Positions 1-64,000 of a stretch of 64,000 nt of DNA are shown here, piece after piece. Under the pieces are notes generated by a model that had not been told where the DNA came from, ran no database searches, and worked only from the letters and a program-made list of their open reading frames with translations. Numbering within the stretch: the stretch's first letter is position 1; each line of letters opens with the position of its first letter. This stretch comes from Ignavibacteria bacterium (GTDB lineage: Bacteria > Bacteroidota > Ignavibacteria > UBA10030 > F1-140-MAGs086), in contig VGWC01000004.1 of NCBI GenBank assembly GCA_016873775.1, forward strand, positions 1,830-65,829, read 5' to 3'. The translations under genes were made by a program, and so were the position numbers.

Positions 1-258
1 CGTCGCCGTTGAGTCGCTTTACCACCGCACAGACAAAACGATAATCTTCGCTACGTTTGTAAAATAAAAAAACTGTATCGTCTTTGCTGCTGCGCCTTAT
101 TTCATCGGGATTGGAAATTGTGTTTTCAACAAGTTCTTCTTTCCCGAACATTATAGGATGTTTTGTAGATGTAATAATCTCCCAATAGTTTCTCGTTACT
201 CTCACGGAAAAACCGAGTGGGGTTTGAGTTTCAAAAAGAATATCGTCGAGCATTTGTT
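1..258 (-). CDS. hypothetical protein, 5'-partial at window edge (reverse-strand translation MLDDILFETQTPLGFSVRVTRNYWEII... runs off position 1)
   Basis: Open frame on the minus strand with an ATG at 256-258. It is absent from the ORF track because it is truncated by the window edge. No recognisable family. Confidence 0.35.
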
Positions 259-382
259 ACAGTCTTACAAGAGAAAAATTTTTATTCACCGCGAATGACA
301 CAGATACAACACGGATTTCCACGAATTATTTCGGTGAAGGTTCGTGTTTCATTCGTGTAATTCGTGGTTAATTTTCCGTTCA

Positions 383-601
383 TAACAAATCTAAAAACTC
401 ATCAACAGTCATTCCGGCAAAACGAATCAACGAGCGAAGAGTACCCACAGAAAGTTCTTTATGCTGCGGAATAGAAAGATTAGCGCGAACACCTTGTTTT
501 ACCATTACGTAATGACTTCCGACTTGTCCCATACCTTTTCATCCCGCTTTCCGAAAAGCGTTCACTGCCTCTTTGCCCGAGATATTTGCTAAGCGTCTCA
601 T
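383..601 (-). pseudogene. hicA: HicA-family mRNA interferase toxin interrupted by an in-frame TGA
   Basis: Minus-strand translation from the ATG at 599-601 gives MRRLANISGKEAVNAFRKAG*KGMGQVGSHYVMVKQGVRANLSIPQHKELSVGTLRSLIRFAGMTVDEFLDLL. Apart from the TGA at 539-541, this matches the HicA/YcfA pattern (GSH..., K.L..GTLRSI...AG). The TGA sits where HicA normally has Trp (TGG). The start overlaps the hicB stop as TAATG. Confidence 0.6.
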
Positions 602-834
602 TATACTGCAACAACAATGGGTTCTATTTTTTTCTGAGAATGCGCTGCATTGTTCGCAGTAAGCGTCAACATTGCTTTTTGGTCTTCCGCCCAAAGCCAC
701 GCAGTGATTGCTTCTTTTATATTGTCGAGCGCTTCTTTTTCATCTTTCCCTTGTGAAACACATCCGGGAAGCGCGGGAACTTCTGCGACAAGCCATCCGT
801 CTTCTGCTTGTTCTAATGTTACATGAAAGAGCAT
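601..834 (-). CDS. hicB: HicB-family antitoxin (UPF0150)
   Basis: 77 aa with MLFHVTLEQAEDGWLVAEVPALPGCVSQGKDEKEALDNIKEAITAWL, typical of the HicB N-terminal domain. Immediately followed by the hicA remnant. Confidence 0.7.
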   Translation of the reverse strand: MLFHVTLEQAEDGWLVAEVPALPGCVSQGKDEKEALDNIKEAITAWLWAEDQKAMLTLTANNAAHSQKKIEPIVVAV

Positions 835-927
835 AAATTTCTGATACTATAATTGAAAAAATTTCGTTATTAATTTACAAAACACATTCATTGAAATCTA
901 CAATGTTAAATGTAAAATATAAAATGT

Positions 928-2880
928 TCAATAACTTTTCTCCATCACCCACGAATAAATCGTCCCCGCCAAAAACGCTCCCGCGCCGCCAACAGAAATT
1001 TGAAAATAGAGTTGATGTTTGTCGCGTATATCCCGAAAGTTTTTTACATCGGTTCCATTCGTTGCCGCATTGTAATAATCGTTCTTTTTCTCCGCGCTCA
1101 AAAAGAAATACGTTCCTACACCAGTTGCAAGCGTTGCTCCAGCAATCGAAATCCATTTCCCTCTTGCCCATCTATCAATAGATTGCTGGCGTGTGCCTTC
1201 GTACGTGAGTAGTTCAAACCTCACTTGCTTCTTATCATTTTCCAACAATGAGATGGTTTCCGTTTTATCAAGGAAATTATTTTTCTTTGCTGTTATGCGA
1301 TAATCACCAATCAAGAGAGGAAGAACTTTCGGCGCAGTTCCTTTGTATTCTTCGTTCACAAAAATTTCCGCATCGCTTGCTTCCATCGGCTCAACAAACA
1401 CAGAAACACTTCCGAGTTTTGGTGTTGGCGTGAGTGTTATGTTTTTATTCTCTCCAACGGAAACATATACTTCTTTTTCATCCGATGTATATTTTTCTCC
1501 GCGCTCTGCTCGTAACTGATAGCGTCCTGCATTTAATCGCGCTGTGTATGTTCCTTCACCAACTTCTTTATTGTTCAGAAAAATTTTACTTTCGTTTGCA
1601 GTTACATTCAATTCGCCATAATTTTTATTGAGCAAAATTGTTTTAGTTGTTGTTTTGCCGTCTTCAATCAGAATTTGTTCTTCTGTATCGTTGTAGAGTT
1701 CTTTGGAAACTTTGAGAAGATATTTTCCCGAAGTAAGTTTATTGTTGGTGAATGGAGTAACGCCGGCTTTCTTTCCGTCAAGAAAAACTTCGGCATTATT
1801 TTCCGGCGATGACGTAACGGAAAGTGTGCCAAACGCAGGACGCATTTGAGTAGTGATAGTATATGTTTCTCCGTCGCGCACTTCTAAGGAAAATGTAGAA
1901 TCGTGATAAAATTTTTGAGTGAGGAGAAGCGAGTATGTTTGGCTTTCGATTGTATAGTTTGTAATTGGTGCTTCGCCGATAAATTTATCGTTGAGATACA
2001 CGGAAGTTCCCGACGGTTGTTCTGTAACATTTAAAATTCCGAAACGAGGTTTGAGTTTCAGTGAAAGCGATTTTGTTTTTCCTTCTTCAATAGTAAACGT
2101 CGAAACGTCGGAGTGATACAATGCTTTACGCAATTCTAACTGATGATTTCCCGCAACGAGTTCTCCTTGATACGGTGTTGCTCCAACCTTTTGTCCGTTC
2201 ACCAAAATTTCCGCTCCGCTTGGTTCGGATGTTATTTGCACAATACCGGGCAATGAAAATATTTGTGTTGTTGTTCCTGCTTTCAACGTAATGTCGAGTT
2301 GCTGATTTTGCGAAACGTTCATCGTTTTTGTTTCATCGGCAAATCCATCTTTGGAAAAACGAAATGTGAATTCACCTTGCGGAAGTTTATATGAAATTGT
2401 TTTGCTTTTAGAAAGTGTCGGCGAAAAATTACCGTATGAAGAATACACATTGTCCTCGCTGAGTTTAAAAACAATTTCAAATAAATTTTCGTCTGCTATT
2501 CTATCAGGCGCAAAACCAACTGCTTTTATCGCCATTTCATAACTTCGCTTTTGAGCAAAGTTTGTAGCGGGAAGTTCGAGTCGTTGAAAACCATCGGCAT
2601 CAATTTTCAAAATGTGTGTGCCGTACGGAATCCACACTTCCCAATCCCCGGAGGAAACTTGCGTTACTTTATCAATCCGTCGGTTGCTTTCAAATCGAAG
2701 ATTCGGAATTTGTGAATGTACCATAATCACCGCTTTATCTGTTTCCAATACTACGCGCGAAGATTGATACAATGTATCAACTTTCATCTGGCGATTGAGA
2801 GTTTGAGTAAATGATAACGTTTGAAAGAGAGTTGTAAAGCAGATAGCAAAAATAATTCTTATGGTTTGATTTATCCTCAT
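928..2880 (-). CDS. PEGA-domain repeat protein, secreted, with a C-terminal transmembrane anchor
   Basis: N-terminal signal peptide and multiple approx. 70 aa repeats with the PEGA-like pattern (for example ILVNGQKVGATPYQGELVAGNHQLELRK and FLNNKEVGEGTYTARLNAGRYQLRAER). Hydrophobic helix near the C-terminus. Confidence 0.65.
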   Translation of the reverse strand: MRINQTIRIIFAICFTTLFQTLSFTQTLNRQMKVDTLYQSSRVVLETDKAVIMVHSQIPNLRFESNRRIDKVTQVSSGDWEVWIPYGTHILKIDADGFQRLELPATNFAQKRSYEMAIKAVGFAPDRIADENLFEIVFKLSEDNVYSSYGNFSPTLSKSKTISYKLPQGEFTFRFSKDGFADETKTMNVSQNQQLDITLKAGTTTQIFSLPGIVQITSEPSGAEILVNGQKVGATPYQGELVAGNHQLELRKALYHSDVSTFTIEEGKTKSLSLKLKPRFGILNVTEQPSGTSVYLNDKFIGEAPITNYTIESQTYSLLLTQKFYHDSTFSLEVRDGETYTITTQMRPAFGTLSVTSSPENNAEVFLDGKKAGVTPFTNNKLTSGKYLLKVSKELYNDTEEQILIEDGKTTTKTILLNKNYGELNVTANESKIFLNNKEVGEGTYTARLNAGRYQLRAERGEKYTSDEKEVYVSVGENKNITLTPTPKLGSVSVFVEPMEASDAEIFVNEEYKGTAPKVLPLLIGDYRITAKKNNFLDKTETISLLENDKKQVRFELLTYEGTRQQSIDRWARGKWISIAGATLATGVGTYFFLSAEKKNDYYNAATNGTDVKNFRDIRDKHQLYFQISVGGAGAFLAGTIYSWVMEKSY

Positions 2881-3037
2881 ATTTTTTTGTTTGTTTCAGA
2901 TAAAAGAAAATGGAAAAATTTGCGGCGTAAATTTAGTAATTGTAGGACTAATTCACAACGGATTCACAGCAGTTGAAACGAAACTCTGTTGAAAATAATA
3001 CTCATCTGTTTCATTCATATATCTGTTGAGAATGACC

Positions 3038-4234
3038 TTACTTCAACACTTCAATCCAAATAATTCGCATTCCCGCATAGTGCGTGATGTCAATTTCACT
3101 CATATTTTTTGCGTTGTAATATTTTTGTTTTTCAAAACGCACGAGAGCAACGATGCCATTCTGATCAATGATTGCGGCAAATAACCCTTCGCGCGATTCA
3201 AAATCCTTAGCGCTGCCAGTTATAAGTTTATTCTTTTTTACAAGCGAATCCAGTTTCGATGTAAATTCGTCAAAATTTTTGGTAGTGAGGAGCGTAGAGA
3301 TTGGAGCCGGGAGATTAGTAGTGTGTGTATCGCTCATCGTTGCTCCAGTATTCGGTTTTGTTCTCGCGCCCGGAAGAGTGAACACAACAGTATTTGCAAT
3401 GGTATTGTTAATGCGAACCGAATGCGCAAGTTGTAGTAATTCATCCATTTCGTCTTCGTAAGCGTAATGGACATTCAGTAAAATTTCGCGCTCAATATTT
3501 TCCTCTTGCGAAAAATAGAATGTGAGTTTCGCTTCGCCGTTTCGAACTTCTCCTTGCGTTTGTCCTTGTCCATCGAAATATTCGAAGTACAAATGTGAAA
3601 CGAGTTTGCTTTTATATTCAACGTTATATTTCCAAACAAGATGTTCGTCATCAATTTTTTTTACAGCAGAACAATGAATGTTACGAACAATATTTTCCAT
3701 CTCATTAGCAATCGCTGACGAAAGATTCGAAGTAGCAATTCCGTTAGAAAAAGTGAATGAAATCGTATCGGGATACATTTCGGTGAGCAACAACGCCCAA
3801 TAGTAATTTTTTAACGCTGTGCCAATGTTTCCCTTCTTTGATTCCGATTGAGCAAGAAGTAAATGCTCGATGGTTTTCTGTTTTCTCAGTGCGAATATTT
3901 TTTTCACAATGTCCCGCGCAATAAATTTTTTCACATGAAAAATATTGTCTGCGTCTTTCATAATTTCCTCCTGAACGTCCTGCAACTGCATCGAAGATTT
4001 TGCAATGATTTCAACTGATGTCGTTTCATTCAACGCGGTGTTTGTTTCCGACAATTTTCTTTTGACGGAAGAAGAAACAAACACTTGAATTTGTTCAAGC
4101 ATAGATTTCATAGCATCTTGCTTTGCTTTTTCTAAGTCAGCATTGGAAGCAACACCAGTGTAGTATGTGTTATCTTGCTGCGAAATAGTTTTTAAAGGAA
4201 TAAGGAAAATAAGAAGAATAAAAAATTTATACAT
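3038..4234 (-). CDS. hypothetical secreted protein
   Basis: ORF 3038..4330. The likely true start is the internal Met (MYKFFILLIFLIPLKTISQ signal peptide), whose ATG lies at 4232-4234. No recognisable domain. Confidence 0.5.
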   Translation of the reverse strand: MYKFFILLIFLIPLKTISQQDNTYYTGVASNADLEKAKQDAMKSMLEQIQVFVSSSVKRKLSETNTALNETTSVEIIAKSSMQLQDVQEEIMKDADNIFHVKKFIARDIVKKIFALRKQKTIEHLLLAQSESKKGNIGTALKNYYWALLLTEMYPDTISFTFSNGIATSNLSSAIANEMENIVRNIHCSAVKKIDDEHLVWKYNVEYKSKLVSHLYFEYFDGQGQTQGEVRNGEAKLTFYFSQEENIEREILLNVHYAYEDEMDELLQLAHSVRINNTIANTVVFTLPGARTKPNTGATMSDTHTTNLPAPISTLLTTKNFDEFTSKLDSLVKKNKLITGSAKDFESREGLFAAIIDQNGIVALVRFEKQKYYNAKNMSEIDITHYAGMRIIWIEVLK

Positions 4235-4320
4235 AAAGTTTTTTCTACATAGTAAAAATAGCCGCCAAGAATCACAAAGAATAAAAACTTGACTCAATCC
4301 TAAAATCTGTAAATACTTCC

Positions 4321-5526
4321 TCACTTCCACTCGCCGTACAGTTCCATCCGTTCCGTAACTCGCACAACGTAATCCTGCGTTTCTTTGTACGGCAATTTAT
4401 TTTTCAATTGTTTGAATACTTCGTCGGAAGTCATAGAATTTATTTTTTTAACTGCGGGTTTCAGTTTTGTTTTTCCTGTGAACGCGCGAGCAACATTTCC
4501 TGCGCCGGTATTATACGCAGCTACAGCACAATACAAACGACTTTGTTCATTCTTAATATTCTTGAAATATTTCGACAGCAAAATTTTTAAGTACGCAGTA
4601 CCGAGTTCAACATTGTTTTCTGGAGTGTACAAATATTCCGGTGTGAGCAGAGAATCAACTTTATACACGTACAAATACGCATCACGACCTGCAGATTTCG
4701 GAACGAGTTGCATCAATCCGTATGCAGGAACACCGGAGCGCGCTTTCGGATTGAAAAAACTTTCCGTATGAATCACTGCAAACGCGAGCGAAGCATCAAC
4801 TTCAAAACGCTTCGATTCGTGTTGCACGTTCTCGCGAAATTTGTCCGCGCGTTTTTTTAAATGTTCGGGAACAAGCGGAACACGTACTATTATTGCAATG
4901 CGTTTTTTCCCGTCGTCGCCTTTGATTTCTTCTTGTTGCGTTTCTGATTTTGCTGCGATTTGTTCTGCAAAAGTTATTGCATTTTCTTCGGTAACCGGTT
5001 TTCCATCAAGCGTCGAAAGTTGTTCAAGCAATATCGGTTCATCGGCGGGTTTTGAGGTTTCTTTTTTTTCCAACGGGTCATCGTTTCCTTTCGATACGAC
5101 CATTTTAGAAATTTCCTCTTTCAATTTTTGCTGAATAGTTTCTTTATTTTTCGATTCCGTTTCGTCAACGAGAATTTCCACTTTTGCAACTCCTTTTTCA
5201 AAATCAACGCTCCGACGCGATTTGAAATCTTTGCTGTACGATATCCATTCTTTCTTCGAACTTGTTTTCACATTTTTTTTCCCCCAGTTCTTCCCGATGT
5301 TTTTTACGTAATCTTCAAACGTTTTTTTTTGCTCTTCTTCAAATTTTTTATACTCATCGGAAACTTTTTGTTGATATTGAAAAAACGCTTCTTCCTGTTC
5401 CTGAATGCCTTGTTGTTGCTGTTTCATAAATTGTTGAAACAACGAATCTTCTTTAGTTTGTGAAAAAAGAAATTGGTAAAATGAAAATAATAGAATGATG
5501 ATGGAGAGTAAATGTGTATAACGCAT
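4321..5526 (-). CDS. lytic murein transglycosylase (SLT/MltC-like catalytic domain) with a K/E-rich coiled N-terminal region
   Basis: The motif ESFFNPKARSGVPAYGLMQLVPKSAGRDAY matches the family 1 lytic transglycosylase active-site region (ES...GLMQ). Probable start at the internal Met (MRYTHLLSIIILLFSFYQ signal, ATG at 5524-5526). Confidence 0.7.
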   Translation of the reverse strand: MRYTHLLSIIILLFSFYQFLFSQTKEDSLFQQFMKQQQQGIQEQEEAFFQYQQKVSDEYKKFEEEQKKTFEDYVKNIGKNWGKKNVKTSSKKEWISYSKDFKSRRSVDFEKGVAKVEILVDETESKNKETIQQKLKEEISKMVVSKGNDDPLEKKETSKPADEPILLEQLSTLDGKPVTEENAITFAEQIAAKSETQQEEIKGDDGKKRIAIIVRVPLVPEHLKKRADKFRENVQHESKRFEVDASLAFAVIHTESFFNPKARSGVPAYGLMQLVPKSAGRDAYLYVYKVDSLLTPEYLYTPENNVELGTAYLKILLSKYFKNIKNEQSRLYCAVAAYNTGAGNVARAFTGKTKLKPAVKKINSMTSDEVFKQLKNKLPYKETQDYVVRVTERMELYGEWK

Positions 5527-5611
5527 ATATTGTTTCTTGAAAAAAACCGTAAAATGAAATTTGTTATTGAATATGTCGTTGAAACCGTTCAAGATTCAGT
5601 TTTCCATTTTT

Positions 5612-6844
5612 TTATTTGACGAACGACAGAAACCGTTCTTCCAATAATGCACCGGAAGTATGCTTCATTTCATTGCGCAAAAATTCCTGGAGCAATTCTC
5701 TTCGCTGCACAAAGTCAAGATATGCGAAAGGACGTTCTTCTTCGATGTCAACATCGAAAACATTTTTCGTGCGCGCTTCAATTTTTTGTATGAGTTGAGT
5801 GAGTGTTTGTGCATCGTAGCCACAATGTGTCAAAATAATTGCGGCGGCTTTATCCGCTTCCGTTTCCATTTTCAACGTACGAGGTTTGTTCACTGTTTCC
5901 CATGCTACTTGCGCAAATTCTACTAATGCTTCTTCCGTTGTGTCGGGAGATTCATTGAACTCTTTATTCATATCTTCGAATGCTTCTTCGACGTGAATTT
6001 TTGTTTTTGAATAAACAAGTTCTTTGATTCCATGCTGCAAAATAATGTGCATTATTTCGTGAGCAATAACACCAGCGAGTTCTGCTTCATTGCTGCAAAC
6101 ATCAATCAAACCTTTGGAAACAAAAACAAATCCTCCCGGAAGTGAAAATGCGACTGCGCGTTCGTCGTCGAGTACATAAAAGCGAAATCGCACGTCATTC
6201 ATCGGCGTATGTTCAACGATATACAGTCCAAGAAGGTTAACATACTTTGAAAGAGCAGGATTGCGAACGACACCGCGTGATAAAATTTTTGCGGCAATTC
6301 CTGCGCCGATTCCTTCTTCCGATTCTGAACAATGATATTCGGGAATCAATGTTTGAAAATCTTCATAAATGTTGTGAAACGGAACAAGATGCACTTGTTG
6401 CAACGTGCTTCGCTGAAAATCAAGAAAATCGTTTGCGGAAAATGCTTGTTCGGCAATAACGTCGAGCATTTCAATTTGTTCGCGGGAAGTTTTGCCATAA
6501 CGTTCTGCAAAGCCGCGAATTGCCGCTGCAACTCCTGCCTTTGTCGCTTTCGGAGATGACCATTCTGCTTCAAGATTTTTTGATGAACTTGGAGGTGCTT
6601 CAGTCAAACAATTTTTTGACATCCATCCTTTGGTTTTATCGGGAGTTTTAATGTTTAACCACATTCCTTTTTCATCCTGAATAGTAATAGCAACACCGGA
6701 AGGAAGAACGCGCAGAAGGTCGTAGTAATTTCCAGGACCTTCACGTACTTCATTGCGAGTGCGTTTTGTGTACTGTGTTTTTTGCGAGTGAAGAAATGTT
6801 GCAGTGAATAATGATAAAAGTATAATGATGAGAATGCGCTGCAT
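5612..6844 (-). CDS. M48-family zinc metallopeptidase with an N-terminal SH3b-like domain
   Basis: Signal peptide, an SH3b-like segment (GPGNYYDLLRVLPSGVAITIQDEKGMWLNIKT) and the HEXXH zinc motif in VIAHEIMHIILQHG. Confidence 0.65.
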   Translation of the reverse strand: MQRILIIILLSLFTATFLHSQKTQYTKRTRNEVREGPGNYYDLLRVLPSGVAITIQDEKGMWLNIKTPDKTKGWMSKNCLTEAPPSSSKNLEAEWSSPKATKAGVAAAIRGFAERYGKTSREQIEMLDVIAEQAFSANDFLDFQRSTLQQVHLVPFHNIYEDFQTLIPEYHCSESEEGIGAGIAAKILSRGVVRNPALSKYVNLLGLYIVEHTPMNDVRFRFYVLDDERAVAFSLPGGFVFVSKGLIDVCSNEAELAGVIAHEIMHIILQHGIKELVYSKTKIHVEEAFEDMNKEFNESPDTTEEALVEFAQVAWETVNKPRTLKMETEADKAAAIILTHCGYDAQTLTQLIQKIEARTKNVFDVDIEEERPFAYLDFVQRRELLQEFLRNEMKHTSGALLEERFLSFVK

Positions 6845-6874
6845 AATAATTTTCCTTTCAATTGAGTTGTGAGG

Positions 6875-9025
6875 TTACGTTAATTCGTGAATTGGTTTCC
6901 ACTCTTCCGCGGGGGGAACGCGGAGAAGTTGTTGAGTGCGTTGAAGAAAAATTTTTGTTGGCGTATCGTTGCTGTTGCGTTCATAAAGTTCGGAAAAAAT
7001 ATCGTTCGCCTTTTGAAACATTCGGTGCTCGTACGCGCGAAGTCCTTCAATGTATTGTTGATAGAACAGCATTTCTTCGTGTGGAACAGTTTCTACGATT
7101 CCGATGACTTGATACAACTTCGTAGCAATATCTTTTCCTTTTAAGTACACCGTATCAATTTCACGGCAAACAATTTTATTTTGGACTTGGAGAAAAACTT
7201 CTTCACTGATAAGAATGGAAGTGCGATAAATTTTATTTGCGCCTTCGAGACGTGAAGCGATATTGACTGTATCGCCAATTGCAGTGTACTCGATGCGTTG
7301 TTTCGAACCGATATTCCCAATAACCATTTTACCGCTATGAATTCCAAATCGCGTTGTACTGAAGAGATTATTACTCCGCAGTTTGAGTTTCTTTAATGCA
7401 TCCTGAATTTCAAGCGCAGAAATACACGCGCGATAAGCGTCGTCATTTTTCTTATCGGGAATTCCATACATTGCCATAACTGCATCGCCGATGTATTTAT
7501 CGAGAAATCCTCCATTGCGAAAAATAATATCTGCAACGATAGAAAAATATTCATTGAGATTTTTTACTAAGGTTTTCGGTTCGTCGTTCAGTTGTTCCGC
7601 TTTCTCCGTGTAGTCTTCGATATCGGAAAAAAATATCACGGCATCGCGCAGTTCTCCTTCGCGGTCTATTTTTTCCGGATGTTCTTCAATCGTTTTAACG
7701 ATGCTCGGATGCAAGTATCTGTTGAACATAGAACGCAATTGACGCCGCGCTCTTCCTTCCGTTGCGTAACTCCATACAGAAGATATTGCAAACGAAGAAA
7801 AAATAGCGAAGAGTGGTGCGACCATTTCAAGCCAGATTTTTTGCGACGTGAACAAATAACAACAAAGATAAATCCAAATTCCCGTACTGAGAAACACAAC
7901 AACAATACTGAACCATACTTCGCGAAAATAAAACATTGCAAAAGAAATTGCAAAAGAAAAGAACAGAATAGCAAGAAGCGTTACGAATTGGTTTGTTATT
8001 TGTAAAAAATCTTGTTGAAGAAGATTGCTCAACATTGTTGCATAAATTTCCATTCCAGGATATGGTTCTTCCTGCGTAAACGGTGTATTGCGAAAATCCA
8101 GAAGCCCCGGCGCGTTTGTTCCGATGATAACATATTTATTGTTGAATGAATCCGACGGAATAATCGGTTGATGATGACGTTGTTCCTGCAATGCGGAACT
8201 CAGCAGCGTTTGAATGGAATAGTATTGATTTTTAAAACATCCTTCGGGTCCTCCTTTACCATACCACCACAACAGGAAATTTCCGTTTTCATCAAGAGGA
8301 ATTGAAACCGAATCTACAAGAATTTTTTTTGAAACATCGTTGAATAAAATTTGTTTTTTTTGAATACAAAATCCGGCGAAACCGAGATGGGGAAGCGTGT
8401 TTCCATTGTAATTGAACAGCAAAGGAATGCGTCGGCAAATTCCATCAGCATCAAAAAAATAGTTGACCGTTCCCAATGAATGTGCGGAAGTTTGAAGCAA
8501 TGGAGAGGGGAGAAGCGCAGATGAAAAAATTGTCGTAGAAACTGCGTTTAACGGAAAATTGAATGTTTGTTTTGCGACAAGTTTATGATTGGGCGGTGTA
8601 ATTTCTTCCTTTAATTGAAATGCAAGCGAAACATTGTTGGCGTTCGTGAGCGCTTCGGAAAAAATGCGGTCATTGATGTCTTCGCCGTTCACCCAATCTT
8701 TGACATCGGGAGAAGTGAATAACACATCGAAGAGCACTGCCTTTGCGTTTCCCCGTTGAAAATATGAAACAAGTTGTGCGTAAATATCACGAGGCCAAGG
8801 CCAGTACACATTTTGTTTTTCTAACGCCTGCAAACTTGGGTCATCTATGACAGCAATAGCAATATTTTTGCTTACGGATTCCGGATGGGAAAAAAGATGA
8901 AATCGAATATCGAGAGTTTTAAGTTCGAGATGTTCAAAGGTGGAGAAGAGTACGAGTAAAAGAATAAACAATACAGCAACGCATCCACTGTAGAACGAAG
9001 TGCGAAATTTTCTGTTCGAATTCAT
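6875..9025 (-). CDS. CHASE2 sensor domain-containing adenylate/guanylate cyclase (class III)
   Basis: N-terminal transmembrane helix followed by a CHASE2-like periplasmic region (WPWPRDIYAQL), then several transmembrane helices. The C-terminus is a class III cyclase domain (VIFFSDIEDYTEKAE ... GDAVMAMYG ... RFGIHSGKMVIGNIGS). Confidence 0.8.
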   Translation of the reverse strand: MNSNRKFRTSFYSGCVAVLFILLLVLFSTFEHLELKTLDIRFHLFSHPESVSKNIAIAVIDDPSLQALEKQNVYWPWPRDIYAQLVSYFQRGNAKAVLFDVLFTSPDVKDWVNGEDINDRIFSEALTNANNVSLAFQLKEEITPPNHKLVAKQTFNFPLNAVSTTIFSSALLPSPLLQTSAHSLGTVNYFFDADGICRRIPLLFNYNGNTLPHLGFAGFCIQKKQILFNDVSKKILVDSVSIPLDENGNFLLWWYGKGGPEGCFKNQYYSIQTLLSSALQEQRHHQPIIPSDSFNNKYVIIGTNAPGLLDFRNTPFTQEEPYPGMEIYATMLSNLLQQDFLQITNQFVTLLAILFFSFAISFAMFYFREVWFSIVVVFLSTGIWIYLCCYLFTSQKIWLEMVAPLFAIFSSFAISSVWSYATEGRARRQLRSMFNRYLHPSIVKTIEEHPEKIDREGELRDAVIFFSDIEDYTEKAEQLNDEPKTLVKNLNEYFSIVADIIFRNGGFLDKYIGDAVMAMYGIPDKKNDDAYRACISALEIQDALKKLKLRSNNLFSTTRFGIHSGKMVIGNIGSKQRIEYTAIGDTVNIASRLEGANKIYRTSILISEEVFLQVQNKIVCREIDTVYLKGKDIATKLYQVIGIVETVPHEEMLFYQQYIEGLRAYEHRMFQKANDIFSELYERNSNDTPTKIFLQRTQQLLRVPPAEEWKPIHELT

Positions 9026-9097
9026 CGTTTGATATTAAATGAATGAAAAAGAATATGCTCAAAAGTTCTGAAAAGAAAATTTCTTGTATCAGTTATA

Positions 9098-9859
9098 TCA
9101 CGGAGTTAGTGGACAACGGATGAGTACATAATAAATATTATTGTTCGTGTCTCGCCATCGCTTCGTAATTTCAGCATTGGAAACCACAACAGAAAATTCT
9201 TGATTCTGTATTTCTTGTCCGCTCTGTGCAGTAGATTTCGTTATGGATTGCAGTTTAAGTGTTGCTAATGAGCGTGCAAGTTTCCATCGAGCATCTCGTT
9301 CTGCTTCAATCCACGATGATAATTCATAGTAATTATCTTGTTCGACACCAACTTGATATACAACATTTTTTTCTTTAGGAAGTGCAGATGTCCAATCAGG
9401 TGCGCGTGAATCGGAAACGTTGATGAGTGTCTTGAAATGTTCAAACTCTTTGCACGATGAATCGCCGACGAGAACAACAGCACAATTTTCCGTGAATGAA
9501 GAATCGAGAACAATGAGAGAAGGTGAATTTCTCAGCAACAATGAAGAATCAAATGATTCGAGAAAATTATTTCCCTGGAACATCGTTCCGTGCTCCATTT
9601 TGAAAAACGCTTCGCCTCCGGATACAGAAAATTGTTTGAGGCGAACACTGTTTTCAATTGCGTTTTTCTTGGCGGCAAGTACAGAATTGTGTTGATAATG
9701 CGAAAGAGTTGCAAATCCAACGGATATTGATGGACACGCAACTCTTTCGGGCTCGAGAAACCATAATGGATATTCAAAAGGTTCCTGGGAAAACAAGACT
9801 GAGTTGAAAAGTAACAGAACGAGAAGCGTACGCAATGAAGGGGAAAAAAAATACAGCAT
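9098..9859 (-). CDS. hypothetical secreted protein
   Basis: 253 aa ORF with an N-terminal hydrophobic signal (LLVLLLFNSVLFSQ). No recognisable domain. Confidence 0.45.
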   Translation of the reverse strand: MLYFFSPSLRTLLVLLLFNSVLFSQEPFEYPLWFLEPERVACPSISVGFATLSHYQHNSVLAAKKNAIENSVRLKQFSVSGGEAFFKMEHGTMFQGNNFLESFDSSLLLRNSPSLIVLDSSFTENCAVVLVGDSSCKEFEHFKTLINVSDSRAPDWTSALPKEKNVVYQVGVEQDNYYELSSWIEAERDARWKLARSLATLKLQSITKSTAQSGQEIQNQEFSVVVSNAEITKRWRDTNNNIYYVLIRCPLTP

Positions 9860-9885
9860 TGCAAGTTCCTCGCAGTAACGATTGA

Positions 9886-10458
9886 TTACTTTTGACCTTT
9901 TTTGAATTCTTCGTACTTCTCCGTTTCTTTTTCGAGTTCGTCAAAAGTTTGTGATGCGCGGAAACGTGTGTACATCTGTTCGTTCTTTTTGATTTGGTCA
10001 ACAAGCGCGGCATTTACTGCGCCAACGGGATATTCAATCAGAACATACGCGCGAAACATTCCGCCTTCTTTGGAAATTTTCTGTTTTGCAATTCTGGTCC
10101 CGGAAAGTGAAGTTGATACAACGGTCTTCGATGCTGATGTGAACATAGAAAGTAATTGCGCATCTTTTCCTAATCCTGTTTCTTCATCAAATTTCTTTTG
10201 AAGACCTTGAATTTTTACATCAACCATACGTCCAATTTCTGTTCTTCCATCTGTTGCGGCTTTGTCAATTGCAAGTTGCATATCCTGCGATGTTGCTGAA
10301 CGCGCTGCGAACAGATAATTCGGGTCTTGGGGTGGGTTCATAAACCAATCGGGTATATCACCTTCGGATACGTCGGAAAGTCCTTGTTTGCTTCCTCCGC
10401 ATCCTGCTAACAATGTAATTACAAATAAACTAAATAATAATGAAGTGAAGTGCTTCAT
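9886..10458 (-). CDS. hypothetical lipoprotein
   Basis: ORF 9886..10611. Start trimmed to the internal Met (ATG at 10456-10458), which gives MKHFTSLLFSLFVITLLAGCGG with a lipobox Cys. Confidence 0.5.
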   Translation of the reverse strand: MKHFTSLLFSLFVITLLAGCGGSKQGLSDVSEGDIPDWFMNPPQDPNYLFAARSATSQDMQLAIDKAATDGRTEIGRMVDVKIQGLQKKFDEETGLGKDAQLLSMFTSASKTVVSTSLSGTRIAKQKISKEGGMFRAYVLIEYPVGAVNAALVDQIKKNEQMYTRFRASQTFDELEKETEKYEEFKKGQK

Positions 10459-10647
10459 ACGAACTGCTCCTTGAAATAAGTGAATAAGATTTTTTCCGCA
10501 AAGCGGAAGTGAATTAAAAAAATATTTTGTGATAATTGCAATAAAATTGCGAGTGAATATACATACTATCAATGAAAACGAAAACAGTTTTCTAAAAAAT
10601 TTGTTACGCAAAAAAATATCTCTATATTTTCGCCCGAAAATTTTACC

Positions 10648-10733
10648 GCCGAAGTGGCGAAACTGGCAGACGCGCTGGACTCAAAATCCAGTCCGGCTTA
10701 CACCGGGTGTGGGTTCGACTCCCTTCTTCGGCA
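10648..10733 (+). tRNA. tRNA-Leu (anticodon CAA)
   Basis: 86 nt. Acceptor stem GCCGAAG/CTTCGGC with discriminator A. Anticodon stem CTGGA/TCCAG with loop CTCAAAA (CAA). Long variable arm CCGG-CTTACA-CCGG and T-loop TTCGACT. The T-stem has two non-Watson-Crick pairs. Confidence 0.8.
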
Positions 10734-10743
10734 CAGAAATAAA

Positions 10744-10780
10744 AAATCCGTTTCAGTTCCTGAAACGGATTTTCACTTTT
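10744..10780. terminator. bidirectional rho-independent terminator
   Basis: Hairpin AATCCGTTTCAG-ttcc-CTGAAACGGATT with an A-run on the 5' side and TTTTCACTTTT on the 3' side. It lies between the converging tRNA-Leu (+) and the thermonuclease gene (-). Confidence 0.55.
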
Positions 10781-11138
10781 ATTCGTACTTCTTATATTCA
10801 GCAAATCCTTGCTTTACTAATTCATCATTTACGTTGATGAGTTTTTCGTTTTGTTTCAACCACACTTCACCGAGATAGCGACCGAATTTTTCTTTTCTGT
10901 CTTTGATTGTTTGCAGAAGAATTTCTTTTCCATCGAGCAACGAACGAAGATAATCGCGGGAGGCAATACTTTTCTTTCGCGAGCGTCCTCGTATTTCGGG
11001 AGCGTTGATTCTGTGCAATCGAATTTTTTCTTTGCGTAACGTTGTATTAAATCCTACATCAATATCTACAGTAATCGTATCGCCATCGTATACGCTGACA
11101 ACGTTTGCTTTGTAATAATACAGGAATTCTTCTTTCAT
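10779..11138 (-). CDS. thermonuclease (staphylococcal nuclease/SNase family)
   Basis: 119 aa with VVSVYDGDTITVDIDVG...KIRLHRINAPEIRG...YLGEVW, which is the SNase fold signature (DGDT ... R..GIDAPE). Confidence 0.75.
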   Translation of the reverse strand: MKEEFLYYYKANVVSVYDGDTITVDIDVGFNTTLRKEKIRLHRINAPEIRGRSRKKSIASRDYLRSLLDGKEILLQTIKDRKEKFGRYLGEVWLKQNEKLINVNDELVKQGFAEYKKYE

Positions 11139-11149
11139 TTTTAGTAACG

Positions 11150-14100
11150 TTATTTTATCAGTAACATTGTTTTTGTTATTGAGTTTCCTTTTTTCGATGC
11201 GTTATTTCCAACAACCATTCGGTAATAATACATTCCAGAAGGTAAGTTTCCTGCATTGAAATGTATGATATATTCTCCTGCATCGTTCATTTCGTTCACA
11301 AGTGTTTGAATTTCCTTTCCTAGAACATTGTAAAGTTTTATTGTAACGAACGACGAATGTTCCAGCGTGTACACAATTGTTGTCGTCGAATTAAACGGAT
11401 TCGGAAAATTTTGAAGAAGTGAAAATGAATTTGGCTCAAATGGATTTTCAAGAACATTGACTAAATGTTTAAATCGCAGTGTATCAGTTCCGCCAAAATC
11501 ATAGTACCGTGCCGCGAATTCCTGGAGGTACTGATTTGCAATTCGATTATTTTGAATTGCAATGGAGTTTTCATTATTCGAACCTTCTCCGCTGTTAGAC
11601 CAATTCATTGAACCCGTCCACACCCATTGATGCGCAGAAGAATCCAACGCATCTTTTATCGCAAGTTTATGATGAAGCAAACCACTTACACCTGTTTTTA
11701 ATTTTACATCCACTCCGGCGGTTGTGAGTCGCGAATATTGCGTTCCAAGGTCAGTGTTATTATCCATTACACCACGAACTTGTTTCCCTGCGTTGTTTAG
11801 AGAAATAATTGCGTCGGCAATTTCCGTTCGGGTGAACGTGTAAATATTAAATTCGAAATCATACGTTGCTGATTTGATGAAACGAACAAATTGCGACGAT
11901 GTTTTATCCGTTGGACTGAAATATACTTCGACTTCTGAACCATTGACGAGAAATTTATGAGGCGTGTTATTGAGTTTCCGAACGCCAAATCGCGAATAGG
12001 TTGAATTCGGAATATCAGTGTTACTTCCCCACATTTCTTCGAACTCACGCGTGTATGCATTTGCAAGCGACATATCCTGAATTTCAATGACGTTTTGCAT
12101 ATCACTTTGTGTTCCTTGTTGAGTGATATTCCACGAACCGGTCCATAGCCACGTACTTTCGGGAGCTCCGCCGCGCGCATCAATGATAAGAAATTTATTG
12201 TGCATCAATTCGGCGCCGTCGTTATCTCCAAATGTATCGTCAATGAGTGGAATTCCATTTTGTTCTAATAATAGAAATGCATTGGAATTTCTGTTGTCTG
12301 CTTCAGCAATTACGCGAACTTTTACGCCGCGATTATTTCTTGCCGCAACAAGTGCTGAGGCAACCAATTCGCCTTCATTTGCTCCGCTAAAACTATACAA
12401 GCACAAATCTACCGAGCGTTTTGCTACGTTGATTCTGTTGATAATTTTTTGCACGAAGTTCACATTTCCTTGCGCAGGTTCAGGTAAGGCAAGCGGTGCG
12501 AATATACTCTTGCTGAAATAGACATTCATTTGTCCCGATGAAGCATTCGGCGATGTTGTACTCACAACAAGATTTTGCGAATAGCATGTGTCGGAAGATG
12601 AATCCGAAAATGCAACTGCATTGTAAATTGTTGCCGGTGATAATCCTGTAAGAACTACTGCATGATTTCTTGTCGGTGTTGCATCTCCGGTTATTCCTAA
12701 TTCGTAATCAGTCGTAAGTCCGTATTTTATAAAGGAAGAAGAGTTGCGTTTTGTCGTCCAAGAAATTTTCAGAGATGTTTGTTGCAGTTCGCTTTCAACC
12801 GGAACAGAAGAAAACGATGGTCCGCAACTTTTTACATCCGCATCGTTTCGCGGCATAACTTGATAACCTCCGAAAAACGGTGAACTTAAATCAAATTGCC
12901 CAATGACACCAACAATATCGAATTCACCTTGAGGCGCAGGAGTTCCGCAAAGATTGATACAATTATCAGCGCGGATTTGAGTGAAACCGCTTGCATCGAT
13001 CAAACGGTAATTTCTTCCGGAGGTTCCGCAATCCCAAGTTGTAATCGGATTTCCGAAAGTATCACGAACAACAACAGCGAGGATTTTTACTAACATTCCT
13101 TCATACGTTTCATTGATTTCTTGAGTTGTTATCAAAACTGGTTCTACTTCGTTACCAATGCTTACTACTTGGTTTAAAGTAAGTTCCACAAGTTCAGTTA
13201 ATCCGTTGAAGTTCGTAACTTTTCCAGTAAGAATAACATCGTCTCCAATATTGATGGAATCGGAAGTTATTGTTCCATACACAGCAATTGCTCCCGTATT
13301 GTCTTGAATATGCGAAGGACTGCAAAACTCGTTTCCAACGGTAACAATTCCGCGAATTGTTACGAACTGGTTTAACATAACGGGAATTCCCAATGAATCA
13401 ACTTGCTTAACATTTCCAATGGGAGTGGGCGTTCCGAACACAAGAATTGTTCGTGTTGGAGCAACATCACGAAATGCTGTGCAACGCGATTGAACTCGGA
13501 TTGGATACGACCCTGTAGAATCCGGAACAGTAACGTTCGTTATAGTTATTTCCGTCGAGTCGGAAGAAAACGTAATTCCTTCAATGAGAATAGAATCTAC
13601 CGAAACAGATGTTGTTGCTGTAATATTCGTAAAAGAAATATCATTAACCGAATGCGACCATGAAAATGAATTTGGAAGAATAATGCGTAAATCGGAAATA
13701 GTTTGACTTTCTGCGCGTTTGTATTTCACAATGATATTTGTCTGTTGTCCTCCTTCTACGGAAGAAGGAGAAACCACTACTGCGCCTGAACCATCGCAGA
13801 GTGCAGGTTCAGTTGGACTCGAAGTATTTTGTGGAAGTCTTCCGCACATCCTCGCAACAAAATCATTGCAATTTTGTTCGGTGTCTTGACCATTTCCCAA
13901 CAAGGAATGTGCGCCAATTCCGCACAACGAATCGGAAGTAGAAGTGGATTTTGCTTTTCGTTCGACGCTGTTATTATTTGCAGTTGTTCCGTGATTCGGC
14001 GACGCGCATCCTTCGGGGTCAATGGCGCTTCCCCAACCAACTTTATCTTGCGTAGTTGTTGTAGAATTGACAATTTGTAAATGTCCGTTATCCGCCATTC

Positions 14101-14431
14101 CCGCAGTCCATTCACTGGGAATATAATCTGCAGGTACATTTCCCTGATAACTTGTTGGCGCTATGAGAAAAAATCCTTTTGCAGGAATTGATTTTCCTGA
14201 AGGTATATTTGCTCGCGGCGACCACGTTGTTCCCGTAGCAGATTTATATTCCAGTTTCCATCCGGATAAGTCAATCGGCGCATCAGTCGGATTGTAGAGT
14301 TCGACGAATTCATCCGTGGCAGATGTTGCGCCGCGCGTTGCAAATTCAGAAATAACAACGTGCGATGTTTGAGCAATTAGTATGAATGGAACAATGAACA
14401 AAAGGAAAAGAAATATTATTTTTTTTAACAT
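11150..14431 (-). CDS. secreted lamin-tail-domain protein with two phospholipase-D (HKD) motifs and a T9SS C-terminal sorting domain
   Basis: Signal peptide. An LTD-like N-terminal segment (VVISEFATRGATSATDEFVELYNPTDAPIDLSGWKL). Two HxKxxxxD motifs (MHNKFLIIDA...GSWN and HHKLAIKDA...GSMNWS). C-terminal FPNPFNSTTTIVYTLEHSSFVTIKLYNVLGKEIQTL, typical of the Por/T9SS secretion tail. Confidence 0.75.
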   Translation of the reverse strand: MLKKIIFLFLLFIVPFILIAQTSHVVISEFATRGATSATDEFVELYNPTDAPIDLSGWKLEYKSATGTTWSPRANIPSGKSIPAKGFFLIAPTSYQGNVPADYIPSEWTAGMADNGHLQIVNSTTTTQDKVGWGSAIDPEGCASPNHGTTANNNSVERKAKSTSTSDSLCGIGAHSLLGNGQDTEQNCNDFVARMCGRLPQNTSSPTEPALCDGSGAVVVSPSSVEGGQQTNIIVKYKRAESQTISDLRIILPNSFSWSHSVNDISFTNITATTSVSVDSILIEGITFSSDSTEITITNVTVPDSTGSYPIRVQSRCTAFRDVAPTRTILVFGTPTPIGNVKQVDSLGIPVMLNQFVTIRGIVTVGNEFCSPSHIQDNTGAIAVYGTITSDSINIGDDVILTGKVTNFNGLTELVELTLNQVVSIGNEVEPVLITTQEINETYEGMLVKILAVVVRDTFGNPITTWDCGTSGRNYRLIDASGFTQIRADNCINLCGTPAPQGEFDIVGVIGQFDLSSPFFGGYQVMPRNDADVKSCGPSFSSVPVESELQQTSLKISWTTKRNSSSFIKYGLTTDYELGITGDATPTRNHAVVLTGLSPATIYNAVAFSDSSSDTCYSQNLVVSTTSPNASSGQMNVYFSKSIFAPLALPEPAQGNVNFVQKIINRINVAKRSVDLCLYSFSGANEGELVASALVAARNNRGVKVRVIAEADNRNSNAFLLLEQNGIPLIDDTFGDNDGAELMHNKFLIIDARGGAPESTWLWTGSWNITQQGTQSDMQNVIEIQDMSLANAYTREFEEMWGSNTDIPNSTYSRFGVRKLNNTPHKFLVNGSEVEVYFSPTDKTSSQFVRFIKSATYDFEFNIYTFTRTEIADAIISLNNAGKQVRGVMDNNTDLGTQYSRLTTAGVDVKLKTGVSGLLHHKLAIKDALDSSAHQWVWTGSMNWSNSGEGSNNENSIAIQNNRIANQYLQEFAARYYDFGGTDTLRFKHLVNVLENPFEPNSFSLLQNFPNPFNSTTTIVYTLEHSSFVTIKLYNVLGKEIQTLVNEMNDAGEYIIHFNAGNLPSGMYYYRMVVGNNASKKGNSITKTMLLIK

Positions 14432-14474
14432 ATAAGTAGTACTGAAATAGAATTGAAAATCTCAATGTAATTTG

Positions 14475-14547
14475 TGTCCTCGACAAGACTCGAACTTGTA
14501 TTAGAAGTTTAGGAAACTTCGGTTCTTTCCTGTTGAACTACGAGGAC
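14475..14547 (-). tRNA. tRNA-Arg (anticodon CCT)
   Basis: Reverse complement folds as a 73 nt cloverleaf. Acceptor GTCCTCG/CGAGGAC with discriminator A. D-stem GTTC/GAAC. Anticodon stem GAAGT/ACTTC with loop TTCCTAA (CCT). T-stem ACAAG/CTTGT with loop TTCGAGT. Confidence 0.85.
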
Positions 14548-14683
14548 TAGTTCGCAGAAAAAAAAATTCGGAGTTAAAATATCGAAAAGTTTGTGAGGCG
14601 ACAATTTTATTGAAGGAAATTATCTTTTGTTGTTTTCTTTGATTTTCACTTTTCATTTCAATAAATTTTTCTCCGATTTTTTT

Positions 14684-15493
14684 ATGAGCATAACAAACAC
14701 AATTCCTTCTCGCCTTTTCGATACGATACGTGTTGAAAATGAAAATACAATTGCAACTATCACACTTGCTCGAGCAGATAAACGTAATGCGTTGAACGAT
14801 GTAATGGTTCGCGAATTGACGGAAGCATTTTCATTTTTTAATAGGAACGGATTGTGCCGTGTAATAATCTTGAGAGGAGAAGGAACTGCTTTCTGTGCAG
14901 GAGCGGATTTGGAATACTTGCAGAAACTTTCAAATTATTCGCTCATTCAAAATCAAGACGATTCTCGGAACTTGATGCAATTGTTTCGTTCAATGTATGA
15001 ATCACGAAAACCGATAATTGCTATGGTCAATGGTCCTGCGCTTGCTGGCGGATGCGGACTTGCAACAGTGTGTGATTTTATTTTTGCCGGAAAAGAGAAA
15101 GCACAATTTGGTTACACGGAATCACGTATTGGTTTTGTTCCTGCTATCGTTTTGCTTTTTTTAATTCGTAGAATTGGAGAAGGTCGCGCGCGTGAATTGG
15201 TGATGAGCGGTAAAATTCTTTCTTCGATAGATGCAAAAGATTTTCATTTGATTACGGAAGTTGTGGATGATATAAAACTTGAAAAGTTTACCTATAGTTT
15301 TGCTGAGCAACTTATTGAACAAAATAGCAGTTCTTCACTTGCACTATGTAAAGAAATGTTTGTGAACATTAGTGATATGGAAACTACGAAAGCGCTTGAA
15401 TACGCTGCGATGATGAACGCACTTGCACGAATGACGGATGATTGTAAAAAAGGAATTGATGGGTTTTTGAAGAAGGAAAAAGTTGTTTGGTAA
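14684..15493 (+). CDS. enoyl-CoA hydratase/isomerase (crotonase) family protein
   Basis: Crotonase signature ILRGEGTAFCAGADLEYL and an oxyanion-hole region. Start uncertain: the ORF begins at 14627, and the internal Met at 14684 (MSITNT) is preferred. Confidence 0.7.
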   Translation: MSITNTIPSRLFDTIRVENENTIATITLARADKRNALNDVMVRELTEAFSFFNRNGLCRVIILRGEGTAFCAGADLEYLQKLSNYSLIQNQDDSRNLMQLFRSMYESRKPIIAMVNGPALAGGCGLATVCDFIFAGKEKAQFGYTESRIGFVPAIVLLFLIRRIGEGRARELVMSGKILSSIDAKDFHLITEVVDDIKLEKFTYSFAEQLIEQNSSSSLALCKEMFVNISDMETTKALEYAAMMNALARMTDDCKKGIDGFLKKEKVVW

Positions 15494-15554
15494 TTAGTAA
15501 TTTGTCATTAGTAGTTTTCAATTCTTCACAAGTTACAAATGACTTCTGAATTCT

Positions 15555-16088
15555 ATGACGATTGTTGAAATAATGAAAACCATTCGCTCTGTTCCAGATT
15601 TTCCGAAACAAGGAATTGTCTTTCGCGATATTACAACATTGTTGAAAAATGCTGATGCGTTTCATTCGACGATGGAAATATTATTTCAACGATATAAAGA
15701 CAAACGAATTTCAAAAGTTGTTGGAATAGAATCTCGCGGATTTATTTTTGGCGCATCACTTGCAGAAAAATTGCAGTGCGGATTTGTTCCGATTCGCAAA
15801 CCGAAAAAACTTCCGTTCGTTACCGTGTGCAGAGAATATCAACTTGAATACGGAACGGACAAAATAGAAATGCACGAAGACGCAATTGAGCGTGGAGAAA
15901 ATATTTTACTTATTGACGATTTACTCGCAACAGGTGGAACAATGTTCGCCGCAACAAATCTCATCGAACAACTTGGTGGAAAAGTTGTTGAAATTGCTTT
16001 CGTTATTGAACTGGATTTTTTACACGGTCGCGAAAAATTGGACAAGTATAATATTTTTTCATTGATACATTTCATGGATGAAAAATGA
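15555..16088 (+). CDS. apt: adenine phosphoribosyltransferase
   Basis: 177 aa with FPKQGIVFRDITTLL...VVGIESRGFIFGASLA...LLIDDLLATGGT (PRPP-binding motif). Canonical Apt. Confidence 0.85.
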   Translation: MTIVEIMKTIRSVPDFPKQGIVFRDITTLLKNADAFHSTMEILFQRYKDKRISKVVGIESRGFIFGASLAEKLQCGFVPIRKPKKLPFVTVCREYQLEYGTDKIEMHEDAIERGENILLIDDLLATGGTMFAATNLIEQLGGKVVEIAFVIELDFLHGREKLDKYNIFSLIHFMDEK

Positions 16089-17455
16089 AAACAATCATCG
16101 AACCATTTAAAATAAAATCTGTCGAGCCGATAAAGTTCACAACGCAACAGGAACGCGAACGAATATTACAATACGCGTTTTACAATCCGTTTTTTATTAA
16201 AGCGGAAGATGTAATGATAGATTTGCTTACCGATAGCGGAACATCTGCAATGAGTGCGCAACAATGGGCGGGAATGATGGAAGGCGATGAATCATACGCG
16301 GGAGCAAAAAGTTTTTTTCGATTTGAAAACGTCGTTCGCGATTTAACGGGACTCAAACACATTATTCCAACGCATCAAGGACGAGCAGCGGAAAAAATTT
16401 TATTTTCGATTGTCGGAGGAAGAGGAAAATTCATTCCGAATAATTCGCACTTCGACACAACACGAGCAAATATAGAATTCAGTGGCGCAACGGCGACGGA
16501 TTTATTGTGCGATGAAGGAAAAAATCCCGATTTGATTGCGCCGTTTAAGGGAAATATGAATGTTCAGGCACTTGAACAATTTATTCAGCAATTCGGAAAT
16601 GAAAATATTCCGATGTGTTTTCTTACAGTAACAAATAATTCCAATGGCGGGCAGCCTGTTTCGATGCAGAATATTCGTGAAGTGAAAACAGTGTTGCGCA
16701 CATACAATATCCCGCTTTTTTTAGACGCGTGTCGTTTTGCTGAAAATGCGTACTTCATCAAACTCCGCGAGAAAGGGTATGAAAAGAAATCGGTGGAAGA
16801 AATTGCGCAAGAAATGTTTTCGTATGCCGATGGTGTAACGATGAGTGCAAAAAAAGATGCGCTGGTCAATATGGGAGGATTTCTTGCTGCGAATGATGAT
16901 GAACTCGCAATGAAAGCGAGAAATCTCTTAGTGATTACAGAAGGATTTCCGACATACGGCGGTTTAGCGGGAAGAGATTTGGAAGCGATTGCACAAGGGT
17001 TACACGAAATTCTGGATGAGCATTATTTACAATATCGTATTCGTTCGGTAGAATATTTAGGAGAAAAACTGACGAAAGCAAATGTCCCGATTCTTCAGCC
17101 GACGGGAGGACATGCAGTGTATTTAAACGCCAAAAAATTTGCTGAACACGTTCCGCCATCGCAGTTTCCAGGACTATCTGTCGTGTGCGATTTATATGTG
17201 CGCGGTGGAATTCGGTCTGTTGAAATCGGAAGCGTGATGTTCGGAAAATATGGCGCAAACGGCGAACATATTCCTCCGCTTATGGAACTCGTACGACTTG
17301 CAATACCGAGAAGGGTTTATACGCAAAGCCATATTGATTTTGTTGTTGAAAATGTGATTGATTCGTACGAACATAGAAAAGAGATGCATGGATACAGCAT
17401 TGTTTGTGAGCCGCCGATGTTGCGACATTTTACTGCGAAATTTCAAATGATGTAA
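16085..17455 (+). CDS. tnaA: tryptophanase / tyrosine phenol-lyase family (beta-eliminating lyase)
   Basis: 456 aa. The N-terminal EPFKIKSVEPIKFTTQQERERIL...DLLTDSGTSAMS...IPTHQGRAAEKILF is closely similar to TnaA/Tpl. The start overlaps the apt stop. Confidence 0.8.
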   Translation: MKTIIEPFKIKSVEPIKFTTQQERERILQYAFYNPFFIKAEDVMIDLLTDSGTSAMSAQQWAGMMEGDESYAGAKSFFRFENVVRDLTGLKHIIPTHQGRAAEKILFSIVGGRGKFIPNNSHFDTTRANIEFSGATATDLLCDEGKNPDLIAPFKGNMNVQALEQFIQQFGNENIPMCFLTVTNNSNGGQPVSMQNIREVKTVLRTYNIPLFLDACRFAENAYFIKLREKGYEKKSVEEIAQEMFSYADGVTMSAKKDALVNMGGFLAANDDELAMKARNLLVITEGFPTYGGLAGRDLEAIAQGLHEILDEHYLQYRIRSVEYLGEKLTKANVPILQPTGGHAVYLNAKKFAEHVPPSQFPGLSVVCDLYVRGGIRSVEIGSVMFGKYGANGEHIPPLMELVRLAIPRRVYTQSHIDFVVENVIDSYEHRKEMHGYSIVCEPPMLRHFTAKFQMM

Positions 17456-17657
17456 AAAGCACGAAATACTACTTTCTAAATCCTAAACAAATTCGAATGA
17501 CAAAATCTACATTACTTTTTAAAACGCAAAACACACAACGTTGAAAAATATCTTTCTTTGCGAACTCTGGGTAATATTACTCTCATTTTTTTTTGAGAAG
17601 TTCAATTTGAATTTTGTATTTGTTTAGAAATTAGAAATTCGTTTTTAGAATTTTATT

Positions 17658-18032
17658 ATGATGACGCGCGACGAATTTGAGAACTATGCACAGCAAGCAT
17701 TCGATGCATTACCGGAATTTTTTAAAGAGAAAATTGATAACGTTCGTATTGTTGTTGAGGATTATCCGACGGAAAAGGAAATGCGCAGTGTGAACATTCA
17801 ATCGAAACATAATTTACTTGGTTTGTATCACGGAATTCCGACAAAGCATCGCGGTACGTGGTACGGAATGTCGCCGATTTTACCTGATACAATTTTTCTT
17901 TTTCAAAAAAATATAGAAGCAGTTTGCAGAACAGTCGAAGAAATTCCAAATAAGATTTGCGAAGTATTGATTCACGAAATTGCGCATTACTTTGGAATGA
18001 ACGAAGAGGAAGTTCGCGCAGCAGGATACTAA
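17658..18032 (+). CDS. zincin-like metallopeptidase family protein (small, HExxH)
   Basis: 124 aa ending in VLIHEIAHYFGMNEEEV (HExxH). Resembles the small 'possible metallopeptidase' family. Confidence 0.55.
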   Translation: MMTRDEFENYAQQAFDALPEFFKEKIDNVRIVVEDYPTEKEMRSVNIQSKHNLLGLYHGIPTKHRGTWYGMSPILPDTIFLFQKNIEAVCRTVEEIPNKICEVLIHEIAHYFGMNEEEVRAAGY

Positions 18033-18118
18033 GTCAATGTAATATGCAAAACGTCTTGAAACGATTTTATTTCTAATTCTATACTAACATTTTAACTACT
18101 AACAATCTTTTATACTCA

Positions 18119-18421
18119 ATGGCAAAAATCATATTTACAATCACGTACGATATTGTTCCCGCCGCTCGACCGGCGTATCTTTCACTTGTTGAAGAAATGA
18201 AACTATATTTCCTCAATGTGCAGAAGAGAAATTATAACGTGTATGAAAAGAAAGGCAAGAAAAATACATTCACGGAAATTTTTCTTTGCGAAAGCGAAGA
18301 AGAATTCGAAACGCTGGAAGATACAATGGATGAACAATGGCAGGAATTGTTGAGGAGAGTACAAGAATACGTACTGGAAGGAAAAACACAGTATTCGACA
18401 TATATCGAACCGATTGAATAG
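18119..18421 (+). CDS. hypothetical protein
   Basis: 100 aa ORF with coding-like composition. No recognisable domain. Confidence 0.4.
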   Translation: MAKIIFTITYDIVPAARPAYLSLVEEMKLYFLNVQKRNYNVYEKKGKKNTFTEIFLCESEEEFETLEDTMDEQWQELLRRVQEYVLEGKTQYSTYIEPIE

Positions 18422-18497
18422 GACTCTTTATGTGGATTTCTAATTCTCACGCGAGCGTTCATTGCATTGATGTATTATACTTTGAAGAAATGTAATT

Positions 18498-18977
18498 ATG
18501 TCGCGCATTATTGACCCGATTGCAGAATTTATGAAAGAACATGATGCCGCCTTGCATCAACTTTCGTTGCTGAATAGTGCTGTCAAATCTCTTGCAGCAA
18601 ATGGATTTTCGGAACGTGATTTTAAGAAGGTATTAAGCGCACTTTCGTATATGAATCACGAAGTTGGCGACCATAATCACAAAGAAGAAGAGGCGTTGTT
18701 TCCGATTTTAGAACGCTATGTAGAAGGACCGACACGAGTAATGCGCGAAGACCATATTCTGCTTGCTGAAAAATTCAGCAAATTTCGAGATGCAGTTACG
18801 CGTGTTAAAAAAAAACCATCGGAGAAAAAAGAACTTCGCTATCTTGCAACAATCACGCGTTCCATTGTGAAAATATTTGTGAATCACATTCATAAAGAAA
18901 ATTATATTCTGTTTCCGATGGTGCAACGATTTTTGACTAAAGAAGAATTACGGGAAGTTGCAAAAAAAATGAAATAG
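18498..18977 (+). CDS. hemerythrin HHE cation-binding domain protein
   Basis: 159 aa with spaced His/Glu ligand motifs (HNHKEEEALFPIL ... HIHKENYILFP) typical of the hemerythrin-like domain. Confidence 0.6.
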   Translation: MSRIIDPIAEFMKEHDAALHQLSLLNSAVKSLAANGFSERDFKKVLSALSYMNHEVGDHNHKEEEALFPILERYVEGPTRVMREDHILLAEKFSKFRDAVTRVKKKPSEKKELRYLATITRSIVKIFVNHIHKENYILFPMVQRFLTKEELREVAKKMK

Positions 18978-19010
18978 AAGTTCGTTCCGTGTTCACCTTT
19001 ACTTTGAAAA

Positions 19011-19052
19011 TAAAAAAAGAACATAAGTAATTTATGTTCTTTTTCTTTTTTT
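19011..19052. terminator. bidirectional rho-independent terminator
   Basis: Hairpin AGAACATAA-gtaat-TTATGTTCT preceded by AAAAAAA and followed by TTTTCTTTTTTT. It lies between the converging hemerythrin (+) and cyclase-ATPase (-) genes. Confidence 0.55.
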
Positions 19053-19070
19053 GAAATGAAGAGAAAAAAA

Positions 19071-20777
19071 TTATCGCGGTGGAAATCCAACTTTGAAATC
19101 GGTAATTGCTGATTGAAAACGTTGAGCGGACATTTTGAGAACAAAATCTTTAAATGCTTCGGAAAATATCTTTGGAGATTTTTCCAAATCAATAATCATT
19201 CCGCGCCTCGCAAGTTCTTTCATTATTAGAATATTCATTCGCGCGTTTCTTCGTCCTTCTACTAAATCGGCGATAATGATTCGTTCGTCCATCGAGAAAC
19301 TATCCCAATATGCCTGAAAAACGTCTCGCACTTCTGCAATAAATTTTTGTTTCACTGCATCAATGTTCAACGGTGCATTGGGTGCTGATATTAATGCGTC
19401 CCACACAATGGAGCATGCAACTTGCAATAGATACGGATGATAACCCGCCAATCCGATAATGAGTTGGATAAACGGTTCAAACGATGGTCCTCCGGTTTTC
19501 ATCGAACGAAGTAAAAGTTCTTTTGCTTCGACTAGACTAAAGTGGCTGAGATTTATCGTCGAAAAAATTTCAGAGAACGGTTTTTCGGGATATTCTTTGT
19601 GTCCAATGGCGGCTTTCAGCGGAAGATGTGAAGATACGACTTCGATGATATTGTAATTCTCATCTACGAAACGAAGCAAATCAAAAAAGTACATATCAAA
19701 CGAATCGTTCTTTGCGAGATTATCTATTTCATCAATGATAAGAACAACGCATTTTTGCATTCGGTCAATATATCCCAACAATTTTCGGAAGCCATCGTAC
19801 GTAGGCGCAATTCCTTGTGTCATCTTTCCGGTTTTATCGAGACTGAAGTACAATGCAAGGAAAAATTCTTCAAGCGTAAAGTTCGGTGTTTTCGGACATT
19901 CAACGTAAGTGAAAATATATTCCTGTGGATTGCGTAAGTAGTGTTGACGAACTTCTTGATGTGTAAGATAATAAATCATTGACGTTATTCCCATTCTTCG
20001 TTCGCCGACAACGGAAATACTTCGTGTACTCTTCGAAGCAATGAGTTCGAAAATTTGGCGGATTTCCTCTTGGCGTCCGACAAAACCTTCTAAGGATGTA
20101 ATTTTTCCGCCGGTTTGATACGGGCTTTTCTTTTGCGTTTGCGTTGCGCCTGATTGAGGAGAAACTGTTTCTGCTTTTTTTTCTTCCTTCTGAGCAGTTT
20201 TTGAAACAGGTTGCACTGCGTTTCCAACATCATCACCATAAACATTATAAATTGTATGTGTGATGCCGTGTTTATCCGGAAGTTCTCCGCAGAAATGAAA
20301 CATTTGTTTGTAGCGTTCGTTGAGAACTGCAACCAAATCATACACTTCGCGAGATGCAAGTATATGATTCGTAACGCCAAAACTCATTAGTCGCTCTGCT
20401 TTGTTGACGGCGTTTCCGATAATGTCAGCATTCCCCGCTAAATCTCGGCGCACAGAGACTTGTCCGATATTGATTCCGATGCGTACATCAATTTTTTGTT
20501 CATCGGTGAGTTTCTGATTATTTTTTGCAAGAGCGGATTGAATTTCGATGGCAATTTTCAGCGGTGCTTCCATATCGTCGAAGAAACAAAGAATTGCACC
20601 ATCGCCTGTTGTTTTTATACAAAGCGAGTTTTGATTTGTTGTCTGGAATGTAGGAGTTTGTCGAATGATATTTTCCAACGTATATACTTTTTTTACTTGA
20701 AACTCATTCGTAAGTTTTGAAAAACCTACTATATCTAGCATTGCCACGTAGGCAATTCTTTTCTCCATCTCAGCCAC
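19071..20777 (-). CDS. class III adenylate/guanylate cyclase domain fused to a STAND/AAA-type ATPase domain
   Basis: The N-terminal ~180 aa cyclase domain reads AYVAMLDIVGFSKLT...TTGDGAILCFFD...RIGINIGQVSV. The central region has a degenerate P-loop (VVGERRMGITSMIYYL) and a Walker B motif (VVLIIDEIDNL). Confidence 0.7.
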   Translation of the reverse strand: MAEMEKRIAYVAMLDIVGFSKLTNEFQVKKVYTLENIIRQTPTFQTTNQNSLCIKTTGDGAILCFFDDMEAPLKIAIEIQSALAKNNQKLTDEQKIDVRIGINIGQVSVRRDLAGNADIIGNAVNKAERLMSFGVTNHILASREVYDLVAVLNERYKQMFHFCGELPDKHGITHTIYNVYGDDVGNAVQPVSKTAQKEEKKAETVSPQSGATQTQKKSPYQTGGKITSLEGFVGRQEEIRQIFELIASKSTRSISVVGERRMGITSMIYYLTHQEVRQHYLRNPQEYIFTYVECPKTPNFTLEEFFLALYFSLDKTGKMTQGIAPTYDGFRKLLGYIDRMQKCVVLIIDEIDNLAKNDSFDMYFFDLLRFVDENYNIIEVVSSHLPLKAAIGHKEYPEKPFSEIFSTINLSHFSLVEAKELLLRSMKTGGPSFEPFIQLIIGLAGYHPYLLQVACSIVWDALISAPNAPLNIDAVKQKFIAEVRDVFQAYWDSFSMDERIIIADLVEGRRNARMNILIMKELARRGMIIDLEKSPKIFSEAFKDFVLKMSAQRFQSAITDFKVGFPPR

Positions 20778-20888
20778 GGTTGTCTCTACGCATTAACGAT
20801 TGTTTGAATGTTGTAAATAAATTTGCAAATGATTTCTACTTTTTAGAAAGTGAGAGCAAATATACATTTCTTTAAGTAACAATTCAAG

Positions 20889-21650
20889 TTAATTTTCAAA
20901 CAAAGAAATTTTTTCTTTTGCGAGTTGCGCTAATGAAGAAATAAACTGGGTAAATTGTTGAGTCCTGTAGTCCTTGCGAATTGCTGTATACCTCATTGAT
21001 ACGCTAGTTCTCGTATTTCGATATTTATTTCGCACTGTGTTTCGATATGGTCGGTAACAAATGCAATCGGAATGACTAAAATATTTTTCTTTTGTTCTGC
21101 TGCTACGTTTTCTATTGTTCCTTCAACGAAGGTTTTAACAATTTTACAGGACCTACTTTGCTTTGATAACAAATAGACGAGGAAAGATTCCATTTCCCTG
21201 TTTCAAGCACTGAACGAACAGTTTCTTCAATCTGAAATTGATATTGGTCGCCTTTTCTAATAAGAGAAAGTTGTAAAAGAATATTGAGGATACATAGGGA
21301 TTAAAACAATGCGCTGAAAATGTCCTCGACAAATTTTTTCGATGGCTACGTGGGTGAACGGTTTCCAATACCGCATTGCAACAAAAACTGAAACATTTTC
21401 TGTTCGGCGAAGTTCGTTTTCCAATGCAGTTACTTGCAATTCAGTAAGTTCACGGATAGGAGATTTTCCTCCGATTGTTGCATAGTGTTCTCTCACTGTT
21501 TTTGAACGCCGAGAAGAAATAAATTGTGCCAGTAATTTCCTTGCTAAAAATGCAACGGAAAATCAATGATATCGGGGTCGCTAAATAAATTGTATAAAAA
21601 ATGCTCAACAGCATCGAGCGAATCCGGTTCACCTAATTGAAAAAGTACGA
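20889..21650 (-). pseudogene. hemH: ferrochelatase pseudogene with multiple frameshifts and stops, shortened
   Basis: Minus-strand pieces fall in three different frames: [35 protein letters not shown], then REHYATIGGKSPIRELTELQVTALENELRR...VFVAMRYWKPFT...IVLIPMYPQYSFTT, then QYQFQIEETVRS...YQSKVGPVKLLKP, then VLVIPIAFVTDHIETQCEINIEIRE, then a C-terminal FTQFISSLAQLAKEKI. All match ferrochelatase motifs but are separated by at least three frame changes and stops. Total span is about 760 nt against about 960 nt expected. Confidence 0.65.
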
Positions 21651-21795
21651 CAGCAGTTTTTTGTTCCGAAATTGATTGTATCGAAAAATAAATTTGAAAA
21701 AAATACTTAAACTCTTTTTCGCAAACCTATTTGGCATAGAATAAATTCGATTGTTATATTGCACCCGTTTTTGGAACCCGAATTTTTTACCCACT

Positions 21796-22899
21796 ATGAA
21801 TTTTAAAAATTTTATCTATTTCTTATTTACCATTGCATTTATTTATCCAACACAAATTTTTCCACTTCCGCGATTTTCATTGAAAGAAAATATGCGATGT
21901 TCATCGTGTCATACTAATCCGACAGGAGGACAAATGCGCAATGAATACGGAACAACGTACAGTCTCGACAAGTTATCTCTTGAATCAACGTTCGAAGAAG
22001 ATTTTTCTTTTGACCCGAAACTTTCTGATAACATAACGATAGGTGCGGATGTTCGAACGCAATTTTTATCAGAAGAATTTTCGCACTTGAATACATTTCA
22101 GTTGATGACAGCGTCATTGTATGCATCTGCTCGACTTTCGAAAAAAATTACATTGTATTTGAAACAAGATATCGTGAACGGTACGTATGGAAATTATTAC
22201 GGCGGAACAGAAGTTTTTGGAATGTTGAAATTATTTCCGAAGTTCTATATCAAAGGAGGAAGTTTTCTTCCGGATTTTGGTTGGAAACAGGATGACCATA
22301 CAATTTTTACTCGAGCGAAATTATTTTTCCCCCCGAATTACAAAGATATCGGAATTGAATTCGGAAGTTCGCTGGACAATATATTCGTAACTGCCGGAAT
22401 ATTTAACGGAACTGGAAATTATTCTACGCTCGAATATTCTCGACATAAAGCATTTGTTGTAAAAGCAGAAATTGCTCAATCGGTTTCTCAAGTTCATTAT
22501 GTTGTTGGTTTTTCGGGTTACCAATATCAAAACTATAAAATGGGAGGTATTCATCTAAGTGCAAATGTTGATGATGTTATTTTTTTAGGTGAAATAGATT
22601 GGACAAATGGTGCGTTAGATATTTTTTCGTCTCCTCCTGCGTTTGATAACACGAGTAAGTCAATGGCAATGTTTGCAGAAATAGATTATCGGTTTATTCA
22701 AGGACTTTGGTTAACGGGACGCTATGAACAATTTGACACGTATCGAAGTGTGCGCGGAGATGAAAAACATAGAATTGTCATCGGTGCAGAATTTTTTCCG
22801 TATTCATTTGTTGAGATTCGTCCGCAGTATCGTTTCAATGTTGAAACGCCAACAGTTTCCAACAATCAATTCCTTATTCAATCACATTTATGGTTTTGA
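21796..22899 (+). CDS. candidate fused monoheme cytochrome-porin (Cyc2-like): signal peptide, one CXXCH, then a predicted outer-membrane beta-barrel
   Basis: Start trimmed to MNFKNFIYFLFTIAFIYPTQIF (signal). CSSCH lies about 10 residues after the predicted cleavage site. The remainder alternates polar and hydrophobic residues in short strands and ends ...IQSHLWF (C-terminal aromatic, typical of OMP barrels). Confidence 0.5.
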   Translation: MNFKNFIYFLFTIAFIYPTQIFPLPRFSLKENMRCSSCHTNPTGGQMRNEYGTTYSLDKLSLESTFEEDFSFDPKLSDNITIGADVRTQFLSEEFSHLNTFQLMTASLYASARLSKKITLYLKQDIVNGTYGNYYGGTEVFGMLKLFPKFYIKGGSFLPDFGWKQDDHTIFTRAKLFFPPNYKDIGIEFGSSLDNIFVTAGIFNGTGNYSTLEYSRHKAFVVKAEIAQSVSQVHYVVGFSGYQYQNYKMGGIHLSANVDDVIFLGEIDWTNGALDIFSSPPAFDNTSKSMAMFAEIDYRFIQGLWLTGRYEQFDTYRSVRGDEKHRIVIGAEFFPYSFVEIRPQYRFNVETPTVSNNQFLIQSHLWF

Positions 22900-22907
22900 G
22901 GTGTACA

Positions 22908-23393
22908 ATGAAAATATATGTATCAGTACTATTGTTCTTTGTGTCAACCGATTCATTTTTTTCGCAAGAAAGCAGTACTTCGGAAAAAACGAAGAAGAAA
23001 AAAAACGATACAACATCAACGACAGTAATTCAAGAAAGAAAGAATTCAGAAGAAAACGTTGAAACAAACAAAGAATTGGGAAAGAACGTTACTGTTTCTT
23101 TTTCCAAAGTAATTTTTCCGCTTCTGCAAAAACATTGTATGCCGTGTCATTCGGAAGAAGAGGAAAATCCAAGCGAATTGTATTTTGAATCGTACGAAAT
23201 GCTAATGCATGGCGGGAAAAATGGTGTTCCGATTATTTCGGGCAAAGGAGATTCGAGTATGTTTATACAAAAATTGCGACCGAAACCAACCTTTGGCGAC
23301 CAAATGCCATTGCCAAAACGGAAAACAAAACTTTCAGAAGAAGTGATTCAAATTTTTGTTGATTGGATCAATCAGGGTGCAAAAAAAAATTAA
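22908..23393 (+). CDS. monoheme c-type cytochrome domain protein (PSCyt-like)
   Basis: Signal peptide MKIYVSVLLFFVSTDSFFSQ and a K/T-rich linker, then ...LLQKHCMPCHSEEEENPSELYFESYEMLMHGGKNGVPIISGKGDSSMFIQKL...WINQGA, which resembles the planctomycete-type cytochrome c domain. Overlaps the preceding gene end. Confidence 0.6.
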   Translation: MKIYVSVLLFFVSTDSFFSQESSTSEKTKKKKNDTTSTTVIQERKNSEENVETNKELGKNVTVSFSKVIFPLLQKHCMPCHSEEEENPSELYFESYEMLMHGGKNGVPIISGKGDSSMFIQKLRPKPTFGDQMPLPKRKTKLSEEVIQIFVDWINQGAKKN

Positions 23394-23414
23394 CTGAATA
23401 CAGTACGTAATTAC

Positions 23415-24251
23415 TTGATTGAACTTCACAAGACAATTCAAGAACTCTATAATACAGAACTGCATTTGCTTCAACGTTCTGATGTCGTACCTGTTTTCAA
23501 CGAACTCAAAACACAGTTAAATTCAGGAACACTGCGAACGGCAGAAAAAAAGGATGGGCATTGGAGTGTTCATGAGTGGATTAAACAAGGAATCCTTCTT
23601 GGATTTCGCGTTGGGATTCTTTCCGAAATTACATCCGCGTCCCCGTTTCAATTTTTTGACAAAGATAATTTTCCAACCAAAAAATTTTCTTTCGAAGATG
23701 GTGTTCGCATTGTCATGGGAGGAACAACTGTTCGTGATGGATGTTATCTTGCAAAAGGAGTTGTAATAATGCCTCCTGCATACGTGAATATCGGCGCGTA
23801 TATTGATGAAGGAACAATGATTGATTCACACGCACTTGTAGGTTCGTGCGCGCAAATAGGAAAGCGCGTTCATATTTCTGCAGGAGCGCAAATTGGAGGA
23901 GTGTTAGAGCCGATTAAAGCAATGCCCGTAATCATAGAAGACGATGTTTTTGTGGGAGGGAATTGTGGAATCTTTGAAGGCGTCATCGTTTCTGAAGGAG
24001 CGGTAATTGCATCGGGTGTAAATCTTACGGCATCAACTCCGGTTTATGATGTTGTTCGGGAAAACATACTTTGCGGAACAAAAAAACATCCGTTGGTAAT
24101 TCCTCGAAATGCCGTTGTCGTATCTGGCGGAAGACCCATATCAGGAAAATGGGCAGAAGAAAACAGATTGGTCATCTTCACACCGATGATTATTAAGTAT
24201 CGCGACGAAAAAACAAACAATGCTACGCTGTTGGAAGAAAATCTTCGATAA
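23415..24251 (+). CDS. dapD: 2,3,4,5-tetrahydropyridine-2,6-dicarboxylate N-succinyltransferase
   Basis: 278 aa collinear with E. coli DapD: ...GAYIDEGTMIDSHALVGSCAQIGKRVHISAGAQIGGVLEPI...IIEDDVFVGGNCGIFEGVIV (hexapeptide repeats) and a C-terminal ...VVVSGGRPIS. Confidence 0.85.
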   Translation: MIELHKTIQELYNTELHLLQRSDVVPVFNELKTQLNSGTLRTAEKKDGHWSVHEWIKQGILLGFRVGILSEITSASPFQFFDKDNFPTKKFSFEDGVRIVMGGTTVRDGCYLAKGVVIMPPAYVNIGAYIDEGTMIDSHALVGSCAQIGKRVHISAGAQIGGVLEPIKAMPVIIEDDVFVGGNCGIFEGVIVSEGAVIASGVNLTASTPVYDVVRENILCGTKKHPLVIPRNAVVVSGGRPISGKWAEENRLVIFTPMIIKYRDEKTNNATLLEENLR

Positions 24252-24256
24252 TTTTT

Positions 24257-25168
24257 ATGGCAAAAAAGATTCTCATCACGGGTAGCAATGGATTAGTAGG
24301 ACAAAAACTTGCGTTTGTTTTTTCTCAAAGCGAGCAATATCAACTCTTACTTACATCCAAACACGAAAAGTCCGTATTTGGAAATTTGTTACCGTATCGG
24401 AAAATGAATTTATCCGTTAAGAAAGAAGTACATTCTGTTGTGAATGATTATTTACCGGATGTTATTATCAACGCCGGTTCTTATACAGATGTGGATGGTT
24501 GTGAAAAAGAAAAGGAACAGGCATGGCTTGCAAATGTTGTTGGTGTTGAGCATTTAATTTCTGCAGTCAAATCGGAAACGCACATCATTCATTATTCGTC
24601 GGATTATATTTTTGACGGTAAAGCGGGACCGTATGACGAAACATCGCTTCCTAATCCGATATCGTATTATGGAAAAACAAAATTAGCAAGCGAAAATGCA
24701 TTGCGAATGAGTTCGCATCCATTCACGATATTAAGAACATTGATTGTGTACGGAACTGGAATAAACGTTAAAACAAATTTTGCGCTTTGGGTGATTCGTT
24801 CGTTACAAGAGAAAAAAAATATTCGTGTTGTTACTGACCAATGGGGGAATCCTACACTTGCAGATGATTTGGCGTTTGCGGCTTTAAAAATTGTTGAATT
24901 GGAGCGTGCTGGAGTGTACAATATTGCGGGAGAAAATATTTTGAATCGTTTTCAGTTTGCGCAAACTATCGCGGAGCAATTTCAACTGAATACATCTCAC
25001 ATTATTCCAATTGTTACAAGCGATTTGAAACAAGTTGCACCGCGTCCGTTACGTTCGGGATTTATAACATTGAAAGCCGAAACAGAATTAAGTTTAAAAT
25101 TATCGGGAGTAACAAAAGGACTTTCCGTTTTATATCATCAACTAATGTTAGAAAAAAAACAAAACTGA
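24257..25168 (+). CDS. NAD(P)-dependent SDR-family epimerase/reductase (RmlD/dTDP-4-dehydrorhamnose reductase-like)
   Basis: Rossmann N-terminus MAKKILITGSNGLVGQKL and the catalytic YGKTK (YxxxK). Length and layout resemble the RmlD substrate-binding family. Confidence 0.6.
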   Translation: MAKKILITGSNGLVGQKLAFVFSQSEQYQLLLTSKHEKSVFGNLLPYRKMNLSVKKEVHSVVNDYLPDVIINAGSYTDVDGCEKEKEQAWLANVVGVEHLISAVKSETHIIHYSSDYIFDGKAGPYDETSLPNPISYYGKTKLASENALRMSSHPFTILRTLIVYGTGINVKTNFALWVIRSLQEKKNIRVVTDQWGNPTLADDLAFAALKIVELERAGVYNIAGENILNRFQFAQTIAEQFQLNTSHIIPIVTSDLKQVAPRPLRSGFITLKAETELSLKLSGVTKGLSVLYHQLMLEKKQN

Positions 25169-25173
25169 AATCT

Positions 25174-26439
25174 ATGCTTGATTTAAAATATATCCGCGAG
25201 CATCCTGAAGAAGTTCATGAAGGAATAAGAAAAAAAGGAGAAAAAGATTTTGTCAATGATATTCTGAATCTTGATAAAAGAAGAAGAGAATTGCAATTCA
25301 GCGTTGATGCACTCAAGAACAGACGCAACATTGTAACAGAAGAAATTGCCGCATTGAAGAAACGGAACGAAGATGCTACGACGTTAATTTCTGAAATGGG
25401 AACATTAAAAAGCGAGATTCAACAATATGACAAAGAAGTGTTTGACATAGACCAAAAACTCAATCAGTTGTTATTGACGATTCCCAATGTTCCTCATGTT
25501 TCCGTTCCTTTTGGTAAAGCACCTGAAGAAAATGTGCCAATATTTACTTGGGGAAAATTATCCGAGATGGATGTTGAGCCGAAACCACATTGGGAGATTG
25601 CAGAAAAATGTGGAATCATAGATTTCAATCGCGGAGCAATGGTTTCGGGAACAGGATTTCCTTTCTATGTTGGAAAAGGTGCGCAATTGCAGCGAGCGCT
25701 AATCAATTTTTTTCTTGATGAAGCGAACGAACACGGATATACGGAAATTGAACCGCCAATTGTTGTGAACGAAGATTCTGCAAGAGGAACGGGACAAATT
25801 CCCGACAAAGAGGATTTGATGTACATTGCAGAGCGAGACGGATTATATCTTGTTCCTACGGCAGAAGTACCGGTAACAAACTTTCATCGGAATGAAATTA
25901 TTTTAGAAGAGAAATTGCCCATAAAATACTGCGCGTACACTCCTTGTTTTCGTCGTGAAGCAGGTTCGTATGGAAAAGATGTTCGCGGGTTAAATCGCTT
26001 GCACCAGTTTGACAAAGTGGAATTAGTAAAATTTGTAATTCCCGATTCTTCATACAACGAGTTGGAAAAATTACGAAGTGACGCAGAAATCTTACTCCAA
26101 AAACTCAATATTCCTTATCGTGTATTGCTGATGTGTACAGGAGATATGGGATTTTCTCAAGCAAAGAAGTATGACCTCGAAGTGTGGTCGGCGGCGCAAA
26201 AAAAATGGTTAGAAGTTTCTTCGGTAAGTAATTTTGAATCGTTTCAGGCGAGAAGAATGAACATTCGTTATCGTCCAATGAACGGAGGAAAACCGGAAAT
26301 TCTACATACGCTTAATGGTTCCGCGCTTGCGTTGCCAAGAATAGTTGCTGCTATTTTAGAAAATTATCAAACTCCCGAAGGAAAAGTCATCGTTCCTTCG
26401 GTTCTTCAGAAGTATACCAGATTTTCTGTTTTTGAATAA
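25174..26439 (+). CDS. serS: serine--tRNA ligase
   Basis: 421 aa with an N-terminal coiled-coil arm (MLDLKYIREHPEEV...) and the class II aaRS core (FRREAGSYGKDVRGLNRLHQFDKVE...GSALALPR). Canonical SerS. Confidence 0.9.
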   Translation: MLDLKYIREHPEEVHEGIRKKGEKDFVNDILNLDKRRRELQFSVDALKNRRNIVTEEIAALKKRNEDATTLISEMGTLKSEIQQYDKEVFDIDQKLNQLLLTIPNVPHVSVPFGKAPEENVPIFTWGKLSEMDVEPKPHWEIAEKCGIIDFNRGAMVSGTGFPFYVGKGAQLQRALINFFLDEANEHGYTEIEPPIVVNEDSARGTGQIPDKEDLMYIAERDGLYLVPTAEVPVTNFHRNEIILEEKLPIKYCAYTPCFRREAGSYGKDVRGLNRLHQFDKVELVKFVIPDSSYNELEKLRSDAEILLQKLNIPYRVLLMCTGDMGFSQAKKYDLEVWSAAQKKWLEVSSVSNFESFQARRMNIRYRPMNGGKPEILHTLNGSALALPRIVAAILENYQTPEGKVIVPSVLQKYTRFSVFE

Positions 26440-26452
26440 GGAAGTATGCTAT

Positions 26453-26767
26453 TTATTGAAGTTCATCATTCGTGAACATCGTAGAAGGAGATTCTGATTG
26501 TTGAGGTTCCGTTTTCTGTGGCTGAGAAAATAACCGATGTTTGCTTTTGTAGTGAATGACAATAAGCGAAGCAATGTATCCTTCTAAATTAAAAGAAGTG
26601 CGAAGGTCTTCGATATATTCTTTCTGATTTGCAGAAGTTATATCCGTCATAGATAAAATCCGTTCCCATTCACTCCAAGGTTTTTTCGTTCGGGATTCTA
26701 TGATTTGCTCGGATTTTTCTTGAGTTTGCGATTGGGGAGGAGGTTGTTGTGAGTTTTGTAGTTCCAT
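26453..26767 (-). CDS. hypothetical protein
   Basis: 104 aa ORF convergent with serS, Q/P/S-rich at both ends. No recognisable domain. Confidence 0.35.
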   Translation of the reverse strand: MELQNSQQPPPQSQTQEKSEQIIESRTKKPWSEWERILSMTDITSANQKEYIEDLRTSFNLEGYIASLIVIHYKSKHRLFSQPQKTEPQQSESPSTMFTNDELQ

Positions 26768-26885
26768 AAATGCGGGGAAAATATAGTAAAAATTATTTTT
26801 TCATTTCAAACTCTGCAAATATTGTGCTTCGTAAGTGTTTCTCGTATATTCATCCGAAATTTTCTAACGTTGAGAGGAAAAAATT

Positions 26886-28805
26886 ATGACCGAAACGTCG
26901 CAACAAACGCATCAGAAGAAAAAACAAGCAGCGCCCGCTTATACGCAACGCCAAGCAGAAGAACGACTTGCGCATTATAAAGAAATCATTTCGGAAATGA
27001 AACATCCTAATGAAATGGAAACGGTTCTTTCCATCACGAAAGATATTGCAGAATCCGGATTTAACGTAACAGAAATTCATCAAATGCTTGCGGAACGAGC
27101 GATGGTTTTTGTTTTGAAATCGTTGGAAGAAATATCGTTGCATTTTGTAGAAGAATTTCTGCATATTGTTAAAAAAACAATAGCAAACGTTCAAACTCAA
27201 CTGAACCAAGCATCAGAAATGGCGTATGCGATTGCTCGAAATAAACTTGAAGAAGGCGATGTTGGTTTAGTTCGCCGATATTATCAAGTAGGAAAATTAG
27301 CAAGCGACGATAAACGCTATTTGGAAGAACAACTTGAAACACGTTTGATGGAATTAGCGGATGAACGGTTGAACGATGATACAGTTGAGTTAGTAGATAA
27401 TTACATCAGTATTGCAAAAACGATTACTATTGATTTAACTCCCGCGCGTCAAAAGATGACAGAAAAAGCACTTCGGCTTGCAGAACGCACACTTGACCAA
27501 AATAAATATGATTTAACGGAAAGTTATGTTGGTCTTGCCGCAGTTGCCGGAGGAGATGTTACTGTTTCGCAAGAATACCTCGCAAAAAAATCTCTTGCAC
27601 TTATTGAGAAAGAAATGCAAGTTCCTATAAAAGAACGGAACATAAAAGTTGCATGGCAATTGATACGAATAGTTAGCAGTGTTGGTGGAGATTCCGGAGA
27701 ATTCGAAACAAAATTGGTTGCAGATATCAATGGATTGGAAAGTGCGAAACGACGATTTCAAATAATTCGCGCACTTGTAGTTGTTGCAATCATTGGTGGA
27801 TTGTTTTATGGCCTTTTATGGTGGCGAGAGCAAAGTAAATTAGAAAAAATAAAAGCAGAAAAAGTAGAAAACGATAAGCGGACACAGATTTGGGAACAAC
27901 GCTTATCTGCTGCAACGTTTGGTGATATACTCTATTCACTTTCTAAACACTCGGAAGGTATAACCGATGTTGCTCTCTCTGCTAATGAACAGTATTTTGT
28001 AACAGTAGGTAATGACCACAAAACCTACGTTTGGAGATTGAATGACGGAACGTTGGATTCATTATATGTAAATATTGATAATCCCAGTGTCATCTTAACA
28101 GTTTCCATATCTTCTGATAACCAATATGTGTTTGCTGGTGGAAACGAAATAGTAACAGTTACTGAATTACTTACAGGAAAACTCGTGAGAACTATTGACG
28201 CTCATACAGATTTTGTTACTACATCTGCAGTTACGAATGATAATACATATTACATTTCTGGGAGTGGCGATAAAAGTATTCACGCTTGGAATATATCCGA
28301 TGGAACAGAAGCAAAAAATTTCGACGGACACACGGGAATGGTAAATGCGCTTTCAATTACTTCTGATAACAAAATATTAGTTTCTACGAGCGATGATTCG
28401 ACGATACGATTATGGAATATTTCTGAAGAGAAAGAATTTTCTCGATTATACGGAAACGACATTATGAAATCGGTTTCCGTTAGTTCCGAAGGAAATTGTA
28501 TTGCTTCTGGAACTCCACATGGAAAAATACTTCTTTGGAAATTATCCGATGGAACAATGCTTCAGACCATAGACGCTGGAAGTGCAAGTATCAATACACT
28601 GTCATTTGCAAATCAAGGCAAAGAAATTATTGCCGGAACAGATGCGGGAGAAATTTCGGTGTGGAATGTTAGCGATGGGAAAAATCTTCGACGCTTACAA
28701 CTTCATAATGGGAGTATAACATCGTTCGTTGTTCATTCAAAAAATTCTTTCATCATTTCTGTTGGCGGGAACGATAATCTCATCAAAGTGATAAAGTTCT
28801 ACTAA
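26886..28805 (+). CDS. WD40-repeat protein with an N-terminal helical region and one transmembrane segment
   Basis: The helical N-terminal ~290 aa are followed by a hydrophobic helix (ALVVVAIIGGLFYGLLWW) and then 7 or more WD40-like repeats (...SGDKSIHAWNISDG ..., ...STSDDSTIRLWNISE...). Confidence 0.7.
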   Translation: MTETSQQTHQKKKQAAPAYTQRQAEERLAHYKEIISEMKHPNEMETVLSITKDIAESGFNVTEIHQMLAERAMVFVLKSLEEISLHFVEEFLHIVKKTIANVQTQLNQASEMAYAIARNKLEEGDVGLVRRYYQVGKLASDDKRYLEEQLETRLMELADERLNDDTVELVDNYISIAKTITIDLTPARQKMTEKALRLAERTLDQNKYDLTESYVGLAAVAGGDVTVSQEYLAKKSLALIEKEMQVPIKERNIKVAWQLIRIVSSVGGDSGEFETKLVADINGLESAKRRFQIIRALVVVAIIGGLFYGLLWWREQSKLEKIKAEKVENDKRTQIWEQRLSAATFGDILYSLSKHSEGITDVALSANEQYFVTVGNDHKTYVWRLNDGTLDSLYVNIDNPSVILTVSISSDNQYVFAGGNEIVTVTELLTGKLVRTIDAHTDFVTTSAVTNDNTYYISGSGDKSIHAWNISDGTEAKNFDGHTGMVNALSITSDNKILVSTSDDSTIRLWNISEEKEFSRLYGNDIMKSVSVSSEGNCIASGTPHGKILLWKLSDGTMLQTIDAGSASINTLSFANQGKEIIAGTDAGEISVWNVSDGKNLRRLQLHNGSITSFVVHSKNSFIISVGGNDNLIKVIKFY

Positions 28806-28831
28806 AATTTTCACGAGCATTATTGTGATAT

Positions 28832-28907
28832 TCGGGGCGTGGCTCAGTCCGGCTAGAGTGCTTGGTTCGGGACCAAGAGGTCGCTGGTTCGAATCCAGTC
28901 GCCCCGA
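28832..28907 (+). tRNA. tRNA-Pro (anticodon CGG)
   Basis: 76 nt. Acceptor CGGGGCG/CGCCCCG with discriminator A. Anticodon stem CTTGG/CCAAG with loop TTCGGGA (CGG). T-loop TTCGAAT. Confidence 0.85.
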
Positions 28908-28989
28908 CAATTTATTTCAGATATTCTGGATTCTTTGATATTTATCGTTGCGATAACCAAAAGCAACGATATTTTTTTTCTCAACGGTA

Positions 28990-29883
28990 TTGCATAAACC
29001 TCACGATTCAAGCAGTAATATTCATACTGTTTTTGTTTTCTTTTTATTTTTTCTCGGCATACTTTCCGTTTCTATTATTGGATTGAAAGGTTGTTCTTAT
29101 TATTTGATTCCGATAGCTGAACGTCCATATCATGCGGATTACGATTTATGGAAACCTACGGGATTCATTGGGCATGGACTAGGTTTTCTTGGAACAGCAA
29201 TGATTATATTGGGTGTTTCTACGTATTCTTCGAGGAAAAGAATTCGTGCGATTTCGTCGTGGGGGAAAATCAGTTACTGGTTAGAGTTTCATATTTTTTT
29301 ATGTCTTGTGGGTCCCATATTCATAGTATATCATACTACATTTAAATTCGGCGGAATTGTTGCAGTAAGTTTTTGGAGTATGACTGCTGTAATGTTAAGT
29401 GGAATTGTCGGAAGATATTTGTATGTGCAAATTCCGAAAAATATTCGCGGAGTAGAAATGACGATAGAGGAATTATTAAACGAAAATTTTATTTTCACGA
29501 AGCGATTGCGAGAAGAGTATAAAATTTCGGAAGAGCTATTCAAACGTATGGAAATCGTTGTTTCGCTTGCGCGCGAAAAATCGCAAACGTTGCTTGGTGT
29601 GTTTGAGGAATTTTTTCTCAAGGGTTCGCAACGAAGAAACGTCCTTCAATTGTTGCAACATGAATTAGTGAAGGCAAACATTTCTACTCACGAAATCAAA
29701 AACATCGTTTCGCTTACGCGCAAGAAAATTATTCTTGAACAGCGGATAGCATTGCTCGAAGGAACGAGAAAATTGTTTCATTATTGGCATGTCATTCATT
29801 TACCGTTCACTATTGTTATGTTCATCATACTCGCAATTCATATTATTGTTGCGTTTCTGTTTGGCTATCGTTGGATTTTTTAA
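28990..29883 (+). CDS. hypothetical polytopic membrane protein
   Basis: Several hydrophobic helices (IIGLKGCSYYLIP, IILGVSTYS, IFLCLVGPIFIVY, VMLSGIVGRYLYV, FTIVMFIILAIHIIVAFLFG). Start uncertain. Confidence 0.4.
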   Translation: MHKPHDSSSNIHTVFVFFLFFLGILSVSIIGLKGCSYYLIPIAERPYHADYDLWKPTGFIGHGLGFLGTAMIILGVSTYSSRKRIRAISSWGKISYWLEFHIFLCLVGPIFIVYHTTFKFGGIVAVSFWSMTAVMLSGIVGRYLYVQIPKNIRGVEMTIEELLNENFIFTKRLREEYKISEELFKRMEIVVSLAREKSQTLLGVFEEFFLKGSQRRNVLQLLQHELVKANISTHEIKNIVSLTRKKIILEQRIALLEGTRKLFHYWHVIHLPFTIVMFIILAIHIIVAFLFGYRWIF

Positions 29884-29925
29884 TAGCAGTTATTTTCTTA
29901 TTTCTTTATTGTAATAAACCATTGT

Positions 29926-30549
29926 ATGAAAAATAAACCAGTGCTTGTTTATGGAGGCATTATAGTTGTGTTAACGGTAGTAATTATTGTTGCAACTTTG
30001 AAAGAACAAAAACCGATACCGCAACAAATTTCAACTCCGCCGCAAAGCGAACTTCCTTTGAACCATCCGCCAATAGACGGAATGAACAACAATGCTGCGA
30101 AACCATCGAAGGAAAACGTCGCGCGGCGTGTGCAACAGGAAATTGAGAACTTACAACACTCAGTTGAAAAAGAACCAAACAATATTTCACTGTTGATGCA
30201 ACTTGCAAATTTTCTCTTCGATGCGCATCAAATGTCGGAGGCAAAAAAATATTACGAACGTATTTTACAACTCGATGCGAAAAATACGGCGGCACGATTG
30301 GAATTATCGGTTTGTTATTATCACGAACAGAATTTTCAACAAGCAATTTCTTTGATGAAAGAAATATTGTCGTATGAACCGAGAAATCAAGATGCTATGT
30401 ACAATCTCGGTTCGCTTTATGCTACAATGAAAAATGATGCGGAAGCATTAACTTGGTGGAAGCGCACGGTACAAGCAAATGATACATCTGAACTTGCAAA
30501 AAAATCGAAAGAGAATATTTCGTTTCTCGAAAATTCTTTAAAAAAATGA
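29926..30549 (+). CDS. membrane-anchored TPR-repeat protein
   Basis: N-terminal transmembrane helix (VLVYGGIIVVLTVVIIVATL), a P-rich linker, then about 3-4 TPR-like repeats. The stop overlaps the start of the first multiheme cytochrome (ATGA). Confidence 0.6.
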   Translation: MKNKPVLVYGGIIVVLTVVIIVATLKEQKPIPQQISTPPQSELPLNHPPIDGMNNNAAKPSKENVARRVQQEIENLQHSVEKEPNNISLLMQLANFLFDAHQMSEAKKYYERILQLDAKNTAARLELSVCYYHEQNFQQAISLMKEILSYEPRNQDAMYNLGSLYATMKNDAEALTWWKRTVQANDTSELAKKSKENISFLENSLKK

Positions 30550-32186
30550 AGCGACTATTCTATGGTGGAATAGCAGTACTCTTATTTTGCGCGCACGCAT
30601 ATCCGCAAATTTCTCCCGGAAAACTTTCCAGCGCGCACGAATCGCTTGAAGGAATAAACAACTGCACGCAATGTCATAATTTAGGGAAAGAAATTTCCGG
30701 TGAAAAATGCTTGCAGTGCCATAAAGAAATACAACAACGAATCAATGCGCAGCACGGTTTTCATTTCAAAAAAAAAAATGAAGACTGCATTGTTTGTCAC
30801 AAAGACCATCGCGGGAAAGAAGTTTCGTTGCTTCGATGGGACAAAAAGAATTTTTTACACGACGAAACCGGATATGGTTTGGAAGGTAGACATCGCACGC
30901 TTAAGTGTGAACAATGTCATACGAAGAGCAATATTCGCGATGAAGATATTCTGAAAAAAAGCAATGCGTTTATTTCAAAAACGTTTTTGGGTTTGCATCG
31001 AGAATGTTTATCGTGTCACGAAGATGAACATCGCGGGCAATTGAATACCAATTGTTTGCAGTGTCATTCGTATGAGCAATGGAAACCTGCGGAGAAATTT
31101 TCTCATAACGAAGCGCGGTTTTTATTAAAGGGAAAACATGCAAATGTTCGTTGTCAAAAATGTCATACTGCAGAAATAAACGGAAATTTGGTACGATTGA
31201 AAACGTTTAAACCATTACAATTTCAGCAATGTCATTTCTGTCATAATGATGTTCACGGCGGGAAATTAGGCGCAAGTTGTAATTCTTGTCATTCTGAAGA
31301 TGGATGGAAAATTATTGCGGAAGGAAAATTTAATCATTCTAATACGCGGTTCCCGCTTTTAGGAAAACATCAAAATGTTGTTTGCGGCAAATGCCACAAA
31401 GAAAAGAGGGGAGAAAAAAAATTTTCTGATAGAACATTCGCTTTGTGCAGTGATTGTCATTCCGATTATCATCGCGGAGATTTTAAAGAGAGAGCAGATA
31501 AGGGCAAATGTGAAGGTTGTCATACGATTGAAGGATTTTCTCCATCTACGTTTTCAGTAGTTTTGCATAATGAAACAACGTTCAAACTAACAGGAGCGCA
31601 CGAAAAAATACAATGCAATCAGTGTCATAAAAAAGAAAATTCCGGATCGAAAGAAGAGTATATACGTTTTCGTTGGAAAGAATTACGTTGTCAAAGTTGT
31701 CATACTGATATACATAGTGGACAATTTGCAACGCGAATGAAAGACAAAGGGTGTTTGGAATGTCATTTGACAACAAATTGGAAGTCGTTATTGTTTTCTC
31801 ACGATTCAACTGTATTTCCGCTTGTTGGATTACATCAGGCAGTTTCTTGTAAAGAATGTCATAAAATTGTAACTTTGCAAAGCAATTTCAACTACATTCA
31901 GTTTACGGGAACACAGAAGCAATGTAATGAATGCCATACGGATGTTCATTTCGGGCAATTCAAACGTATAGAGAATAATCAAACAAAGTGTGAACAATGC
32001 CATTCTGCTCGAGGTTGGAGTTTTCTACAATTTGAACATAACACACAGTCACAATTTCGACTCGATGGAAAACACGCACAACTATTTTGTGAAGATTGTC
32101 ATAAGAAAACGACGCAAGATGGAAATACATTCACGCGGTACAAACCGTTATCACCTCTTTGCGAATCATGTCATGCAAAAAGATAA
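30546..32186 (+). CDS. multiheme c-type cytochrome, 20 CXXCH motifs (doubled-CXXCH repeat type)
   Basis: Signal/lipoprotein-like N-terminus (MKRLFYGGIAVLLFCAHA). I counted 20 canonical CXXCH motifs. They sit in recurring units of the form F.H......L.G.H.....C..CH, typical of paired-CXXCH cytochromes. Confidence 0.85.
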   Translation: MKRLFYGGIAVLLFCAHAYPQISPGKLSSAHESLEGINNCTQCHNLGKEISGEKCLQCHKEIQQRINAQHGFHFKKKNEDCIVCHKDHRGKEVSLLRWDKKNFLHDETGYGLEGRHRTLKCEQCHTKSNIRDEDILKKSNAFISKTFLGLHRECLSCHEDEHRGQLNTNCLQCHSYEQWKPAEKFSHNEARFLLKGKHANVRCQKCHTAEINGNLVRLKTFKPLQFQQCHFCHNDVHGGKLGASCNSCHSEDGWKIIAEGKFNHSNTRFPLLGKHQNVVCGKCHKEKRGEKKFSDRTFALCSDCHSDYHRGDFKERADKGKCEGCHTIEGFSPSTFSVVLHNETTFKLTGAHEKIQCNQCHKKENSGSKEEYIRFRWKELRCQSCHTDIHSGQFATRMKDKGCLECHLTTNWKSLLFSHDSTVFPLVGLHQAVSCKECHKIVTLQSNFNYIQFTGTQKQCNECHTDVHFGQFKRIENNQTKCEQCHSARGWSFLQFEHNTQSQFRLDGKHAQLFCEDCHKKTTQDGNTFTRYKPLSPLCESCHAKR

Positions 32187-32205
32187 ATAGCGTTTCAGTT
32201 ACAAT

Positions 32206-34161
32206 GTGAAAACACTGCAACAATACATACGAAAAACAATATTTCGAGCATTGGTTGTTTTCGTAGTGAATGCACTTGTAAATATTGAAGAAGTGTATTC
32301 GCAAGAATCACCTCACGGAATACTTTCACTTCCGTGTGCAGATTGCCATTCGACAGATTCGTTTCGTGAATTGCGTAGAGATTTGCAATTCAATCACAGT
32401 GAACGAACAAGATTTCAACTTACTGGTCAACATAAAAATATTCGTTGCCAATCGTGTCATCATTCATTAAAGTTTTCAGAGGAGAAGGGTTCTCTGCAAT
32501 GTGTTTCATGTCATACAGACCAACATCGCGGCGAAGTTGGAAAACAATGTGAACGTTGCCACACTACACAAAGTTGGGTGGTTACGGATATAGTGGAGAA
32601 ACATCAAGCGTCGCGCTTTCCGTTATTAGGAATTCATCGAAGTGTAAGTTGTGTGCAATGTCATACGAATCAGCAAAAGAATGAATTTGTCGGATTACCA
32701 GTAGATTGTGCTGGATGTCATCGAGAGGACTATCAGCGTTCAAAATATCCTTCACACAACGCAGTGGGAATATCGTTCCAATGCGAAGATTGTCATCAAA
32801 TTACTTCATCGAAGTGGAATGTAACAACATTTCTTCATCCCAATATTTCTATTATAAACGAAGGCATTCATTCCACTCTCTCGTGTGAATCATGCCATAA
32901 TAAAAAAACGCTTGGTACTCCGAAAGATTGTTTTGGTTGTCACCAAAATTCGTTTGTGAACGCAGTAAATCCTAATCACGTAACAGGACAATTTTCGCAT
33001 GATTGTAAAGCGTGTCATACTGCGACGCAATGGAAACCTGCAACATTCAATCATATAGGAACACAATTTCCTTTGACGGGTTCTCATCAATCGGTTTTGT
33101 GCGAGCAATGTCATTCGAACGGCAATTATACTTCATTATCAAGCGAGTGTTTTAGTTGTCATGAATCGGATTTTAGCCAAACACAGAATCCCAATCATAT
33201 TGTATCTCAATTTTCACACAACTGCGAAACATGTCATTCTACAAATGGATGGCAGCCGGCAACATTCAATCACGCAACAACGCAGTTTCCATTGAGCGGA
33301 GCGCATCAAACAACGGCGTGTCAAGAATGTCATACCAATGGAAATTATACAAATCTTCCGATGGATTGCTGGAGTTGTCACGAAACAGATTTTTCACAAA
33401 CAACAAATCCCAATCATACGACAGCGCAATTTTCCCACTTGTGCGAATCTTGTCACAATACTGTTGGATGGCAACCGTCAACATTTAACCATACGAATAC
33501 ACAATTTCCATTGACAGGAGCGCACGTTGCTACTCCTTGTCAGCAATGTCATATCAATGGAAATTATACAAATATTCCAACCGACTGTTGGAGTTGTCAT
33601 GAACAGGATTATACGTCTGCAAACGAACCGCCTCATACATTGCCTAATTTTAGTCATACGTGCACTGAATGTCATACAACAGAAACGTGGGACGACGCAT
33701 CGTTCAATCACAGTGTTACTCAATTTCCATTAACAGGTGCGCATATTTCAGCAAGTTGTCAACAATGTCATGTGAACGGAAATTATACAAATGTTCCCAC
33801 AGATTGTTATCCTTGTCATCAAACCGATTTTACTTCCGCTCCTCAACATTCTTCGAAAGGATATCCGCATAATTGTACGACAAGCGCGTGTCATAACACA
33901 TCAAACTGGAATTCTGCATTTAATCATACTCCGGAATTTCCCATAGCGCAAGGAACAAAACACCGTCCCGGAAGATGGAATGTTTGCAGTGATTGTCATC
34001 CTAATGCAAACAATTTTTCAGTATTTACTTGTACAACTTCGTGTCATCCGCAAAATGAAATGAACAATGAACATAATGATGTAAGTGGCTATATTTATCA
34101 AAGTGCCGCATGTTATGATTGTCATCCAACAGGTGAAGAAGGTGTTTTTCAACGCAATTAA
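32206..34161 (+). CDS. multiheme c-type cytochrome, 23 CXXCH plus two non-canonical motifs (CX4CH, CX3CH)
   Basis: Signal peptide. I counted 23 CXXCH motifs, plus CTTSACH and CTTSCH near the C-terminus. The central part is built from tandem approx. 46 aa modules (NGNYTN.P.DCWSCHE.DFSQT.NPNH...QFSH.CE.CH.T.GWQP.TFNH..TQFPLTGAH....CQ.CH). Confidence 0.85.
   Translation: MKTLQQYIRKTIFRALVVFVVNALVNIEEVYSQESPHGILSLPCADCHSTDSFRELRRDLQFNHSERTRFQLTGQHKNIRCQSCHHSLKFSEEKGSLQCVSCHTDQHRGEVGKQCERCHTTQSWVVTDIVEKHQASRFPLLGIHRSVSCVQCHTNQQKNEFVGLPVDCAGCHREDYQRSKYPSHNAVGISFQCEDCHQITSSKWNVTTFLHPNISIINEGIHSTLSCESCHNKKTLGTPKDCFGCHQNSFVNAVNPNHVTGQFSHDCKACHTATQWKPATFNHIGTQFPLTGSHQSVLCEQCHSNGNYTSLSSECFSCHESDFSQTQNPNHIVSQFSHNCETCHSTNGWQPATFNHATTQFPLSGAHQTTACQECHTNGNYTNLPMDCWSCHETDFSQTTNPNHTTAQFSHLCESCHNTVGWQPSTFNHTNTQFPLTGAHVATPCQQCHINGNYTNIPTDCWSCHEQDYTSANEPPHTLPNFSHTCTECHTTETWDDASFNHSVTQFPLTGAHISASCQQCHVNGNYTNVPTDCYPCHQTDFTSAPQHSSKGYPHNCTTSACHNTSNWNSAFNHTPEFPIAQGTKHRPGRWNVCSDCHPNANNFSVFTCTTSCHPQNEMNNEHNDVSGYIYQSAACYDCHPTGEEGVFQRN
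32930..33840 (+). repeat. tandem repeats (about 138 nt / 46 aa modules, 6-7 copies) inside the second multiheme cytochrome gene
   Basis: Nucleotide-level recurrence of ...aattatacaaat...ccgactgttggagttgtcatgaa... and ...caattttc.cac...tgtca... blocks, matching the protein-level double-CXXCH modules. Confidence 0.7.
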
Positions 34162-34168
34162 CATTTTT

Positions 34169-35728
34169 GTGCGTTTAATTTTCCTATTCTTTCTCTTCGC
34201 CTCGTTCACGTTCTCTCAAATTACTACACAGAGTGGAAGTGTTACATACATTTCCTTAGGAAACGTGTATGTATCACGTCCTGAAAATGTGCAATGTAAC
34301 GAAGGTGATACGCTTTTTGTGCTTCGCGATAATTCGACGATTGCACATATTATCATTTCTGTCGCAAGTAGTAAATCTGTTGTCGGAAAATTTTTTCCGG
34401 ATTCAGCGACAATCAAAATCGGTGATACCGTGAGAGGTTTTCAGATGACCACCAAGAGCGTTTCATCGAAAAGACAAAAAGAACGAACCACAAATATTTT
34501 GAGTGAACAAAGAAACAATATTGTTCGTGGAAGAATTGCGTTGCAAAATATAAGTGTGAATAATTTCAATTTGAGCGAACGCTCATTTCATCAATCTGGA
34601 ATAGTTCTGAATTTAAATGTGCAACGTGTTTTCGGTTCACTATGGAATTTTTCGATGTACTTCAACTCGCAGTACATTTCTTCATCGCAAAAATTACGAT
34701 TGGGAAACACATCGCGAACGAGATTTCGATTGTTTGATTTTTCTTTTGATTATCCCAATACGAGCGAAGGATTTGCTTATTCGTTTGGAAGAGTGCGTTC
34801 CAAATATACTGTTGGTCTTGGAGCGTTTGACGGTGCGCAAATTATTTATTCGATGAAAGAATGGACATTTGGTATAGCAGGAGGAACGCAACCGGATTAT
34901 CGCACATCACGCATCGCCACTGAATATGTACGGTTTTCTCCGTTTATTCATTTTCAATCGGGAAACGTTTTCGGTTTTCAATATGATGGAACAGTTGCAT
35001 ACACGCGACAAATGTTCCAACTGCGATTAGATAGAGAATTTCTTTACATGCAAAATTCATTTTCTACTTCGCAGTGGTTTAATTTTTATCATAGCACAGA
35101 AATAGATTTGAACGACATCAAGAACGGTTTGCGGCAGAAGGCGATTCAATTCACGAACACATACATTTCCATCGGAAGTTCGCCGCTTGATTGGCTGTCG
35201 TTGAATGCGGGGTTTGATGCAACGAAAAATGTGTACTTGTTTGAAACGCATCGTTCGCTTGCTGATTCACTTTTTGACCGTTCGTTACAACAAGGATTTC
35301 GAATGAGTATGACAATTCGCTTGCCGAATAATTTTTCGTTGAACGGATTTTCCAATATTCGATTTCGTGAATCGGATGAGCGAACGTCGGTAAATAACGG
35401 CATCGGAATTCGCGCAAACAATATTCTCAATTCGCGTTTCAATGTTGGCGTTCGTAGTTCGCTTTTAAATGGAATTTTTACTGATGCGGCTACTGCAGGA
35501 ATTGATATTCATCGCGAAATTGCCAGCGGAATACAGGCAACAATAAATTTTGAACAGTATTTTTATGAACTGATGAACGGCGGAAATACTAATACGCTCA
35601 CAACAATCGGCGCAAATGTTTCTGGGCAACTTTCTTCAACATTATTTACTATCGCATCTCTCGAAAAAAATTTTGACAAGTTTGCGAACACGATGCGTGT
35701 GTTTTTAGAAATCGGTTATCGCTTTTAA
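34169..35728 (+). CDS. predicted outer-membrane beta-barrel protein (porin-like partner of the cytochromes)
   Basis: The ORF is open from 34085 but overlaps the cytochrome gene. A GTG at 34169 directly after the cytochrome stop gives a signal-like N-terminus (VRLIFLFFLFASFTFSQ). About 520 aa with alternating polar/hydrophobic strands, abundant aromatic girdle residues, and a C-terminal ...LEIGYRF (terminal Phe). Confidence 0.55.
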   Translation: MRLIFLFFLFASFTFSQITTQSGSVTYISLGNVYVSRPENVQCNEGDTLFVLRDNSTIAHIIISVASSKSVVGKFFPDSATIKIGDTVRGFQMTTKSVSSKRQKERTTNILSEQRNNIVRGRIALQNISVNNFNLSERSFHQSGIVLNLNVQRVFGSLWNFSMYFNSQYISSSQKLRLGNTSRTRFRLFDFSFDYPNTSEGFAYSFGRVRSKYTVGLGAFDGAQIIYSMKEWTFGIAGGTQPDYRTSRIATEYVRFSPFIHFQSGNVFGFQYDGTVAYTRQMFQLRLDREFLYMQNSFSTSQWFNFYHSTEIDLNDIKNGLRQKAIQFTNTYISIGSSPLDWLSLNAGFDATKNVYLFETHRSLADSLFDRSLQQGFRMSMTIRLPNNFSLNGFSNIRFRESDERTSVNNGIGIRANNILNSRFNVGVRSSLLNGIFTDAATAGIDIHREIASGIQATINFEQYFYELMNGGNTNTLTTIGANVSGQLSSTLFTIASLEKNFDKFANTMRVFLEIGYRF

Positions 35729-35733
35729 CGTAG

Positions 35734-37041
35734 ATGGAAACACTAATCACGCTGAGTATTTCCGTTCTCATCATCGCTCCCGTAATTTTTTTTTATCTTC
35801 GTTACAAAAAGAAAAAAAACAAAAAATTTAAACATCATTTACAACGGGCGATTGACAGTGGATTGAATGAAGTTGCAACACTTCATCCTTTGATCAATCA
35901 ATCGCTGTGCATTGGTTGCGGAACGTGTGTTGCATCGTGTCCTGAAAATGATGTGTTAGGAATTGTCAACGGAAAAGCCACGGTAATTTACGGCGCAAGA
36001 TGTGTTGGTCACGGATTGTGCGCTCAAAATTGTCCCGTTGGCGGAATCGAATTGGTTCTTGGAAATGCAACAACAAGCGTTGAAGTTCCTCACATCAAAG
36101 ACAACTATGAAACAAACGTGCAGGGAATGTATATCGTTGGAGAATTGGGAGGCGTTGGTTTGATTCGCAATGCAATCAATCAAGGAAGAGAGGTTATTGA
36201 GTACATTTCAACGCAAAAACGTTTGCAACAAAATATTCTCGATGTCGTCATTGTTGGTGCAGGACCTTCGGGATTGAGTGCGTCGCTTTCGGCGTTAAAA
36301 AATAATTTACAATTTGTAACTCTTGAACAAGAAGCGGATTTTGGCGGCTCTATTCTTCATTATCCGAGGAATAAATTAGTGCTGACTTCACCGGTGGAAA
36401 TCCCTTTGTACGGAAAACTGAATCTTTCTGAAATTACAAAAGAAAATTTGCTGCAAATCTGGAATGACATTATTGAAAAAACAAAACTCAAACTTCATTT
36501 CAATGAAAAAGCAACGGAGATAATAAAATCGAACGATGTTTTTTTTGTTCGTACTTCACAAAGCGAGTATCAGACGAAAAATGTTGTGCTTGCATTAGGA
36601 AGAAGAGGAACTCCGCGAAAACTTGGCATACCCGGCGAACAGCATTCCAAAGTAATGTACCGCCTGATTGAAGCGGAATCGTTTCAGCAATCGCATATTC
36701 TCGTTGTCGGCGGCGGAGATAGTGCAATTGAAGCCGCTGTTGGATTGGCACAACAATTGGGAAATACCGTAACGATTTCATACCGCAAAGATACGTTGAC
36801 ACGTTTGAAAGCGCGCAATCAGGCGAACATTCAGAAATATATTTCCGAAAAAAAAATTTCTCTTCTTTTCAATTCGTCTGTTCGGGAAATACACGAAAAA
36901 TGTATTGATATAGATGTAGCGGGAACAATACGTACGTTGCCTAATGATTATGTGTTTGTATTTGCAGGAGGAGAATTGCCGTTTGAGTTCTTAAAAAAAA
37001 TTGGTATTGAAATTGATTTACATAGAGGAGAATCAAAATAA
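35734..37041 (+). CDS. membrane-anchored ferredoxin (2x[4Fe-4S]) fused to an FAD/NAD(P)-binding pyridine-nucleotide-disulfide oxidoreductase-like domain
   Basis: N-terminal transmembrane helix (LITLSISVLIIAPVIFFYL). Two cysteine clusters: CIGCGTCVASCP and CVGHGLCAQNCP. A dinucleotide-binding motif VVIVGAGPSGLSAS and a second ILVVGGGDSAIEAA. Confidence 0.7.
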   Translation: METLITLSISVLIIAPVIFFYLRYKKKKNKKFKHHLQRAIDSGLNEVATLHPLINQSLCIGCGTCVASCPENDVLGIVNGKATVIYGARCVGHGLCAQNCPVGGIELVLGNATTSVEVPHIKDNYETNVQGMYIVGELGGVGLIRNAINQGREVIEYISTQKRLQQNILDVVIVGAGPSGLSASLSALKNNLQFVTLEQEADFGGSILHYPRNKLVLTSPVEIPLYGKLNLSEITKENLLQIWNDIIEKTKLKLHFNEKATEIIKSNDVFFVRTSQSEYQTKNVVLALGRRGTPRKLGIPGEQHSKVMYRLIEAESFQQSHILVVGGGDSAIEAAVGLAQQLGNTVTISYRKDTLTRLKARNQANIQKYISEKKISLLFNSSVREIHEKCIDIDVAGTIRTLPNDYVFVFAGGELPFEFLKKIGIEIDLHRGESK

Positions 37042-37164
37042 TTTGAGTACTTTAACCCGCCATTTTTCTTCATCTCCAGCATTTTTTTTTCGATTCAAGC
37101 ATCGAGAAAACTGTTATATTATTTTCATTTAAATTTAAAAACACATTAATAAGGAAATAAATGT

Positions 37165-40100
37165 ATGTTGAAGACTTCTTTCTTTTTAATCATCTTATTC
37201 TTGCTGAACAATTCTTTTATTTCAGCGCAGCAATATTGGAAATGGAAAAACCCGTACCCGCAGGGAAACAGTTTTACCGCAGTATATTTTATCAACGAAG
37301 AAATCGGTTATGGCATTGGAGAATTTGGAGTAATTCTTCGTACGACCAATGGAGGAGCTGAATGGGCGCAACTTTCAAGCGGAACAGTACGAACGTTACG
37401 CGCTGTATATTTTTTCGATTCCGATAATGGTTTTGTTGCCGGAGATTCCGGAACAATTCTTCGTACAACAAACGCCGGCGATTCGTGGACAATGCAGAAC
37501 AGCACGACATTCAATACACTTCGTGGAATTTCTTTTGCAACTTTATCACAAGGATTAATCGTTGGTTCTTCCGGCACGATTGTAAAAACTACTGATGGAG
37601 GAACAACGTGGAATTTGCTTACGAGCGGAATTACGGCAAGGTTGAACTCCGTTGCTTATATCAATGCGGATACTGCAACTGCGGTAGGAACTGCGGGTGG
37701 AGGTGGAGGTACTGGTACTATCATTCGTACAACAAATGGAGGAACAACGTGGGCATTGCAAACCACGATTCTACAAAGTGCGTTGAATGGCGTTGCGTTC
37801 TATAATACGAACATCGGTTTTATTGCTGGCTCGAATAATCGTTTGTTGAGGACCATCAATGGAGGAACAACGTGGATTCGAGATACTGTACAAGGTTCGT
37901 GGAATGCAATTGCAAATATAGATTCTCTTACGTGTGTTGCTGTTGGACAAAATGGAGTAATCGTCAAAACAACGAACGGTTCTACTTGGAATTCGCAGAC
38001 AAGCGGAGTTTCGAATCATTTAACGGGAGTTTCTTTTAAAGGAAATACTATAGGAACTGTAGTCGGTAGTTTAGGAATCGTTATTCGCACGTCAAACGGC
38101 GGTGATTCATGGATACAACAATCGCGCACTGTTACGACTTCGAATTTGTTCGGTGTTTTTTTTGTGAACAGAACAATCGGTTTTGTTGGCGTGAGATCTG
38201 GTGTAATGTTGAAAACAACAAACGGCGGTGATTCGTGGATACAACAATCCTACACCGCTCCCGGAATAGTGAGCTCCGTGTATTTTAATGACGAAAATAT
38301 TGGTACTGCTGTAACCGATTCCGGCGCTATCATTCGTACGAATGATGGAGGAAATACTTGGCTGTTGCAACAAAGCAATACAACTTCAGTTCTGAATTTT
38401 GTACAATTTGTCAATGAAAATACTGGCGTTGTTGTTGGTTCAAACAGTACCATTCTGTTCACAACGAATGGCGGAGAAAACTGGATTCCTTCTGTCACTG
38501 GATTGAATAAAACATTTCGTTGCGCTTCATTTGTTTCAGAAAATCTGTGCATTGTTGTAGGCGATACAGGAACAATCATTCGAACGACCAATAAGGGTGA
38601 AACATGGATGAATCAACACTACAGCACTTCTAATTTTATGCGCGGGGTTCATTTTTCTAACGAACAAAATGGTGTTGTTGTTGGTTCATTTGGAATGATT
38701 ATAAAAACTACGGATGGGGGAACTACCTGGAGTGAACCGAATAGCGGAACTCAAAACACTTTGCGAGCAATTTCTTTTTCTGATGAAGAGAATGGAACTG
38801 CAGTCGGCGAAAACGGTACAATTGTTTCGACAACAAATGGAGGAACTTCGTGGAGTATAATTGCAACTCCAACGATAAACAGATTAAGCGGCATATCAAT
38901 GACATCTGCAGCAACGGGAACAATTGTTGGAAACAATGGAACCATATTACGAACGCAGAGTTCAGTTTTTCCTCCAGATACTCCTTCGTTACTTTCACCC
39001 GAAAACAATGCGACGAATCAATCCATTACTCCTCTTGTAAATTGGAATGCTGTTACAGGAGCAACTTCGTATCGCTTGCAAGTTGCGAAAGATTCCCTCT
39101 TTGCAAATGTAGTAACGGATAAATCGAATATACAAGGAACATTGTTTGAACTCAGTTCACTGAATAGTTTTACAAAGTACTTTTGGCGAGTGAGAGCAAA
39201 AAATAATGAAGGAGTTAGCGAATTTTCCGATACGTGGAATTTTACAACGCGGCAAGTTGCAGTTCCATCTGTTCCTACGTTGATTTCTCCAGAAAACGGT
39301 GCAGTGAATCAGGAAATTACCCTTATCGCAACTTGGAATGCTTCAGATAGTGCAATCGTTTATCGTCTTCAAGTTGCAAAAGATTCACTTTTTGAAACGA
39401 TAGTTGTTGATATTTCTGAAATTGAAAATACTTCAAAAGAAATTGGTCCTCTTTCAAGCAACACAAAATATTTTTGGAGAGTAAGCGCGCAGAATGTCGG
39501 AGGAAGCAGTGAGTTTTCAGAGAAATGGAATTTCACGACAAAATTTATTGCTCCATCAAATGCTCCAACATTAGTTTCTCCCGAAAATAATGCAACGGAA
39601 ATTTCAACAAAAGTTGTTTTGGTTTGGAATTATTCACAAGGTGCAGATAATTACGGTGTTCAAGTTGCAACCGATTCACTGTTTGAAAATTTGATTGTGA
39701 ATGATTCTACAGTAACGGATACGACGAAAAAAGTTACACTTGCTAGTTTAACAACGTATTATTGGAGAGTAGATGCACGAAATGCAGGAGGCAACAGTGC
39801 GTATTCCAATATATGGAGTTTTACAACAGTATTTGTTCCTATTCCATCTGTGCCTGTTTTAATGTATCCACAAAATAATTCCGTACATCAACCTCGTATC
39901 ATTGCGCTTGAATGGGAACCTTCTTTGAATGCAGAAACATACCTTTTGCAAATTGCAACGGATTCGTTGTTTGAAGTAATGGTGCTTGAAGATTCAACGA
40001 TTGTTGAAACAACAAAAGAAGTAGAATTACTTGGCATAACGAAATATTATTGGAGAGTTCGAGCAAAAAATGTCGGCGGAATTAGTAATTTTTCCGATGT

Positions 40101-41595
40101 ATGGAATTTTACTACGATTATTGCTCCGCCAACAGTTCCGCAACTTGTTTCTCCGCAAAACAATGCTACCAATGTTTCGCTTGTAATAAATCTGCGATGG
40201 CGAAAAACAGAACGCACAGAAACGTATCGTCTTCAACTTTCCACCGATTCGCTATTTGAAACATTCGTTGTAGATGATTCCACCCTTGTTGATACTCTGC
40301 GAGAAGTCGGTCCGCTTGCTTATAACACTCGATATTTTTGGAGAGTTAGTGCGAAAAATTTCGGAGGAACAAGCGAGTTTTCAAACGTTCGAAGATTCTC
40401 AACTGTTATTTCTCCTCCTCCTGCACCAACATTACTTACACCGGAAAACGGCGCAACAAATCTTCCGCAATCAATTTTATTTACGTGGAATCTCGTTGGC
40501 GGAACTGGATTTGTTATTTACCATTTGCAACTTTCCATAGATTCGCTTTTTGCAACGTATGTTGTGAACGATTCGAATATTTTTGGAAATACACAGCTAC
40601 AAGTGAATGGTTTGCAAGGTTCGACACAGTATTATTGGCGTGTGAGAGCAAGAAACAATAGTGGTTACGGAGAATTTTCAACTGTTTGGAATTTTTCAAC
40701 CGCAACAATACCACCATTGCCACCAGTACTCTTGTTTCCATTCAACGGTTCGCAAAATATTCCGAGAGAAGTATTAGTACGATGGAGAAGTTCGCTCAAT
40801 GCAGAATTGTATCATTTACAAATTGCGTTGGATACTGCGTTTGAGAATTTTGTTGTCAATGATACAAGTATTGCTGATACGATGAAACTCGTTGGTCCAC
40901 TTCAATTTTTTACAAAACATTATTGGCGTGTTCGAGCAAAAAATAACACTGGATACGGCGATTGGTCGTTGCGAAGGAGTTTTACAACGCTCATTCAGGT
41001 TCCACAGCAAGTAATGTTACTCGCACCTGAACATAATGCCACAATCAGCAGCGATAGTATAATTTTCCGTTGGAATAAAAGTTTTCCAGAAGTTAATCAT
41101 TACGGCATTGTCATCGCGCTCGATACTGCTTTTGCAAATATCGTGTATGCGGATACATCGGTTCTCGATACACAGAAAGTTGTACGCGGGCTTATAAACG
41201 ACCGAAGATATTGGTGGAAAGTCAGCGCGCATAATATTACCGGTTGGGGACAATTTAGCGAGATACGGAAATTTACGCTGTTTATTTCCGGGGTAGCAGA
41301 ACTTGGCGGAATTCCCAAAGTATTTTCTCTTGAACAAAATTATCCAAATCCGTTCAATCCTTCAACGATTATCGAATTTCATTTACCACAACAAGGCTTT
41401 GTTACACTCAATGTATTTGATGTTCTTGGAAACAACATATCAACGCTGCTCCATCAGGAATTTTCGGCAGGAAATTTTGCATACGAATGGAATGCAAGTG
41501 ATGTTCCGAGCGGAATATATTTTTATCGCATAAGTGTTGCACATGAAAATCATTTGCAATATAGCAAGACGAATAAACTTATACTTCTAAAATAA
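37165..41595 (+). CDS. giant secreted protein: BNR/Asp-box beta-propeller region, eight tandem FN3-like domains, T9SS C-terminal sorting domain
   Basis: Signal peptide. About 16 repeats of the form ..G.ILRTTNGG.TW.. (Asp-box-like SxDxGxTW variants, Ycf48/sortilin-like propeller blades). Eight approx. 95 aa repeats (P....L.SPENNATN......W......Y.LQVA.DSLF......S.......L...TKYFWRV.A.N..G.SEFS..WNFTT). C-terminal NYPNPFNPSTIIEFHL...GIYFYRI, a Por secretion tail. Confidence 0.75.
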   Translation: MLKTSFFLIILFLLNNSFISAQQYWKWKNPYPQGNSFTAVYFINEEIGYGIGEFGVILRTTNGGAEWAQLSSGTVRTLRAVYFFDSDNGFVAGDSGTILRTTNAGDSWTMQNSTTFNTLRGISFATLSQGLIVGSSGTIVKTTDGGTTWNLLTSGITARLNSVAYINADTATAVGTAGGGGGTGTIIRTTNGGTTWALQTTILQSALNGVAFYNTNIGFIAGSNNRLLRTINGGTTWIRDTVQGSWNAIANIDSLTCVAVGQNGVIVKTTNGSTWNSQTSGVSNHLTGVSFKGNTIGTVVGSLGIVIRTSNGGDSWIQQSRTVTTSNLFGVFFVNRTIGFVGVRSGVMLKTTNGGDSWIQQSYTAPGIVSSVYFNDENIGTAVTDSGAIIRTNDGGNTWLLQQSNTTSVLNFVQFVNENTGVVVGSNSTILFTTNGGENWIPSVTGLNKTFRCASFVSENLCIVVGDTGTIIRTTNKGETWMNQHYSTSNFMRGVHFSNEQNGVVVGSFGMIIKTTDGGTTWSEPNSGTQNTLRAISFSDEENGTAVGENGTIVSTTNGGTSWSIIATPTINRLSGISMTSAATGTIVGNNGTILRTQSSVFPPDTPSLLSPENNATNQSITPLVNWNAVTGATSYRLQVAKDSLFANVVTDKSNIQGTLFELSSLNSFTKYFWRVRAKNNEGVSEFSDTWNFTTRQVAVPSVPTLISPENGAVNQEITLIATWNASDSAIVYRLQVAKDSLFETIVVDISEIENTSKEIGPLSSNTKYFWRVSAQNVGGSSEFSEKWNFTTKFIAPSNAPTLVSPENNATEISTKVVLVWNYSQGADNYGVQVATDSLFENLIVNDSTVTDTTKKVTLASLTTYYWRVDARNAGGNSAYSNIWSFTTVFVPIPSVPVLMYPQNNSVHQPRIIALEWEPSLNAETYLLQIATDSLFEVMVLEDSTIVETTKEVELLGITKYYWRVRAKNVGGISNFSDVWNFTTIIAPPTVPQLVSPQNNATNVSLVINLRWRKTERTETYRLQLSTDSLFETFVVDDSTLVDTLREVGPLAYNTRYFWRVSAKNFGGTSEFSNVRRFSTVISPPPAPTLLTPENGATNLPQSILFTWNLVGGTGFVIYHLQLSIDSLFATYVVNDSNIFGNTQLQVNGLQGSTQYYWRVRARNNSGYGEFSTVWNFSTATIPPLPPVLLFPFNGSQNIPREVLVRWRSSLNAELYHLQIALDTAFENFVVNDTSIADTMKLVGPLQFFTKHYWRVRAKNNTGYGDWSLRRSFTTLIQVPQQVMLLAPEHNATISSDSIIFRWNKSFPEVNHYGIVIALDTAFANIVYADTSVLDTQKVVRGLINDRRYWWKVSAHNITGWGQFSEIRKFTLFISGVAELGGIPKVFSLEQNYPNPFNPSTIIEFHLPQQGFVTLNVFDVLGNNISTLLHQEFSAGNFAYEWNASDVPSGIYFYRISVAHENHLQYSKTNKLILLK
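38971..41283 (+). repeat. eight tandem approx. 285-290 nt repeats encoding the FN3-like domains of the giant protein
   Basis: Protein-level repeats start at PPDTPSLLSPENNATNQ... and end at ...IRKFTLFIS. Each unit carries the conserved YRLQVA.DSLF and YFWRV.A.N motifs. Confidence 0.7.
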
Positions 41596-41623
41596 AGAGG
41601 AAATACAAAATCAGTTTGATAGA

Positions 41624-41661
41624 AAATCCCACTACTGAAAATGTGTGTGGGATTTTTTTTA
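41624..41661 (+). terminator. rho-independent terminator after the giant gene
   Basis: Hairpin AAATCCCAC-(14 nt loop)-GTGGGATTT followed by TTTTTTTT. Confidence 0.55.
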
Positions 41662-41978
41662 CGGAGAAAAAGGATAGAAAAAAAATAGTAAAAGAAGTCT
41701 TTACAAAAGATAGAGTGAAGTTGTTGAGAGGAGATTGCTTCGCATCGCTCATAATAACCGTTTCTATTTTAGGACTTTGCAAAACATTTTACAAACGAGT
41801 GATTCTTTTAAATTTCTGCAAGAATATTTTTCAAAGAAAATTTTCTTCTTATTTTCACGAACAAATTTTCAATGGATATTGTTTCTGAAATAATTTCTGC
41901 GCTTGAATCGGAAGAAACAATAATTCTTGCAACAATTATTTCGCTTCCGGTTCTACTCCTGCGTCGTCTTGTTCCAAA

Positions 41979-42986
41979 ATGTTGGTTAAGCAAAACGGAA
42001 ATTCTTCTCTTGGCACAATCGGAGGCGGATGTATGGAAGGAGAAGTTCTATTGCATGCGCAGCGATTGTTCGAAACAAACAAAGCAGAAATTCTAACCTT
42101 TCACTTAAACGAAGATGACATTGAGCATGGTTTGATATGCGGAGGAAGTTTGGATGTATTTCTCGAACCGATTTCGTGCAAACAAATTATTCTTTTCAAA
42201 AAAATTCTTTCAATGCAAAATAATGGAAATGATTGTATCCTTGCAACATTGCTTTCTAACGAAGGGAAAATTATTTTCAAAAACATTGTTCCAAACTCTT
42301 CGGGAAGTAGTAACGTATTGGAGAAATGGAGAAGCGAATTAGCACTATTCAGTGTTCCGACACCGCATTCATTGAAAAAAGAAATTGAAAAAGTATTTCG
42401 TAGAAACGAAACACACAGAATAAAAACAGAAACCGGCGAATGGATTCTTGAGCCGATTCAGGGAACGCCGCAACTAATTATTTTTGGCGGAGGACACGTA
42501 TCAAAATATATTTCAAAAACTGCGGCGATGTGTGGGTTCCATGTTTCCATCATTGATGACAGAGAAAAATTTGCGAACGTTGAGCGATTTCCCGAAGCGA
42601 AAAAAGTATTCACATTAGACTTTGAGAACGGTTTTAAAAAAATTGCAGTTAAAAAATCATCATACATTGTTATCGTAACACGCGGACATCAATACGATGA
42701 AACCGTATTGGAGCAAGCGTTAAAAACGAACGTTTCGTATGTTGGAATGATAGGAAGTAAACGTAAAGTGCTTGTGACGTTCGAGCATTTACTTTCCAAA
42801 GGGATTTCACTTGAACAATTGAAACGTGTTTACTCGCCGATAGGAATTGAAATCGGCGCAACTACAGTAGAAGAAATTGCCGTTAGTGTTGTTGCAGAAT
42901 TAATTCGTGTTCGTAAAGGGAAGCGTTTTCCGCTTCAACATAAATTGCAAATGATGGAAGATACGTTTGTGCATTTACAAAAATAA
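41979..42986 (+). CDS. xdhC: XdhC/CoxI-family molybdenum-enzyme maturation factor (N-terminus probably frameshifted, see findings)
   Basis: Contains ...SSLGTIGGGCMEGEVL... and the Rossmann-like C-terminal domain (LIIFGGGHVSKYISKTAAMCGFHVSIIDDREKFA). The ORF 41872..42096 in another frame encodes what looks like the true N-terminus (MDIVSEIISALESEETIILATIIS). Confidence 0.7.
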   Translation: MLVKQNGNSSLGTIGGGCMEGEVLLHAQRLFETNKAEILTFHLNEDDIEHGLICGGSLDVFLEPISCKQIILFKKILSMQNNGNDCILATLLSNEGKIIFKNIVPNSSGSSNVLEKWRSELALFSVPTPHSLKKEIEKVFRRNETHRIKTETGEWILEPIQGTPQLIIFGGGHVSKYISKTAAMCGFHVSIIDDREKFANVERFPEAKKVFTLDFENGFKKIAVKKSSYIVIVTRGHQYDETVLEQALKTNVSYVGMIGSKRKVLVTFEHLLSKGISLEQLKRVYSPIGIEIGATTVEEIAVSVVAELIRVRKGKRFPLQHKLQMMEDTFVHLQK

Positions 42987-42994
42987 ACCTTGCA

Positions 42995-43600
42995 ATGAAC
43001 GTTGCGGCAATTATTCTTTCTGCAGGAACATCACGACGAATGGGACAACCGAAAGCATTGATGAAATTGAATGGAAAAACATTTCTTCAGCAAATCATAG
43101 ATGTACTTTCCGCAACTTCAATTTCTAATATCACTGTAGTATTGGGAAGTTCTGCTCAACAAATATGCGCATCGCTTGGTGATTTTTGCGGGAAAATAAT
43201 TATCAACGAACATTGGCAGCAAGGTCAACTTAGTTCCGTTATTGCGGGAATTGATTCTCTCGGTGAAAATTTTGTTGATGCGATAATGCTTTGTCCCGTT
43301 GACCATCCGTTGATTTCTGAAAATGTTATACAAGAATTATTGTGTGCATTCGAGACGACGAAGAAAAAAATTATTCTTCCAAAATATTGCGGACGTCGTG
43401 GACATCCTATAATTTTTTCGCGCGATATATTTTCGGAAATAAGAAACGCACCAACAGAAATTGGCGCACGTTCCGTTCTCCACAAATTTCCGAATGAGAT
43501 TTGCGAAGTTCAGACAAACGAAGAATGTGTACTAGCCAACATTGATACAAGAGAAGATTACGAAAAGTATATTGCAAACACACACAATGCTGAATTTTGA
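42995..43600 (+). CDS. mocA: MobA-like NTP transferase (molybdenum cofactor cytidylyl/guanylyl-transferase, MocA-type)
   Basis: MNVAAIILSAGTSRRMGQPKALMKLNGKTFLQ is the MobA-like NTP-transferase N-terminal motif. 201 aa. Confidence 0.7.
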   Translation: MNVAAIILSAGTSRRMGQPKALMKLNGKTFLQQIIDVLSATSISNITVVLGSSAQQICASLGDFCGKIIINEHWQQGQLSSVIAGIDSLGENFVDAIMLCPVDHPLISENVIQELLCAFETTKKKIILPKYCGRRGHPIIFSRDIFSEIRNAPTEIGARSVLHKFPNEICEVQTNEECVLANIDTREDYEKYIANTHNAEF

Positions 43601-44789
43601 AGAAGCAAAAAAAACAATACTTAATTTAGTGCATCCTTTTGGAATAGTTACACTTCCATTCAACGAAGCGCGAAATTATTTTCTTGCCGAAGATATTGCA
43701 GCAGAAGAGAATGTTCCTGCGTTTGATAACAGTGCAATGGATGGATTTGCTGTTCATTCGGAAGATGTAAAAAATGTTCCAATTGAAATGAAAATTTCTG
43801 GTGAAGTTTCAGCCGGGAATGTGTCTGAAATTGAATTGAATCGCGGTGAAGCTATTGCAATTTTTACTGGCGCAAGAATTCCTCAAGGATGCGATGCGGT
43901 TGTTCAGCAGGAATGGACTGAAAAAATTGACGAATTATATGTAAGGATTTTACAAACCGTGAAGCCGCGACAAAATATTCGTTTCGTTGCGGAAGATATA
44001 ACGAAAGGTGAAATTATTTTGCATCATGGACAGCGAATAAATGCAGTTGAAATCGGTGTGCTTGCTTCTTTGGGTAAAAAAAATGTGTGTGTGCATCGTT
44101 CACTTCGTTGTGCAATTCTTTCAACGGGAAATGAATTGATAAATATTGATGAAGAAATACATGACGGGAAAATTCGCAATAGTAACGAATGTGTTTTGGA
44201 AGCGATGCTTCGAGAACACCAATGTGAAGTTGTAAATTTAGGAATTGCAAAAGATAACATTGAAGAGTTGCGAACAAAAATTTCCGAAGGATTGAAACAC
44301 GATGTATTTATTACGAGCGGAGGAGTTTCTGTTGGGAAATATGATTTCGTAGCGGAAGCATTACGACAACTTGGAGTTGAAATATTCTTTTCCGGTGTAA
44401 ATATAAAACCCGGTAAACCATTTCTCTTTGGCTTATACAATTCAAATCCAGTGTTTGGACTTCCGGGAAATCCTGTTTCGGCAATGATGACGTTTTTGCA
44501 ATTTGTAAAACCAGCATTGTTGAAAATGCAGGGTTCGTTAATTTCAAAACTCGAATCGCATTATACGTTGAGTGCAGTAATGGAAAACGAATACAGAAAA
44601 AATGATTTCAAACGTCATTTTGTACGAGGAGTTGTTCAGCAAAAGAATGGAAAATATTTTGTTCGCACATTAGAAAATCAATCATCAAACTCAATATCAT
44701 CAATGGCAAGAGCAAATTGTATTATTATTGTTCCAGAAGAAACACAACGAATTTGTATCGGGAGTACAGTGGAAATAGAAATGTTATGA
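43587..44789 (+). CDS. moeA: molybdopterin molybdotransferase
   Basis: The ORF is open from 43542. The Met at 43587 (MLNFEEAKKTILNLVHP) matches the MoeA N-terminus. Conserved ...FDNSAMDGFAV... and GGVSVGKYD motifs. Confidence 0.85.
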   Translation: MLNFEEAKKTILNLVHPFGIVTLPFNEARNYFLAEDIAAEENVPAFDNSAMDGFAVHSEDVKNVPIEMKISGEVSAGNVSEIELNRGEAIAIFTGARIPQGCDAVVQQEWTEKIDELYVRILQTVKPRQNIRFVAEDITKGEIILHHGQRINAVEIGVLASLGKKNVCVHRSLRCAILSTGNELINIDEEIHDGKIRNSNECVLEAMLREHQCEVVNLGIAKDNIEELRTKISEGLKHDVFITSGGVSVGKYDFVAEALRQLGVEIFFSGVNIKPGKPFLFGLYNSNPVFGLPGNPVSAMMTFLQFVKPALLKMQGSLISKLESHYTLSAVMENEYRKNDFKRHFVRGVVQQKNGKYFVRTLENQSSNSISSMARANCIIIVPEETQRICIGSTVEIEML

Positions 44790-45034
44790 TTACTGTAAAA
44801 GTAAAATTGTTTGCGATGATTCGCGACTTGTTCTGTGCAGATGAAATGCAATTTTCCATCGAAGAAAAAACATCAGTGGAAAAAATTTTGGAACTATTGA
44901 GTGAAAAAAATAATCGTATTGAAGAATGGAAACCATTTCTCCGAATTGCAGTGAATTGTGAATACGTTACTTTTGATTGTTTGTTACGCAATAACGATGA
45001 AGTTGCAATTATTCCCCCCGTGAGCGGTGGATAA
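44786..45034 (+). CDS. moaD: molybdopterin synthase sulfur-carrier subunit (MoaD/ThiS fold)
   Basis: 82 aa from MITVKVKLFAMIRDLF... ending ...IIPPVSGG* (C-terminal Gly-Gly). The ATG overlaps the moeA stop (ATGA). Confidence 0.75.
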   Translation: MITVKVKLFAMIRDLFCADEMQFSIEEKTSVEKILELLSEKNNRIEEWKPFLRIAVNCEYVTFDCLLRNNDEVAIIPPVSGG

Positions 45035-45039
45035 GTATA

Positions 45040-45465
45040 TTGAAGATTGTAGCGATGATAGAAATTGTTGAAAGAAAAATTGATGTGCACGCCGTTATCA
45101 GAAGTGTAGAAGATGATTCAGCAGGAGCGATTGATGTATTTATCGGCTCAACGCGAAATATTTCCGATGGGAAAAATGTGTTGTTTCTGGAATATGAAGC
45201 ATACGTTTCGATGGCGAAAAAAATGATGGAAGAAATTTCCGCCGCAATATTTGCGAAGTGGGATGTAAAAAAAATATCTCTTGTTCATCGCATCGGAAAA
45301 GTGCCGATTGGTGATGCAAGTGTTGTACTCGCCGTTTCTTCTGCGCATCGGAGCGAAGCATTTGAAGCATGCAGGTACGCAATTGATATGTTGAAAAAAA
45401 ATGTTCCGATTTGGAAAAAAGAGTTTTTTGACAACGGTGAAATTTGGGTGGATGGAAATAATTAG
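45040..45465 (+). CDS. moaE: molybdopterin synthase catalytic subunit
   Basis: 141 aa with ...GAIDVFIGSTRN...HRIGKVPIGDASVVLAVSSAHR..., matching the MoaE family. Confidence 0.8.
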   Translation: MKIVAMIEIVERKIDVHAVIRSVEDDSAGAIDVFIGSTRNISDGKNVLFLEYEAYVSMAKKMMEEISAAIFAKWDVKKISLVHRIGKVPIGDASVVLAVSSAHRSEAFEACRYAIDMLKKNVPIWKKEFFDNGEIWVDGNN

Positions 45466-45514
45466 AACAGAATAATTTGAACGTGGTAGTTAAAGATAAC
45501 AATAGGTAATTATT

Positions 45515-46429
45515 ATGCGCGATGTTTCTTCAAAGTCAAATTCATTACGAACGGCAAAGGCGACTGCGACGCTGAATATTTCTATATCAACAGCGGAAGC
45601 AATACAAAACGGAAATGTTCCGAAAGCAAATCCGATTGAAGTTGCGCGCGTTGCGGGAATTCAGGCGGCGAAAAATACGAGTGTAATTATTCCCTATTGT
45701 CATCAGGTTCCGCTTGACAATGTTCAAATAGATATTATTGTAGATACGAATTCAATTTCAATTTTCTCCGAAGTGAAAGCAATATGGAAAACTGGGGTGG
45801 AAATGGAAGCGTTATGTGCGGTATCGGCAACGGCATTAACATTGTACGATATGCTGAAACCTATTGACGAAACAATGGAAATTGTATCCATTCAATTGTT
45901 GGATAAGAAAGGCGGAAAATCCAACATCAGTGAACACGGCGAAGGATTATCTGCGGCAGTAATTGTGCTGAGTGATTCTGTGCGCGAAGGATTGAAAGAA
46001 GATGTTTCGGGAAAGATACTTGTCGAGAAACTTCAGCAGCACAAGTTGAGAGTTGCACATTACATTATTTTACCCGATGAAAAAAAGGAAATCGAAAATG
46101 AACTGAAGCGACTTTCTGATTCAGAAAAAATTGACGTTGTAATTACTACCGGCGGAACGGGAATTTCAACTCGTGATGTTACTCCTGAAGCAACACTTTC
46201 TGTCATTGAACAACGATTGGTGGGAATGGAGGAAACGTTGCGAAGTTACGGACAACAGCGATATTACTTTGCTATGTTTTCACGCTGTGTTGTTGGAAAA
46301 CGAGGAACAACGCTCATCATAAATCTTCCCGGTTCAACACAAAGTGTGGAAGATGGTATCCATGCGTTGTTTCCGCATGTGTTTCATTTTTTTCGAATGA
46401 TAAAAAACGAACGTCACGACAATAACTGA
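45515..46429 (+). CDS. moaC: bifunctional cyclic pyranopterin monophosphate synthase MoaC fused to a MogA/MoaB-type domain
   Basis: N-terminal half ...VARVAGIQAAKNTS.IIPYCHQVPL...GVEMEALCAVSATALTLYDM (MoaC). C-terminal half ...AAVIVLSDSVREG...VVITTGGTGISTRDVTPEA (MogA/MoaB fold). Confidence 0.8.
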   Translation: MRDVSSKSNSLRTAKATATLNISISTAEAIQNGNVPKANPIEVARVAGIQAAKNTSVIIPYCHQVPLDNVQIDIIVDTNSISIFSEVKAIWKTGVEMEALCAVSATALTLYDMLKPIDETMEIVSIQLLDKKGGKSNISEHGEGLSAAVIVLSDSVREGLKEDVSGKILVEKLQQHKLRVAHYIILPDEKKEIENELKRLSDSEKIDVVITTGGTGISTRDVTPEATLSVIEQRLVGMEETLRSYGQQRYYFAMFSRCVVGKRGTTLIINLPGSTQSVEDGIHALFPHVFHFFRMIKNERHDNN

Positions 46430-47276
46430 TTTGAGAAGTGATATCAAAAACTCCCATTACCAACAACGCACTGTTTCGCAAAATGTTGAGATAAAATTTT
46501 GCAGGTGTTACGTTTGTAATTATTTGTAATCACCACGGCATACTGCGAATCGGAAACATAAATCCCGAAAGCAAAATTATCTGGAGCATCGAAAGCAGCG
46601 ACGCGAGTTGAAATGCGACTTGCTGCGAATCCGAAATTGCCGAAACCCAAAGCCCGATGCTCAATGCTGCAATAATGAAAACGAGTGTTGTAAAAAAAAG
46701 TAATAGCAAACTTCATTGCTTCACATCGAAATTGATATGGTCAACAGAAAAAAAATTGCAGAAGCATTTGATGAGGTTGTGAACGTGGATAGCGTGTTCG
46801 TGCATTGCCTTTTAAAAACTTTGCAATTAAAATATTTTGCTTCTCATTCTTAAATCGGAAAGAGTTACTGCGCTTTCGATTGAATCATCGGGAACAAGTA
46901 AGTATTCCCATTTTTGATTGGAATGAGAGGAAACTACTTTACACCATTCTATTGTTTATTTTGCTTTTATATTCGCATTAGAGTATTCATTATCAAACTC
47001 TCCACGCTCCTTTACTTCGATGAGAGAAATTGTGTTGTTGGAAATAAAAATGAAATCTGGAAAATGTTTTCCTGCGAGAGTATTGATAGAAAATTGACTT
47101 GAAGGGTTTCGCATCAATAATTCACAACTCTCTCTATCAAGGATTTTTGCAACAAGAAGTTCCGGCGTACTGTTAAATCGTATTTCTCTGTATAAACTTT
47201 TTTTCCATCCAACTGCGAGTCTTTTTTCATCGCGTTTCCATACATCGAGTTTATCTTGTTCTACAAATTTTTCATC

Positions 47277-47948
47277 CTATGGAACACTATAAATCACTGG
47301 TGTAAATGTAAATGATTCTGTTTCTTCGGGAAGCACCGTAAGGATGGAAGCGGATTTTTTCATTGCCTCCTCAAGTTGAATTTTTATTTCTTCAGAAATT
47401 GTATCTCCAACCGCTTCACAAACCTTTCGTATTTCCTCCTCTGTTTTTGCATTCAATAGATTAAAGAATTCACGAAATACACGCTCTGATTCAGGTATTT
47501 CACCACCAACTTCACTTATTTCTTTTGTCAATAAAATTGCATTCACGGCGTTTGATATATTCACATACAGCGTTTCGTTTTCCTCAAAGTATATATCTCC
47601 GTTCACAACAACAGAAACGGTTTTTATTGTATCCCCGCTGTAAAATGTGAGTGAGCCGTTCGTTGAAATATAATCTGTTCCAAAAATTACAGTTCCATTT
47701 GCGGAAGCATAATTTACTGTAACGGTTTGTCCGCTTGCAGGAAGTAGTTTTACCGTAAACGTTGCAGAAGGAGAACCACTGTTGCCTTCAAAAACACTTA
47801 TATCTGCGATTGAAAGAGAACTTGTTTTTGAAGATGAGAGAGAATTACTTGCAGTATTTACACGTTGCGCATTCACTTTAAAGTGGAACAAAATGCAAAT
47901 GAAAAGGATAAAAAAAGTAAGAAATGATTTTGAAAAAATGGGCTTCAT
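47277..47948 (-). CDS. secreted Calx-beta domain protein
   Basis: Signal peptide MKPIFSKSFLTFFILFICILFHFKVNAQ. Central FEGNSGSPSATFTVKLLPASGQTVTVNYASANGTVIFGTDYISTNGSLTFYSGDTIKTVSVVVNGDIYFEENETLYVNISNAV matches the Calx-beta motif (DY......L.F..G.....V.V.I..D...E..E). Confidence 0.6.
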   Translation of the reverse strand: MKPIFSKSFLTFFILFICILFHFKVNAQRVNTASNSLSSSKTSSLSIADISVFEGNSGSPSATFTVKLLPASGQTVTVNYASANGTVIFGTDYISTNGSLTFYSGDTIKTVSVVVNGDIYFEENETLYVNISNAVNAILLTKEISEVGGEIPESERVFREFFNLLNAKTEEEIRKVCEAVGDTISEEIKIQLEEAMKKSASILTVLPEETESFTFTPVIYSVP

Positions 47949-48167
47949 ACAATTACCTCGAGTTAATAACAAATTATGAATATTACATTTATTAGTGCTG
48001 AAAATTTTCGCGCTTAATATAAATAAAACTTATGCAATTTCTCAATGCTTCAAAAAATATTATTTTTTTCATAGAACTGATTACGAATTTTCAAACAATT
48101 TATTTCTACACACTTTTCCCGCACAACAAATTTTTCCTATCTTTTGCCCAATATTTTTTTAAAAACA

Positions 48168-48473
48168 GTGAATATTTCTAAAGCAGATTTAGTTACCCGC
48201 GTCGCCAACGGTACCGGAGTTACAAAATTAGAAACCGAAGCGATCGTTGACGGTTTTTTAGAATCAATCAAGGATACACTGATAGACGGAAGCAATATTG
48301 AAATCCGCGGATTCGGAAGTTTTAAAGTCGTACTGCGTAAACCGCGTGTTGGTCGCAATCCAAAAACGGGTATCAAAGTTCCCATTGATGAACAATTTAC
48401 TCCGTTTTTTAAAGTGTCAAAAGATTTTAAAACTGCAGTCAATGCAAATTTGAAAAAGAAAGTAAGCCGTTGA
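48168..48473 (+). CDS. HU/IHF-family nucleoid-associated DNA-binding protein
   Basis: The ORF is open from 48144. A GTG at 48168 gives (M)NISKADLVTRVANGTG... The ...GFGSFKVVLRKPRVGRNPKTGIKVPI... segment is the HU/IHF DNA-binding arm. Confidence 0.75.
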   Translation: MNISKADLVTRVANGTGVTKLETEAIVDGFLESIKDTLIDGSNIEIRGFGSFKVVLRKPRVGRNPKTGIKVPIDEQFTPFFKVSKDFKTAVNANLKKKVSR

Positions 48474-49555
48474 CTACACAAGAAAAATGTTCGCAATGCA
48501 ATGCAACATTAACAGGTGCCGATAAATATTGTCCCGAGTGCGGCAACAAGATTGATTGGGGAAAAAAGGGCAGCGACGATTTATACAATTTTTTTTCCAA
48601 GAAAGAAAATCTTCCCCAAAAGAAAACACGCGGAGGAAAATTCGTCTGCGATTTTTGCGGATATTCGAATAGTAAAAACGCATCCTATTGTGAAGGTTGT
48701 GGAGCAATTCTCTCTGTCGCACATTCTGCCGATGCGGACATAGCGGAAGAAGTAGAATTATTGTTCAATCAACCGCAGGTAAAACAGGCAGAACCAAAAT
48801 TGCCCGAGGAAATTTCTTTGCAAAAACAAAAAACTGTTTTCAATGAAAAACACCAGGAGCAGAAAATCGAAGCGCCAAAAATCTCTTCAGAAGTAGAAGA
48901 AAAAATTCCATCATACACCTTTGAACACAAATCGGAAAAGAAGCCAACGTACATTCCTCATGAAAAACCGAAAGTAGTGGAAGAATCGGTTATAAAAGAA
49001 CAAGTGAACGTGAAGACAAGAAAAAAAATTGATTTGTGGAAAATCTATCTCGCGTTTGTTGTGTTATTTTTGTTTGCATTGTTGTTTTTTACTTTTTATA
49101 GTGAAAAGAAAGCAGTCGTTCCGCAGACTCAACAACAATCTGAACCAGAACTTCAGCATTTGCAGCAATTAGAGGAGGAAATGAAAGCGCATCCGAATGA
49201 CGCAGAAGCGGTTTTGCATTATGCAAATGCGCTTCACGATGCAAGAATGTTCCCCCGCGCAATAGAACAATACATCAACTATCTTTCAATGAATCCCAAG
49301 AACGCAGATGCATTAGTGGATTTAGGTATTTGTTATTTCGAAACGAACAATGCAACAACCGCAATTACGAATATGAAAAAAGCAATTGCCATTCAACCGA
49401 AGCATCAAAAAGCGCATTTCAACATTGGGATTATTTCTTTGAACATAGGGGATATGAATACAGCAAAGGATTATTTTCAGAAAGCGGCACAACTAGATGA
49501 AAATTCGGAAACGGGAAAGCGTGCGAACGAATTTTTACAAACTCATTTTAAGTAA
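48470..49555 (+). CDS. double zinc-ribbon protein with a transmembrane segment and C-terminal TPR repeats
   Basis: Two zinc ribbons (CSQCNATLTGADKYCPECGNKI and CDFCGYSNSKNASYCEGCGA). A transmembrane helix (IYLAFVVLFLFALLFFTFY). Three or more TPR-like repeats at the C-terminus. Confidence 0.6.
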   Translation: MTTQEKCSQCNATLTGADKYCPECGNKIDWGKKGSDDLYNFFSKKENLPQKKTRGGKFVCDFCGYSNSKNASYCEGCGAILSVAHSADADIAEEVELLFNQPQVKQAEPKLPEEISLQKQKTVFNEKHQEQKIEAPKISSEVEEKIPSYTFEHKSEKKPTYIPHEKPKVVEESVIKEQVNVKTRKKIDLWKIYLAFVVLFLFALLFFTFYSEKKAVVPQTQQQSEPELQHLQQLEEEMKAHPNDAEAVLHYANALHDARMFPRAIEQYINYLSMNPKNADALVDLGICYFETNNATTAITNMKKAIAIQPKHQKAHFNIGIISLNIGDMNTAKDYFQKAAQLDENSETGKRANEFLQTHFK

Positions 49556-49585
49556 TAATTTTAACTTTAATTAGAAAGAAAAAAA

Positions 49586-49681
49586 ATGCCTTGCGGAAAA
49601 AAACGTAAACGACATAAAATGTCAACGCATAAGCGAAAAAAACGTTTGCGAAAGAATCGGCACAAGAAACGAAACCGATAA
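49586..49681 (+). CDS. tiny basic protein resembling ribosomal protein bS22 (31 aa)
   Basis: ATG at 49586 gives MPCGKKRKRHKMSTHKRKKRLRKNRHKKRNR*. This is extremely Lys/Arg-rich and resembles the bS22 (AURKAIP1-like) small subunit protein known from Bacteroidota and Actinobacteria ribosomes. The ORF track misses it (under 60 aa). It is followed by a terminator hairpin. Confidence 0.45.
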   Translation: MPCGKKRKRHKMSTHKRKKRLRKNRHKKRNR

Positions 49682-49697
49682 TGTTGAACGAGTTATG

Positions 49698-49738
49698 ATA
49701 TATGAGATGTGCGTATAACAAACGCATATCTCATATTT
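49698..49738 (+). terminator. rho-independent terminator
   Basis: Hairpin ATATGAGATGTGCGT-ataacaa-ACGCATATCTCATAT (one G:U pair) followed by TTTTC. Confidence 0.5.
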
Positions 49739-50357
49739 TCTATACTTCGATGATGAAACGGAAATCGTTGATTGTTGTTTATTTCTATAGTATGTTTAGA
49801 AAACAATATTTCGCCGAGTTGGAGTTCGTACGTTCATAATCAGATAAATCGTTTTAGATAGAACACTTATCGGGCAAATACAACTGTTTTTTCAACGATA
49901 CGCGGAAGCGCTATATCATTTAATTGATATTGATTTTAACGATATGTATTCGTTTGAGATATCTTCCGTGCGATTTTTCTGCCGCAATTCAAATGTTTTC
50001 GTACAATACAATAACGGCAATTGAAATGCTTCGTTGGAAATTGCTTTAGCGATAGAAAGTTTATCTATTACAATGAAATTGCACGACAACGATTGGTTAC
50101 TGAAATAGAGTGCGTGGCTCTATCGTTATATTGCCGCTGTGCGTTAAAGATGAGCGGCAAAAAAAAATAAGATAGGCAATTACAAAAGTCAACAGAGCGA
50201 ACAGTGTGTTTCTGGTACACTGCGTGGGTGAATGCCGGAAAAACCACAGTTGCACAAAAAAATAAATTTTTAAAAATGAACAAGTGTTTTTTGTTAGTTT
50301 GTTTTTAATTTTTAAGAGAAGTTTGTATAATTAACCCAACATTTCGGAGAACAATTT

Positions 50358-50705
50358 ATGTATCAAAATAAAAAAGAAGGCCTGGGAAAAGGTCTGCTTC
50401 TAGGATTTCTTATCGGAGGAATTGCAGGAGCAATAACTGGATTATTACTTGCGCCAAAAACCGGGAGAGAACTTCGAAGCGATATTCAAAGAAAATCGGA
50501 TGAAATAAAAGACGGTGCAAAAAAAATATTTACCGACACATCTTCCAAGATTCGAGGATTCGGAAAAACTGCTTACGAGCGAGGCGAAGAATTGTATGAT
50601 ACTGCTGGAGAAATTATTTCTGATACGATGGAACAAACATCGAAATTTTCCGATGCAGTCAAAGCAGGCTACGGAGCGTATAAAGAAGAACGAGACCGAG
50701 CATAA
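50358..50705 (+). CDS. YtxH-like stress/membrane protein
   Basis: 115 aa with ...GLGKGLLLGFLIGGIAGAITGLLLAPKTGRELRSDIQRKSDE... (Gly-zipper transmembrane segment followed by a charged coiled region), characteristic of YtxH. Confidence 0.6.
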   Translation: MYQNKKEGLGKGLLLGFLIGGIAGAITGLLLAPKTGRELRSDIQRKSDEIKDGAKKIFTDTSSKIRGFGKTAYERGEELYDTAGEIISDTMEQTSKFSDAVKAGYGAYKEERDRA

Positions 50706-50717
50706 GCACTTTCTTTT

Positions 50718-51107
50718 ATGACTGAAACTACACTTCTCATCATTGTTATTCTTTCGTCGCTTTGCGTTTCCGCTGCGAGTATTTACCTCGTGATGATTTT
50801 TTATCGGATGGAAAAAAGTTTAGACCACCTTGATAAAAAGGTAAGCGCACTCTGCGAACAAACATTTCCGATTCTTGAGAATTTGAATGCCATTACGACA
50901 AAAGTTCGAACAATTACTGATAACCTTAACGAACAACTCTCGATAGTGAAGGATTCTGTTGAAAGTTTTCGAATTGCGATGGATGAAATTATTGCGTTCA
51001 AACGGAAAGTGCAACATCGCATCGAAGAACCCGTTATGGATTCCGTTTCATTTGTAACAGCGTTCGTGAAAGGCATTAAAGCTTTTTTTGAAAGAATGAG
51101 AAGTTGA
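50718..51107 (+). CDS. DUF948-like membrane protein (YtxG-like partner of YtxH)
   Basis: 129 aa with an N-terminal transmembrane helix and coiled-coil. Gene order and size fit the YtxG/YtxH pair. Confidence 0.5.
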   Translation: MTETTLLIIVILSSLCVSAASIYLVMIFYRMEKSLDHLDKKVSALCEQTFPILENLNAITTKVRTITDNLNEQLSIVKDSVESFRIAMDEIIAFKRKVQHRIEEPVMDSVSFVTAFVKGIKAFFERMRS

Positions 51108-51289
51108 AAAAAATCCTCTTGACAATTTTTTCACAACGAAAGGAACAATATGTTGGCATTGTTCTTTTGCGCAACAGAATGCAGTAATTGGTTGCGTAAC
51201 AAATTTCACTTCTAAGTTTTTTCCCTTTCGACAATTCGTACATTTCTACAAGTTTATTCAATTATTTAACACACATCCTACTATTTTTT

Positions 51290-53434
51290 ATGAAAGAATT
51301 TTCCACTGAACAAATCAGAAATATAGCAGTTGCTGGGCACGGAGGTTCCGGAAAAACATCATTTACCGAAGCAATACTTTTTACTGCGGGCGCATCAACG
51401 CGTTTGGGAAAAGTCGAAGATGGTTCCACCCATTCCGATTATCGCGCCGACGAAATAGAACGAAAAATTTCTATCAACACTTCGTTATTGAATTGTGAAT
51501 GGAACAATACAAAAATCAATATCCTCGATACTCCCGGATATACGGATTTCACGGGCGATGTAAAAGCATCAATGCGAGTTGCCGATACTGCAGTCATTGT
51601 ACTCAAAGCATTTGAAGGAGTTGAAGTCGGAACGGAACTTGCGTGGAATTATACAAAGGAATATCAACTTCCAACAATTTTTGTCATCAATAAAATTGAC
51701 GGCGAACACGTTGATTTGCCAAAGGTTTTGAAAATGGTTCACGACCGTTTTGGCGGAGATGTAACAGTTGTTGAAATCCCTCTTGTTACTGGTCCTAATT
51801 TTCACGGTGTTGTTGATATTCTCAAAATGAAAGCGTTGGAATATCAATCGGATAAAGGAAAATATGTTGAAAAAGAAATTCCTTCTGACCATTTGCAAGA
51901 AGCAAAATATTTACGCGAATCATTTATTGAAAAAATTGCAGAGAGCGACGAAAAACTGATAGAGAAATTTTTTGAACAAGGAACTTTGAGCGACGAGGAA
52001 TTGCGCAACGGATTTCAAACAGCATTTTTCAACAGAAAAATATTTCCTTTGCTTTCTTGTTCTTCCACTAAAAATGTTGGTATCGCGGGCTTGTTAGATT
52101 TTCTTATTGAGTATGCACCGCATCCGGCACAACGCGATAAAACAAAAGCCAAATTTTCCGGAACAGAAAAAGAAATAATTATTCCGATGGAAAGTAAAGG
52201 AGAACCTGTTGGGTTTATTTTCAAAACTGTTTCAGAACCACACGTGGGCGAACTTTCATTCTTCAAAGTGTATTCCGGAACGTTTACCCATGGTTTGGAT
52301 TTGGTAAATCAAAAAAACGGAAAACCGGAACGCCTCTCGCAACTGTACGTAATGAATGGAAAGGAAAGAAAAGAAGTTGGTCATGTGTTTGCTGGCGATT
52401 TAGCCGCAGTAGTAAAATTAAAAGATACGCATACAAACAACACTCTATCGAGCAAATCATTTTCTATTGTACTTCCACTCATACAATTTCCGGAACCGGT
52501 AATCAGTCAATCCATTACTGCAAAATCGAAAGGGGACGAAGATAAAATCGGAAACGCACTTCATCGTTTGCACGAAGAAGACCCGACATTTGTTGTTTCT
52601 CACGATCAGGAATTGGTGCAAACAATAATCAATGGACAAGGTGAATTGCATTTAACGATATTAGTGAAACGAATGAAAGACCGCTATGGAGTTGAAGTAG
52701 ATATTCGTGAACCTCGTTATGCTTTCCGGGAACGCATACGTGGAACATCGCGCGTAAGTTATCGTCATAAAAAACAATCGGGCGGCGCAGGTCAATTCGG
52801 AGAAGTATATTTTCATATGGAAGCGTATCGTGAAGGCGCGCCATATCCATCGGATTTGACTATTCGCGGAAAGGAACTGGAAGATTTGCCGTGGGGAGGA
52901 AAACTCGAATTTGTGAACGCCATTGTTGGAGGAGCGGTTGATGCAAAATTTGTTCCAGCAGTAAAAAAAGGGATTATGGATATAATGACAAGCGGAGTTA
53001 TTGCCGGATATCCGGTTTCTGATGTGCGTGTCATTTTACACGATGGGAAAATGCATCCCGTAGATTCGAATGAAAATGCGTTCAAAACTGCGGGTAAAAT
53101 GGCGTTCAAAGATGGATTTTTACAGTCGAAACCTGTATTGTACGAACCGATTTATGAAATTGAAGTAACTGTTCCCGAAGAAAATATGGGTGATATCATG
53201 GGAGATATTTCAGGACGCAGGGGAAAAATTTTAGGAATGGATTCGAACGGAACGTATCAAATTGTCAAAGCATTAGTTCCGTTGAAAGAATTATACCGCT
53301 ATTCGACAACAGTTCGTTCGATGACGCAGGGACGCGGAATTCATCGGCAGAAGTTTGCGCACTACGAAGAAATGCCTCGTGAAATTATGGAAAAAGTTAT
53401 TACAGAAGCAAAACATAAAGTTGAAGAGGAATAG
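51290..53434 (+). CDS. elongation factor G paralogue (EF-G2-like translational GTPase)
   Basis: 714 aa with G1 AVAGHGGSGKTS, G3 DTPGYTDF and G4 NKID motifs, plus EF-G domains II-V. It stands alone, not in the str operon. Confidence 0.8.
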   Translation: MKEFSTEQIRNIAVAGHGGSGKTSFTEAILFTAGASTRLGKVEDGSTHSDYRADEIERKISINTSLLNCEWNNTKINILDTPGYTDFTGDVKASMRVADTAVIVLKAFEGVEVGTELAWNYTKEYQLPTIFVINKIDGEHVDLPKVLKMVHDRFGGDVTVVEIPLVTGPNFHGVVDILKMKALEYQSDKGKYVEKEIPSDHLQEAKYLRESFIEKIAESDEKLIEKFFEQGTLSDEELRNGFQTAFFNRKIFPLLSCSSTKNVGIAGLLDFLIEYAPHPAQRDKTKAKFSGTEKEIIIPMESKGEPVGFIFKTVSEPHVGELSFFKVYSGTFTHGLDLVNQKNGKPERLSQLYVMNGKERKEVGHVFAGDLAAVVKLKDTHTNNTLSSKSFSIVLPLIQFPEPVISQSITAKSKGDEDKIGNALHRLHEEDPTFVVSHDQELVQTIINGQGELHLTILVKRMKDRYGVEVDIREPRYAFRERIRGTSRVSYRHKKQSGGAGQFGEVYFHMEAYREGAPYPSDLTIRGKELEDLPWGGKLEFVNAIVGGAVDAKFVPAVKKGIMDIMTSGVIAGYPVSDVRVILHDGKMHPVDSNENAFKTAGKMAFKDGFLQSKPVLYEPIYEIEVTVPEENMGDIMGDISGRRGKILGMDSNGTYQIVKALVPLKELYRYSTTVRSMTQGRGIHRQKFAHYEEMPREIMEKVITEAKHKVEEE

Positions 53435-53517
53435 AATTTCGTTGTATATTTTCCATAGCGCATTAATATTGAAAATTGTTTGTATGAAAATTTTCCATCT
53501 AAAATCGAACAATTAAA

Positions 53518-54015
53518 ATGGAACGACTTTGGTCTCCGTGGCGCTCAAAATACATTGCAACGTTTTCTGAAAAAAAAGAAAACAAGAAAGAATCGTGCGC
53601 AATGTGTGAAGCATATAAAGCGAACGACGATGATGAACGTCTTATCGCTTGGAGAGAACAACATTGTTTCGTCTTGATGAATTTGTTTCCGTATAACAGC
53701 GGGCATTTATTGATTGTACCATATAAACATACCGCAACAATCAGTAATCTCGATGAGAATGAGAGGAAGGAAATAATGCAATTGATATGCAACCTTTCCG
53801 AAGTACTGCGTTCCGTGATGCATGCTGAAGGATTAAATATCGGATGTAATGTTGGTCGTATTGCAGGTGCAGGAATTGAAAGCCATATTCATTTTCATAT
53901 TGTTCCCCGATGGAACGGCGACACAAATTTTCTTCCGGTTTTTGCCGACACAAAAGTTATTTCAGAAGAAATGCATGGTACGATGGTGAAGTTACGGAGA
54001 GCATTTGGAGTGTGA
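53518..54015 (+). CDS. HIT-family (histidine triad) nucleotide hydrolase/transferase
   Basis: 165 aa with the HIHFHIVPRW histidine triad (HxHxHxx) and an upstream ...NSGHLLIVPYKH.... Confidence 0.7.
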   Translation: MERLWSPWRSKYIATFSEKKENKKESCAMCEAYKANDDDERLIAWREQHCFVLMNLFPYNSGHLLIVPYKHTATISNLDENERKEIMQLICNLSEVLRSVMHAEGLNIGCNVGRIAGAGIESHIHFHIVPRWNGDTNFLPVFADTKVISEEMHGTMVKLRRAFGV

Positions 54016-54028
54016 CGTAATATTCATT

Positions 54029-55213
54029 TCATAAAATTGGATGATACGCTAAACTCGAACCCACCCACGTTTTATTTTTGTTAAAATTTACTCCCATCAT
54101 TTTTCCTTTGCTCATTCGAACAAGATTGTTCACGAGCAATGGTAGTTCTTTCCATACGAACATCATTCGTATTTCTGCTTTTGCACATCCGTCTGGAGTT
54201 TCTACGAGTTGTGCGTAGTCTATTTTTTTTTGTAAAATAAAATTTTGTTTATCAGGAATTCCGTCAAGAAGTTCTTTGGTAACATCAATTTCGACTCCAG
54301 CGCCTGCAAATGAATATAACGGCTTCAAAACGTACTGATGTAAATTTACCGGATACGTATGAAGGTCGTTCAAAAAAAACGAAGCAGGAGCGTACGCACT
54401 TTTGATGAACGGAAGAGAAAATTTGCTGATTCGGAAAAACCAATTCGGATGTCCAATCCATTCAACATCGAGTTCGTCGGTAAACTGGAAATTCAGTGAA
54501 AGGTTTTTTCGTTGAAGTTCGTCAAAGATAACGCGGTTGTAAATTTTTTCGATGAGAATTTCTTTTCCGTTTTCTTTGTAAAAAAGTTTTTTCCCTCGTT
54601 TGAAAATTTTCGTGATACATTTGCTTTTCACTCCCAGCATTGATTCTGTACACGCAAAATCAATGCGGGTTTTTTGACGTTCGGGTTCTATTTCGAGGAG
54701 AATAACATTTTCGGGAGAAGCGTTTCCGATAATAATTTCCTTGAGTAATTGAATATACGATGAGCCGTTGAAACCATTGAAATACGGTTCAAAATTATTC
54801 GGAACGAAAAAATGATTTCGTGTTACGGTATCAAGCAGCACCTGAAAACAATATAATGATGGAAAACCCTGCAGTTCTATGAGTTGCGGAATGAATGTTC
54901 CGTTTCCATCTTGAGAAATTGCAAAATCAATTTGCAGAAATGTTGGATGTTCCGTTTCATTCGGAACGACAAGATTTTTCGGAATTGCTTTTTTTGAATG
55001 TTCAAGATATTCGTTGGAAAATATGAACGAGATAATTTCGTTTGCTGCGAATACAAGTTGTCGTGTCAACGTTTCGGAAAGAAACAGCGGTGTTTCACAC
55101 GAGCGAAAATCGGTGGGATATTTTTCCTTCGTGTTGAGTTCGTGCAGAAAAGCGTTATATGCTTGTTCGGTAAATTCTTCGTTGTATTTTTTTCTAAGTT
55201 CAGGAATCATCAA
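54029..55213 (-). CDS. hypothetical protein, possible ATP-grasp-like amidoligase (last gene of the ligase operon)
   Basis: 394 aa with no canonical motif I can name. The segment LKPLYSFAGAGVEIDV resembles an ATP-grasp Gly-rich loop. It is in an operon with the YbdK, ATP-grasp and M29 peptidase genes. Confidence 0.35.
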   Translation of the reverse strand: MMIPELRKKYNEEFTEQAYNAFLHELNTKEKYPTDFRSCETPLFLSETLTRQLVFAANEIISFIFSNEYLEHSKKAIPKNLVVPNETEHPTFLQIDFAISQDGNGTFIPQLIELQGFPSLYCFQVLLDTVTRNHFFVPNNFEPYFNGFNGSSYIQLLKEIIIGNASPENVILLEIEPERQKTRIDFACTESMLGVKSKCITKIFKRGKKLFYKENGKEILIEKIYNRVIFDELQRKNLSLNFQFTDELDVEWIGHPNWFFRISKFSLPFIKSAYAPASFFLNDLHTYPVNLHQYVLKPLYSFAGAGVEIDVTKELLDGIPDKQNFILQKKIDYAQLVETPDGCAKAEIRMMFVWKELPLLVNNLVRMSKGKMMGVNFNKNKTWVGSSLAYHPIL

Positions 55214-55256
55214 TGCTTCAGTGAGAGATGAATAAAAGGAAATTGTTCTTCTTTAC

Positions 55257-56291
55257 TCAAATAAGAAACGTGCCGTTTTTCATTACTTGTTCGCTATCCA
55301 TCCAAATATCAAAACTGCGTCCAACGCAGTCAATATGCGTAGTAGAAACCCAAGTTGCGCCGGTGTGGTCGCCGTACGGATTTCCGAAAGCGATATGTAC
55401 GCCGGGAATTTTTTCATCTTGTAAAATTTGACCGCTGATTTCTTGAACGGCGATATTTGTTCCGATAGCAAATTCGCCGACTCGGTTACTGTTTTCATCT
55501 GTTGAGACATATTCGGAAAATTCATCCAGGAGTTTTTTGTTTGTGCAACGCAAATTTTTAATTATGCTATTTTCAATATCAATGAAGAGCGGCGTTTCTT
55601 TTATGTCGCCAAAACGTGGACAAAGATAATCGCCAACGACGCCGTCAACAACAAATAATCCGTTCACCGTTGCAGGAGTAGTCAGAATTTCGCCGCCGGG
55701 TAAATTTCCCCATTTTTCTGTTGTAATAATACCGCTTGTTTTCAACCATTTGAGCGAAGGAGAAAATTCTGCAATAATATTTGTACCTCCTTTTGAACGG
55801 GCGCGAATCATTTTTGCTTTTCGCGCTTTTTCAACAAGGATAGTGCTGATTGCATCAACATTGTGAAAATCTGCACGCATTCCTTCACACATAATTTTTT
55901 TGGTAATATTTACCATGTGTGCGTGTCGAATTTTATATTTGTTCACAACGTTTGTCATTTGAATGCGCGAGCCGAGTTCTCCCGATTGTGCTACACACGC
56001 AAAGATACTCACGTGCGATTTTGCAAGGTCGTCAAGAATAATTTGCGGCATATCATTGAGAGGACGTTGCGCATAATTTTCCAGAACAAACAGAGAAAAT
56101 TCTGAGCCAACGTTGATGATTTCGTGCACTAACGAAGCGGCAATTTCAAAACATTCGTTGTCGGTGATGATTGTAACTCGCTCATTGCGTTGTAAGCGCA
56201 AACAAGTACCGATGGCATTATGTGCGCCGAGTGAAAGTTCGGAATCAAAAATATTATCTTGCGGCGTATTTGTATTGTTGTATTGCGGCAT
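55257..56291 (-). CDS. M29-family (AmpS/aminopeptidase T-like) aminopeptidase
   Basis: 344 aa. ...VGEFAIGTNIAVQEISGQILQDEKIPGVHIAFGNPYGDHTGATWVSTTHIDCV... matches the conserved C-terminal GEF.IGTN...G..L.DEKI.G.VHIA.G motif of the M29 peptidase family. Confidence 0.6.
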   Translation of the reverse strand: MPQYNNTNTPQDNIFDSELSLGAHNAIGTCLRLQRNERVTIITDNECFEIAASLVHEIINVGSEFSLFVLENYAQRPLNDMPQIILDDLAKSHVSIFACVAQSGELGSRIQMTNVVNKYKIRHAHMVNITKKIMCEGMRADFHNVDAISTILVEKARKAKMIRARSKGGTNIIAEFSPSLKWLKTSGIITTEKWGNLPGGEILTTPATVNGLFVVDGVVGDYLCPRFGDIKETPLFIDIENSIIKNLRCTNKKLLDEFSEYVSTDENSNRVGEFAIGTNIAVQEISGQILQDEKIPGVHIAFGNPYGDHTGATWVSTTHIDCVGRSFDIWMDSEQVMKNGTFLI

Positions 56292-56294
56292 AAA

Positions 56295-57404
56295 TTATTG
56301 TAAACCAATGTGTGTTTCTGAAATAATATAATCAACAACTTTTTTGACATCTTGTGTTTTGTTCCACACATCAAGTTGTCTATCGGCGCCGGTTCCCATT
56401 GCGGCGATGTTCATGAGGTAATTCACATCGTTGCGGCAATCAAGTTCGTCAACCACATCGTCAACAAATTCAATCAGTTCCATCATCAATAATTTTGCAT
56501 CCACTTCTTCTTGCTTTCCCAAATCAATAAGTTTTCCTTGGATACCATATCGAGCGGCGCGCCATTTATTTTCATTGAGTAAAATTCTTCGGTATAAACG
56601 AAAACCGAGATTTGCTTTGATGAGTTTGTATAATTTTGCTGTGATTGCCTGAGCAGTTGCCGCAAGAGCAATAGTTTCATCAACGCGCATTGGTAAATCG
56701 AAGACGCGATATTCAATGGTATCAAAAAACGGATGAATGCGCACATCCCACCAAATTTTTTTAGGATTGTCAATACAGTTCAATTTGATGAGCCAACTGA
56801 TATAATTATCGTATTCCGAAAGACTCACAAAATGGTCGGGAATTCCTGTACGCGGAAATCGTTCGAAAATTTTTGTGCGATACGATTTAAATCCTGTATT
56901 TCTTCCGAGCCAAAAAGGAGAGTTCGTAGAAAATGCGAGAAGGTGCGGAAGAAAATAACGCGCGGCATTCATAATGTTAATGGCAATTTCGCGATTTGGA
57001 AGCCCAACGTGAACATGAAGTCCGAAAATTAAATTTGCGCGCGCGACATCCTGCATATCATCTACAATAGTTTTGTAACGCGGATGTTCAGTAATTTTTT
57101 GTTTTGACCAATGAGAAAAAGGATGTGTTCCTGCCGCCGCTATGCGTAATCCGCTTTCTTTTGCAAGTTGTGCAAGTGTACTTCGAAGTTGAATTACTTC
57201 TTTGCGAGCGGCTGTAATGTTTTCGCAAATGTTTGTTCCAACTTCAACGACGGATTGATGCATTTCCGGTTTTACTTGTTCCAAAAGCACACGTTTTCCT
57301 TGTTCGAGAATTTGATTGATGTGGGAACGCAATTCTCGCGTTTCCGGATCAACGATTTGAAATTCTTCTTCTATTCCGAGTGTGAATAATTTTTTTTCTG
57401 ACAT
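56295..57404 (-). CDS. ybdK: carboxylate-amine ligase, YbdK/GCS2 family (gamma-glutamylcysteine synthetase 2-like)
   Basis: 369 aa. ...LFTLGIEEEFQIVD...LRIAAAGTHPF...LIFGLHVHVGLPN...WWDVRIHPFFDTIEYRVFD... is collinear with E. coli YbdK. Confidence 0.8.
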   Translation of the reverse strand: MSEKKLFTLGIEEEFQIVDPETRELRSHINQILEQGKRVLLEQVKPEMHQSVVEVGTNICENITAARKEVIQLRSTLAQLAKESGLRIAAAGTHPFSHWSKQKITEHPRYKTIVDDMQDVARANLIFGLHVHVGLPNREIAINIMNAARYFLPHLLAFSTNSPFWLGRNTGFKSYRTKIFERFPRTGIPDHFVSLSEYDNYISWLIKLNCIDNPKKIWWDVRIHPFFDTIEYRVFDLPMRVDETIALAATAQAITAKLYKLIKANLGFRLYRRILLNENKWRAARYGIQGKLIDLGKQEEVDAKLLMMELIEFVDDVVDELDCRNDVNYLMNIAAMGTGADRQLDVWNKTQDVKKVVDYIISETHIGLQ

Positions 57405-57913
57405 AGTTTTATCAATAATAGAATTTTTATTATCTCATTACCACAAGTTTCTTCATACTTACCAAATCTACTTGCGCAGACTTTCAACAACGCATCGGTA
57501 ACGCCAACGTCGTCGGCAGTAAGTGCAATTGTTGCAGAGTCGAGTGTGGTTATTGTGAGTGTTTTGGATGAATCGTATCTCGTGTTTCCCCGCAATCGGT
57601 ATGCTTTGTAGGTATAGGTGCGTCCGCGGAAAAGTGTTGTATCGAGGAGGAGCGTATCTTGTGCAACGAGCGTATCGGTAATAAAGTGTACGCCATTTTT
57701 AAAGAGAGAAAAACTTCTCGGCGGTTTTGTCTCTGTAAAATGTAATCGCAATACTATTCTTGTAATACCAATACTTTCAGTAGATATGCTTACCGTCGGT
57801 ATATACTCCGGCATAGGAGGAATTTCTCTGCATTTCAATAAAAGCAAAAGAATAATCACTCCAGTATAGACAATTCGGAGAAACACCAAAAATATTTTTT
57901 TTGGAATATTCAT
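57371..57913 (-). CDS. small secreted or membrane-anchored hypothetical protein
   Basis: ORF 57371..57925. The probable start is MNIPKKIFLVFLRIVYTGVIILLLLL (hydrophobic N-terminus). The 3' end overlaps the ybdK start by 34 nt. No known domain. Confidence 0.35.
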   Translation of the reverse strand: MNIPKKIFLVFLRIVYTGVIILLLLLKCREIPPMPEYIPTVSISTESIGITRIVLRLHFTETKPPRSFSLFKNGVHFITDTLVAQDTLLLDTTLFRGRTYTYKAYRLRGNTRYDSSKTLTITTLDSATIALTADDVGVTDALLKVCASRFGKYEETCGNEIIKILLLIKLCQKKNYSHSE

Positions 57914-57931
57914 TCTGTGATACAATACATA

Positions 57932-58921
57932 TCACTTCTTTTTGTTTTTTACCGGTTTTTTCGTTGTAGTTGTTTTCACTGATGTCGAATACGTTTTCAC
58001 AAATTCTCCCCACGAAAGATTATTTTTTCCTTCGATATGCTCTTTTGCTTTTCTTATACACATATTCGCAACTGCTTCAACAATCCACGCAAAATTTTCT
58101 TTGCCAACGGAATGAACATCGGCATCGGGAGCAGGATTGCAAAAATCTATTGCGTACGGTATACCATCGCGAACCGCAAATTCAACAGTATTGAGATCGT
58201 ATCCGAGCCAGTGATTCAATTGTACAACATACTGTTCTATCAATTCGAGTAATTTTTTTTCTATGGGTTTTGGATTGCGAACATAGCGAAGATGATGCGG
58301 TTCTTTTGGCGCATACTGCATAATATGAACATCGCGTTGGTCAACACAGTAGCAACGGAAATAATCCGTAAAATCAATTTCTTCCTGCAACATCATTACG
58401 AGTTGTCCAGTTTGATTATATGCTTCAAAAAATTCTTCACTGGATTTTACATTGTACACGTGCTTCCATCCGCCGCCTGCAAACGGTTTGAAGAATGCGG
58501 GAAATCCAACATAGTTGAACATCGCTTCCCAATCGAGCGGAAATGCAAGGTTGCGAAATGATTGTTCCGTTGTATCTTGCGGATGATGATGTGAAGGAAG
58601 TATCACTGTTTTCGGAACGGGGACAGCGATTTTTGTTGCAAGACAGTTATTGAAAAATTTATCATCGGCGCTCCACCAAAATGGATTGTTGATAACGGCA
58701 GTTCCGCACATCGCCGCATTTTTTAAGTACGCGCGATAGAAAGGAACATCTTGTGAAATTCTGTCTACAATGACTGCGTATTCTGTTGTATCACCTTGGA
58801 ATACTTTATCAATGCGAACAAATTCAGCAACGATGCCTTTTTCATTTTTTGAATTGATTCGTTCAACCAATGCCGGGGGAAATGTATTTTCTTGTCCAAA
58901 GAGAATTCCAATTTTTTTCAT
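57932..58921 (-). CDS. ATP-grasp domain ligase (RimK-like fold)
   Basis: 329 aa with ...VPVPKTVILP...FKPFAGGGWKHVYNVKSSEEFFEAY...LVMMLQEEIDFTDYFRCYCVD...LNTVEFAVRDGIPYAIDFCNPAPD, which maps onto the ATP-grasp B-loop, the acidic metal-binding region and the C-domain. Confidence 0.6.
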   Translation of the reverse strand: MKKIGILFGQENTFPPALVERINSKNEKGIVAEFVRIDKVFQGDTTEYAVIVDRISQDVPFYRAYLKNAAMCGTAVINNPFWWSADDKFFNNCLATKIAVPVPKTVILPSHHHPQDTTEQSFRNLAFPLDWEAMFNYVGFPAFFKPFAGGGWKHVYNVKSSEEFFEAYNQTGQLVMMLQEEIDFTDYFRCYCVDQRDVHIMQYAPKEPHHLRYVRNPKPIEKKLLELIEQYVVQLNHWLGYDLNTVEFAVRDGIPYAIDFCNPAPDADVHSVGKENFAWIVEAVANMCIRKAKEHIEGKNNLSWGEFVKTYSTSVKTTTTKKPVKNKKK

Positions 58922-58975
58922 ACTGAGTAATTGAGGTAAGTGAATAAATTAATTAAATATGTAATAATAAAAACC

Positions 58976-59704
58976 TTATTGTCGTTCGCAAATTTGTGAA
59001 ACATATTGTTCAAACATTATTTTCCACCAATGCCAATCGTGCCCGAATCCTTGTCGGTCATCGAGCCAGTGTGGGACGTTGAGTGTGTCTAAGATGGCAG
59101 AAAGTTGTGCATTATCGTTACGACAAATATCTGTTTCACCGGTTCCTAAAATAATGTTCATCTCGCGGAATTTGTTTAAATACCATTCGTCCCGTAAGTT
59201 TGGAAGATAATCTGGTGGACTGTTGTAATAACAATTATCATCGTAATAATTTCCGATAAATTGTTTAATGTTAAACGCTCCTCCGAGACTAAACATATAT
59301 CCGATATGCGCAGGATGTCGGAATGCAATATTTGCAGCATGAAATCCTCCAAAACTACACCCACTAACTCCTACTTTTGAAAATCCGGTTTCTTGAATTG
59401 TCGGGAAAATTACTTCGTTTAATATCAGTTGTTCATACGCAACGTGGTTTTGAACTTTCTCAAACGGATGAATTTCATTGTTGTACCAACTGGTTGCATC
59501 ATAACTATCGGGAGTGTAAATTTGGACTTGTCCATTTTCGACATAGCGTTTCACGCATTCAATCAAACCGAAATCTCGGTATTGAAAGTAACTTCCTTTG
59601 GAGGTTGGAAATATTATTATCGGAAATCCAGATTCTCCGAACACAAGCATATCGAAATTTTTTCCGATAGAGTTTGAGAACCATTGACGATGTTCTTCTT
59701 TCAT
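58976..59704 (-). CDS. alpha/beta-hydrolase 'putative esterase' family protein
   Basis: 242 aa with the nucleophile elbow GCSFGG (GxSxG). The overall pattern is like the enterochelin-esterase/'putative esterase' family. Confidence 0.6.
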   Translation of the reverse strand: MKEEHRQWFSNSIGKNFDMLVFGESGFPIIIFPTSKGSYFQYRDFGLIECVKRYVENGQVQIYTPDSYDATSWYNNEIHPFEKVQNHVAYEQLILNEVIFPTIQETGFSKVGVSGCSFGGFHAANIAFRHPAHIGYMFSLGGAFNIKQFIGNYYDDNCYYNSPPDYLPNLRDEWYLNKFREMNIILGTGETDICRNDNAQLSAILDTLNVPHWLDDRQGFGHDWHWWKIMFEQYVSQICERQ

Positions 59705-59823
59705 CGAGACAGGAGCAAAGATTGTGAATACATAAAAAAGTTTTGCAAAATTTTGTTTGCTAATATAGAAATTCTTTCATAGCAAGAAAAGTACAGCGAC
59801 GCTCAGGGAAAAACATTAACCAA

Positions 59824-60243
59824 TCAAAACAAATATTTCTTCGGAAGAATTATCACTATTCCCGCTGCTAAAATTCCTCCTAACGTATCTGCAAGAAAAT
59901 CGTACAACTCCGGCGAACGTCCAGGCACAAACATTTGGTGAATTTCATCCGATGCGCCGTACAGCATTACATAGAGAACAGCGAAAAGCAATGCGTACTT
60001 TTTTAACGTCGTATTCCATTCTTGAAATAAAAATGCTCTCGCAGATAACATTCCTAAAACAAAGAATACCCCGAAGTGCAAAAGTTTGTCAAAACTAAAA
60101 AATTGAAATGGAAATTTTATTCCCGGAATTGATGACATTGTAAAGATAAACAACGACCACACTATTGCCGGCAACTGATATCGCGCAAACGAAGGAAATT
60201 TTTTTTGTGATAGTTCGTTCACCATTCTACGTTCTGTCAACAA
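59824..60243 (-). CDS. VanZ-family membrane protein
   Basis: 139 aa with four hydrophobic helices and ...YGASDEIHQMFVPGRSPELYDFLADTLGGILA..., the VanZ-like motif. Confidence 0.65.
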   Translation of the reverse strand: MLTERRMVNELSQKKFPSFARYQLPAIVWSLFIFTMSSIPGIKFPFQFFSFDKLLHFGVFFVLGMLSARAFLFQEWNTTLKKYALLFAVLYVMLYGASDEIHQMFVPGRSPELYDFLADTLGGILAAGIVIILPKKYLF

Positions 60244-61801
60244 TATGCATCGCCGATGAAAGCGAATCGCTGATATCCATTGCCATTATTGAACGCTTAC
60301 CGAATTTCTCTTCTGCAATATCACCCGCAAGTCCGTGCAAATATGCGCTAATGATTGCAGAGCGTTGAAGTTTTTCTTCAAAGGAAATATTTTCCGATTT
60401 CATTTGTGCAAGTATTCCTGCAACCGTTCCCGTCAAAACATCGCCGCTTCCTGCTGTTGCCATTCCGGGATTTCCTGTGGAATTGAGAAAAACTTTTCCA
60501 TTCGGTGCTGCAATCACAGTCGGATTTCCTTTCAATACTACAATTGCATTCAATTTCTTTGATGAACTTCTCGCAATTTCAACACGATGCGTTTCAATTT
60601 CTTCTGATGAAATTCCAAGCATACGAGAAAGTTCCCCGCTATGAGGAGTGAATATGCAATTCGTAATTTGTAATTCGTAATTCGTAATTGCAGAAAGCGC
60701 ATCTGCATCAATCACCATCGGCTTTGTGCACGATGAAATTATTTCGGCAACAAGCGATTGTGTTTCTTTGTTTTGGGAAATTCCGGGACCGATAGCAACA
60801 ACATCGCACCATTCAATTCGCTCAAGAATTTTTTCTTTTGCAGAAAGTGAAATTGTTCCTTCGCTTGTTTCATCGAGTGGTTCAAGCATTACTTCCGTAA
60901 GTTTTTTTACCAGCAACGGATAGAGTGATTTCACCGTTCCGAGAATTACTGCTCCTGCGCCTACTCTCATTGCGCTTGTTGCAGTCATAAACGCTGCCCC
61001 GGGAAATTGTTGCGAACCTGCAAGCACAAACACTTTTCCGACAGAATATTTATTTGCGTTTAGTTTTCGTTTCGGAAGAAAATCTTCAACATCATTTTTT
61101 TCAACAAGAAAAGTATAGCGTTTTTCTTTGAGGAATTTTTTCGGAATGGAAATATCTGCGACTTCAATTTTTCCAGAACATTCTTTGCCATCGTTCACAA
61201 GCAAACCGATTTTTTTTGCCGCCATTGTTACCGTGAGTTGTGCTTTCACGGCAACATTCGTTTTCATTCCGTTATCAGAATTTATTCCCGAAGGAATATC
61301 GAGAGCAACAATTGGCTTTTTACTTTCATTCATCCACTCGATAATTTCCGAATACGGTTTTCGCACTTCACAGGAAAATCCGGTTCCGAATAATGCATCA
61401 ATAATGAAATCGCAACGCGGACAATTTTTTGAGAATGCTCTTTGTATTTCTCTGAAAGAAAAGAGCGAAGTGTTTTTTGTTTTCTTCTGAAGTTGAAGAA
61501 CAATATCGAGATTGGTTTTTGCATCACCTTTGACATCGGATTTTTTTCCAACAAGGAGAATGTGAACATATCCTCCGCGATTGAATAAATGCCGCGCAAC
61601 AACAAACCCATCGCCGCCGTTGTTTCCTTTTCCGCAAACGATGAGAAATGATTTTTCCGCAACACTTCCAAAATGTTTTTCCATTGAATCAACAACGCTT
61701 CGTCCTGCATTTTCCATCAACAATAATGAAGGAAGAGAATACTCTTCTCCTGCTTGTTTATCGCAGGAACGCATTTCGTCAGTTGAGAGAAGTATTTCCA
61801 T
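60227..61801 (-). CDS. nnr: bifunctional NAD(P)H-hydrate repair enzyme (epimerase + ADP-dependent dehydratase)
   Basis: 524 aa. The N-terminal YjeF-N domain has ...LIVCGKGNNGGDGFVVARHL.... The C-terminal carbohydrate-kinase-like domain has ...GPGISQNKET...TGNPGMATAGSGDVLTG.... Confidence 0.85.
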   Translation of the reverse strand: MEILLSTDEMRSCDKQAGEEYSLPSLLLMENAGRSVVDSMEKHFGSVAEKSFLIVCGKGNNGGDGFVVARHLFNRGGYVHILLVGKKSDVKGDAKTNLDIVLQLQKKTKNTSLFSFREIQRAFSKNCPRCDFIIDALFGTGFSCEVRKPYSEIIEWMNESKKPIVALDIPSGINSDNGMKTNVAVKAQLTVTMAAKKIGLLVNDGKECSGKIEVADISIPKKFLKEKRYTFLVEKNDVEDFLPKRKLNANKYSVGKVFVLAGSQQFPGAAFMTATSAMRVGAGAVILGTVKSLYPLLVKKLTEVMLEPLDETSEGTISLSAKEKILERIEWCDVVAIGPGISQNKETQSLVAEIISSCTKPMVIDADALSAITNYELQITNCIFTPHSGELSRMLGISSEEIETHRVEIARSSSKKLNAIVVLKGNPTVIAAPNGKVFLNSTGNPGMATAGSGDVLTGTVAGILAQMKSENISFEEKLQRSAIISAYLHGLAGDIAEEKFGKRSIMAMDISDSLSSAMHIVDRT

Positions 61802-61911
61802 TGTTTGATGTGGGATTTGCAGTTTGTGATTATGGGATATGCGTGTTAGAAATTCATTGAAGTAGTTCTCTCACATCACAAATCGCAAGTCGCATATCTC
61901 CAATCTTCTCG

Positions 61912-63345
61912 CTACCAACTTTTTGTAATCAAATTTGTCAGCAATGAAGGAAACATTCCGAAAATAATAACACCGATTGCGGCGAGAGAAATTGCGGCAA
62001 AAGAAATGCGCGAGGCGGAAACAATAAGTTCCGTTTCACTATTTTTGAAATACATCAGCACGACAATGCGCAAATAATAATATGCGGCTATTGCACTTGT
62101 AAGAACTCCGATAATTGCAAGCCACGTGAATCCACCGCTCACTGCGGCGGCAAACACATAATATTTTCCGAAGAAACCTGCGAATGGAGGAATACCGGAA
62201 AGCGAGAACATAAAAATCGCGAACATTGCCGCAAGCGCCGGTTGTTTTTGCGAAAAGCCCGCGTAATCATTGAGTGAAAGATTTGTTTCCTCAATTTGTT
62301 CAACGAGGGAAATTACTCCGAACGCGCCAAGATTCATCAATGTGTATGCGGCGAGATAAAATAAAATTCCCTGCACGCCGTATTGTGTTCCCGATGCAAG
62401 TCCCGCAAGCATATATCCTGCGTGGGCAATACTGCTGTACGCTAACATTCGTTTGATGTTCGTTTGAGAAATTGCAACAACATTTCCGAGAATCATCGAA
62501 GCGGCAGAAATAATTGCAAGCGCAAGAGAAAGTTTTTCGTGTGAAAAATTTTGCGATGTATGTCCGACGATGTTTGCAAATGCGAGGAGAAATCCTGAGA
62601 ACGCTGCAGTTTTTCCCGTTGTTGCCATAAATGCAGTAACCGAAGTTGGCGCGCCTTCGTACACATCCGGCGCCCACATATGAAACGGAACAGCCGCTAC
62701 TTTAAAAGCAAAACCGATAAGCAACAATCCGATACCGAGCCAAAATAACATAGAAGTTTGTAATGAATCGAGTTCGGAAATAATCATAGCGATGTTTGTT
62801 GTTCCCGATGAACCGTACAGTAATGCAATTCCGTAGAGAAGAAATCCTGTTGCAAATGCGCCAAGCAAAAAATATTTCAATGCAGATTCATTCGATGTCG
62901 TACGTTTGCGCAGAAATCCCGCAAGAACATAAAAACACACCGACATCAATTCTATTCCGATAAACATCATCATTAAATCGCCAGCGGAAGTGAGAAACAT
63001 CATTCCTAATACTGCTGAAAGCAACAACGCATAATATTCTCCGAAGTGAATTTCTAATTTTTCCAAATACGAACGTGATAGTAATATCGTGAGAATAGTT
63101 CCGCAGAGTAAAACAAGTGTGCAGAATCGCGTGAAGCCATCTACAAGTACCATTCCATTGAAAACCGTTTGTTGCAGGGTTTGATTGAATGTAACAAAAA
63201 ACGCTGCAAGTGTTCCAACAAGCGATACCCAAAAACTGATACGAGCGTTTTCTTTATACAGTGCATCAACGAGAATAATGAGAAGTGTAACGAGAGCAAT
63301 GACAATCATCGGCAGAACGCCAACGAGATTTGCTGTAATATTCAT
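61912..63345 (-). CDS. nuoN: complex I antiporter-like subunit (NuoN/NuoM/MrpD family proton-conducting membrane transporter)
   Basis: The ORF is open to 63819, but the N-terminal 158 aa extension is low-complexity. The internal Met at 63343-63345 gives MNITANLVGVLPMIVIALVTLLIILVDALY..., a typical NuoN start. About 14 transmembrane helices, 478 aa. Confidence 0.75.
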   Translation of the reverse strand: MNITANLVGVLPMIVIALVTLLIILVDALYKENARISFWVSLVGTLAAFFVTFNQTLQQTVFNGMVLVDGFTRFCTLVLLCGTILTILLSRSYLEKLEIHFGEYYALLLSAVLGMMFLTSAGDLMMMFIGIELMSVCFYVLAGFLRKRTTSNESALKYFLLGAFATGFLLYGIALLYGSSGTTNIAMIISELDSLQTSMLFWLGIGLLLIGFAFKVAAVPFHMWAPDVYEGAPTSVTAFMATTGKTAAFSGFLLAFANIVGHTSQNFSHEKLSLALAIISAASMILGNVVAISQTNIKRMLAYSSIAHAGYMLAGLASGTQYGVQGILFYLAAYTLMNLGAFGVISLVEQIEETNLSLNDYAGFSQKQPALAAMFAIFMFSLSGIPPFAGFFGKYYVFAAAVSGGFTWLAIIGVLTSAIAAYYYLRIVVLMYFKNSETELIVSASRISFAAISLAAIGVIIFGMFPSLLTNLITKSW

Positions 63346-63515
63346 AAAGTTGTTTTGACGAAAAAAATTATGGACAAAAATACAGAAATAGTAAAGTAAA
63401 ATCAATGGAAGTGAAAGAAATAACGGATGGAGTTTCACGAGTGTTGTTCCTGTACCTATGGCTCGGAGAGCGTACAATCTGCACGAAATTTTTTTTGGAA
63501 GATTAAATCTGATTT

Positions 63516-63606
63516 GAGAGATGGAGTCCACCTTGTTTATTGAAAACTGTGAACTCATTAAAGTTTCTCGGCAATGACAAATAAAGGTGGACTCCATCTT
63601 GACACA
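63516..63606. other. long inverted repeat (16 bp perfect arms AGATGGAGTCCACCTT / AAGGTGGACTCCATCT, extendable with mismatches, 49 nt spacer)
   Basis: Read directly at 63519-63534 and 63584-63599. It lies in the intergenic region upstream of both the nuoN-like gene (-) and the antitoxin-like gene (+). Confidence 0.6.
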
Positions 63607-63679
63607 ATTTGATGCAAACAACATTTTGCTTTGCTCATAAAGATTTGTATTTTCTCCCCAACAATTTTTCAACAAACTT

Positions 63680-63895
63680 ATGCAACAACTTTTAACAGTA
63701 GATATAGCACTCGATACATTATCCCAACTTTCGCTTGACGACCAAATTATGGTTTCGGAAATACTTGCGAAACGAGCCATAGAACAACGACGAAACGAAT
63801 TAGCAGAATCCATACGCATTAGCAGAGAAGAATATGCTCAAGGAAAAACGGGAAGCGGCTCTGTTGATGATTTTCTTGCAAGCATGAAAGACTAA
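63680..63895 (+). CDS. putative antitoxin / addiction-module component (small helical protein)
   Basis: 71 aa MQQLLTVDIALDTLSQLSLDDQIMVSEILAKRAIEQRRNELAESIRISREEYAQGKTGSGSVDDFLASMKD. Its size and the L..LS..D...L.E.L pattern resemble small addiction-module antitoxin components. The stop overlaps the next ATG (TAATG). Confidence 0.4.
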   Translation: MQQLLTVDIALDTLSQLSLDDQIMVSEILAKRAIEQRRNELAESIRISREEYAQGKTGSGSVDDFLASMKD

Positions 63896-64000
63896 TGCCA
63901 ACGCTTCATTGGTCATCGCGGTATCAATCTGCGTTTCGGAAACGGACAAAACAAAACCCGAAACTCTACGACAAGATTGCTGACATTATGAGAAGATTAG
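63895..64000 (+). CDS. putative RelE/YafQ-like toxin, 3'-partial at window edge
   Basis: MPTLHWSSRYQSAFRKRTKQNPKLYDKIADIMRRL... begins at an ATG overlapping the upstream stop. The start resembles the RelE/YafQ family (...F.K..KK....L..KI...I..L). Confidence 0.3.
   Translation, partial: MPTLHWSSRYQSAFRKRTKQNPKLYDKIADIMRRL

Follow-up and report, generated by a model that had tools for sequence, protein, structure and literature searches.

Does a run of cytochrome, barrel and flavoprotein genes in an Ignavibacteria bacterium encode a route for electrons out of the cell, and is this route a new one? The window, the stretch of 64,000 nucleotides that was analysed as a whole, holds five open reading frames on the + strand at positions 29926–37041, where the first-pass annotation had placed them. 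The parts described there were recovered as well: a TPR protein with a membrane anchor, two multiheme cytochromes, a protein modelled as a beta-barrel and an Fe-S/flavoprotein with a membrane anchor. The ATGA overlap between the first two genes is genuine (30546–30549) and the remaining junction gaps measure 19, 8 and 5 nt, with the 8-nt gap before the barrel gene turning into an overlap if that gene begins at the alternative ATG at 34115. However, a further gene at 28990–29883, just upstream, also belongs to the unit, bringing it to six; the five-gene description left it out. The giant T9SS protein that follows the cluster, on the other hand, is a neighbour that is not conserved across related loci and is unrelated to the module. 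The order of the unit is inner-membrane protein (IMP, g0), optional TPR protein (g1), 20-heme cytochrome (g2), cytochrome of variable heme number (g3), barrel (g4) and Fe-S/flavoprotein (g5).

Relatives of g0 are found in at least 533 species genomes, and a member of its family leads the module in 80 of 80 genome loci. Cytochromes, barrel and Fe-S flavoprotein are all present in 41 of 48 species-representative loci, each of which extends at least 7.5 kb downstream, the rest of the set ending at the flank limit or lacking gene calls. The carriers belong to the Ignavibacteriota, Bacteroidia and Cytophagia; Maribellus luteus, which is in culture, is among them, and in Emticicia oligotrophica the module resides on a plasmid. 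The only point in favour of a chance adjacency of genes with no joint function is that promoter or terminator signals were not detectable; the recurrence of the same set in these informative loci, across three lineages and a plasmid, is far beyond chance and refutes this explanation, leaving it with a negligible probability. The reading that we regard as most likely, and as somewhat better than even, is that the six genes at 28990–37041 belong together in a single operon-like, conserved module. It would be the Bacteroidota/Ignavibacteriota form of PCC3, a predicted porin-cytochrome class matched by its parts list and IMP motifs, and would take electrons from NAD(P)H in the cytoplasm over both membranes to the exterior through about 45 hemes.

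The upstream gene g0 (28990–29883, + strand) encodes a protein of 297 aa with five transmembrane (TM) helices that has no match in Pfam or NCBIfam, and its family comprises 5717 matches. It carries the motifs W97-x3-H101-x13-H115, S137-G138-x2-G141 and W266-x3-H270-x13-H284. Among 34 aligned homologues, H101 and H115 on TM3, S137, G138 and G141 on TM4, and W266, H270 and H284 on TM5 are invariant, while W97, the start of the TM3 motif in the window, is W or F. The same signature, WX3HX13H on TM3 and TM5 and SGXXG on TM4, characterizes the IMPs of PCC3 and PCC4, which have been likened to FRD/NOX domains (PMC5566968). By its motifs, g0 is predicted to be a membrane protein with two b hemes. Loops 2 and 4 are K/R-rich, so that both, including the helical loop 4 of 132 aa, are predicted to be cytoplasmic. 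In the Pfam scan, g0, with five helices and two His pairs 13 residues apart, has no detectable profile similarity to Ferric_reduct (PF01794). The cytoplasmic-membrane redox entry point proposed in the first-pass annotation was assigned to g5, which is indeed present; however, g0 was missed, and the membrane-crossing step is likely g0 and not the Fe-S flavoprotein by itself.

The Fe-S/flavoprotein g5 (35734–37041, + strand; 435 aa) has a TM anchor at its N-terminus, followed by a ferredoxin domain for two clusters and an FAD/NAD(P) domain like that of TrxR and YpdA (Pyr_redox_3, E 8e-43; Fer4_21/Fer4_10 above the Pfam cut-off). Its cluster motifs are C59xxC62xxC65xxxC69P and C90xxH93xxC96xxxC100P. 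Of the 2x[4Fe-4S] ferredoxin described earlier, two ferredoxin-type motifs are present, but the second (C-x2-H-x2-C-x3-CP) has His in place of Cys. This H93 is invariant in 71 of 71 homologues. The window protein has the first motif intact; at the second Cys position of this motif, 21 of the 71 homologues keep Cys, 44 have Ser, 4 have Thr and 2 have Val. The anchor is found in 70 of 71 homologues and is followed by 5.6 K/R compared to 0.3 before it, and because of this K/R cluster the whole redox part is predicted to be cytoplasmic. The nearest solved structures are YpdA/Bdr (7a7b, E 1e-30) and the TrxR-type ferredoxin-NADP reductases. Assignment as a YpdA bacillithiol-disulfide reductase (TIGR04018, 170 bits, cut-off 340) or as a thioredoxin reductase (TRX_reduct, 87 bits, cut-off 343, with the redox-active CxxC missing) was rejected, and comparison of homologues revealed neither a CxxC nor a conserved Cys in the flavin domain. 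With YpdA and TrxR-type flavoproteins g5 shares only the fold class, and it is predicted to be the NAD(P)H entry point.

The pairing of g0 and g5 has a parallel in the NOX/FRE enzymes and in MsrQ-Fre, in which two stacked b hemes are held by two helices with His pairs 13 residues apart, electrons are fed from FAD/NAD(P)H on the cytoplasmic side and delivery takes place at the outer face. The bis-His spacing on two helices and the FAD/NAD(P)H feed are likewise predicted for g0 and g5. The likeness has its limits: NOX/FRE proteins have six helices compared to the five of g0, and their dehydrogenase is a fused FNR-like domain, where this module has an unfused, TrxR-like Fe-S protein. Furthermore, the acceptor here would be a chain of multiheme cytochromes, compared to O2, an Fe(III) chelate or MsrP.

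Homologues of g0 on proteobacterial plasmids (E down to 4e-8) bear on the source of the electrons. There, the IMP gene lies in a mini-triad between the genes for a ferredoxin-reductase/2Fe-2S protein (FAD_binding_6/NAD_binding_1/Fer2), which is non-homologous to g5, and a 7-heme c3 to which the N-terminal ~215 aa of g2 are homologous (E 2e-9). This pairing of the plasmid IMPs with a non-homologous reductase and a 7-heme c3 supports a NOX-like, quinone-independent entry point. The alternative is the same trans-envelope wire tied to the quinone pool, with g0 as a quinol oxidase or quinone reductase and flow either inward or outward; with inward flow, electrons would be drawn from Fe(II), minerals or a cathode, and g5 would play a secondary part, such as supplying a side reaction or holding the system in its reduced state. 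Quinone sites are frequent in di-heme b proteins. Quinone exchange has been proposed for the PCC3 and PCC4 IMPs, by analogy with cytochrome b of bc1 and hydrogenase (He et al. 2017, PMC5566968). In addition, PCC3 is common among Fe(II) oxidisers, and the IMP gene is upregulated in iron-oxidising cells of Sideroxydans CL21. However, 46 of the 48 loci have the gene for the cytoplasmic Fe-S flavoprotein of NAD(P) type. It always lies inside the unit in the 41 complete ones, which show two gene orders: directly after g0 (26 loci, separated from it at most by the TPR gene) or after the barrel gene (15 loci). Two non-homologous dehydrogenase-type partners accompanying homologous IMPs are hard to explain for an IMP that deals with quinone only, and inward flow to NAD(P)+ would be opposed by both redox potential and membrane potential. 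A quinone-coupled wire therefore appears unlikely, if still to be reckoned with, and NAD(P)H remains the preferred electron source.

Beyond the cytoplasmic membrane, the chain would continue in the two cytochromes. The first, g2 (30546–32186, + strand), is a K/E-rich protein of 546 aa with a signal peptide, exactly 20 CxxCH motifs, 44 His, 27 aa per heme and Cytochrome_C7/c3 matches in Pfam. In 39 of 45 loci the first cytochrome likewise carries 20 CxxCH, no more and no fewer, and in 76 of 78 this cytochrome is an orthologue of g2. As the conserved cytochrome, g2 is predicted to span the periplasm. The second, g3 (32206–34161, + strand), has 651 aa, is rich in T (10.4%), S (9.5%) and N, and holds 23 CxxCH, one CxxxCH and one Cx4CH, that is, 25 hemes at 28 aa per heme. 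It contains five tandem triheme repeats of 73 aa, part of which Tandem Repeats Finder detected at 33154–33603 on the + strand, with a period of 219 bp that corresponds to 73 aa and 3 hemes, over 2.1 copies (75% matches, score 499). Of the later cytochromes, 87 of 89 are orthologues of g3, and the hemes at this position sum to 10–72 among homologous loci, mostly following 10+3n; the 219-bp repeat is the unit by which g3-type cytochromes expand and contract. The count of 25 for g3 fits this series, so the total of about 45 hemes given in the first-pass annotation holds.

The predicted placement of g3 outside the cell or within the barrel rests on analogy, since no signal for taking it outside was found: it has neither a lipobox, which is absent from the N-termini of both cytochromes, nor a T9SS C-terminal domain, and no export signal beyond Sec was recognised. 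The analogy is with the extracellular cytochrome of PCC3, whose ascribed traits (T/S-rich composition, tandem heme repeats, ~28 aa per heme and variable length) g3 fits.

The barrel gene g4 (34169–35728, + strand) encodes a protein of ~520 aa that is modelled, after a signal peptide and a small N-terminal beta domain (~residues 20–93), as a 22-strand outer-membrane beta-barrel, and not as an alpha-helical or periplasmic protein. No Pfam family was matched at E<=0.1, a result that covers MtrB_PioB only if the Pfam copy scanned holds that model. In essentially every related locus, homologous barrel genes adjoin homologues of the cytochromes, and the linkage is strict, with reading frames that often overlap or nearly abut. 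As an architecture, a porin-cytochrome-type trans-envelope conduit is well supported by the barrel model and by this linkage. To this extent the earlier proposal of an extracellular electron transfer candidate stands, while the occurrence of such transfer, the way in which it runs and the substrate or acceptor are what we infer, as are cofactor binding, contacts among the parts and surface exposure of g3.

Alternatively, the same parts would not be directed to the surface but would store electrons or act as a reductase in the periplasm or the outer membrane, with the barrel as a channel for a soluble substrate such as metal ions, oxidants, or oxidised sulfur or organic compounds, and with a role in detoxification or iron acquisition instead of respiration. 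The mini-triads, which have no barrel and no large cytochromes, are located in islands for resistance to copper and heavy metals, the aerobe E. oligotrophica carries the module on a plasmid, and g3 has only its Sec signal, all of which agree with such a role. Moreover, porin-less sets have been judged unlikely to perform extracellular electron transfer (He et al. 2017, PMC5566968). Against it stands the strict linkage of barrel and cytochrome genes, as well as the T/S/N-rich composition of g3, which resembles that of the predicted extracellular PCC3 cytochromes. Furthermore, g3-type cytochromes reach about 70 hemes via triheme repeats, which would have no obvious use for a soluble substrate and, at roughly 9 Å per heme by our own estimate, would extend far beyond the width of the periplasm. 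A function confined to the envelope is thus considered quite unlikely compared to a conduit that leads to the exterior.

In the favoured outward path, g5 would sit on the inner face of the cytoplasmic membrane, where its FAD would oxidise NAD(P)H and pass electrons to the two Fe-S clusters, one of them His-ligated. Electrons would then cross this membrane through two stacked b hemes held by the two H-x13-H pairs of g0, much as NADPH oxidases and ferric reductases use their transmembrane domain, and the periplasm along g2 as a 20-heme rod. Finally, the 25 hemes of g3 together with the 22-strand g4 could lead them across the outer membrane to an acceptor outside the cell, with humic substances, minerals of Fe(III)/Mn(IV) or the surface of a partner as candidates. 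Since electrons would exit from the cytoplasmic side and the module has no proton-pumping part, it would not be a coupling site but would act as an electron sink for redox balancing or as an extracellular reductase. Its occurrence in E. oligotrophica, an aerobe, does not sit well with a role in anaerobic respiration only. The TPR protein g1 (29926–30549, + strand; 207 aa) is an accessory component, found in 27 of 48 loci. It has a single TM helix at residues 6–24 as N-terminal anchor and three TPR repeats (TPR_19, E 7e-18), and is predicted to be periplasmic. It could be an optional helper in the maturation of very large cytochromes, possibly an apocytochrome chaperone; similarity to the CcmH/CycH TPR domain is weak (28 bits, under the cut-off of 42).

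How does this module relate to characterized and predicted conduits? The first-pass annotation set it apart from MtrCAB and OmaB-OmbB-OmcB because its components are unrelated in size and heme number, and that it is a member of neither is borne out by MtrCAB family scores far below the cut-offs and by the heme numbers. With NCBIfam models, g2 was rejected as DmsE/MtrA (TIGR03508, 61 bits against 192) and as OmcA/MtrC (TIGR03507, 18 bits against 209). The 20 and 25 hemes found here compare to 10+10 in MtrCAB and 8+12 in the Geobacter complex, in which the 12-heme outer-membrane cytochrome is a lipoprotein, unlike g2 and g3. In addition, MtrCAB and the Geobacter OmaB-OmbB-OmcB and Ext systems take electrons from quinol via CymA, ImcH or CbcL, whereas the module here is predicted to have its own cytoplasmic dehydrogenase. 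The Pcc cluster of Ignavibacterium album, with a 14-heme cytochrome of 400 aa (Shi et al.), is also unlike it in architecture.

The closest match is PCC3, a predicted and 'functionally unverified' porin-cytochrome class of Alpha-, Beta- and Gammaproteobacteria (He et al. 2017, PMC5566968; Hoover et al. 2023, PMC10734462). It comprises a ~21-heme periplasmic cytochrome, a repeat-built extracellular cytochrome with many hemes in variable number, a porin and an IMP of ~300 aa with five TM helices (PMC5566968). The module agrees in its 20-heme g2 (~21 in PCC3; 21–27 in Gallionellaceae), in the variable, repeat-built, many-heme and T/S-rich g3 with its very low number of aa per heme, in the size, helices and complete signature of g0, and in the adjacency of the barrel gene to multiheme cytochrome genes. 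The label 'undescribed' was therefore an overstatement, the parts list being that of PCC3 in He et al. (2017). What is new are the host phyla, Ignavibacteriota and Bacteroidota instead of Proteobacteria, and a smaller barrel (~22 strands in 520 aa, where many PCC3 porins lie far above 26 and reach up to 42 predicted strands). The gene order is new as well, with the IMP first and the porin after the cytochromes, compared to the published order of extracellular cytochrome, porin, periplasmic cytochrome and IMP. So is the cytoplasmic, membrane-anchored Fe-S/FAD-NAD(P) protein, which is almost obligate here and undescribed for PCC3; the TPR gene is a frequent extra.

PCC4 and the porin-less clusters also combine an IMP of the same signature with periplasmic multiheme cytochromes and an Fe-S or redox protein, but PCC4 has three small periplasmic cytochromes, no extracellular one, and redox partners with other domains. 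The plasmid mini-triads resemble the porin-less group of multiheme cytochrome, IMP and redox protein of He et al. (2017).

A more distant parallel concerns function. The flavin-based extracellular electron transfer of Listeria (Ndh2-DMK-EetA/B-PplA) operates in a Gram-positive envelope with a quinone and flavinylated lipoproteins. It has no proteins in common with the module, but shares the logic proposed here of a dedicated NAD(P)H-oxidising entry enzyme and an extracellular sink for redox balance, with no proton pumping.

The module comprises six open reading frames (g0 to g5) that run in one direction on the forward strand with only tiny gaps between them and together span window positions 28990-37041. 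The first encodes an inner-membrane protein (IMP; g0, 28990-29883, 297 aa), followed by a TPR protein (g1, 29926-30549, 207 aa), two multiheme cytochromes (MHCs; g2, 30546-32186, 546 aa, and g3, 32206-34161, 651 aa), a predicted outer-membrane barrel (g4, ending at 35728) and an Fe-S flavoprotein (g5, 35734-37041, 435 aa). The barrel gene starts either with GTG at 34169 or with ATG at 34115, yielding a protein of about 520-537 aa, and the g3/g4 junction is accordingly an 8-nt gap or a 47-nt overlap. The first-pass annotation described a five-gene unit beginning at g1. All five genes are present, and the ATGA overlap between g1 and g2 is confirmed in the sequence, but the unit starts one gene earlier, at g0, and is well delimited when this gene is included. 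In the existing annotation (locus tags FJ218_01110 onwards) these genes are solely labeled "hypothetical", "cytochrome C" or "4Fe-4S dicluster domain-containing protein". Scans for promoter and terminator consensus sequences returned fewer sites than in shuffled sequence and support no operon boundaries.

The architecture resembles the porin-cytochrome cluster "PCC3" predicted in Proteobacteria, which consists of a porin, an "extracellular" cytochrome, a periplasmic cytochrome and a conserved IMP (He et al. 2017; PMC5566968). According to the same study, the "extracellular" cytochrome has a median of 34 and a maximum of 85 hemes and is built from repeats, rich in T/S/A/G and very low in residues per heme, while the periplasmic cytochrome has a median of 21 hemes. 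The IMP of about 300 aa has five TM helices with SGXXG on TM4 and WX3HX13H on TM3 and TM5, and was likened to the ferric-reductase/NOX domain (PMC5566968). Later work on PCC3 of Gallionellaceae gives 21-27 periplasmic and 10-35 extracellular hemes, with the complex functionally unverified. Compared by published description, the module has the porin, both cytochrome types and the IMP features of PCC3, but differs in its hosts (Ignavibacteriota and Bacteroidota instead of Proteobacteria), in its barrel (22 predicted strands compared to up to 42), in gene order and in having the Fe-S flavoprotein, a component that the description of PCC3 does not include. Judged on these sequence features, the module fits best as a variant of the predicted PCC3 class, first defined here in Ignavibacteriota and Bacteroidota. 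Our literature search found no paper describing the module in Ignavibacteria or Bacteroidota; unnamed "novel PCC types" in Bacteroidetes MAGs have been mentioned, without detail (He et al. 2019). The initial view of an undescribed system is nevertheless overstated, as the architecture itself fits PCC3. The module is neither MtrCAB nor the Geobacter Pcc complex, from which its components had rightly been said to differ in size and heme number: family scores are far below threshold and heme numbers differ. The OmbB-like cluster of Ignavibacterium album, with a 14-heme, 400-aa cytochrome, likewise has another architecture.

No Pfam or NCBIfam model matches g0, whose family of 5717 matches consists almost entirely of unnamed proteins from MAGs of Ignavibacteria or "Bacteroidota". 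The protein has five hydrophobic helices. The residues conserved without exception in 34 aligned homologues are H101 and H115 (helix 3), S137, G138 and G141 (helix 4), and W266, H270 and H284 (helix 5); position 97 is W or F. With W97, these give two W-x3-H-x13-H motifs and one SGxxG motif. Two helices, each with a His pair 13 residues apart, form the classical arrangement for binding two stacked b hemes across a membrane. Loop 2 and loop 4, the latter helical and 132 aa long, are rich in K/R and thus predicted to face the cytoplasm, which would place H101/H270 near the inner and H115/H284 near the outer face.

The cytochrome g2 contains exactly the 20 CxxCH motifs ascribed to it in the first-pass annotation, and g3, put there at about 23-25 hemes, has 23 CxxCH motifs plus one CxxxCH and one Cx4CH. 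With 44 and 56 His residues, respectively, g2 and g3 have enough for bis-His ligation. In a search of PDB sequences, g3 has no solved relative and the sole match of g2 is NrfB, at a marginal E-value of 0.0035. Across the compared loci, 39 of 45 first cytochromes carry exactly 20 CxxCH motifs, and orthology to g2 holds for 76 of 78; of the later cytochromes, 87 of 89 are g3 orthologues. The hemes at the g3 position sum to 10-72, with most values equal to 10+3n. This series points to a simple repeat mechanism tuning wire length in three-heme steps, and g3 itself contains five 73-aa units in tandem, each with three hemes, visible as a 219-bp repeat at the DNA level. Counted with its two atypical motifs, g3 has 25 hemes (10+15), a value of the series, which argues that the CxxxCH and Cx4CH sites are real and brings the g2-g3 pair to 45. 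Two other loci (L043 and L067) encode single g3-position cytochromes with 69 and 70 CxxCH motifs (1748 and 1702 aa); by motif count these rank among the most heme-rich proteins of this analysis, which fits repeat expansion. Twenty hemes cover roughly 185 Å in the Mtr structure. By this scale, the 20 hemes of g2 could bridge most of the periplasm, and the 25 or more of g3 could extend well past the outer membrane. In g3, a Sec signal was found, with neither a lipobox nor a T9SS domain.

The barrel protein g4, matched by no Pfam or NCBIfam model, was modeled with AlphaFold on 27 homologues (mean pLDDT 79.3). The model bears out the proposed outer-membrane beta-barrel of about 520 aa: a signal peptide and a small six-stranded N-terminal domain are followed by 22 long antiparallel strands, and the chain ends in GYRF, an ending of a type typical of outer-membrane proteins. 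A word-indexed search that returned 27 proteins made the family appear rare. This was a limit of sensitivity, as a full HMM search retrieves 2650 representatives at 50% clustering, 1033 of them with E < 1e-30, and the HMM scan of loci places the barrel in nearly every module.

The expected co-occurrence of barrel and cytochromes in other genomes is borne out. On all contigs with barrel homologues (25-51% identity), MHC genes lie directly upstream of the barrel, and on three of the four, g0-like and g5-like genes are found as well; contigs reached through g0 homologues carry the same gene set. A g0 alignment scan with one genome per GTDB species found relatives in at least 533 genomes. The best 80 of these loci were annotated by ORF calling, g0 and g4 HMMs, phmmer with g1 and g5, and CxxCH counts, and 48 with at least 7.5 kb downstream of g0 were informative. 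The flavoprotein is present in 46 of the 48, MHCs in 45, the barrel in 42 and all three together in 41, while the TPR gene is found in 27. In four of the other seven, the flank breaks off within, or shortly behind, very large genes for cytochromes or the barrel; the remaining three have no downstream calls. Two gene orders occur: that of the window, IMP-(TPR)-MHC20-MHCvar-barrel-flavoprotein (15 loci), and IMP-(TPR)-flavoprotein-MHC20-MHCvar-barrel (26 loci).

Carriers include MAGs of Ignavibacteriales and Melioribacteraceae and, within Prolixibacteraceae, MAGs of Labilibaculum, Draconibacterium and Mariniphaga as well as the cultured Maribellus luteus XSD2; in a Kryptoniota MAG with too short a flank, only the g0 relative is seen. 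In the cultured Emticicia oligotrophica DSM 17448, the module lies on plasmid pEMTOL02 after a ccsA cytochrome-biogenesis gene. A fused ResB/CcsA gene (system II cytochrome c biogenesis) is immediately upstream of the module at this locus (L089 4198-7284) and at another (L002 1-2677), which suggests a dedicated supply for heme attachment; none lies beside the module in the window. A second gene set, absent from the window, flanks the module both on the Emticicia plasmid (L089 1-3826) and in an uncultured 4.2-Mb genome (L007 2466-7670). It consists of an ECF sigma factor, an outer-membrane barrel, a Rieske 2Fe-2S protein, a protein of about 260-300 aa and YceI; the small protein is annotated as a DUF5777 beta-barrel in Emticicia, and its 258-aa counterpart in L007 has no Pfam match.

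The near-obligate flavoprotein g5 has the TM helix, the two-cluster ferredoxin-type domain and the FAD/NAD(P) domain (Pyr_redox_3/thioredoxin-reductase-like) of the first description, but its second Fe-S motif, read there as a second [4Fe-4S] site, contains a His (C-x2-H-x2-C-x3-CP) that is invariant in all 71 homologues. At the second Cys position of the first motif, 44 of the 71 have Ser, 21 Cys, 4 Thr and 2 Val. An N-terminal TM helix followed by a K/R cluster is present in 70 of 71 homologues, with 5.6 positive residues in the 15 positions after the helix compared to 0.3 before it. The positive-inside rule thus puts both the Fe-S and the flavin domain in the cytoplasm, a prediction that fits a cofactor-loaded protein with no Tat motif. 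The nearest structures are YpdA/Bdr and TrxR-type ferredoxin-NADP reductases. As the homologue alignment contains no conserved Cys other than the Fe-S ligands, g5 is not a disulfide reductase, and FAD-to-cluster transfer would be the obvious chemistry. The g1 protein is membrane-anchored as described, with one N-terminal TM helix followed by TPR repeats and a predicted periplasmic orientation; its likeness to the apocytochrome-binding TPR domain of CcmH/CycH is below threshold, and a role in such binding is a guess.

Weak but significant g0 relatives (tblastn; lowest E 4e-8, covering 81% of the protein) are encoded on plasmids of Alteromonas, Methylophaga, Sphingobium, Roseomonas, Variovorax and others, and keep the four His residues, the SGxxGRY segment and the C-terminal FG(Y/L)RW. 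In all five cases examined (L090 4974-9693, L091 3073-6850, L092 2980-6767, L093 2958-5648 and L094 6073-9747), the IMP gene directly follows a "ferredoxin reductase / 2Fe-2S" protein of about 610-690 aa, split into two adjacent genes in Roseomonas; the Alteromonas protein, the only one scanned, has FAD_binding_6, NAD_binding_1 and Fer2 domains. In four of the five, the IMP gene directly precedes a 7-heme cytochrome c3, the Roseomonas stretch having no annotated cytochrome gene, and in two a DUF1622 gene follows the cytochrome. The first ~215 residues of g2 match 7-heme cytochromes of the same plasmids (tblastn, E about 1e-9). Most compact sets lie inside copper or heavy-metal resistance islands, and that of Alteromonas adjoins [NiFe] hydrogenase genes. 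The compact set appears to be uncharacterised; in evolution, it may have been the core around which the large module arose. Judged by domain content, the plasmid IMP would have as partners a cytoplasmic NAD(P)H:Fe-S module that is non-homologous but functionally equivalent to g5, and a related periplasmic cytochrome. The PCC3 hypothesis had no cytoplasmic donor for the conserved IMP; g5 is a candidate, with independent support from this non-orthologous replacement in Proteobacteria. The replacement is also the best available argument that the IMP receives electrons from a cytoplasmic dehydrogenase, instead of or besides the quinone pool.

Taken together, the module is very probably a trans-envelope electron conduit, while the full mechanism from NAD(P)H to the outside is one toward which we lean only slightly. 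Within g5, electrons would pass from NAD(P)H via FAD to the two Fe-S clusters, then to the inner and outer heme b of g0, and from there via the 20-heme g2 to g3 with the barrel g4 and an external acceptor. With a cytoplasmic NAD(P)-type Fe-S flavoprotein in nearly every module, electron entry may well be NOX-like and independent of quinones. A quinone site in g0, as in the original PCC3 model, is also conceivable and would permit inward flow in iron oxidisers. With electrons entering from the cytoplasmic face, outward flow would be downhill in potential and favoured by the membrane potential; inward flow reducing NAD(P)+ (electron uptake) was rejected as the main mode, since it would be uphill in both respects. 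Because no proton-pumping part is present and flow is probably outward, the module looks like an NAD(P)+-regenerating electron sink or an extracellular reductase; NAD(P)+ regeneration would be useful to largely fermentative or facultative heterotrophs such as the carriers. Given the occurrence of the module on a plasmid of Emticicia, an aerobe, and of the core triad in copper-resistance islands, the role may be metal reduction, detoxification or iron acquisition instead of respiration. More tentatively still, the module may represent a quinone-independent form of extracellular electron transfer (EET). Electrons would go from an NAD(P)H:Fe-S flavoprotein tethered to the membrane to a NOX-like di-heme-b protein, and from the latter straight to a wire of 45 (up to ~90) hemes across both membranes. 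Such a pathway would be widespread in Ignavibacteriota and Bacteroidota, with vertical conservation, and built on the smaller reductase/IMP/7-heme core that lies in metal-resistance islands of proteobacterial plasmids.

Sediments, aquifers, wastewater and bioelectrochemical biofilms harbour abundant Ignavibacteriota and anaerobic or facultative Bacteroidota, whose part in iron, manganese and humic redox cycling has mostly been guessed from generic MHC counts. A specific six-gene module is now defined that has diagnostic motifs and a distribution over at least 533 genomes, one per species, and 2650 clusters of barrel proteins; the motifs, the wide distribution and the two cultured carriers make its function testable by genetics and biochemistry. 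A route from NAD(P)H to the surface, if true, would bypass the quinone pool at the point of EET entry and change both the scoring of genomes for EET potential and energetics models of fermentative "electron dumping". A quinone-independent system would be a new type of cytoplasmic-membrane EET entry, unlike CymA, ImcH, CbcL and Ndh2/DMK, and a fermentation-linked electron sink for abundant heterotrophs of sediment, soil and wastewater.

The module is surrounded by unrelated housekeeping and surface-protein genes, with a seryl-tRNA synthetase and a WD40 protein upstream. The giant T9SS-exported BNR/fn3 protein noted next to the cluster at first reading (37165-41595, forward strand, 1476 aa; Ycf48/BNR-like beta-propeller repeats, Ig/fn3 domains and a T9SS C-terminal sorting domain) does directly follow it, but is absent beside the module outside the closest relative and is therefore probably unrelated. 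Both this protein and the WD40 protein, which accompany the module in the closest relative only, were rejected as members. Further downstream (41979-46429, forward strand) are molybdenum-cofactor genes (XdhC-like, MobA-like, MoeA and a MoaC-MogA fusion), with no molybdoenzyme gene seen in the window. On the reverse strand, 11150-14431 encodes a 1093-aa protein with a lamin-tail domain, two PLD-like domains and a T9SS sorting domain, likely a secreted nuclease or phospholipase-D-type enzyme, and 19071-20777 and 6875-9025 encode adenylate/guanylate cyclases, one of them fused to an nSTAND2 NTPase and the other to a CHASE2 sensor domain. A separate small c-type cytochrome pair lies some 6 kb upstream of the module (21751-23393, forward strand): a 382-aa ORF without a family match and, following it with a 10-nt overlap, the gene of a 167-aa protein with a PSCyt1 (Planctomycete cytochrome c) domain.

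Follow-up and report, generated by a model that had tools for sequence, protein, structure and literature searches.

A predicted operon of three amide-bond ligases and two hydrolases in an Ignavibacteria bacterium and several other bacterial phyla

The window analysed here, a stretch of 64,000 nucleotides from an Ignavibacteria bacterium, contains six minus-strand open reading frames at positions 54029-59704. Sequence comparisons and structural models assign five of these genes to one operon, predicted to encode two hydrolases and three ATP-dependent amide-bond ligases of different kinds, and orthologous loci show that this operon is common to at least five bacterial phyla. In the reading that we prefer, at a probability of about 0.5, the operon is self-contained: its ATP-dependent ligases build up a small peptide or pseudopeptide metabolite step by step and independently of any NRPS, and it supplies hydrolases of its own. 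The likely product class, on our best reading, is a small gamma-glutamyl-type peptide or amide that is hydrolytically trimmed or turned over.

Operon layout and conservation of gene order

The first gene of the operon, EST (58976..59704, minus strand), encodes a putative alpha/beta-hydrolase of 242 aa of the PF00756 'putative esterase' type. It is followed, always on the minus strand, by GRASP (57932..58921; 329 aa), a predicted carboxylate-amine ligase of the classical ATP-grasp type, whose C-terminal tail is rich in Lys; orf184 (57371..57925; 184 aa), a lineage-specific ORFan with a signal-anchor and a beta-rich region; GCS2 (56295..57404; 369 aa), a YbdK-family carboxylate-amine ligase with the gamma-glutamyl-type ligase fold; M29 (55257..56291; 344 aa), an M29-family metallo-(amino)peptidase-like hydrolase; and LIG (54029..55213; 394 aa), a predicted ATP-grasp ligase of the glutathione-synthetase/GspS/circularly permuted type. 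LIG probably begins at the ATG at 55210, giving a protein of 393 aa, the length found in its relatives. The spacing from EST to LIG is 54 nt, 6 nt, a 34-nt overlap (orf184/GCS2), 3 nt and 43-46 nt, which bears out the first-pass annotation of six minus-strand genes with overlaps or gaps of 54 nt or less; the gap between GRASP and GCS2 is 527 nt if orf184 is discounted as a gene.

The order EST-GRASP-GCS2-LIG, with M29, a class-I glutamine-amidotransferase (GATase)-like protein or nothing in the slot before LIG, was found in Ignavibacteria, Verrucomicrobiota, Acidobacteriota, Bacteroidota, Calditrichota and Cloacimonetes. Upstream sequence of 5 kb or more was available for 64 loci of other species, and in 41 of them GRASP and GCS2 lay upstream of a LIG homologue on the same strand, an adjacency far above chance. 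A reciprocal scan of metagenomes started from GRASP; of the 34 loci long enough to show its neighbour, 33 had GCS2 next to it and 21 had LIG. A distant version of the operon (32% identity for LIG, 38% for GRASP and 30% for EST) kept the same order, indicating that the linkage is ancient and not due to recent transfer alone. These results agree with the earlier description of the genes as an amidoligase operon. The 'unusual combination' that had been seen in the esterase and the extra ligase was not upheld, since the conserved operon regularly includes both.

In these loci the operon divides into two modules, EST/GRASP/GCS2 and hydrolase/LIG. The modules are also found apart, some loci carry no hydrolase, and the chromosomal flanks vary between genomes. 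Separable modules and differing flanks are what a fortuitous adjacency of unrelated genes would predict, but a shared order and strand in at least 41 of the 64 loci, across several phyla and down to the 32%-identical version, refute this explanation and leave it a negligible probability. The gene-neighbourhood analysis that had been proposed as a check on co-location thus went against chance.

Gaps within the conserved operon measured 0-250 nt and were too short to hold a conserved small ORF, which argues against a precursor or carrier encoded in cis. No transporter, regulator or other partner recurred among 119 flanking ORFs; a class-III aminotransferase gene lay directly downstream of LIG in a single locus, L087. 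A search for riboswitches at the operon found none, none of the six proteins matched the anti-phage models of PADLOC, and no copies of the operon were found in viral contigs.

The 'small exported protein' of the first-pass annotation, orf184, had been read as a possible substrate or carrier, and the comparisons do not support that role. Its codon-usage score of 0.167 (real genes, 0.26 ± 0.08) was the best of six frames in its own frame, so it looks coding. It sits, however, within an insertion of ~530 nt between GRASP and GCS2, where the syntenic relative (L084/L085) has a gap of 47 nt. The protein had no match in Pfam, NCBIfam or PADLOC, tblastn detected no significant homologue in 83 fetched genome loci that included the syntenic relative, and the sole match among 5.8 billion proteins was orf184 itself (P0391). 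An insertion missing from the closest syntenic relative and a database match to itself alone point away from a conserved substrate or carrier; on this comparative evidence, orf184 is predicted to be a lineage-specific passenger outside the conserved system. We also considered a RiPP/graspetide or LysW-type carrier system and rejected it, since no conserved small gene lies beside GRASP and orf184 is unique to this lineage.

Predicted ligases and hydrolases

Profile searches placed GCS2 in PF04107 (211 bits against a cut-off of 21, residues 9-287) and in NF010039 'carboxylate-amine ligase' (534 bits, cut-off 371), and it matched the PDB entries for YbdK, 1r8g and 1tt4, with E ~1e-46. Its cross-phylum identity was 57-73%. 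It fell below the cut-off of every gshA equivalog model in NCBIfam (354 against 409 for NF010043, 295 against 332 for NF010041, and lower for the others), and we therefore rejected its assignment as a bona fide glutamate-cysteine ligase.

The sequence match of GRASP was weak, with TIGR00768 (rimK_fam) at E 4.5e-7 and 29.5 bits. This is far below the cut-off of 143.4, and membership of the RimK family was rejected. An AlphaFold model (pLDDT 85) used in a Foldseek search retrieved Ddl, ArgX/LysX, RimK, synapsin and PsnB with E ~1e-12 and TM ~0.6, so that the predicted fold clearly places GRASP in the ATP-grasp superfamily despite the weak sequence match. In this comparison Ddl and the RiPP ATP-grasp ligases were as close to GRASP as RimK and LysX/ArgX. 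Residues K145, E180, D259 and N262 were invariant in 42 homologues, and their positions in the ATP-grasp motifs suggest catalytic roles. GRASP was 62-75% identical across phyla.

LIG had no Pfam or NCBIfam match, and GSP_synth (PF03738), CP_ATPgrasp_1/2 and GSH_synth_ATP were all absent at E<=1. Its AlphaFold model (pLDDT 92, pTM 0.91), however, matched 3n6x, 1m0w, 8fbz, 9cjn, 7uk8 and 2io7 in a Foldseek search of the PDB, with E values of 1e-13 to 1e-10 and TM ~0.6 (probability 1.00 for 3n6x, 1m0w, 8fbz, 7uk8 and 2io7). Structural neighbours at E 1e-13 to 1e-9 comprise glutathione synthetase from yeast and from human, GspS and its putative counterpart 3n6x, and YgiC/YjfC. Among 46 profiled members of the LIG family, 17 gave weak GSP_synth matches (best E 5e-4) and 5 weak CP_ATPgrasp_2 matches (best E 1e-5; one at 16.6 bits, cut-off 32), and a profile search with LIG matched YgiC weakly across the K-P-x-x-S-x-x-G region. 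The model thus predicts that LIG shares the fold of eukaryotic-type glutathione synthetase, GspS and the circularly permuted ATP-grasp proteins. The 'possible second ligase' of the first-pass annotation is therefore a ligase by predicted fold, which brings the predicted ligases to three and not two. The family, for which neither Pfam nor NCBIfam has a model, comprises 1228 clusters at 50% identity (E<=1e-3) and at least 597 genome loci.

The window EST itself gave weak matches only, to Abhydrolase_1 and ABHD18 (E ~5e-3). The orthologue from Chitinophaga passed the PF00756 threshold at 38.7 bits, and that of locus L001, at 21.9 bits, fell just below the cut-off of 22. The motif G-x-S117-x-G was present in 20 of 21 orthologues, with Asp192 and His222 conserved, and EST was found upstream of GRASP in 25 of 84 loci. 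A second PF00756 esterase (110 bits), divergently transcribed, flanks the cluster in 13 loci.

M29 scored 40.9 bits against PF02073 (cut-off 27) over profile positions 202-353 of 406 only. Residues E273 (EFAxGTN), H299 (HxAFG), and H319 and D321 (HID), which we take to be the metal ligands from the known motifs of M29 enzymes, were invariant in 24 orthologues. The earlier domain calls were thus largely right: GCS2 and Peptidase_M29 exceed their cut-offs, ATP-grasp is recovered by fold, and for the esterase the window protein matches alpha/beta-hydrolases weakly while its Chitinophaga orthologue passes PF00756.

The slot upstream of LIG holds M29 in 24 loci and in others a class-I GATase-like protein of 281 aa or no gene, and the two proteins are mutually exclusive. 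The GATase-like protein matches PF00117 (36 bits) and not Peptidase_C26, carries a QFHPE motif and has invariant Cys108, His211 and Glu213. LIG is ~60% identical to the window LIG whichever protein fills the slot, and such a swap beside a nearly unchanged ligase points to a shared hydrolase role. The GATase-like protein also forms a tight stand-alone pair with LIG in many Bacteroidota. It could alternatively be an ammonia donor, which runs against reading the slot as that of a peptidase. Catalytic residues were conserved across the operon enzymes in alignments of orthologues.

Possible function and competing explanations

A pathway of five steps may be proposed, in which order, substrates and product are all conjectural. 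GCS2 would join two common metabolites, probably through a gamma-glutamyl-type amide bond; GRASP would extend the chain by another residue by way of an acyl phosphate; and LIG would couple a carboxylate to a third building block, either an amine or an amino acid. M29, or elsewhere the Cys-His-Glu GATase-like hydrolase, may then remove or recycle one residue, for which the amidase step of GspS synthetase/amidase and the gamma-glutamyl 'deprotection' of other pathways are parallels. EST, as a PF00756-type serine hydrolase, would cleave an ester, thioester or amide linkage in the product.

Multi-amidoligase operons were reportedly predicted by comparative genomics by Iyer, Abhiman, Burroughs and Aravind in 2009, in Mol Biosyst 5:1636. 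The present operon resembles them in its linked ATP-grasp and COOH-NH2 (GCS2) ligases, its peptidases of unrelated folds and its predicted peptide metabolites or tags, and we regard it as a moderately interesting, uncharacterised member of that predicted class; the earlier statement that the products of such systems are uncharacterised stands. The principle is restated in PMC4431377, where operon-linked ATP-grasp and COOH-NH2 ligases are described as usually performing successive peptide ligations, as in glutathione, cyanophycin and antibiotics. The fungal Cp1B (9cjn), an eu-GS-like ATP-grasp enzyme, joins small-molecule acids to amino acids on the way to E-64 (PMC12568646), and its pathway likewise proceeds by successive, NRPS-independent amide ligations; unlike LIG, it is eukaryotic, has other partner enzymes and is 12% identical. 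LIG is closest in structure, and weakly similar in sequence, to YgiC/YjfC of E. coli and to circularly permuted ATP-grasp proteins of the 3n6x type, at ~12-17% identity and in differing gene contexts. The neighbours of YgiC/YjfC are DUF1190-type genes, and those of circularly permuted ATP-grasp proteins are alpha-E and transglutaminase genes; none of these occurs in this operon. According to Sui et al. (2012), as cited in PMC12506659, YgiC and similar GspS-like paralogues lack the activity of GspS, and a shared fold is therefore a poor guide to the substrates of LIG.

Certain observations sit uneasily with a metabolite product. For a secondary-metabolite enzyme the cross-phylum identity of GRASP is unusual, and horizontal transfer or a macromolecular substrate that is itself conserved could account for it; RimK and LysX/ArgX, the sequence models closest to GRASP, act on protein C-termini; the modules also occur apart, and some loci lack a hydrolase. 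The first two are also what would be expected if GRASP and its partner ligases tagged a protein or peptide encoded elsewhere, adding amino acids to its C-terminus or a side chain, with EST and M29 or the GATase-like protein trimming or removing the tag. The ArgX/LysX, RimK and RiPP ATP-grasp structural neighbours of GRASP, and the lack of a linked exporter among the 119 flanking ORFs, also agree with tagging. We nevertheless hold it unlikely, because both family models are weak matches, small-molecule ligases such as Ddl are equally similar, and the operon and its flanks contain neither an S6-like or LysW-like substrate gene nor any other conserved small ORF, precursor or carrier, orf184 being the sole candidate and lineage-specific. 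Moreover, GCS2 and eu-GS/GspS-type enzymes of known function act on small molecules. An amidotransferase or amine-using role could take two forms. The GATase-like protein might pass ammonia from glutamine to LIG for the amidation of a carboxylate, in the manner of CarA and CarB; or GCS2 might gamma-glutamylate amines bound for breakdown or detoxification, as happens in the Puu pathway, with the hydrolase freeing glutamate. Such a role would suit the intact triad and PF00117 match, the stand-alone pairs and the aminotransferase of L087. It is very unlikely, since neither M29 nor an empty slot can supply ammonia, and the oxidoreductases and aldehyde dehydrogenases typical of Puu-like catabolism are not linked.

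A sub-case of the metabolite assembly that we prefer is a glutathione- or glutathionylspermidine-like thiol pathway, in which GCS2 makes gamma-Glu-Cys, one ATP-grasp enzyme extends it by a third residue, an amine is conjugated by the GspS-like ligase and the hydrolase plays the part of the amidase. Its appeal lies in the parallel of the three ligase types, together with a step-reversing hydrolase, to GshA, GshB and the Gss synthetase-amidase; PF00756 also includes S-formylglutathione hydrolases. The differences are substantial, however: GCS2 is of the YbdK type and misses all gshA cut-offs, LIG lacks GSP_synth or GSH_synth Pfam membership and its GspS-like fold need not mean GspS chemistry, the hydrolase is M29 or GATase-like and not a CHAP amidase, an esterase is added, and no reductase, GST, glutaredoxin or other thiol-dependent enzyme is linked among the flanking ORFs. 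Ignavibacteriae are, besides, already predicted to make N-methyl-bacillithiol (PMC6282198), and we consider the pathway improbable. Equally doubtful is the broader proposal that the operon makes a new, widely distributed gamma-glutamyl-type peptide cofactor, such as a low-molecular-weight thiol or thiol-amine conjugate, with LIG as terminal synthetase. Both readings draw on the Verrucomicrobiota, where the operon is common and where no low-molecular-weight thiol is known or predicted (PMC6282198); such a cofactor, if real, would fill that gap.

Gene content and enzyme families of the operon

An ORF listing placed the six minus-strand genes exactly where the first-pass annotation had them, with successive intergenic distances of 54, 6, -34 (an overlap), 3 and ~45 nt. 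GC content is ~38%, and the cluster shows no compositional break. GCS2 (56295-57404, minus strand) is unambiguously a YbdK-family carboxylate-amine ligase, scoring 211 bits against PF04107 and 534 bits against NF010039 (cut-off 371) in family profile searches, and matching YbdK in the PDB (E ~1e-46). The same type of search left it below the cut-off of every gshA equivalog model. The AlphaFold model of GRASP (57932-58921, minus strand; pLDDT 85) adopts a classical ATP-grasp fold, and was matched about equally well by Ddl, ArgX/LysX, RimK, synapsin and RiPP ligases; by sequence profile, the RimK family alone was matched, below threshold. In this lineage GRASP ends in a Lys-rich tail, TTTKKPVKNKKK (57932-57990, minus strand), which varies between homologues and is poorly modelled (pLDDT below 50).

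The 394-aa protein LIG (54029-55213, minus strand), earlier flagged as a possible second ligase, matched none of the Pfam, NCBIfam and PADLOC models searched. Its predicted structure (AlphaFold, pLDDT 92) supports a ligase-like identity, with matches to the group comprising glutathione synthetase, GspS, YgiC and circularly permuted ATP-grasp proteins (E 1e-13 to 1e-9), and 17 of 46 members of its family weakly matched GSP_synth. Combining the identities of GCS2, GRASP and LIG, the operon carries three ligases, each of a different type. The LIG family is large, with more than 8000 clusters at 90% identity, 1228 clusters at 50% identity (E<=1e-3) and at least 597 matches in a one-genome-per-species collection. 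Its members are everywhere annotated 'hypothetical' and have no Pfam or NCBIfam model. The family lends itself readily to formal definition and to enzymology.

Two hydrolases accompany the ligases. M29 (55257-56291, minus strand) scored 40.9 bits against Peptidase_M29 (cut-off 27), a match confined to the C-terminal half of the profile, and residues E273, H299, H319 and D321 did not vary across 24 orthologues. The window protein EST (58976-59704, minus strand) gave, on its own, a weak match to alpha/beta-hydrolases; its orthologues reached PF00756, with the window protein weaker, and retain a Ser-Asp-His triad.

The small ORF between GRASP and GCS2, orf184 (57371-57925, minus strand; 184 aa), had been proposed as a substrate or carrier. 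A conserved role of this kind was ruled out, since the sole match of orf184 among 5.8 billion proteins was itself and the closest syntenic relative lacks it. It matched no family profile, and tblastn against all fetched loci returned nothing significant. The syntenic relative, in which LIG is 77% identical, shares the flanks of the operon (NuoN-Nnr-VanZ on one side, HIT-EF-G on the other) and has a GRASP-GCS2 gap of 47 nt, so that orf184 lies within a lineage-specific insertion of ~530 nt at 57405-57931; no second copy of the insertion was found elsewhere within the window. The codon-usage score of orf184 was 0.167 in its own frame, the best of the six frames and coding-like, and we therefore do not label it spurious; its GC1 is low. 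Taken together, orf184 is probably a real ORFan that interrupts the operon, and not a conserved substrate or carrier.

Conservation and modular organization

Across 84 loci, LIG was accompanied by GCS2 in 51, GRASP in 43, EST in 25, M29 in 24 and GAT, a 281-aa class-I GATase-like protein, in 33. The arrangement GRASP-GCS2-(M29, GAT or neither)-LIG on one strand was present in 41 of the 64 loci whose upstream sequence was long enough, and GAT-LIG alone in 10, mostly from Bacteroidota. Carriers belong to the Ignavibacteria, Verrucomicrobiota, Acidobacteriota, Bacteroidota, Calditrichota and Cloacimonetes. The linkage is old, because EST-GRASP-GCS2-GAT-LIG is maintained even around a LIG relative of just 32% identity. 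In a reciprocal metagenome scan from GRASP, GCS2 adjoined it at 33 of the 34 loci, and LIG was present at 21; where LIG was missing, unrelated genes followed, such as that for an ECF sigma factor. These counts resolve the system into two modules, (EST)-GRASP-GCS2 and (GAT/M29)-LIG, which are usually fused into one operon. In one Spartobacteria MAG (L045:4512-6876), GCS2 is tandemly duplicated inside the operon.

M29 and GAT exchange with each other in the slot beside LIG, while LIG itself is almost unchanged. This mutual replacement suggests that M29 (aminopeptidase-type) and GAT (Cys-His-Glu) share a type of target bond, which they hydrolyse: an amide that is either N-terminal or gamma-glutamyl. 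By analogy, their role could be comparable to that of the amidase of GspS, or to the gamma-glutamyl deprotection steps of other pathways, and their exchange in a single slot provides a testable chemical clue.

A Pfam census of 119 ORFs in the variable flanks found no transporter, regulator or redox partner recurring between loci, but only lineage synteny (MutS, DUF1684, DAHP synthase, KBL/TDH) and PF00756 esterases. Rfam models detected no riboswitch or known RNA upstream of or inside the operon, even at E<=1, PADLOC gave no defence match among the operon proteins, and no viral or phage-borne copies were found.

Proposed functions: small-molecule assembly or protein tagging

ATP-grasp and COOH-NH2 ligases linked in an operon usually perform successive ligations on one growing product (PMC4431377). 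Since the operon has three ligases and one or two hydrolases but encodes no precursor in cis, the simplest interpretation, to which we assign a probability of about 0.5, is that the ligases would build a small peptide or pseudopeptide stepwise from common metabolites, with the hydrolases dedicated to trimming or turnover of the product. The enzymes strikingly parallel GshA, GshB and GspS with its amidase, a parallel of fold only, and YgiC, which reportedly does not share GspS activity (Sui et al. 2012, cited in PMC12506659), shows that a GspS-like fold need not bring GspS chemistry. N-methyl-bacillithiol has already been predicted for Ignavibacteriae, and Verrucomicrobia have no known thiol (PMC6282198).

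Alternatively, the ligases might tag proteins. We retain this as a rival since GRASP is very strongly conserved and resembles RimK and LysX; however, the operon carries no linked substrate gene, and we regard tagging as unlikely. If stepwise assembly of a small product is correct, the compact five-gene module would encode the synthesis of a small peptide-like metabolite new to science. Its carriers number at least several hundred bacterial species, among them abundant soil Verrucomicrobiota, Chitinophagaceae, Acidobacteriota and Ignavibacteria. Direct testing is feasible, as Chitinophaga fulva, Hymenobacter sp. YC55 and Spirosoma terrae are cultured Bacteroidota carriers.

Systems of this general class were reportedly predicted in 2009 by Iyer et al., and the folds and general logic of the operon are known. 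A literature search found nothing on this specific gene combination, experimental work included. The operon is an uncharacterised representative of a known class, and its LIG belongs to a sizeable ligase family that awaits a Pfam or NCBIfam model.

Variant LIG relatives and neighbouring genes

Some LIG relatives (P0144, P0147, P0193, P0194; L088:545-4861) carry an N-terminal signal peptide and a helical extension of ~150 aa, implying an ATP-grasp-like protein that is secreted or periplasmic; neither this extension nor those at the N-termini of the other long relatives matched a Pfam model. The gene after P0147 encodes an 836-aa pheganomycin-type peptide ligase, which has PGM1_C and ATP-grasp domains. 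A 28%-identical relative (L089:3-3347) comes directly after the genes for a radical-SAM protein and an unannotated 346-aa protein, a different and possibly RiPP-like setting for the same fold. In a Rosetta-stone fusion search, a single protein (P0121, 870 aa) combined a sodium:solute symporter (PF00474) with a full LIG domain; this is either a genuine fusion, which would hint that a substrate is imported, or an artefact of gene calling.

The most distant complete operon has a class-III aminotransferase gene (L087:7507-8715) starting 2 nt past LIG and a thioredoxin-fold gene (L087:2054-2479) upstream of EST. In some Ignavibacteria (L002:11179-14372, L006:8283-11498), an AraC-type regulator gene overlaps the stop codon of LIG, and genes for an HMA-domain protein and a heavy-metal P-type ATPase come next; this may be a link to regulation or to metals, or simply synteny. 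Seven Ignavibacteria loci encode a ~1240-aa protein with an alpha-amylase catalytic domain immediately 3' of LIG on the same strand (L001:11295-15005; also L007, L008, L010, L011, L017, L018).

Just upstream of the operon and on its strand, genes for a VanZ-family membrane protein (59824-60243) and a bifunctional NAD(P)H-hydrate repair enzyme, Nnr (60227-61801), overlap by 17 nt; we place them outside the system because they are syntenic in the closest relative only. The 635-aa ORF beyond (61912-63819, minus strand) encodes a NuoN-type subunit (Proton_antipo_M). The corresponding orthologue in the syntenic relative has 477 aa, and the first ~150 codons of the 635-aa ORF are probably untranslated. 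Window positions 1-50000 contain no glutathione, bacillithiol or polyamine genes, and encode multihaem cytochromes (c7/c3/MtrC-like), molybdenum-cofactor biosynthesis proteins, CHASE2 adenylate/guanylate cyclases, a PEGA-domain protein and three tRNAs.
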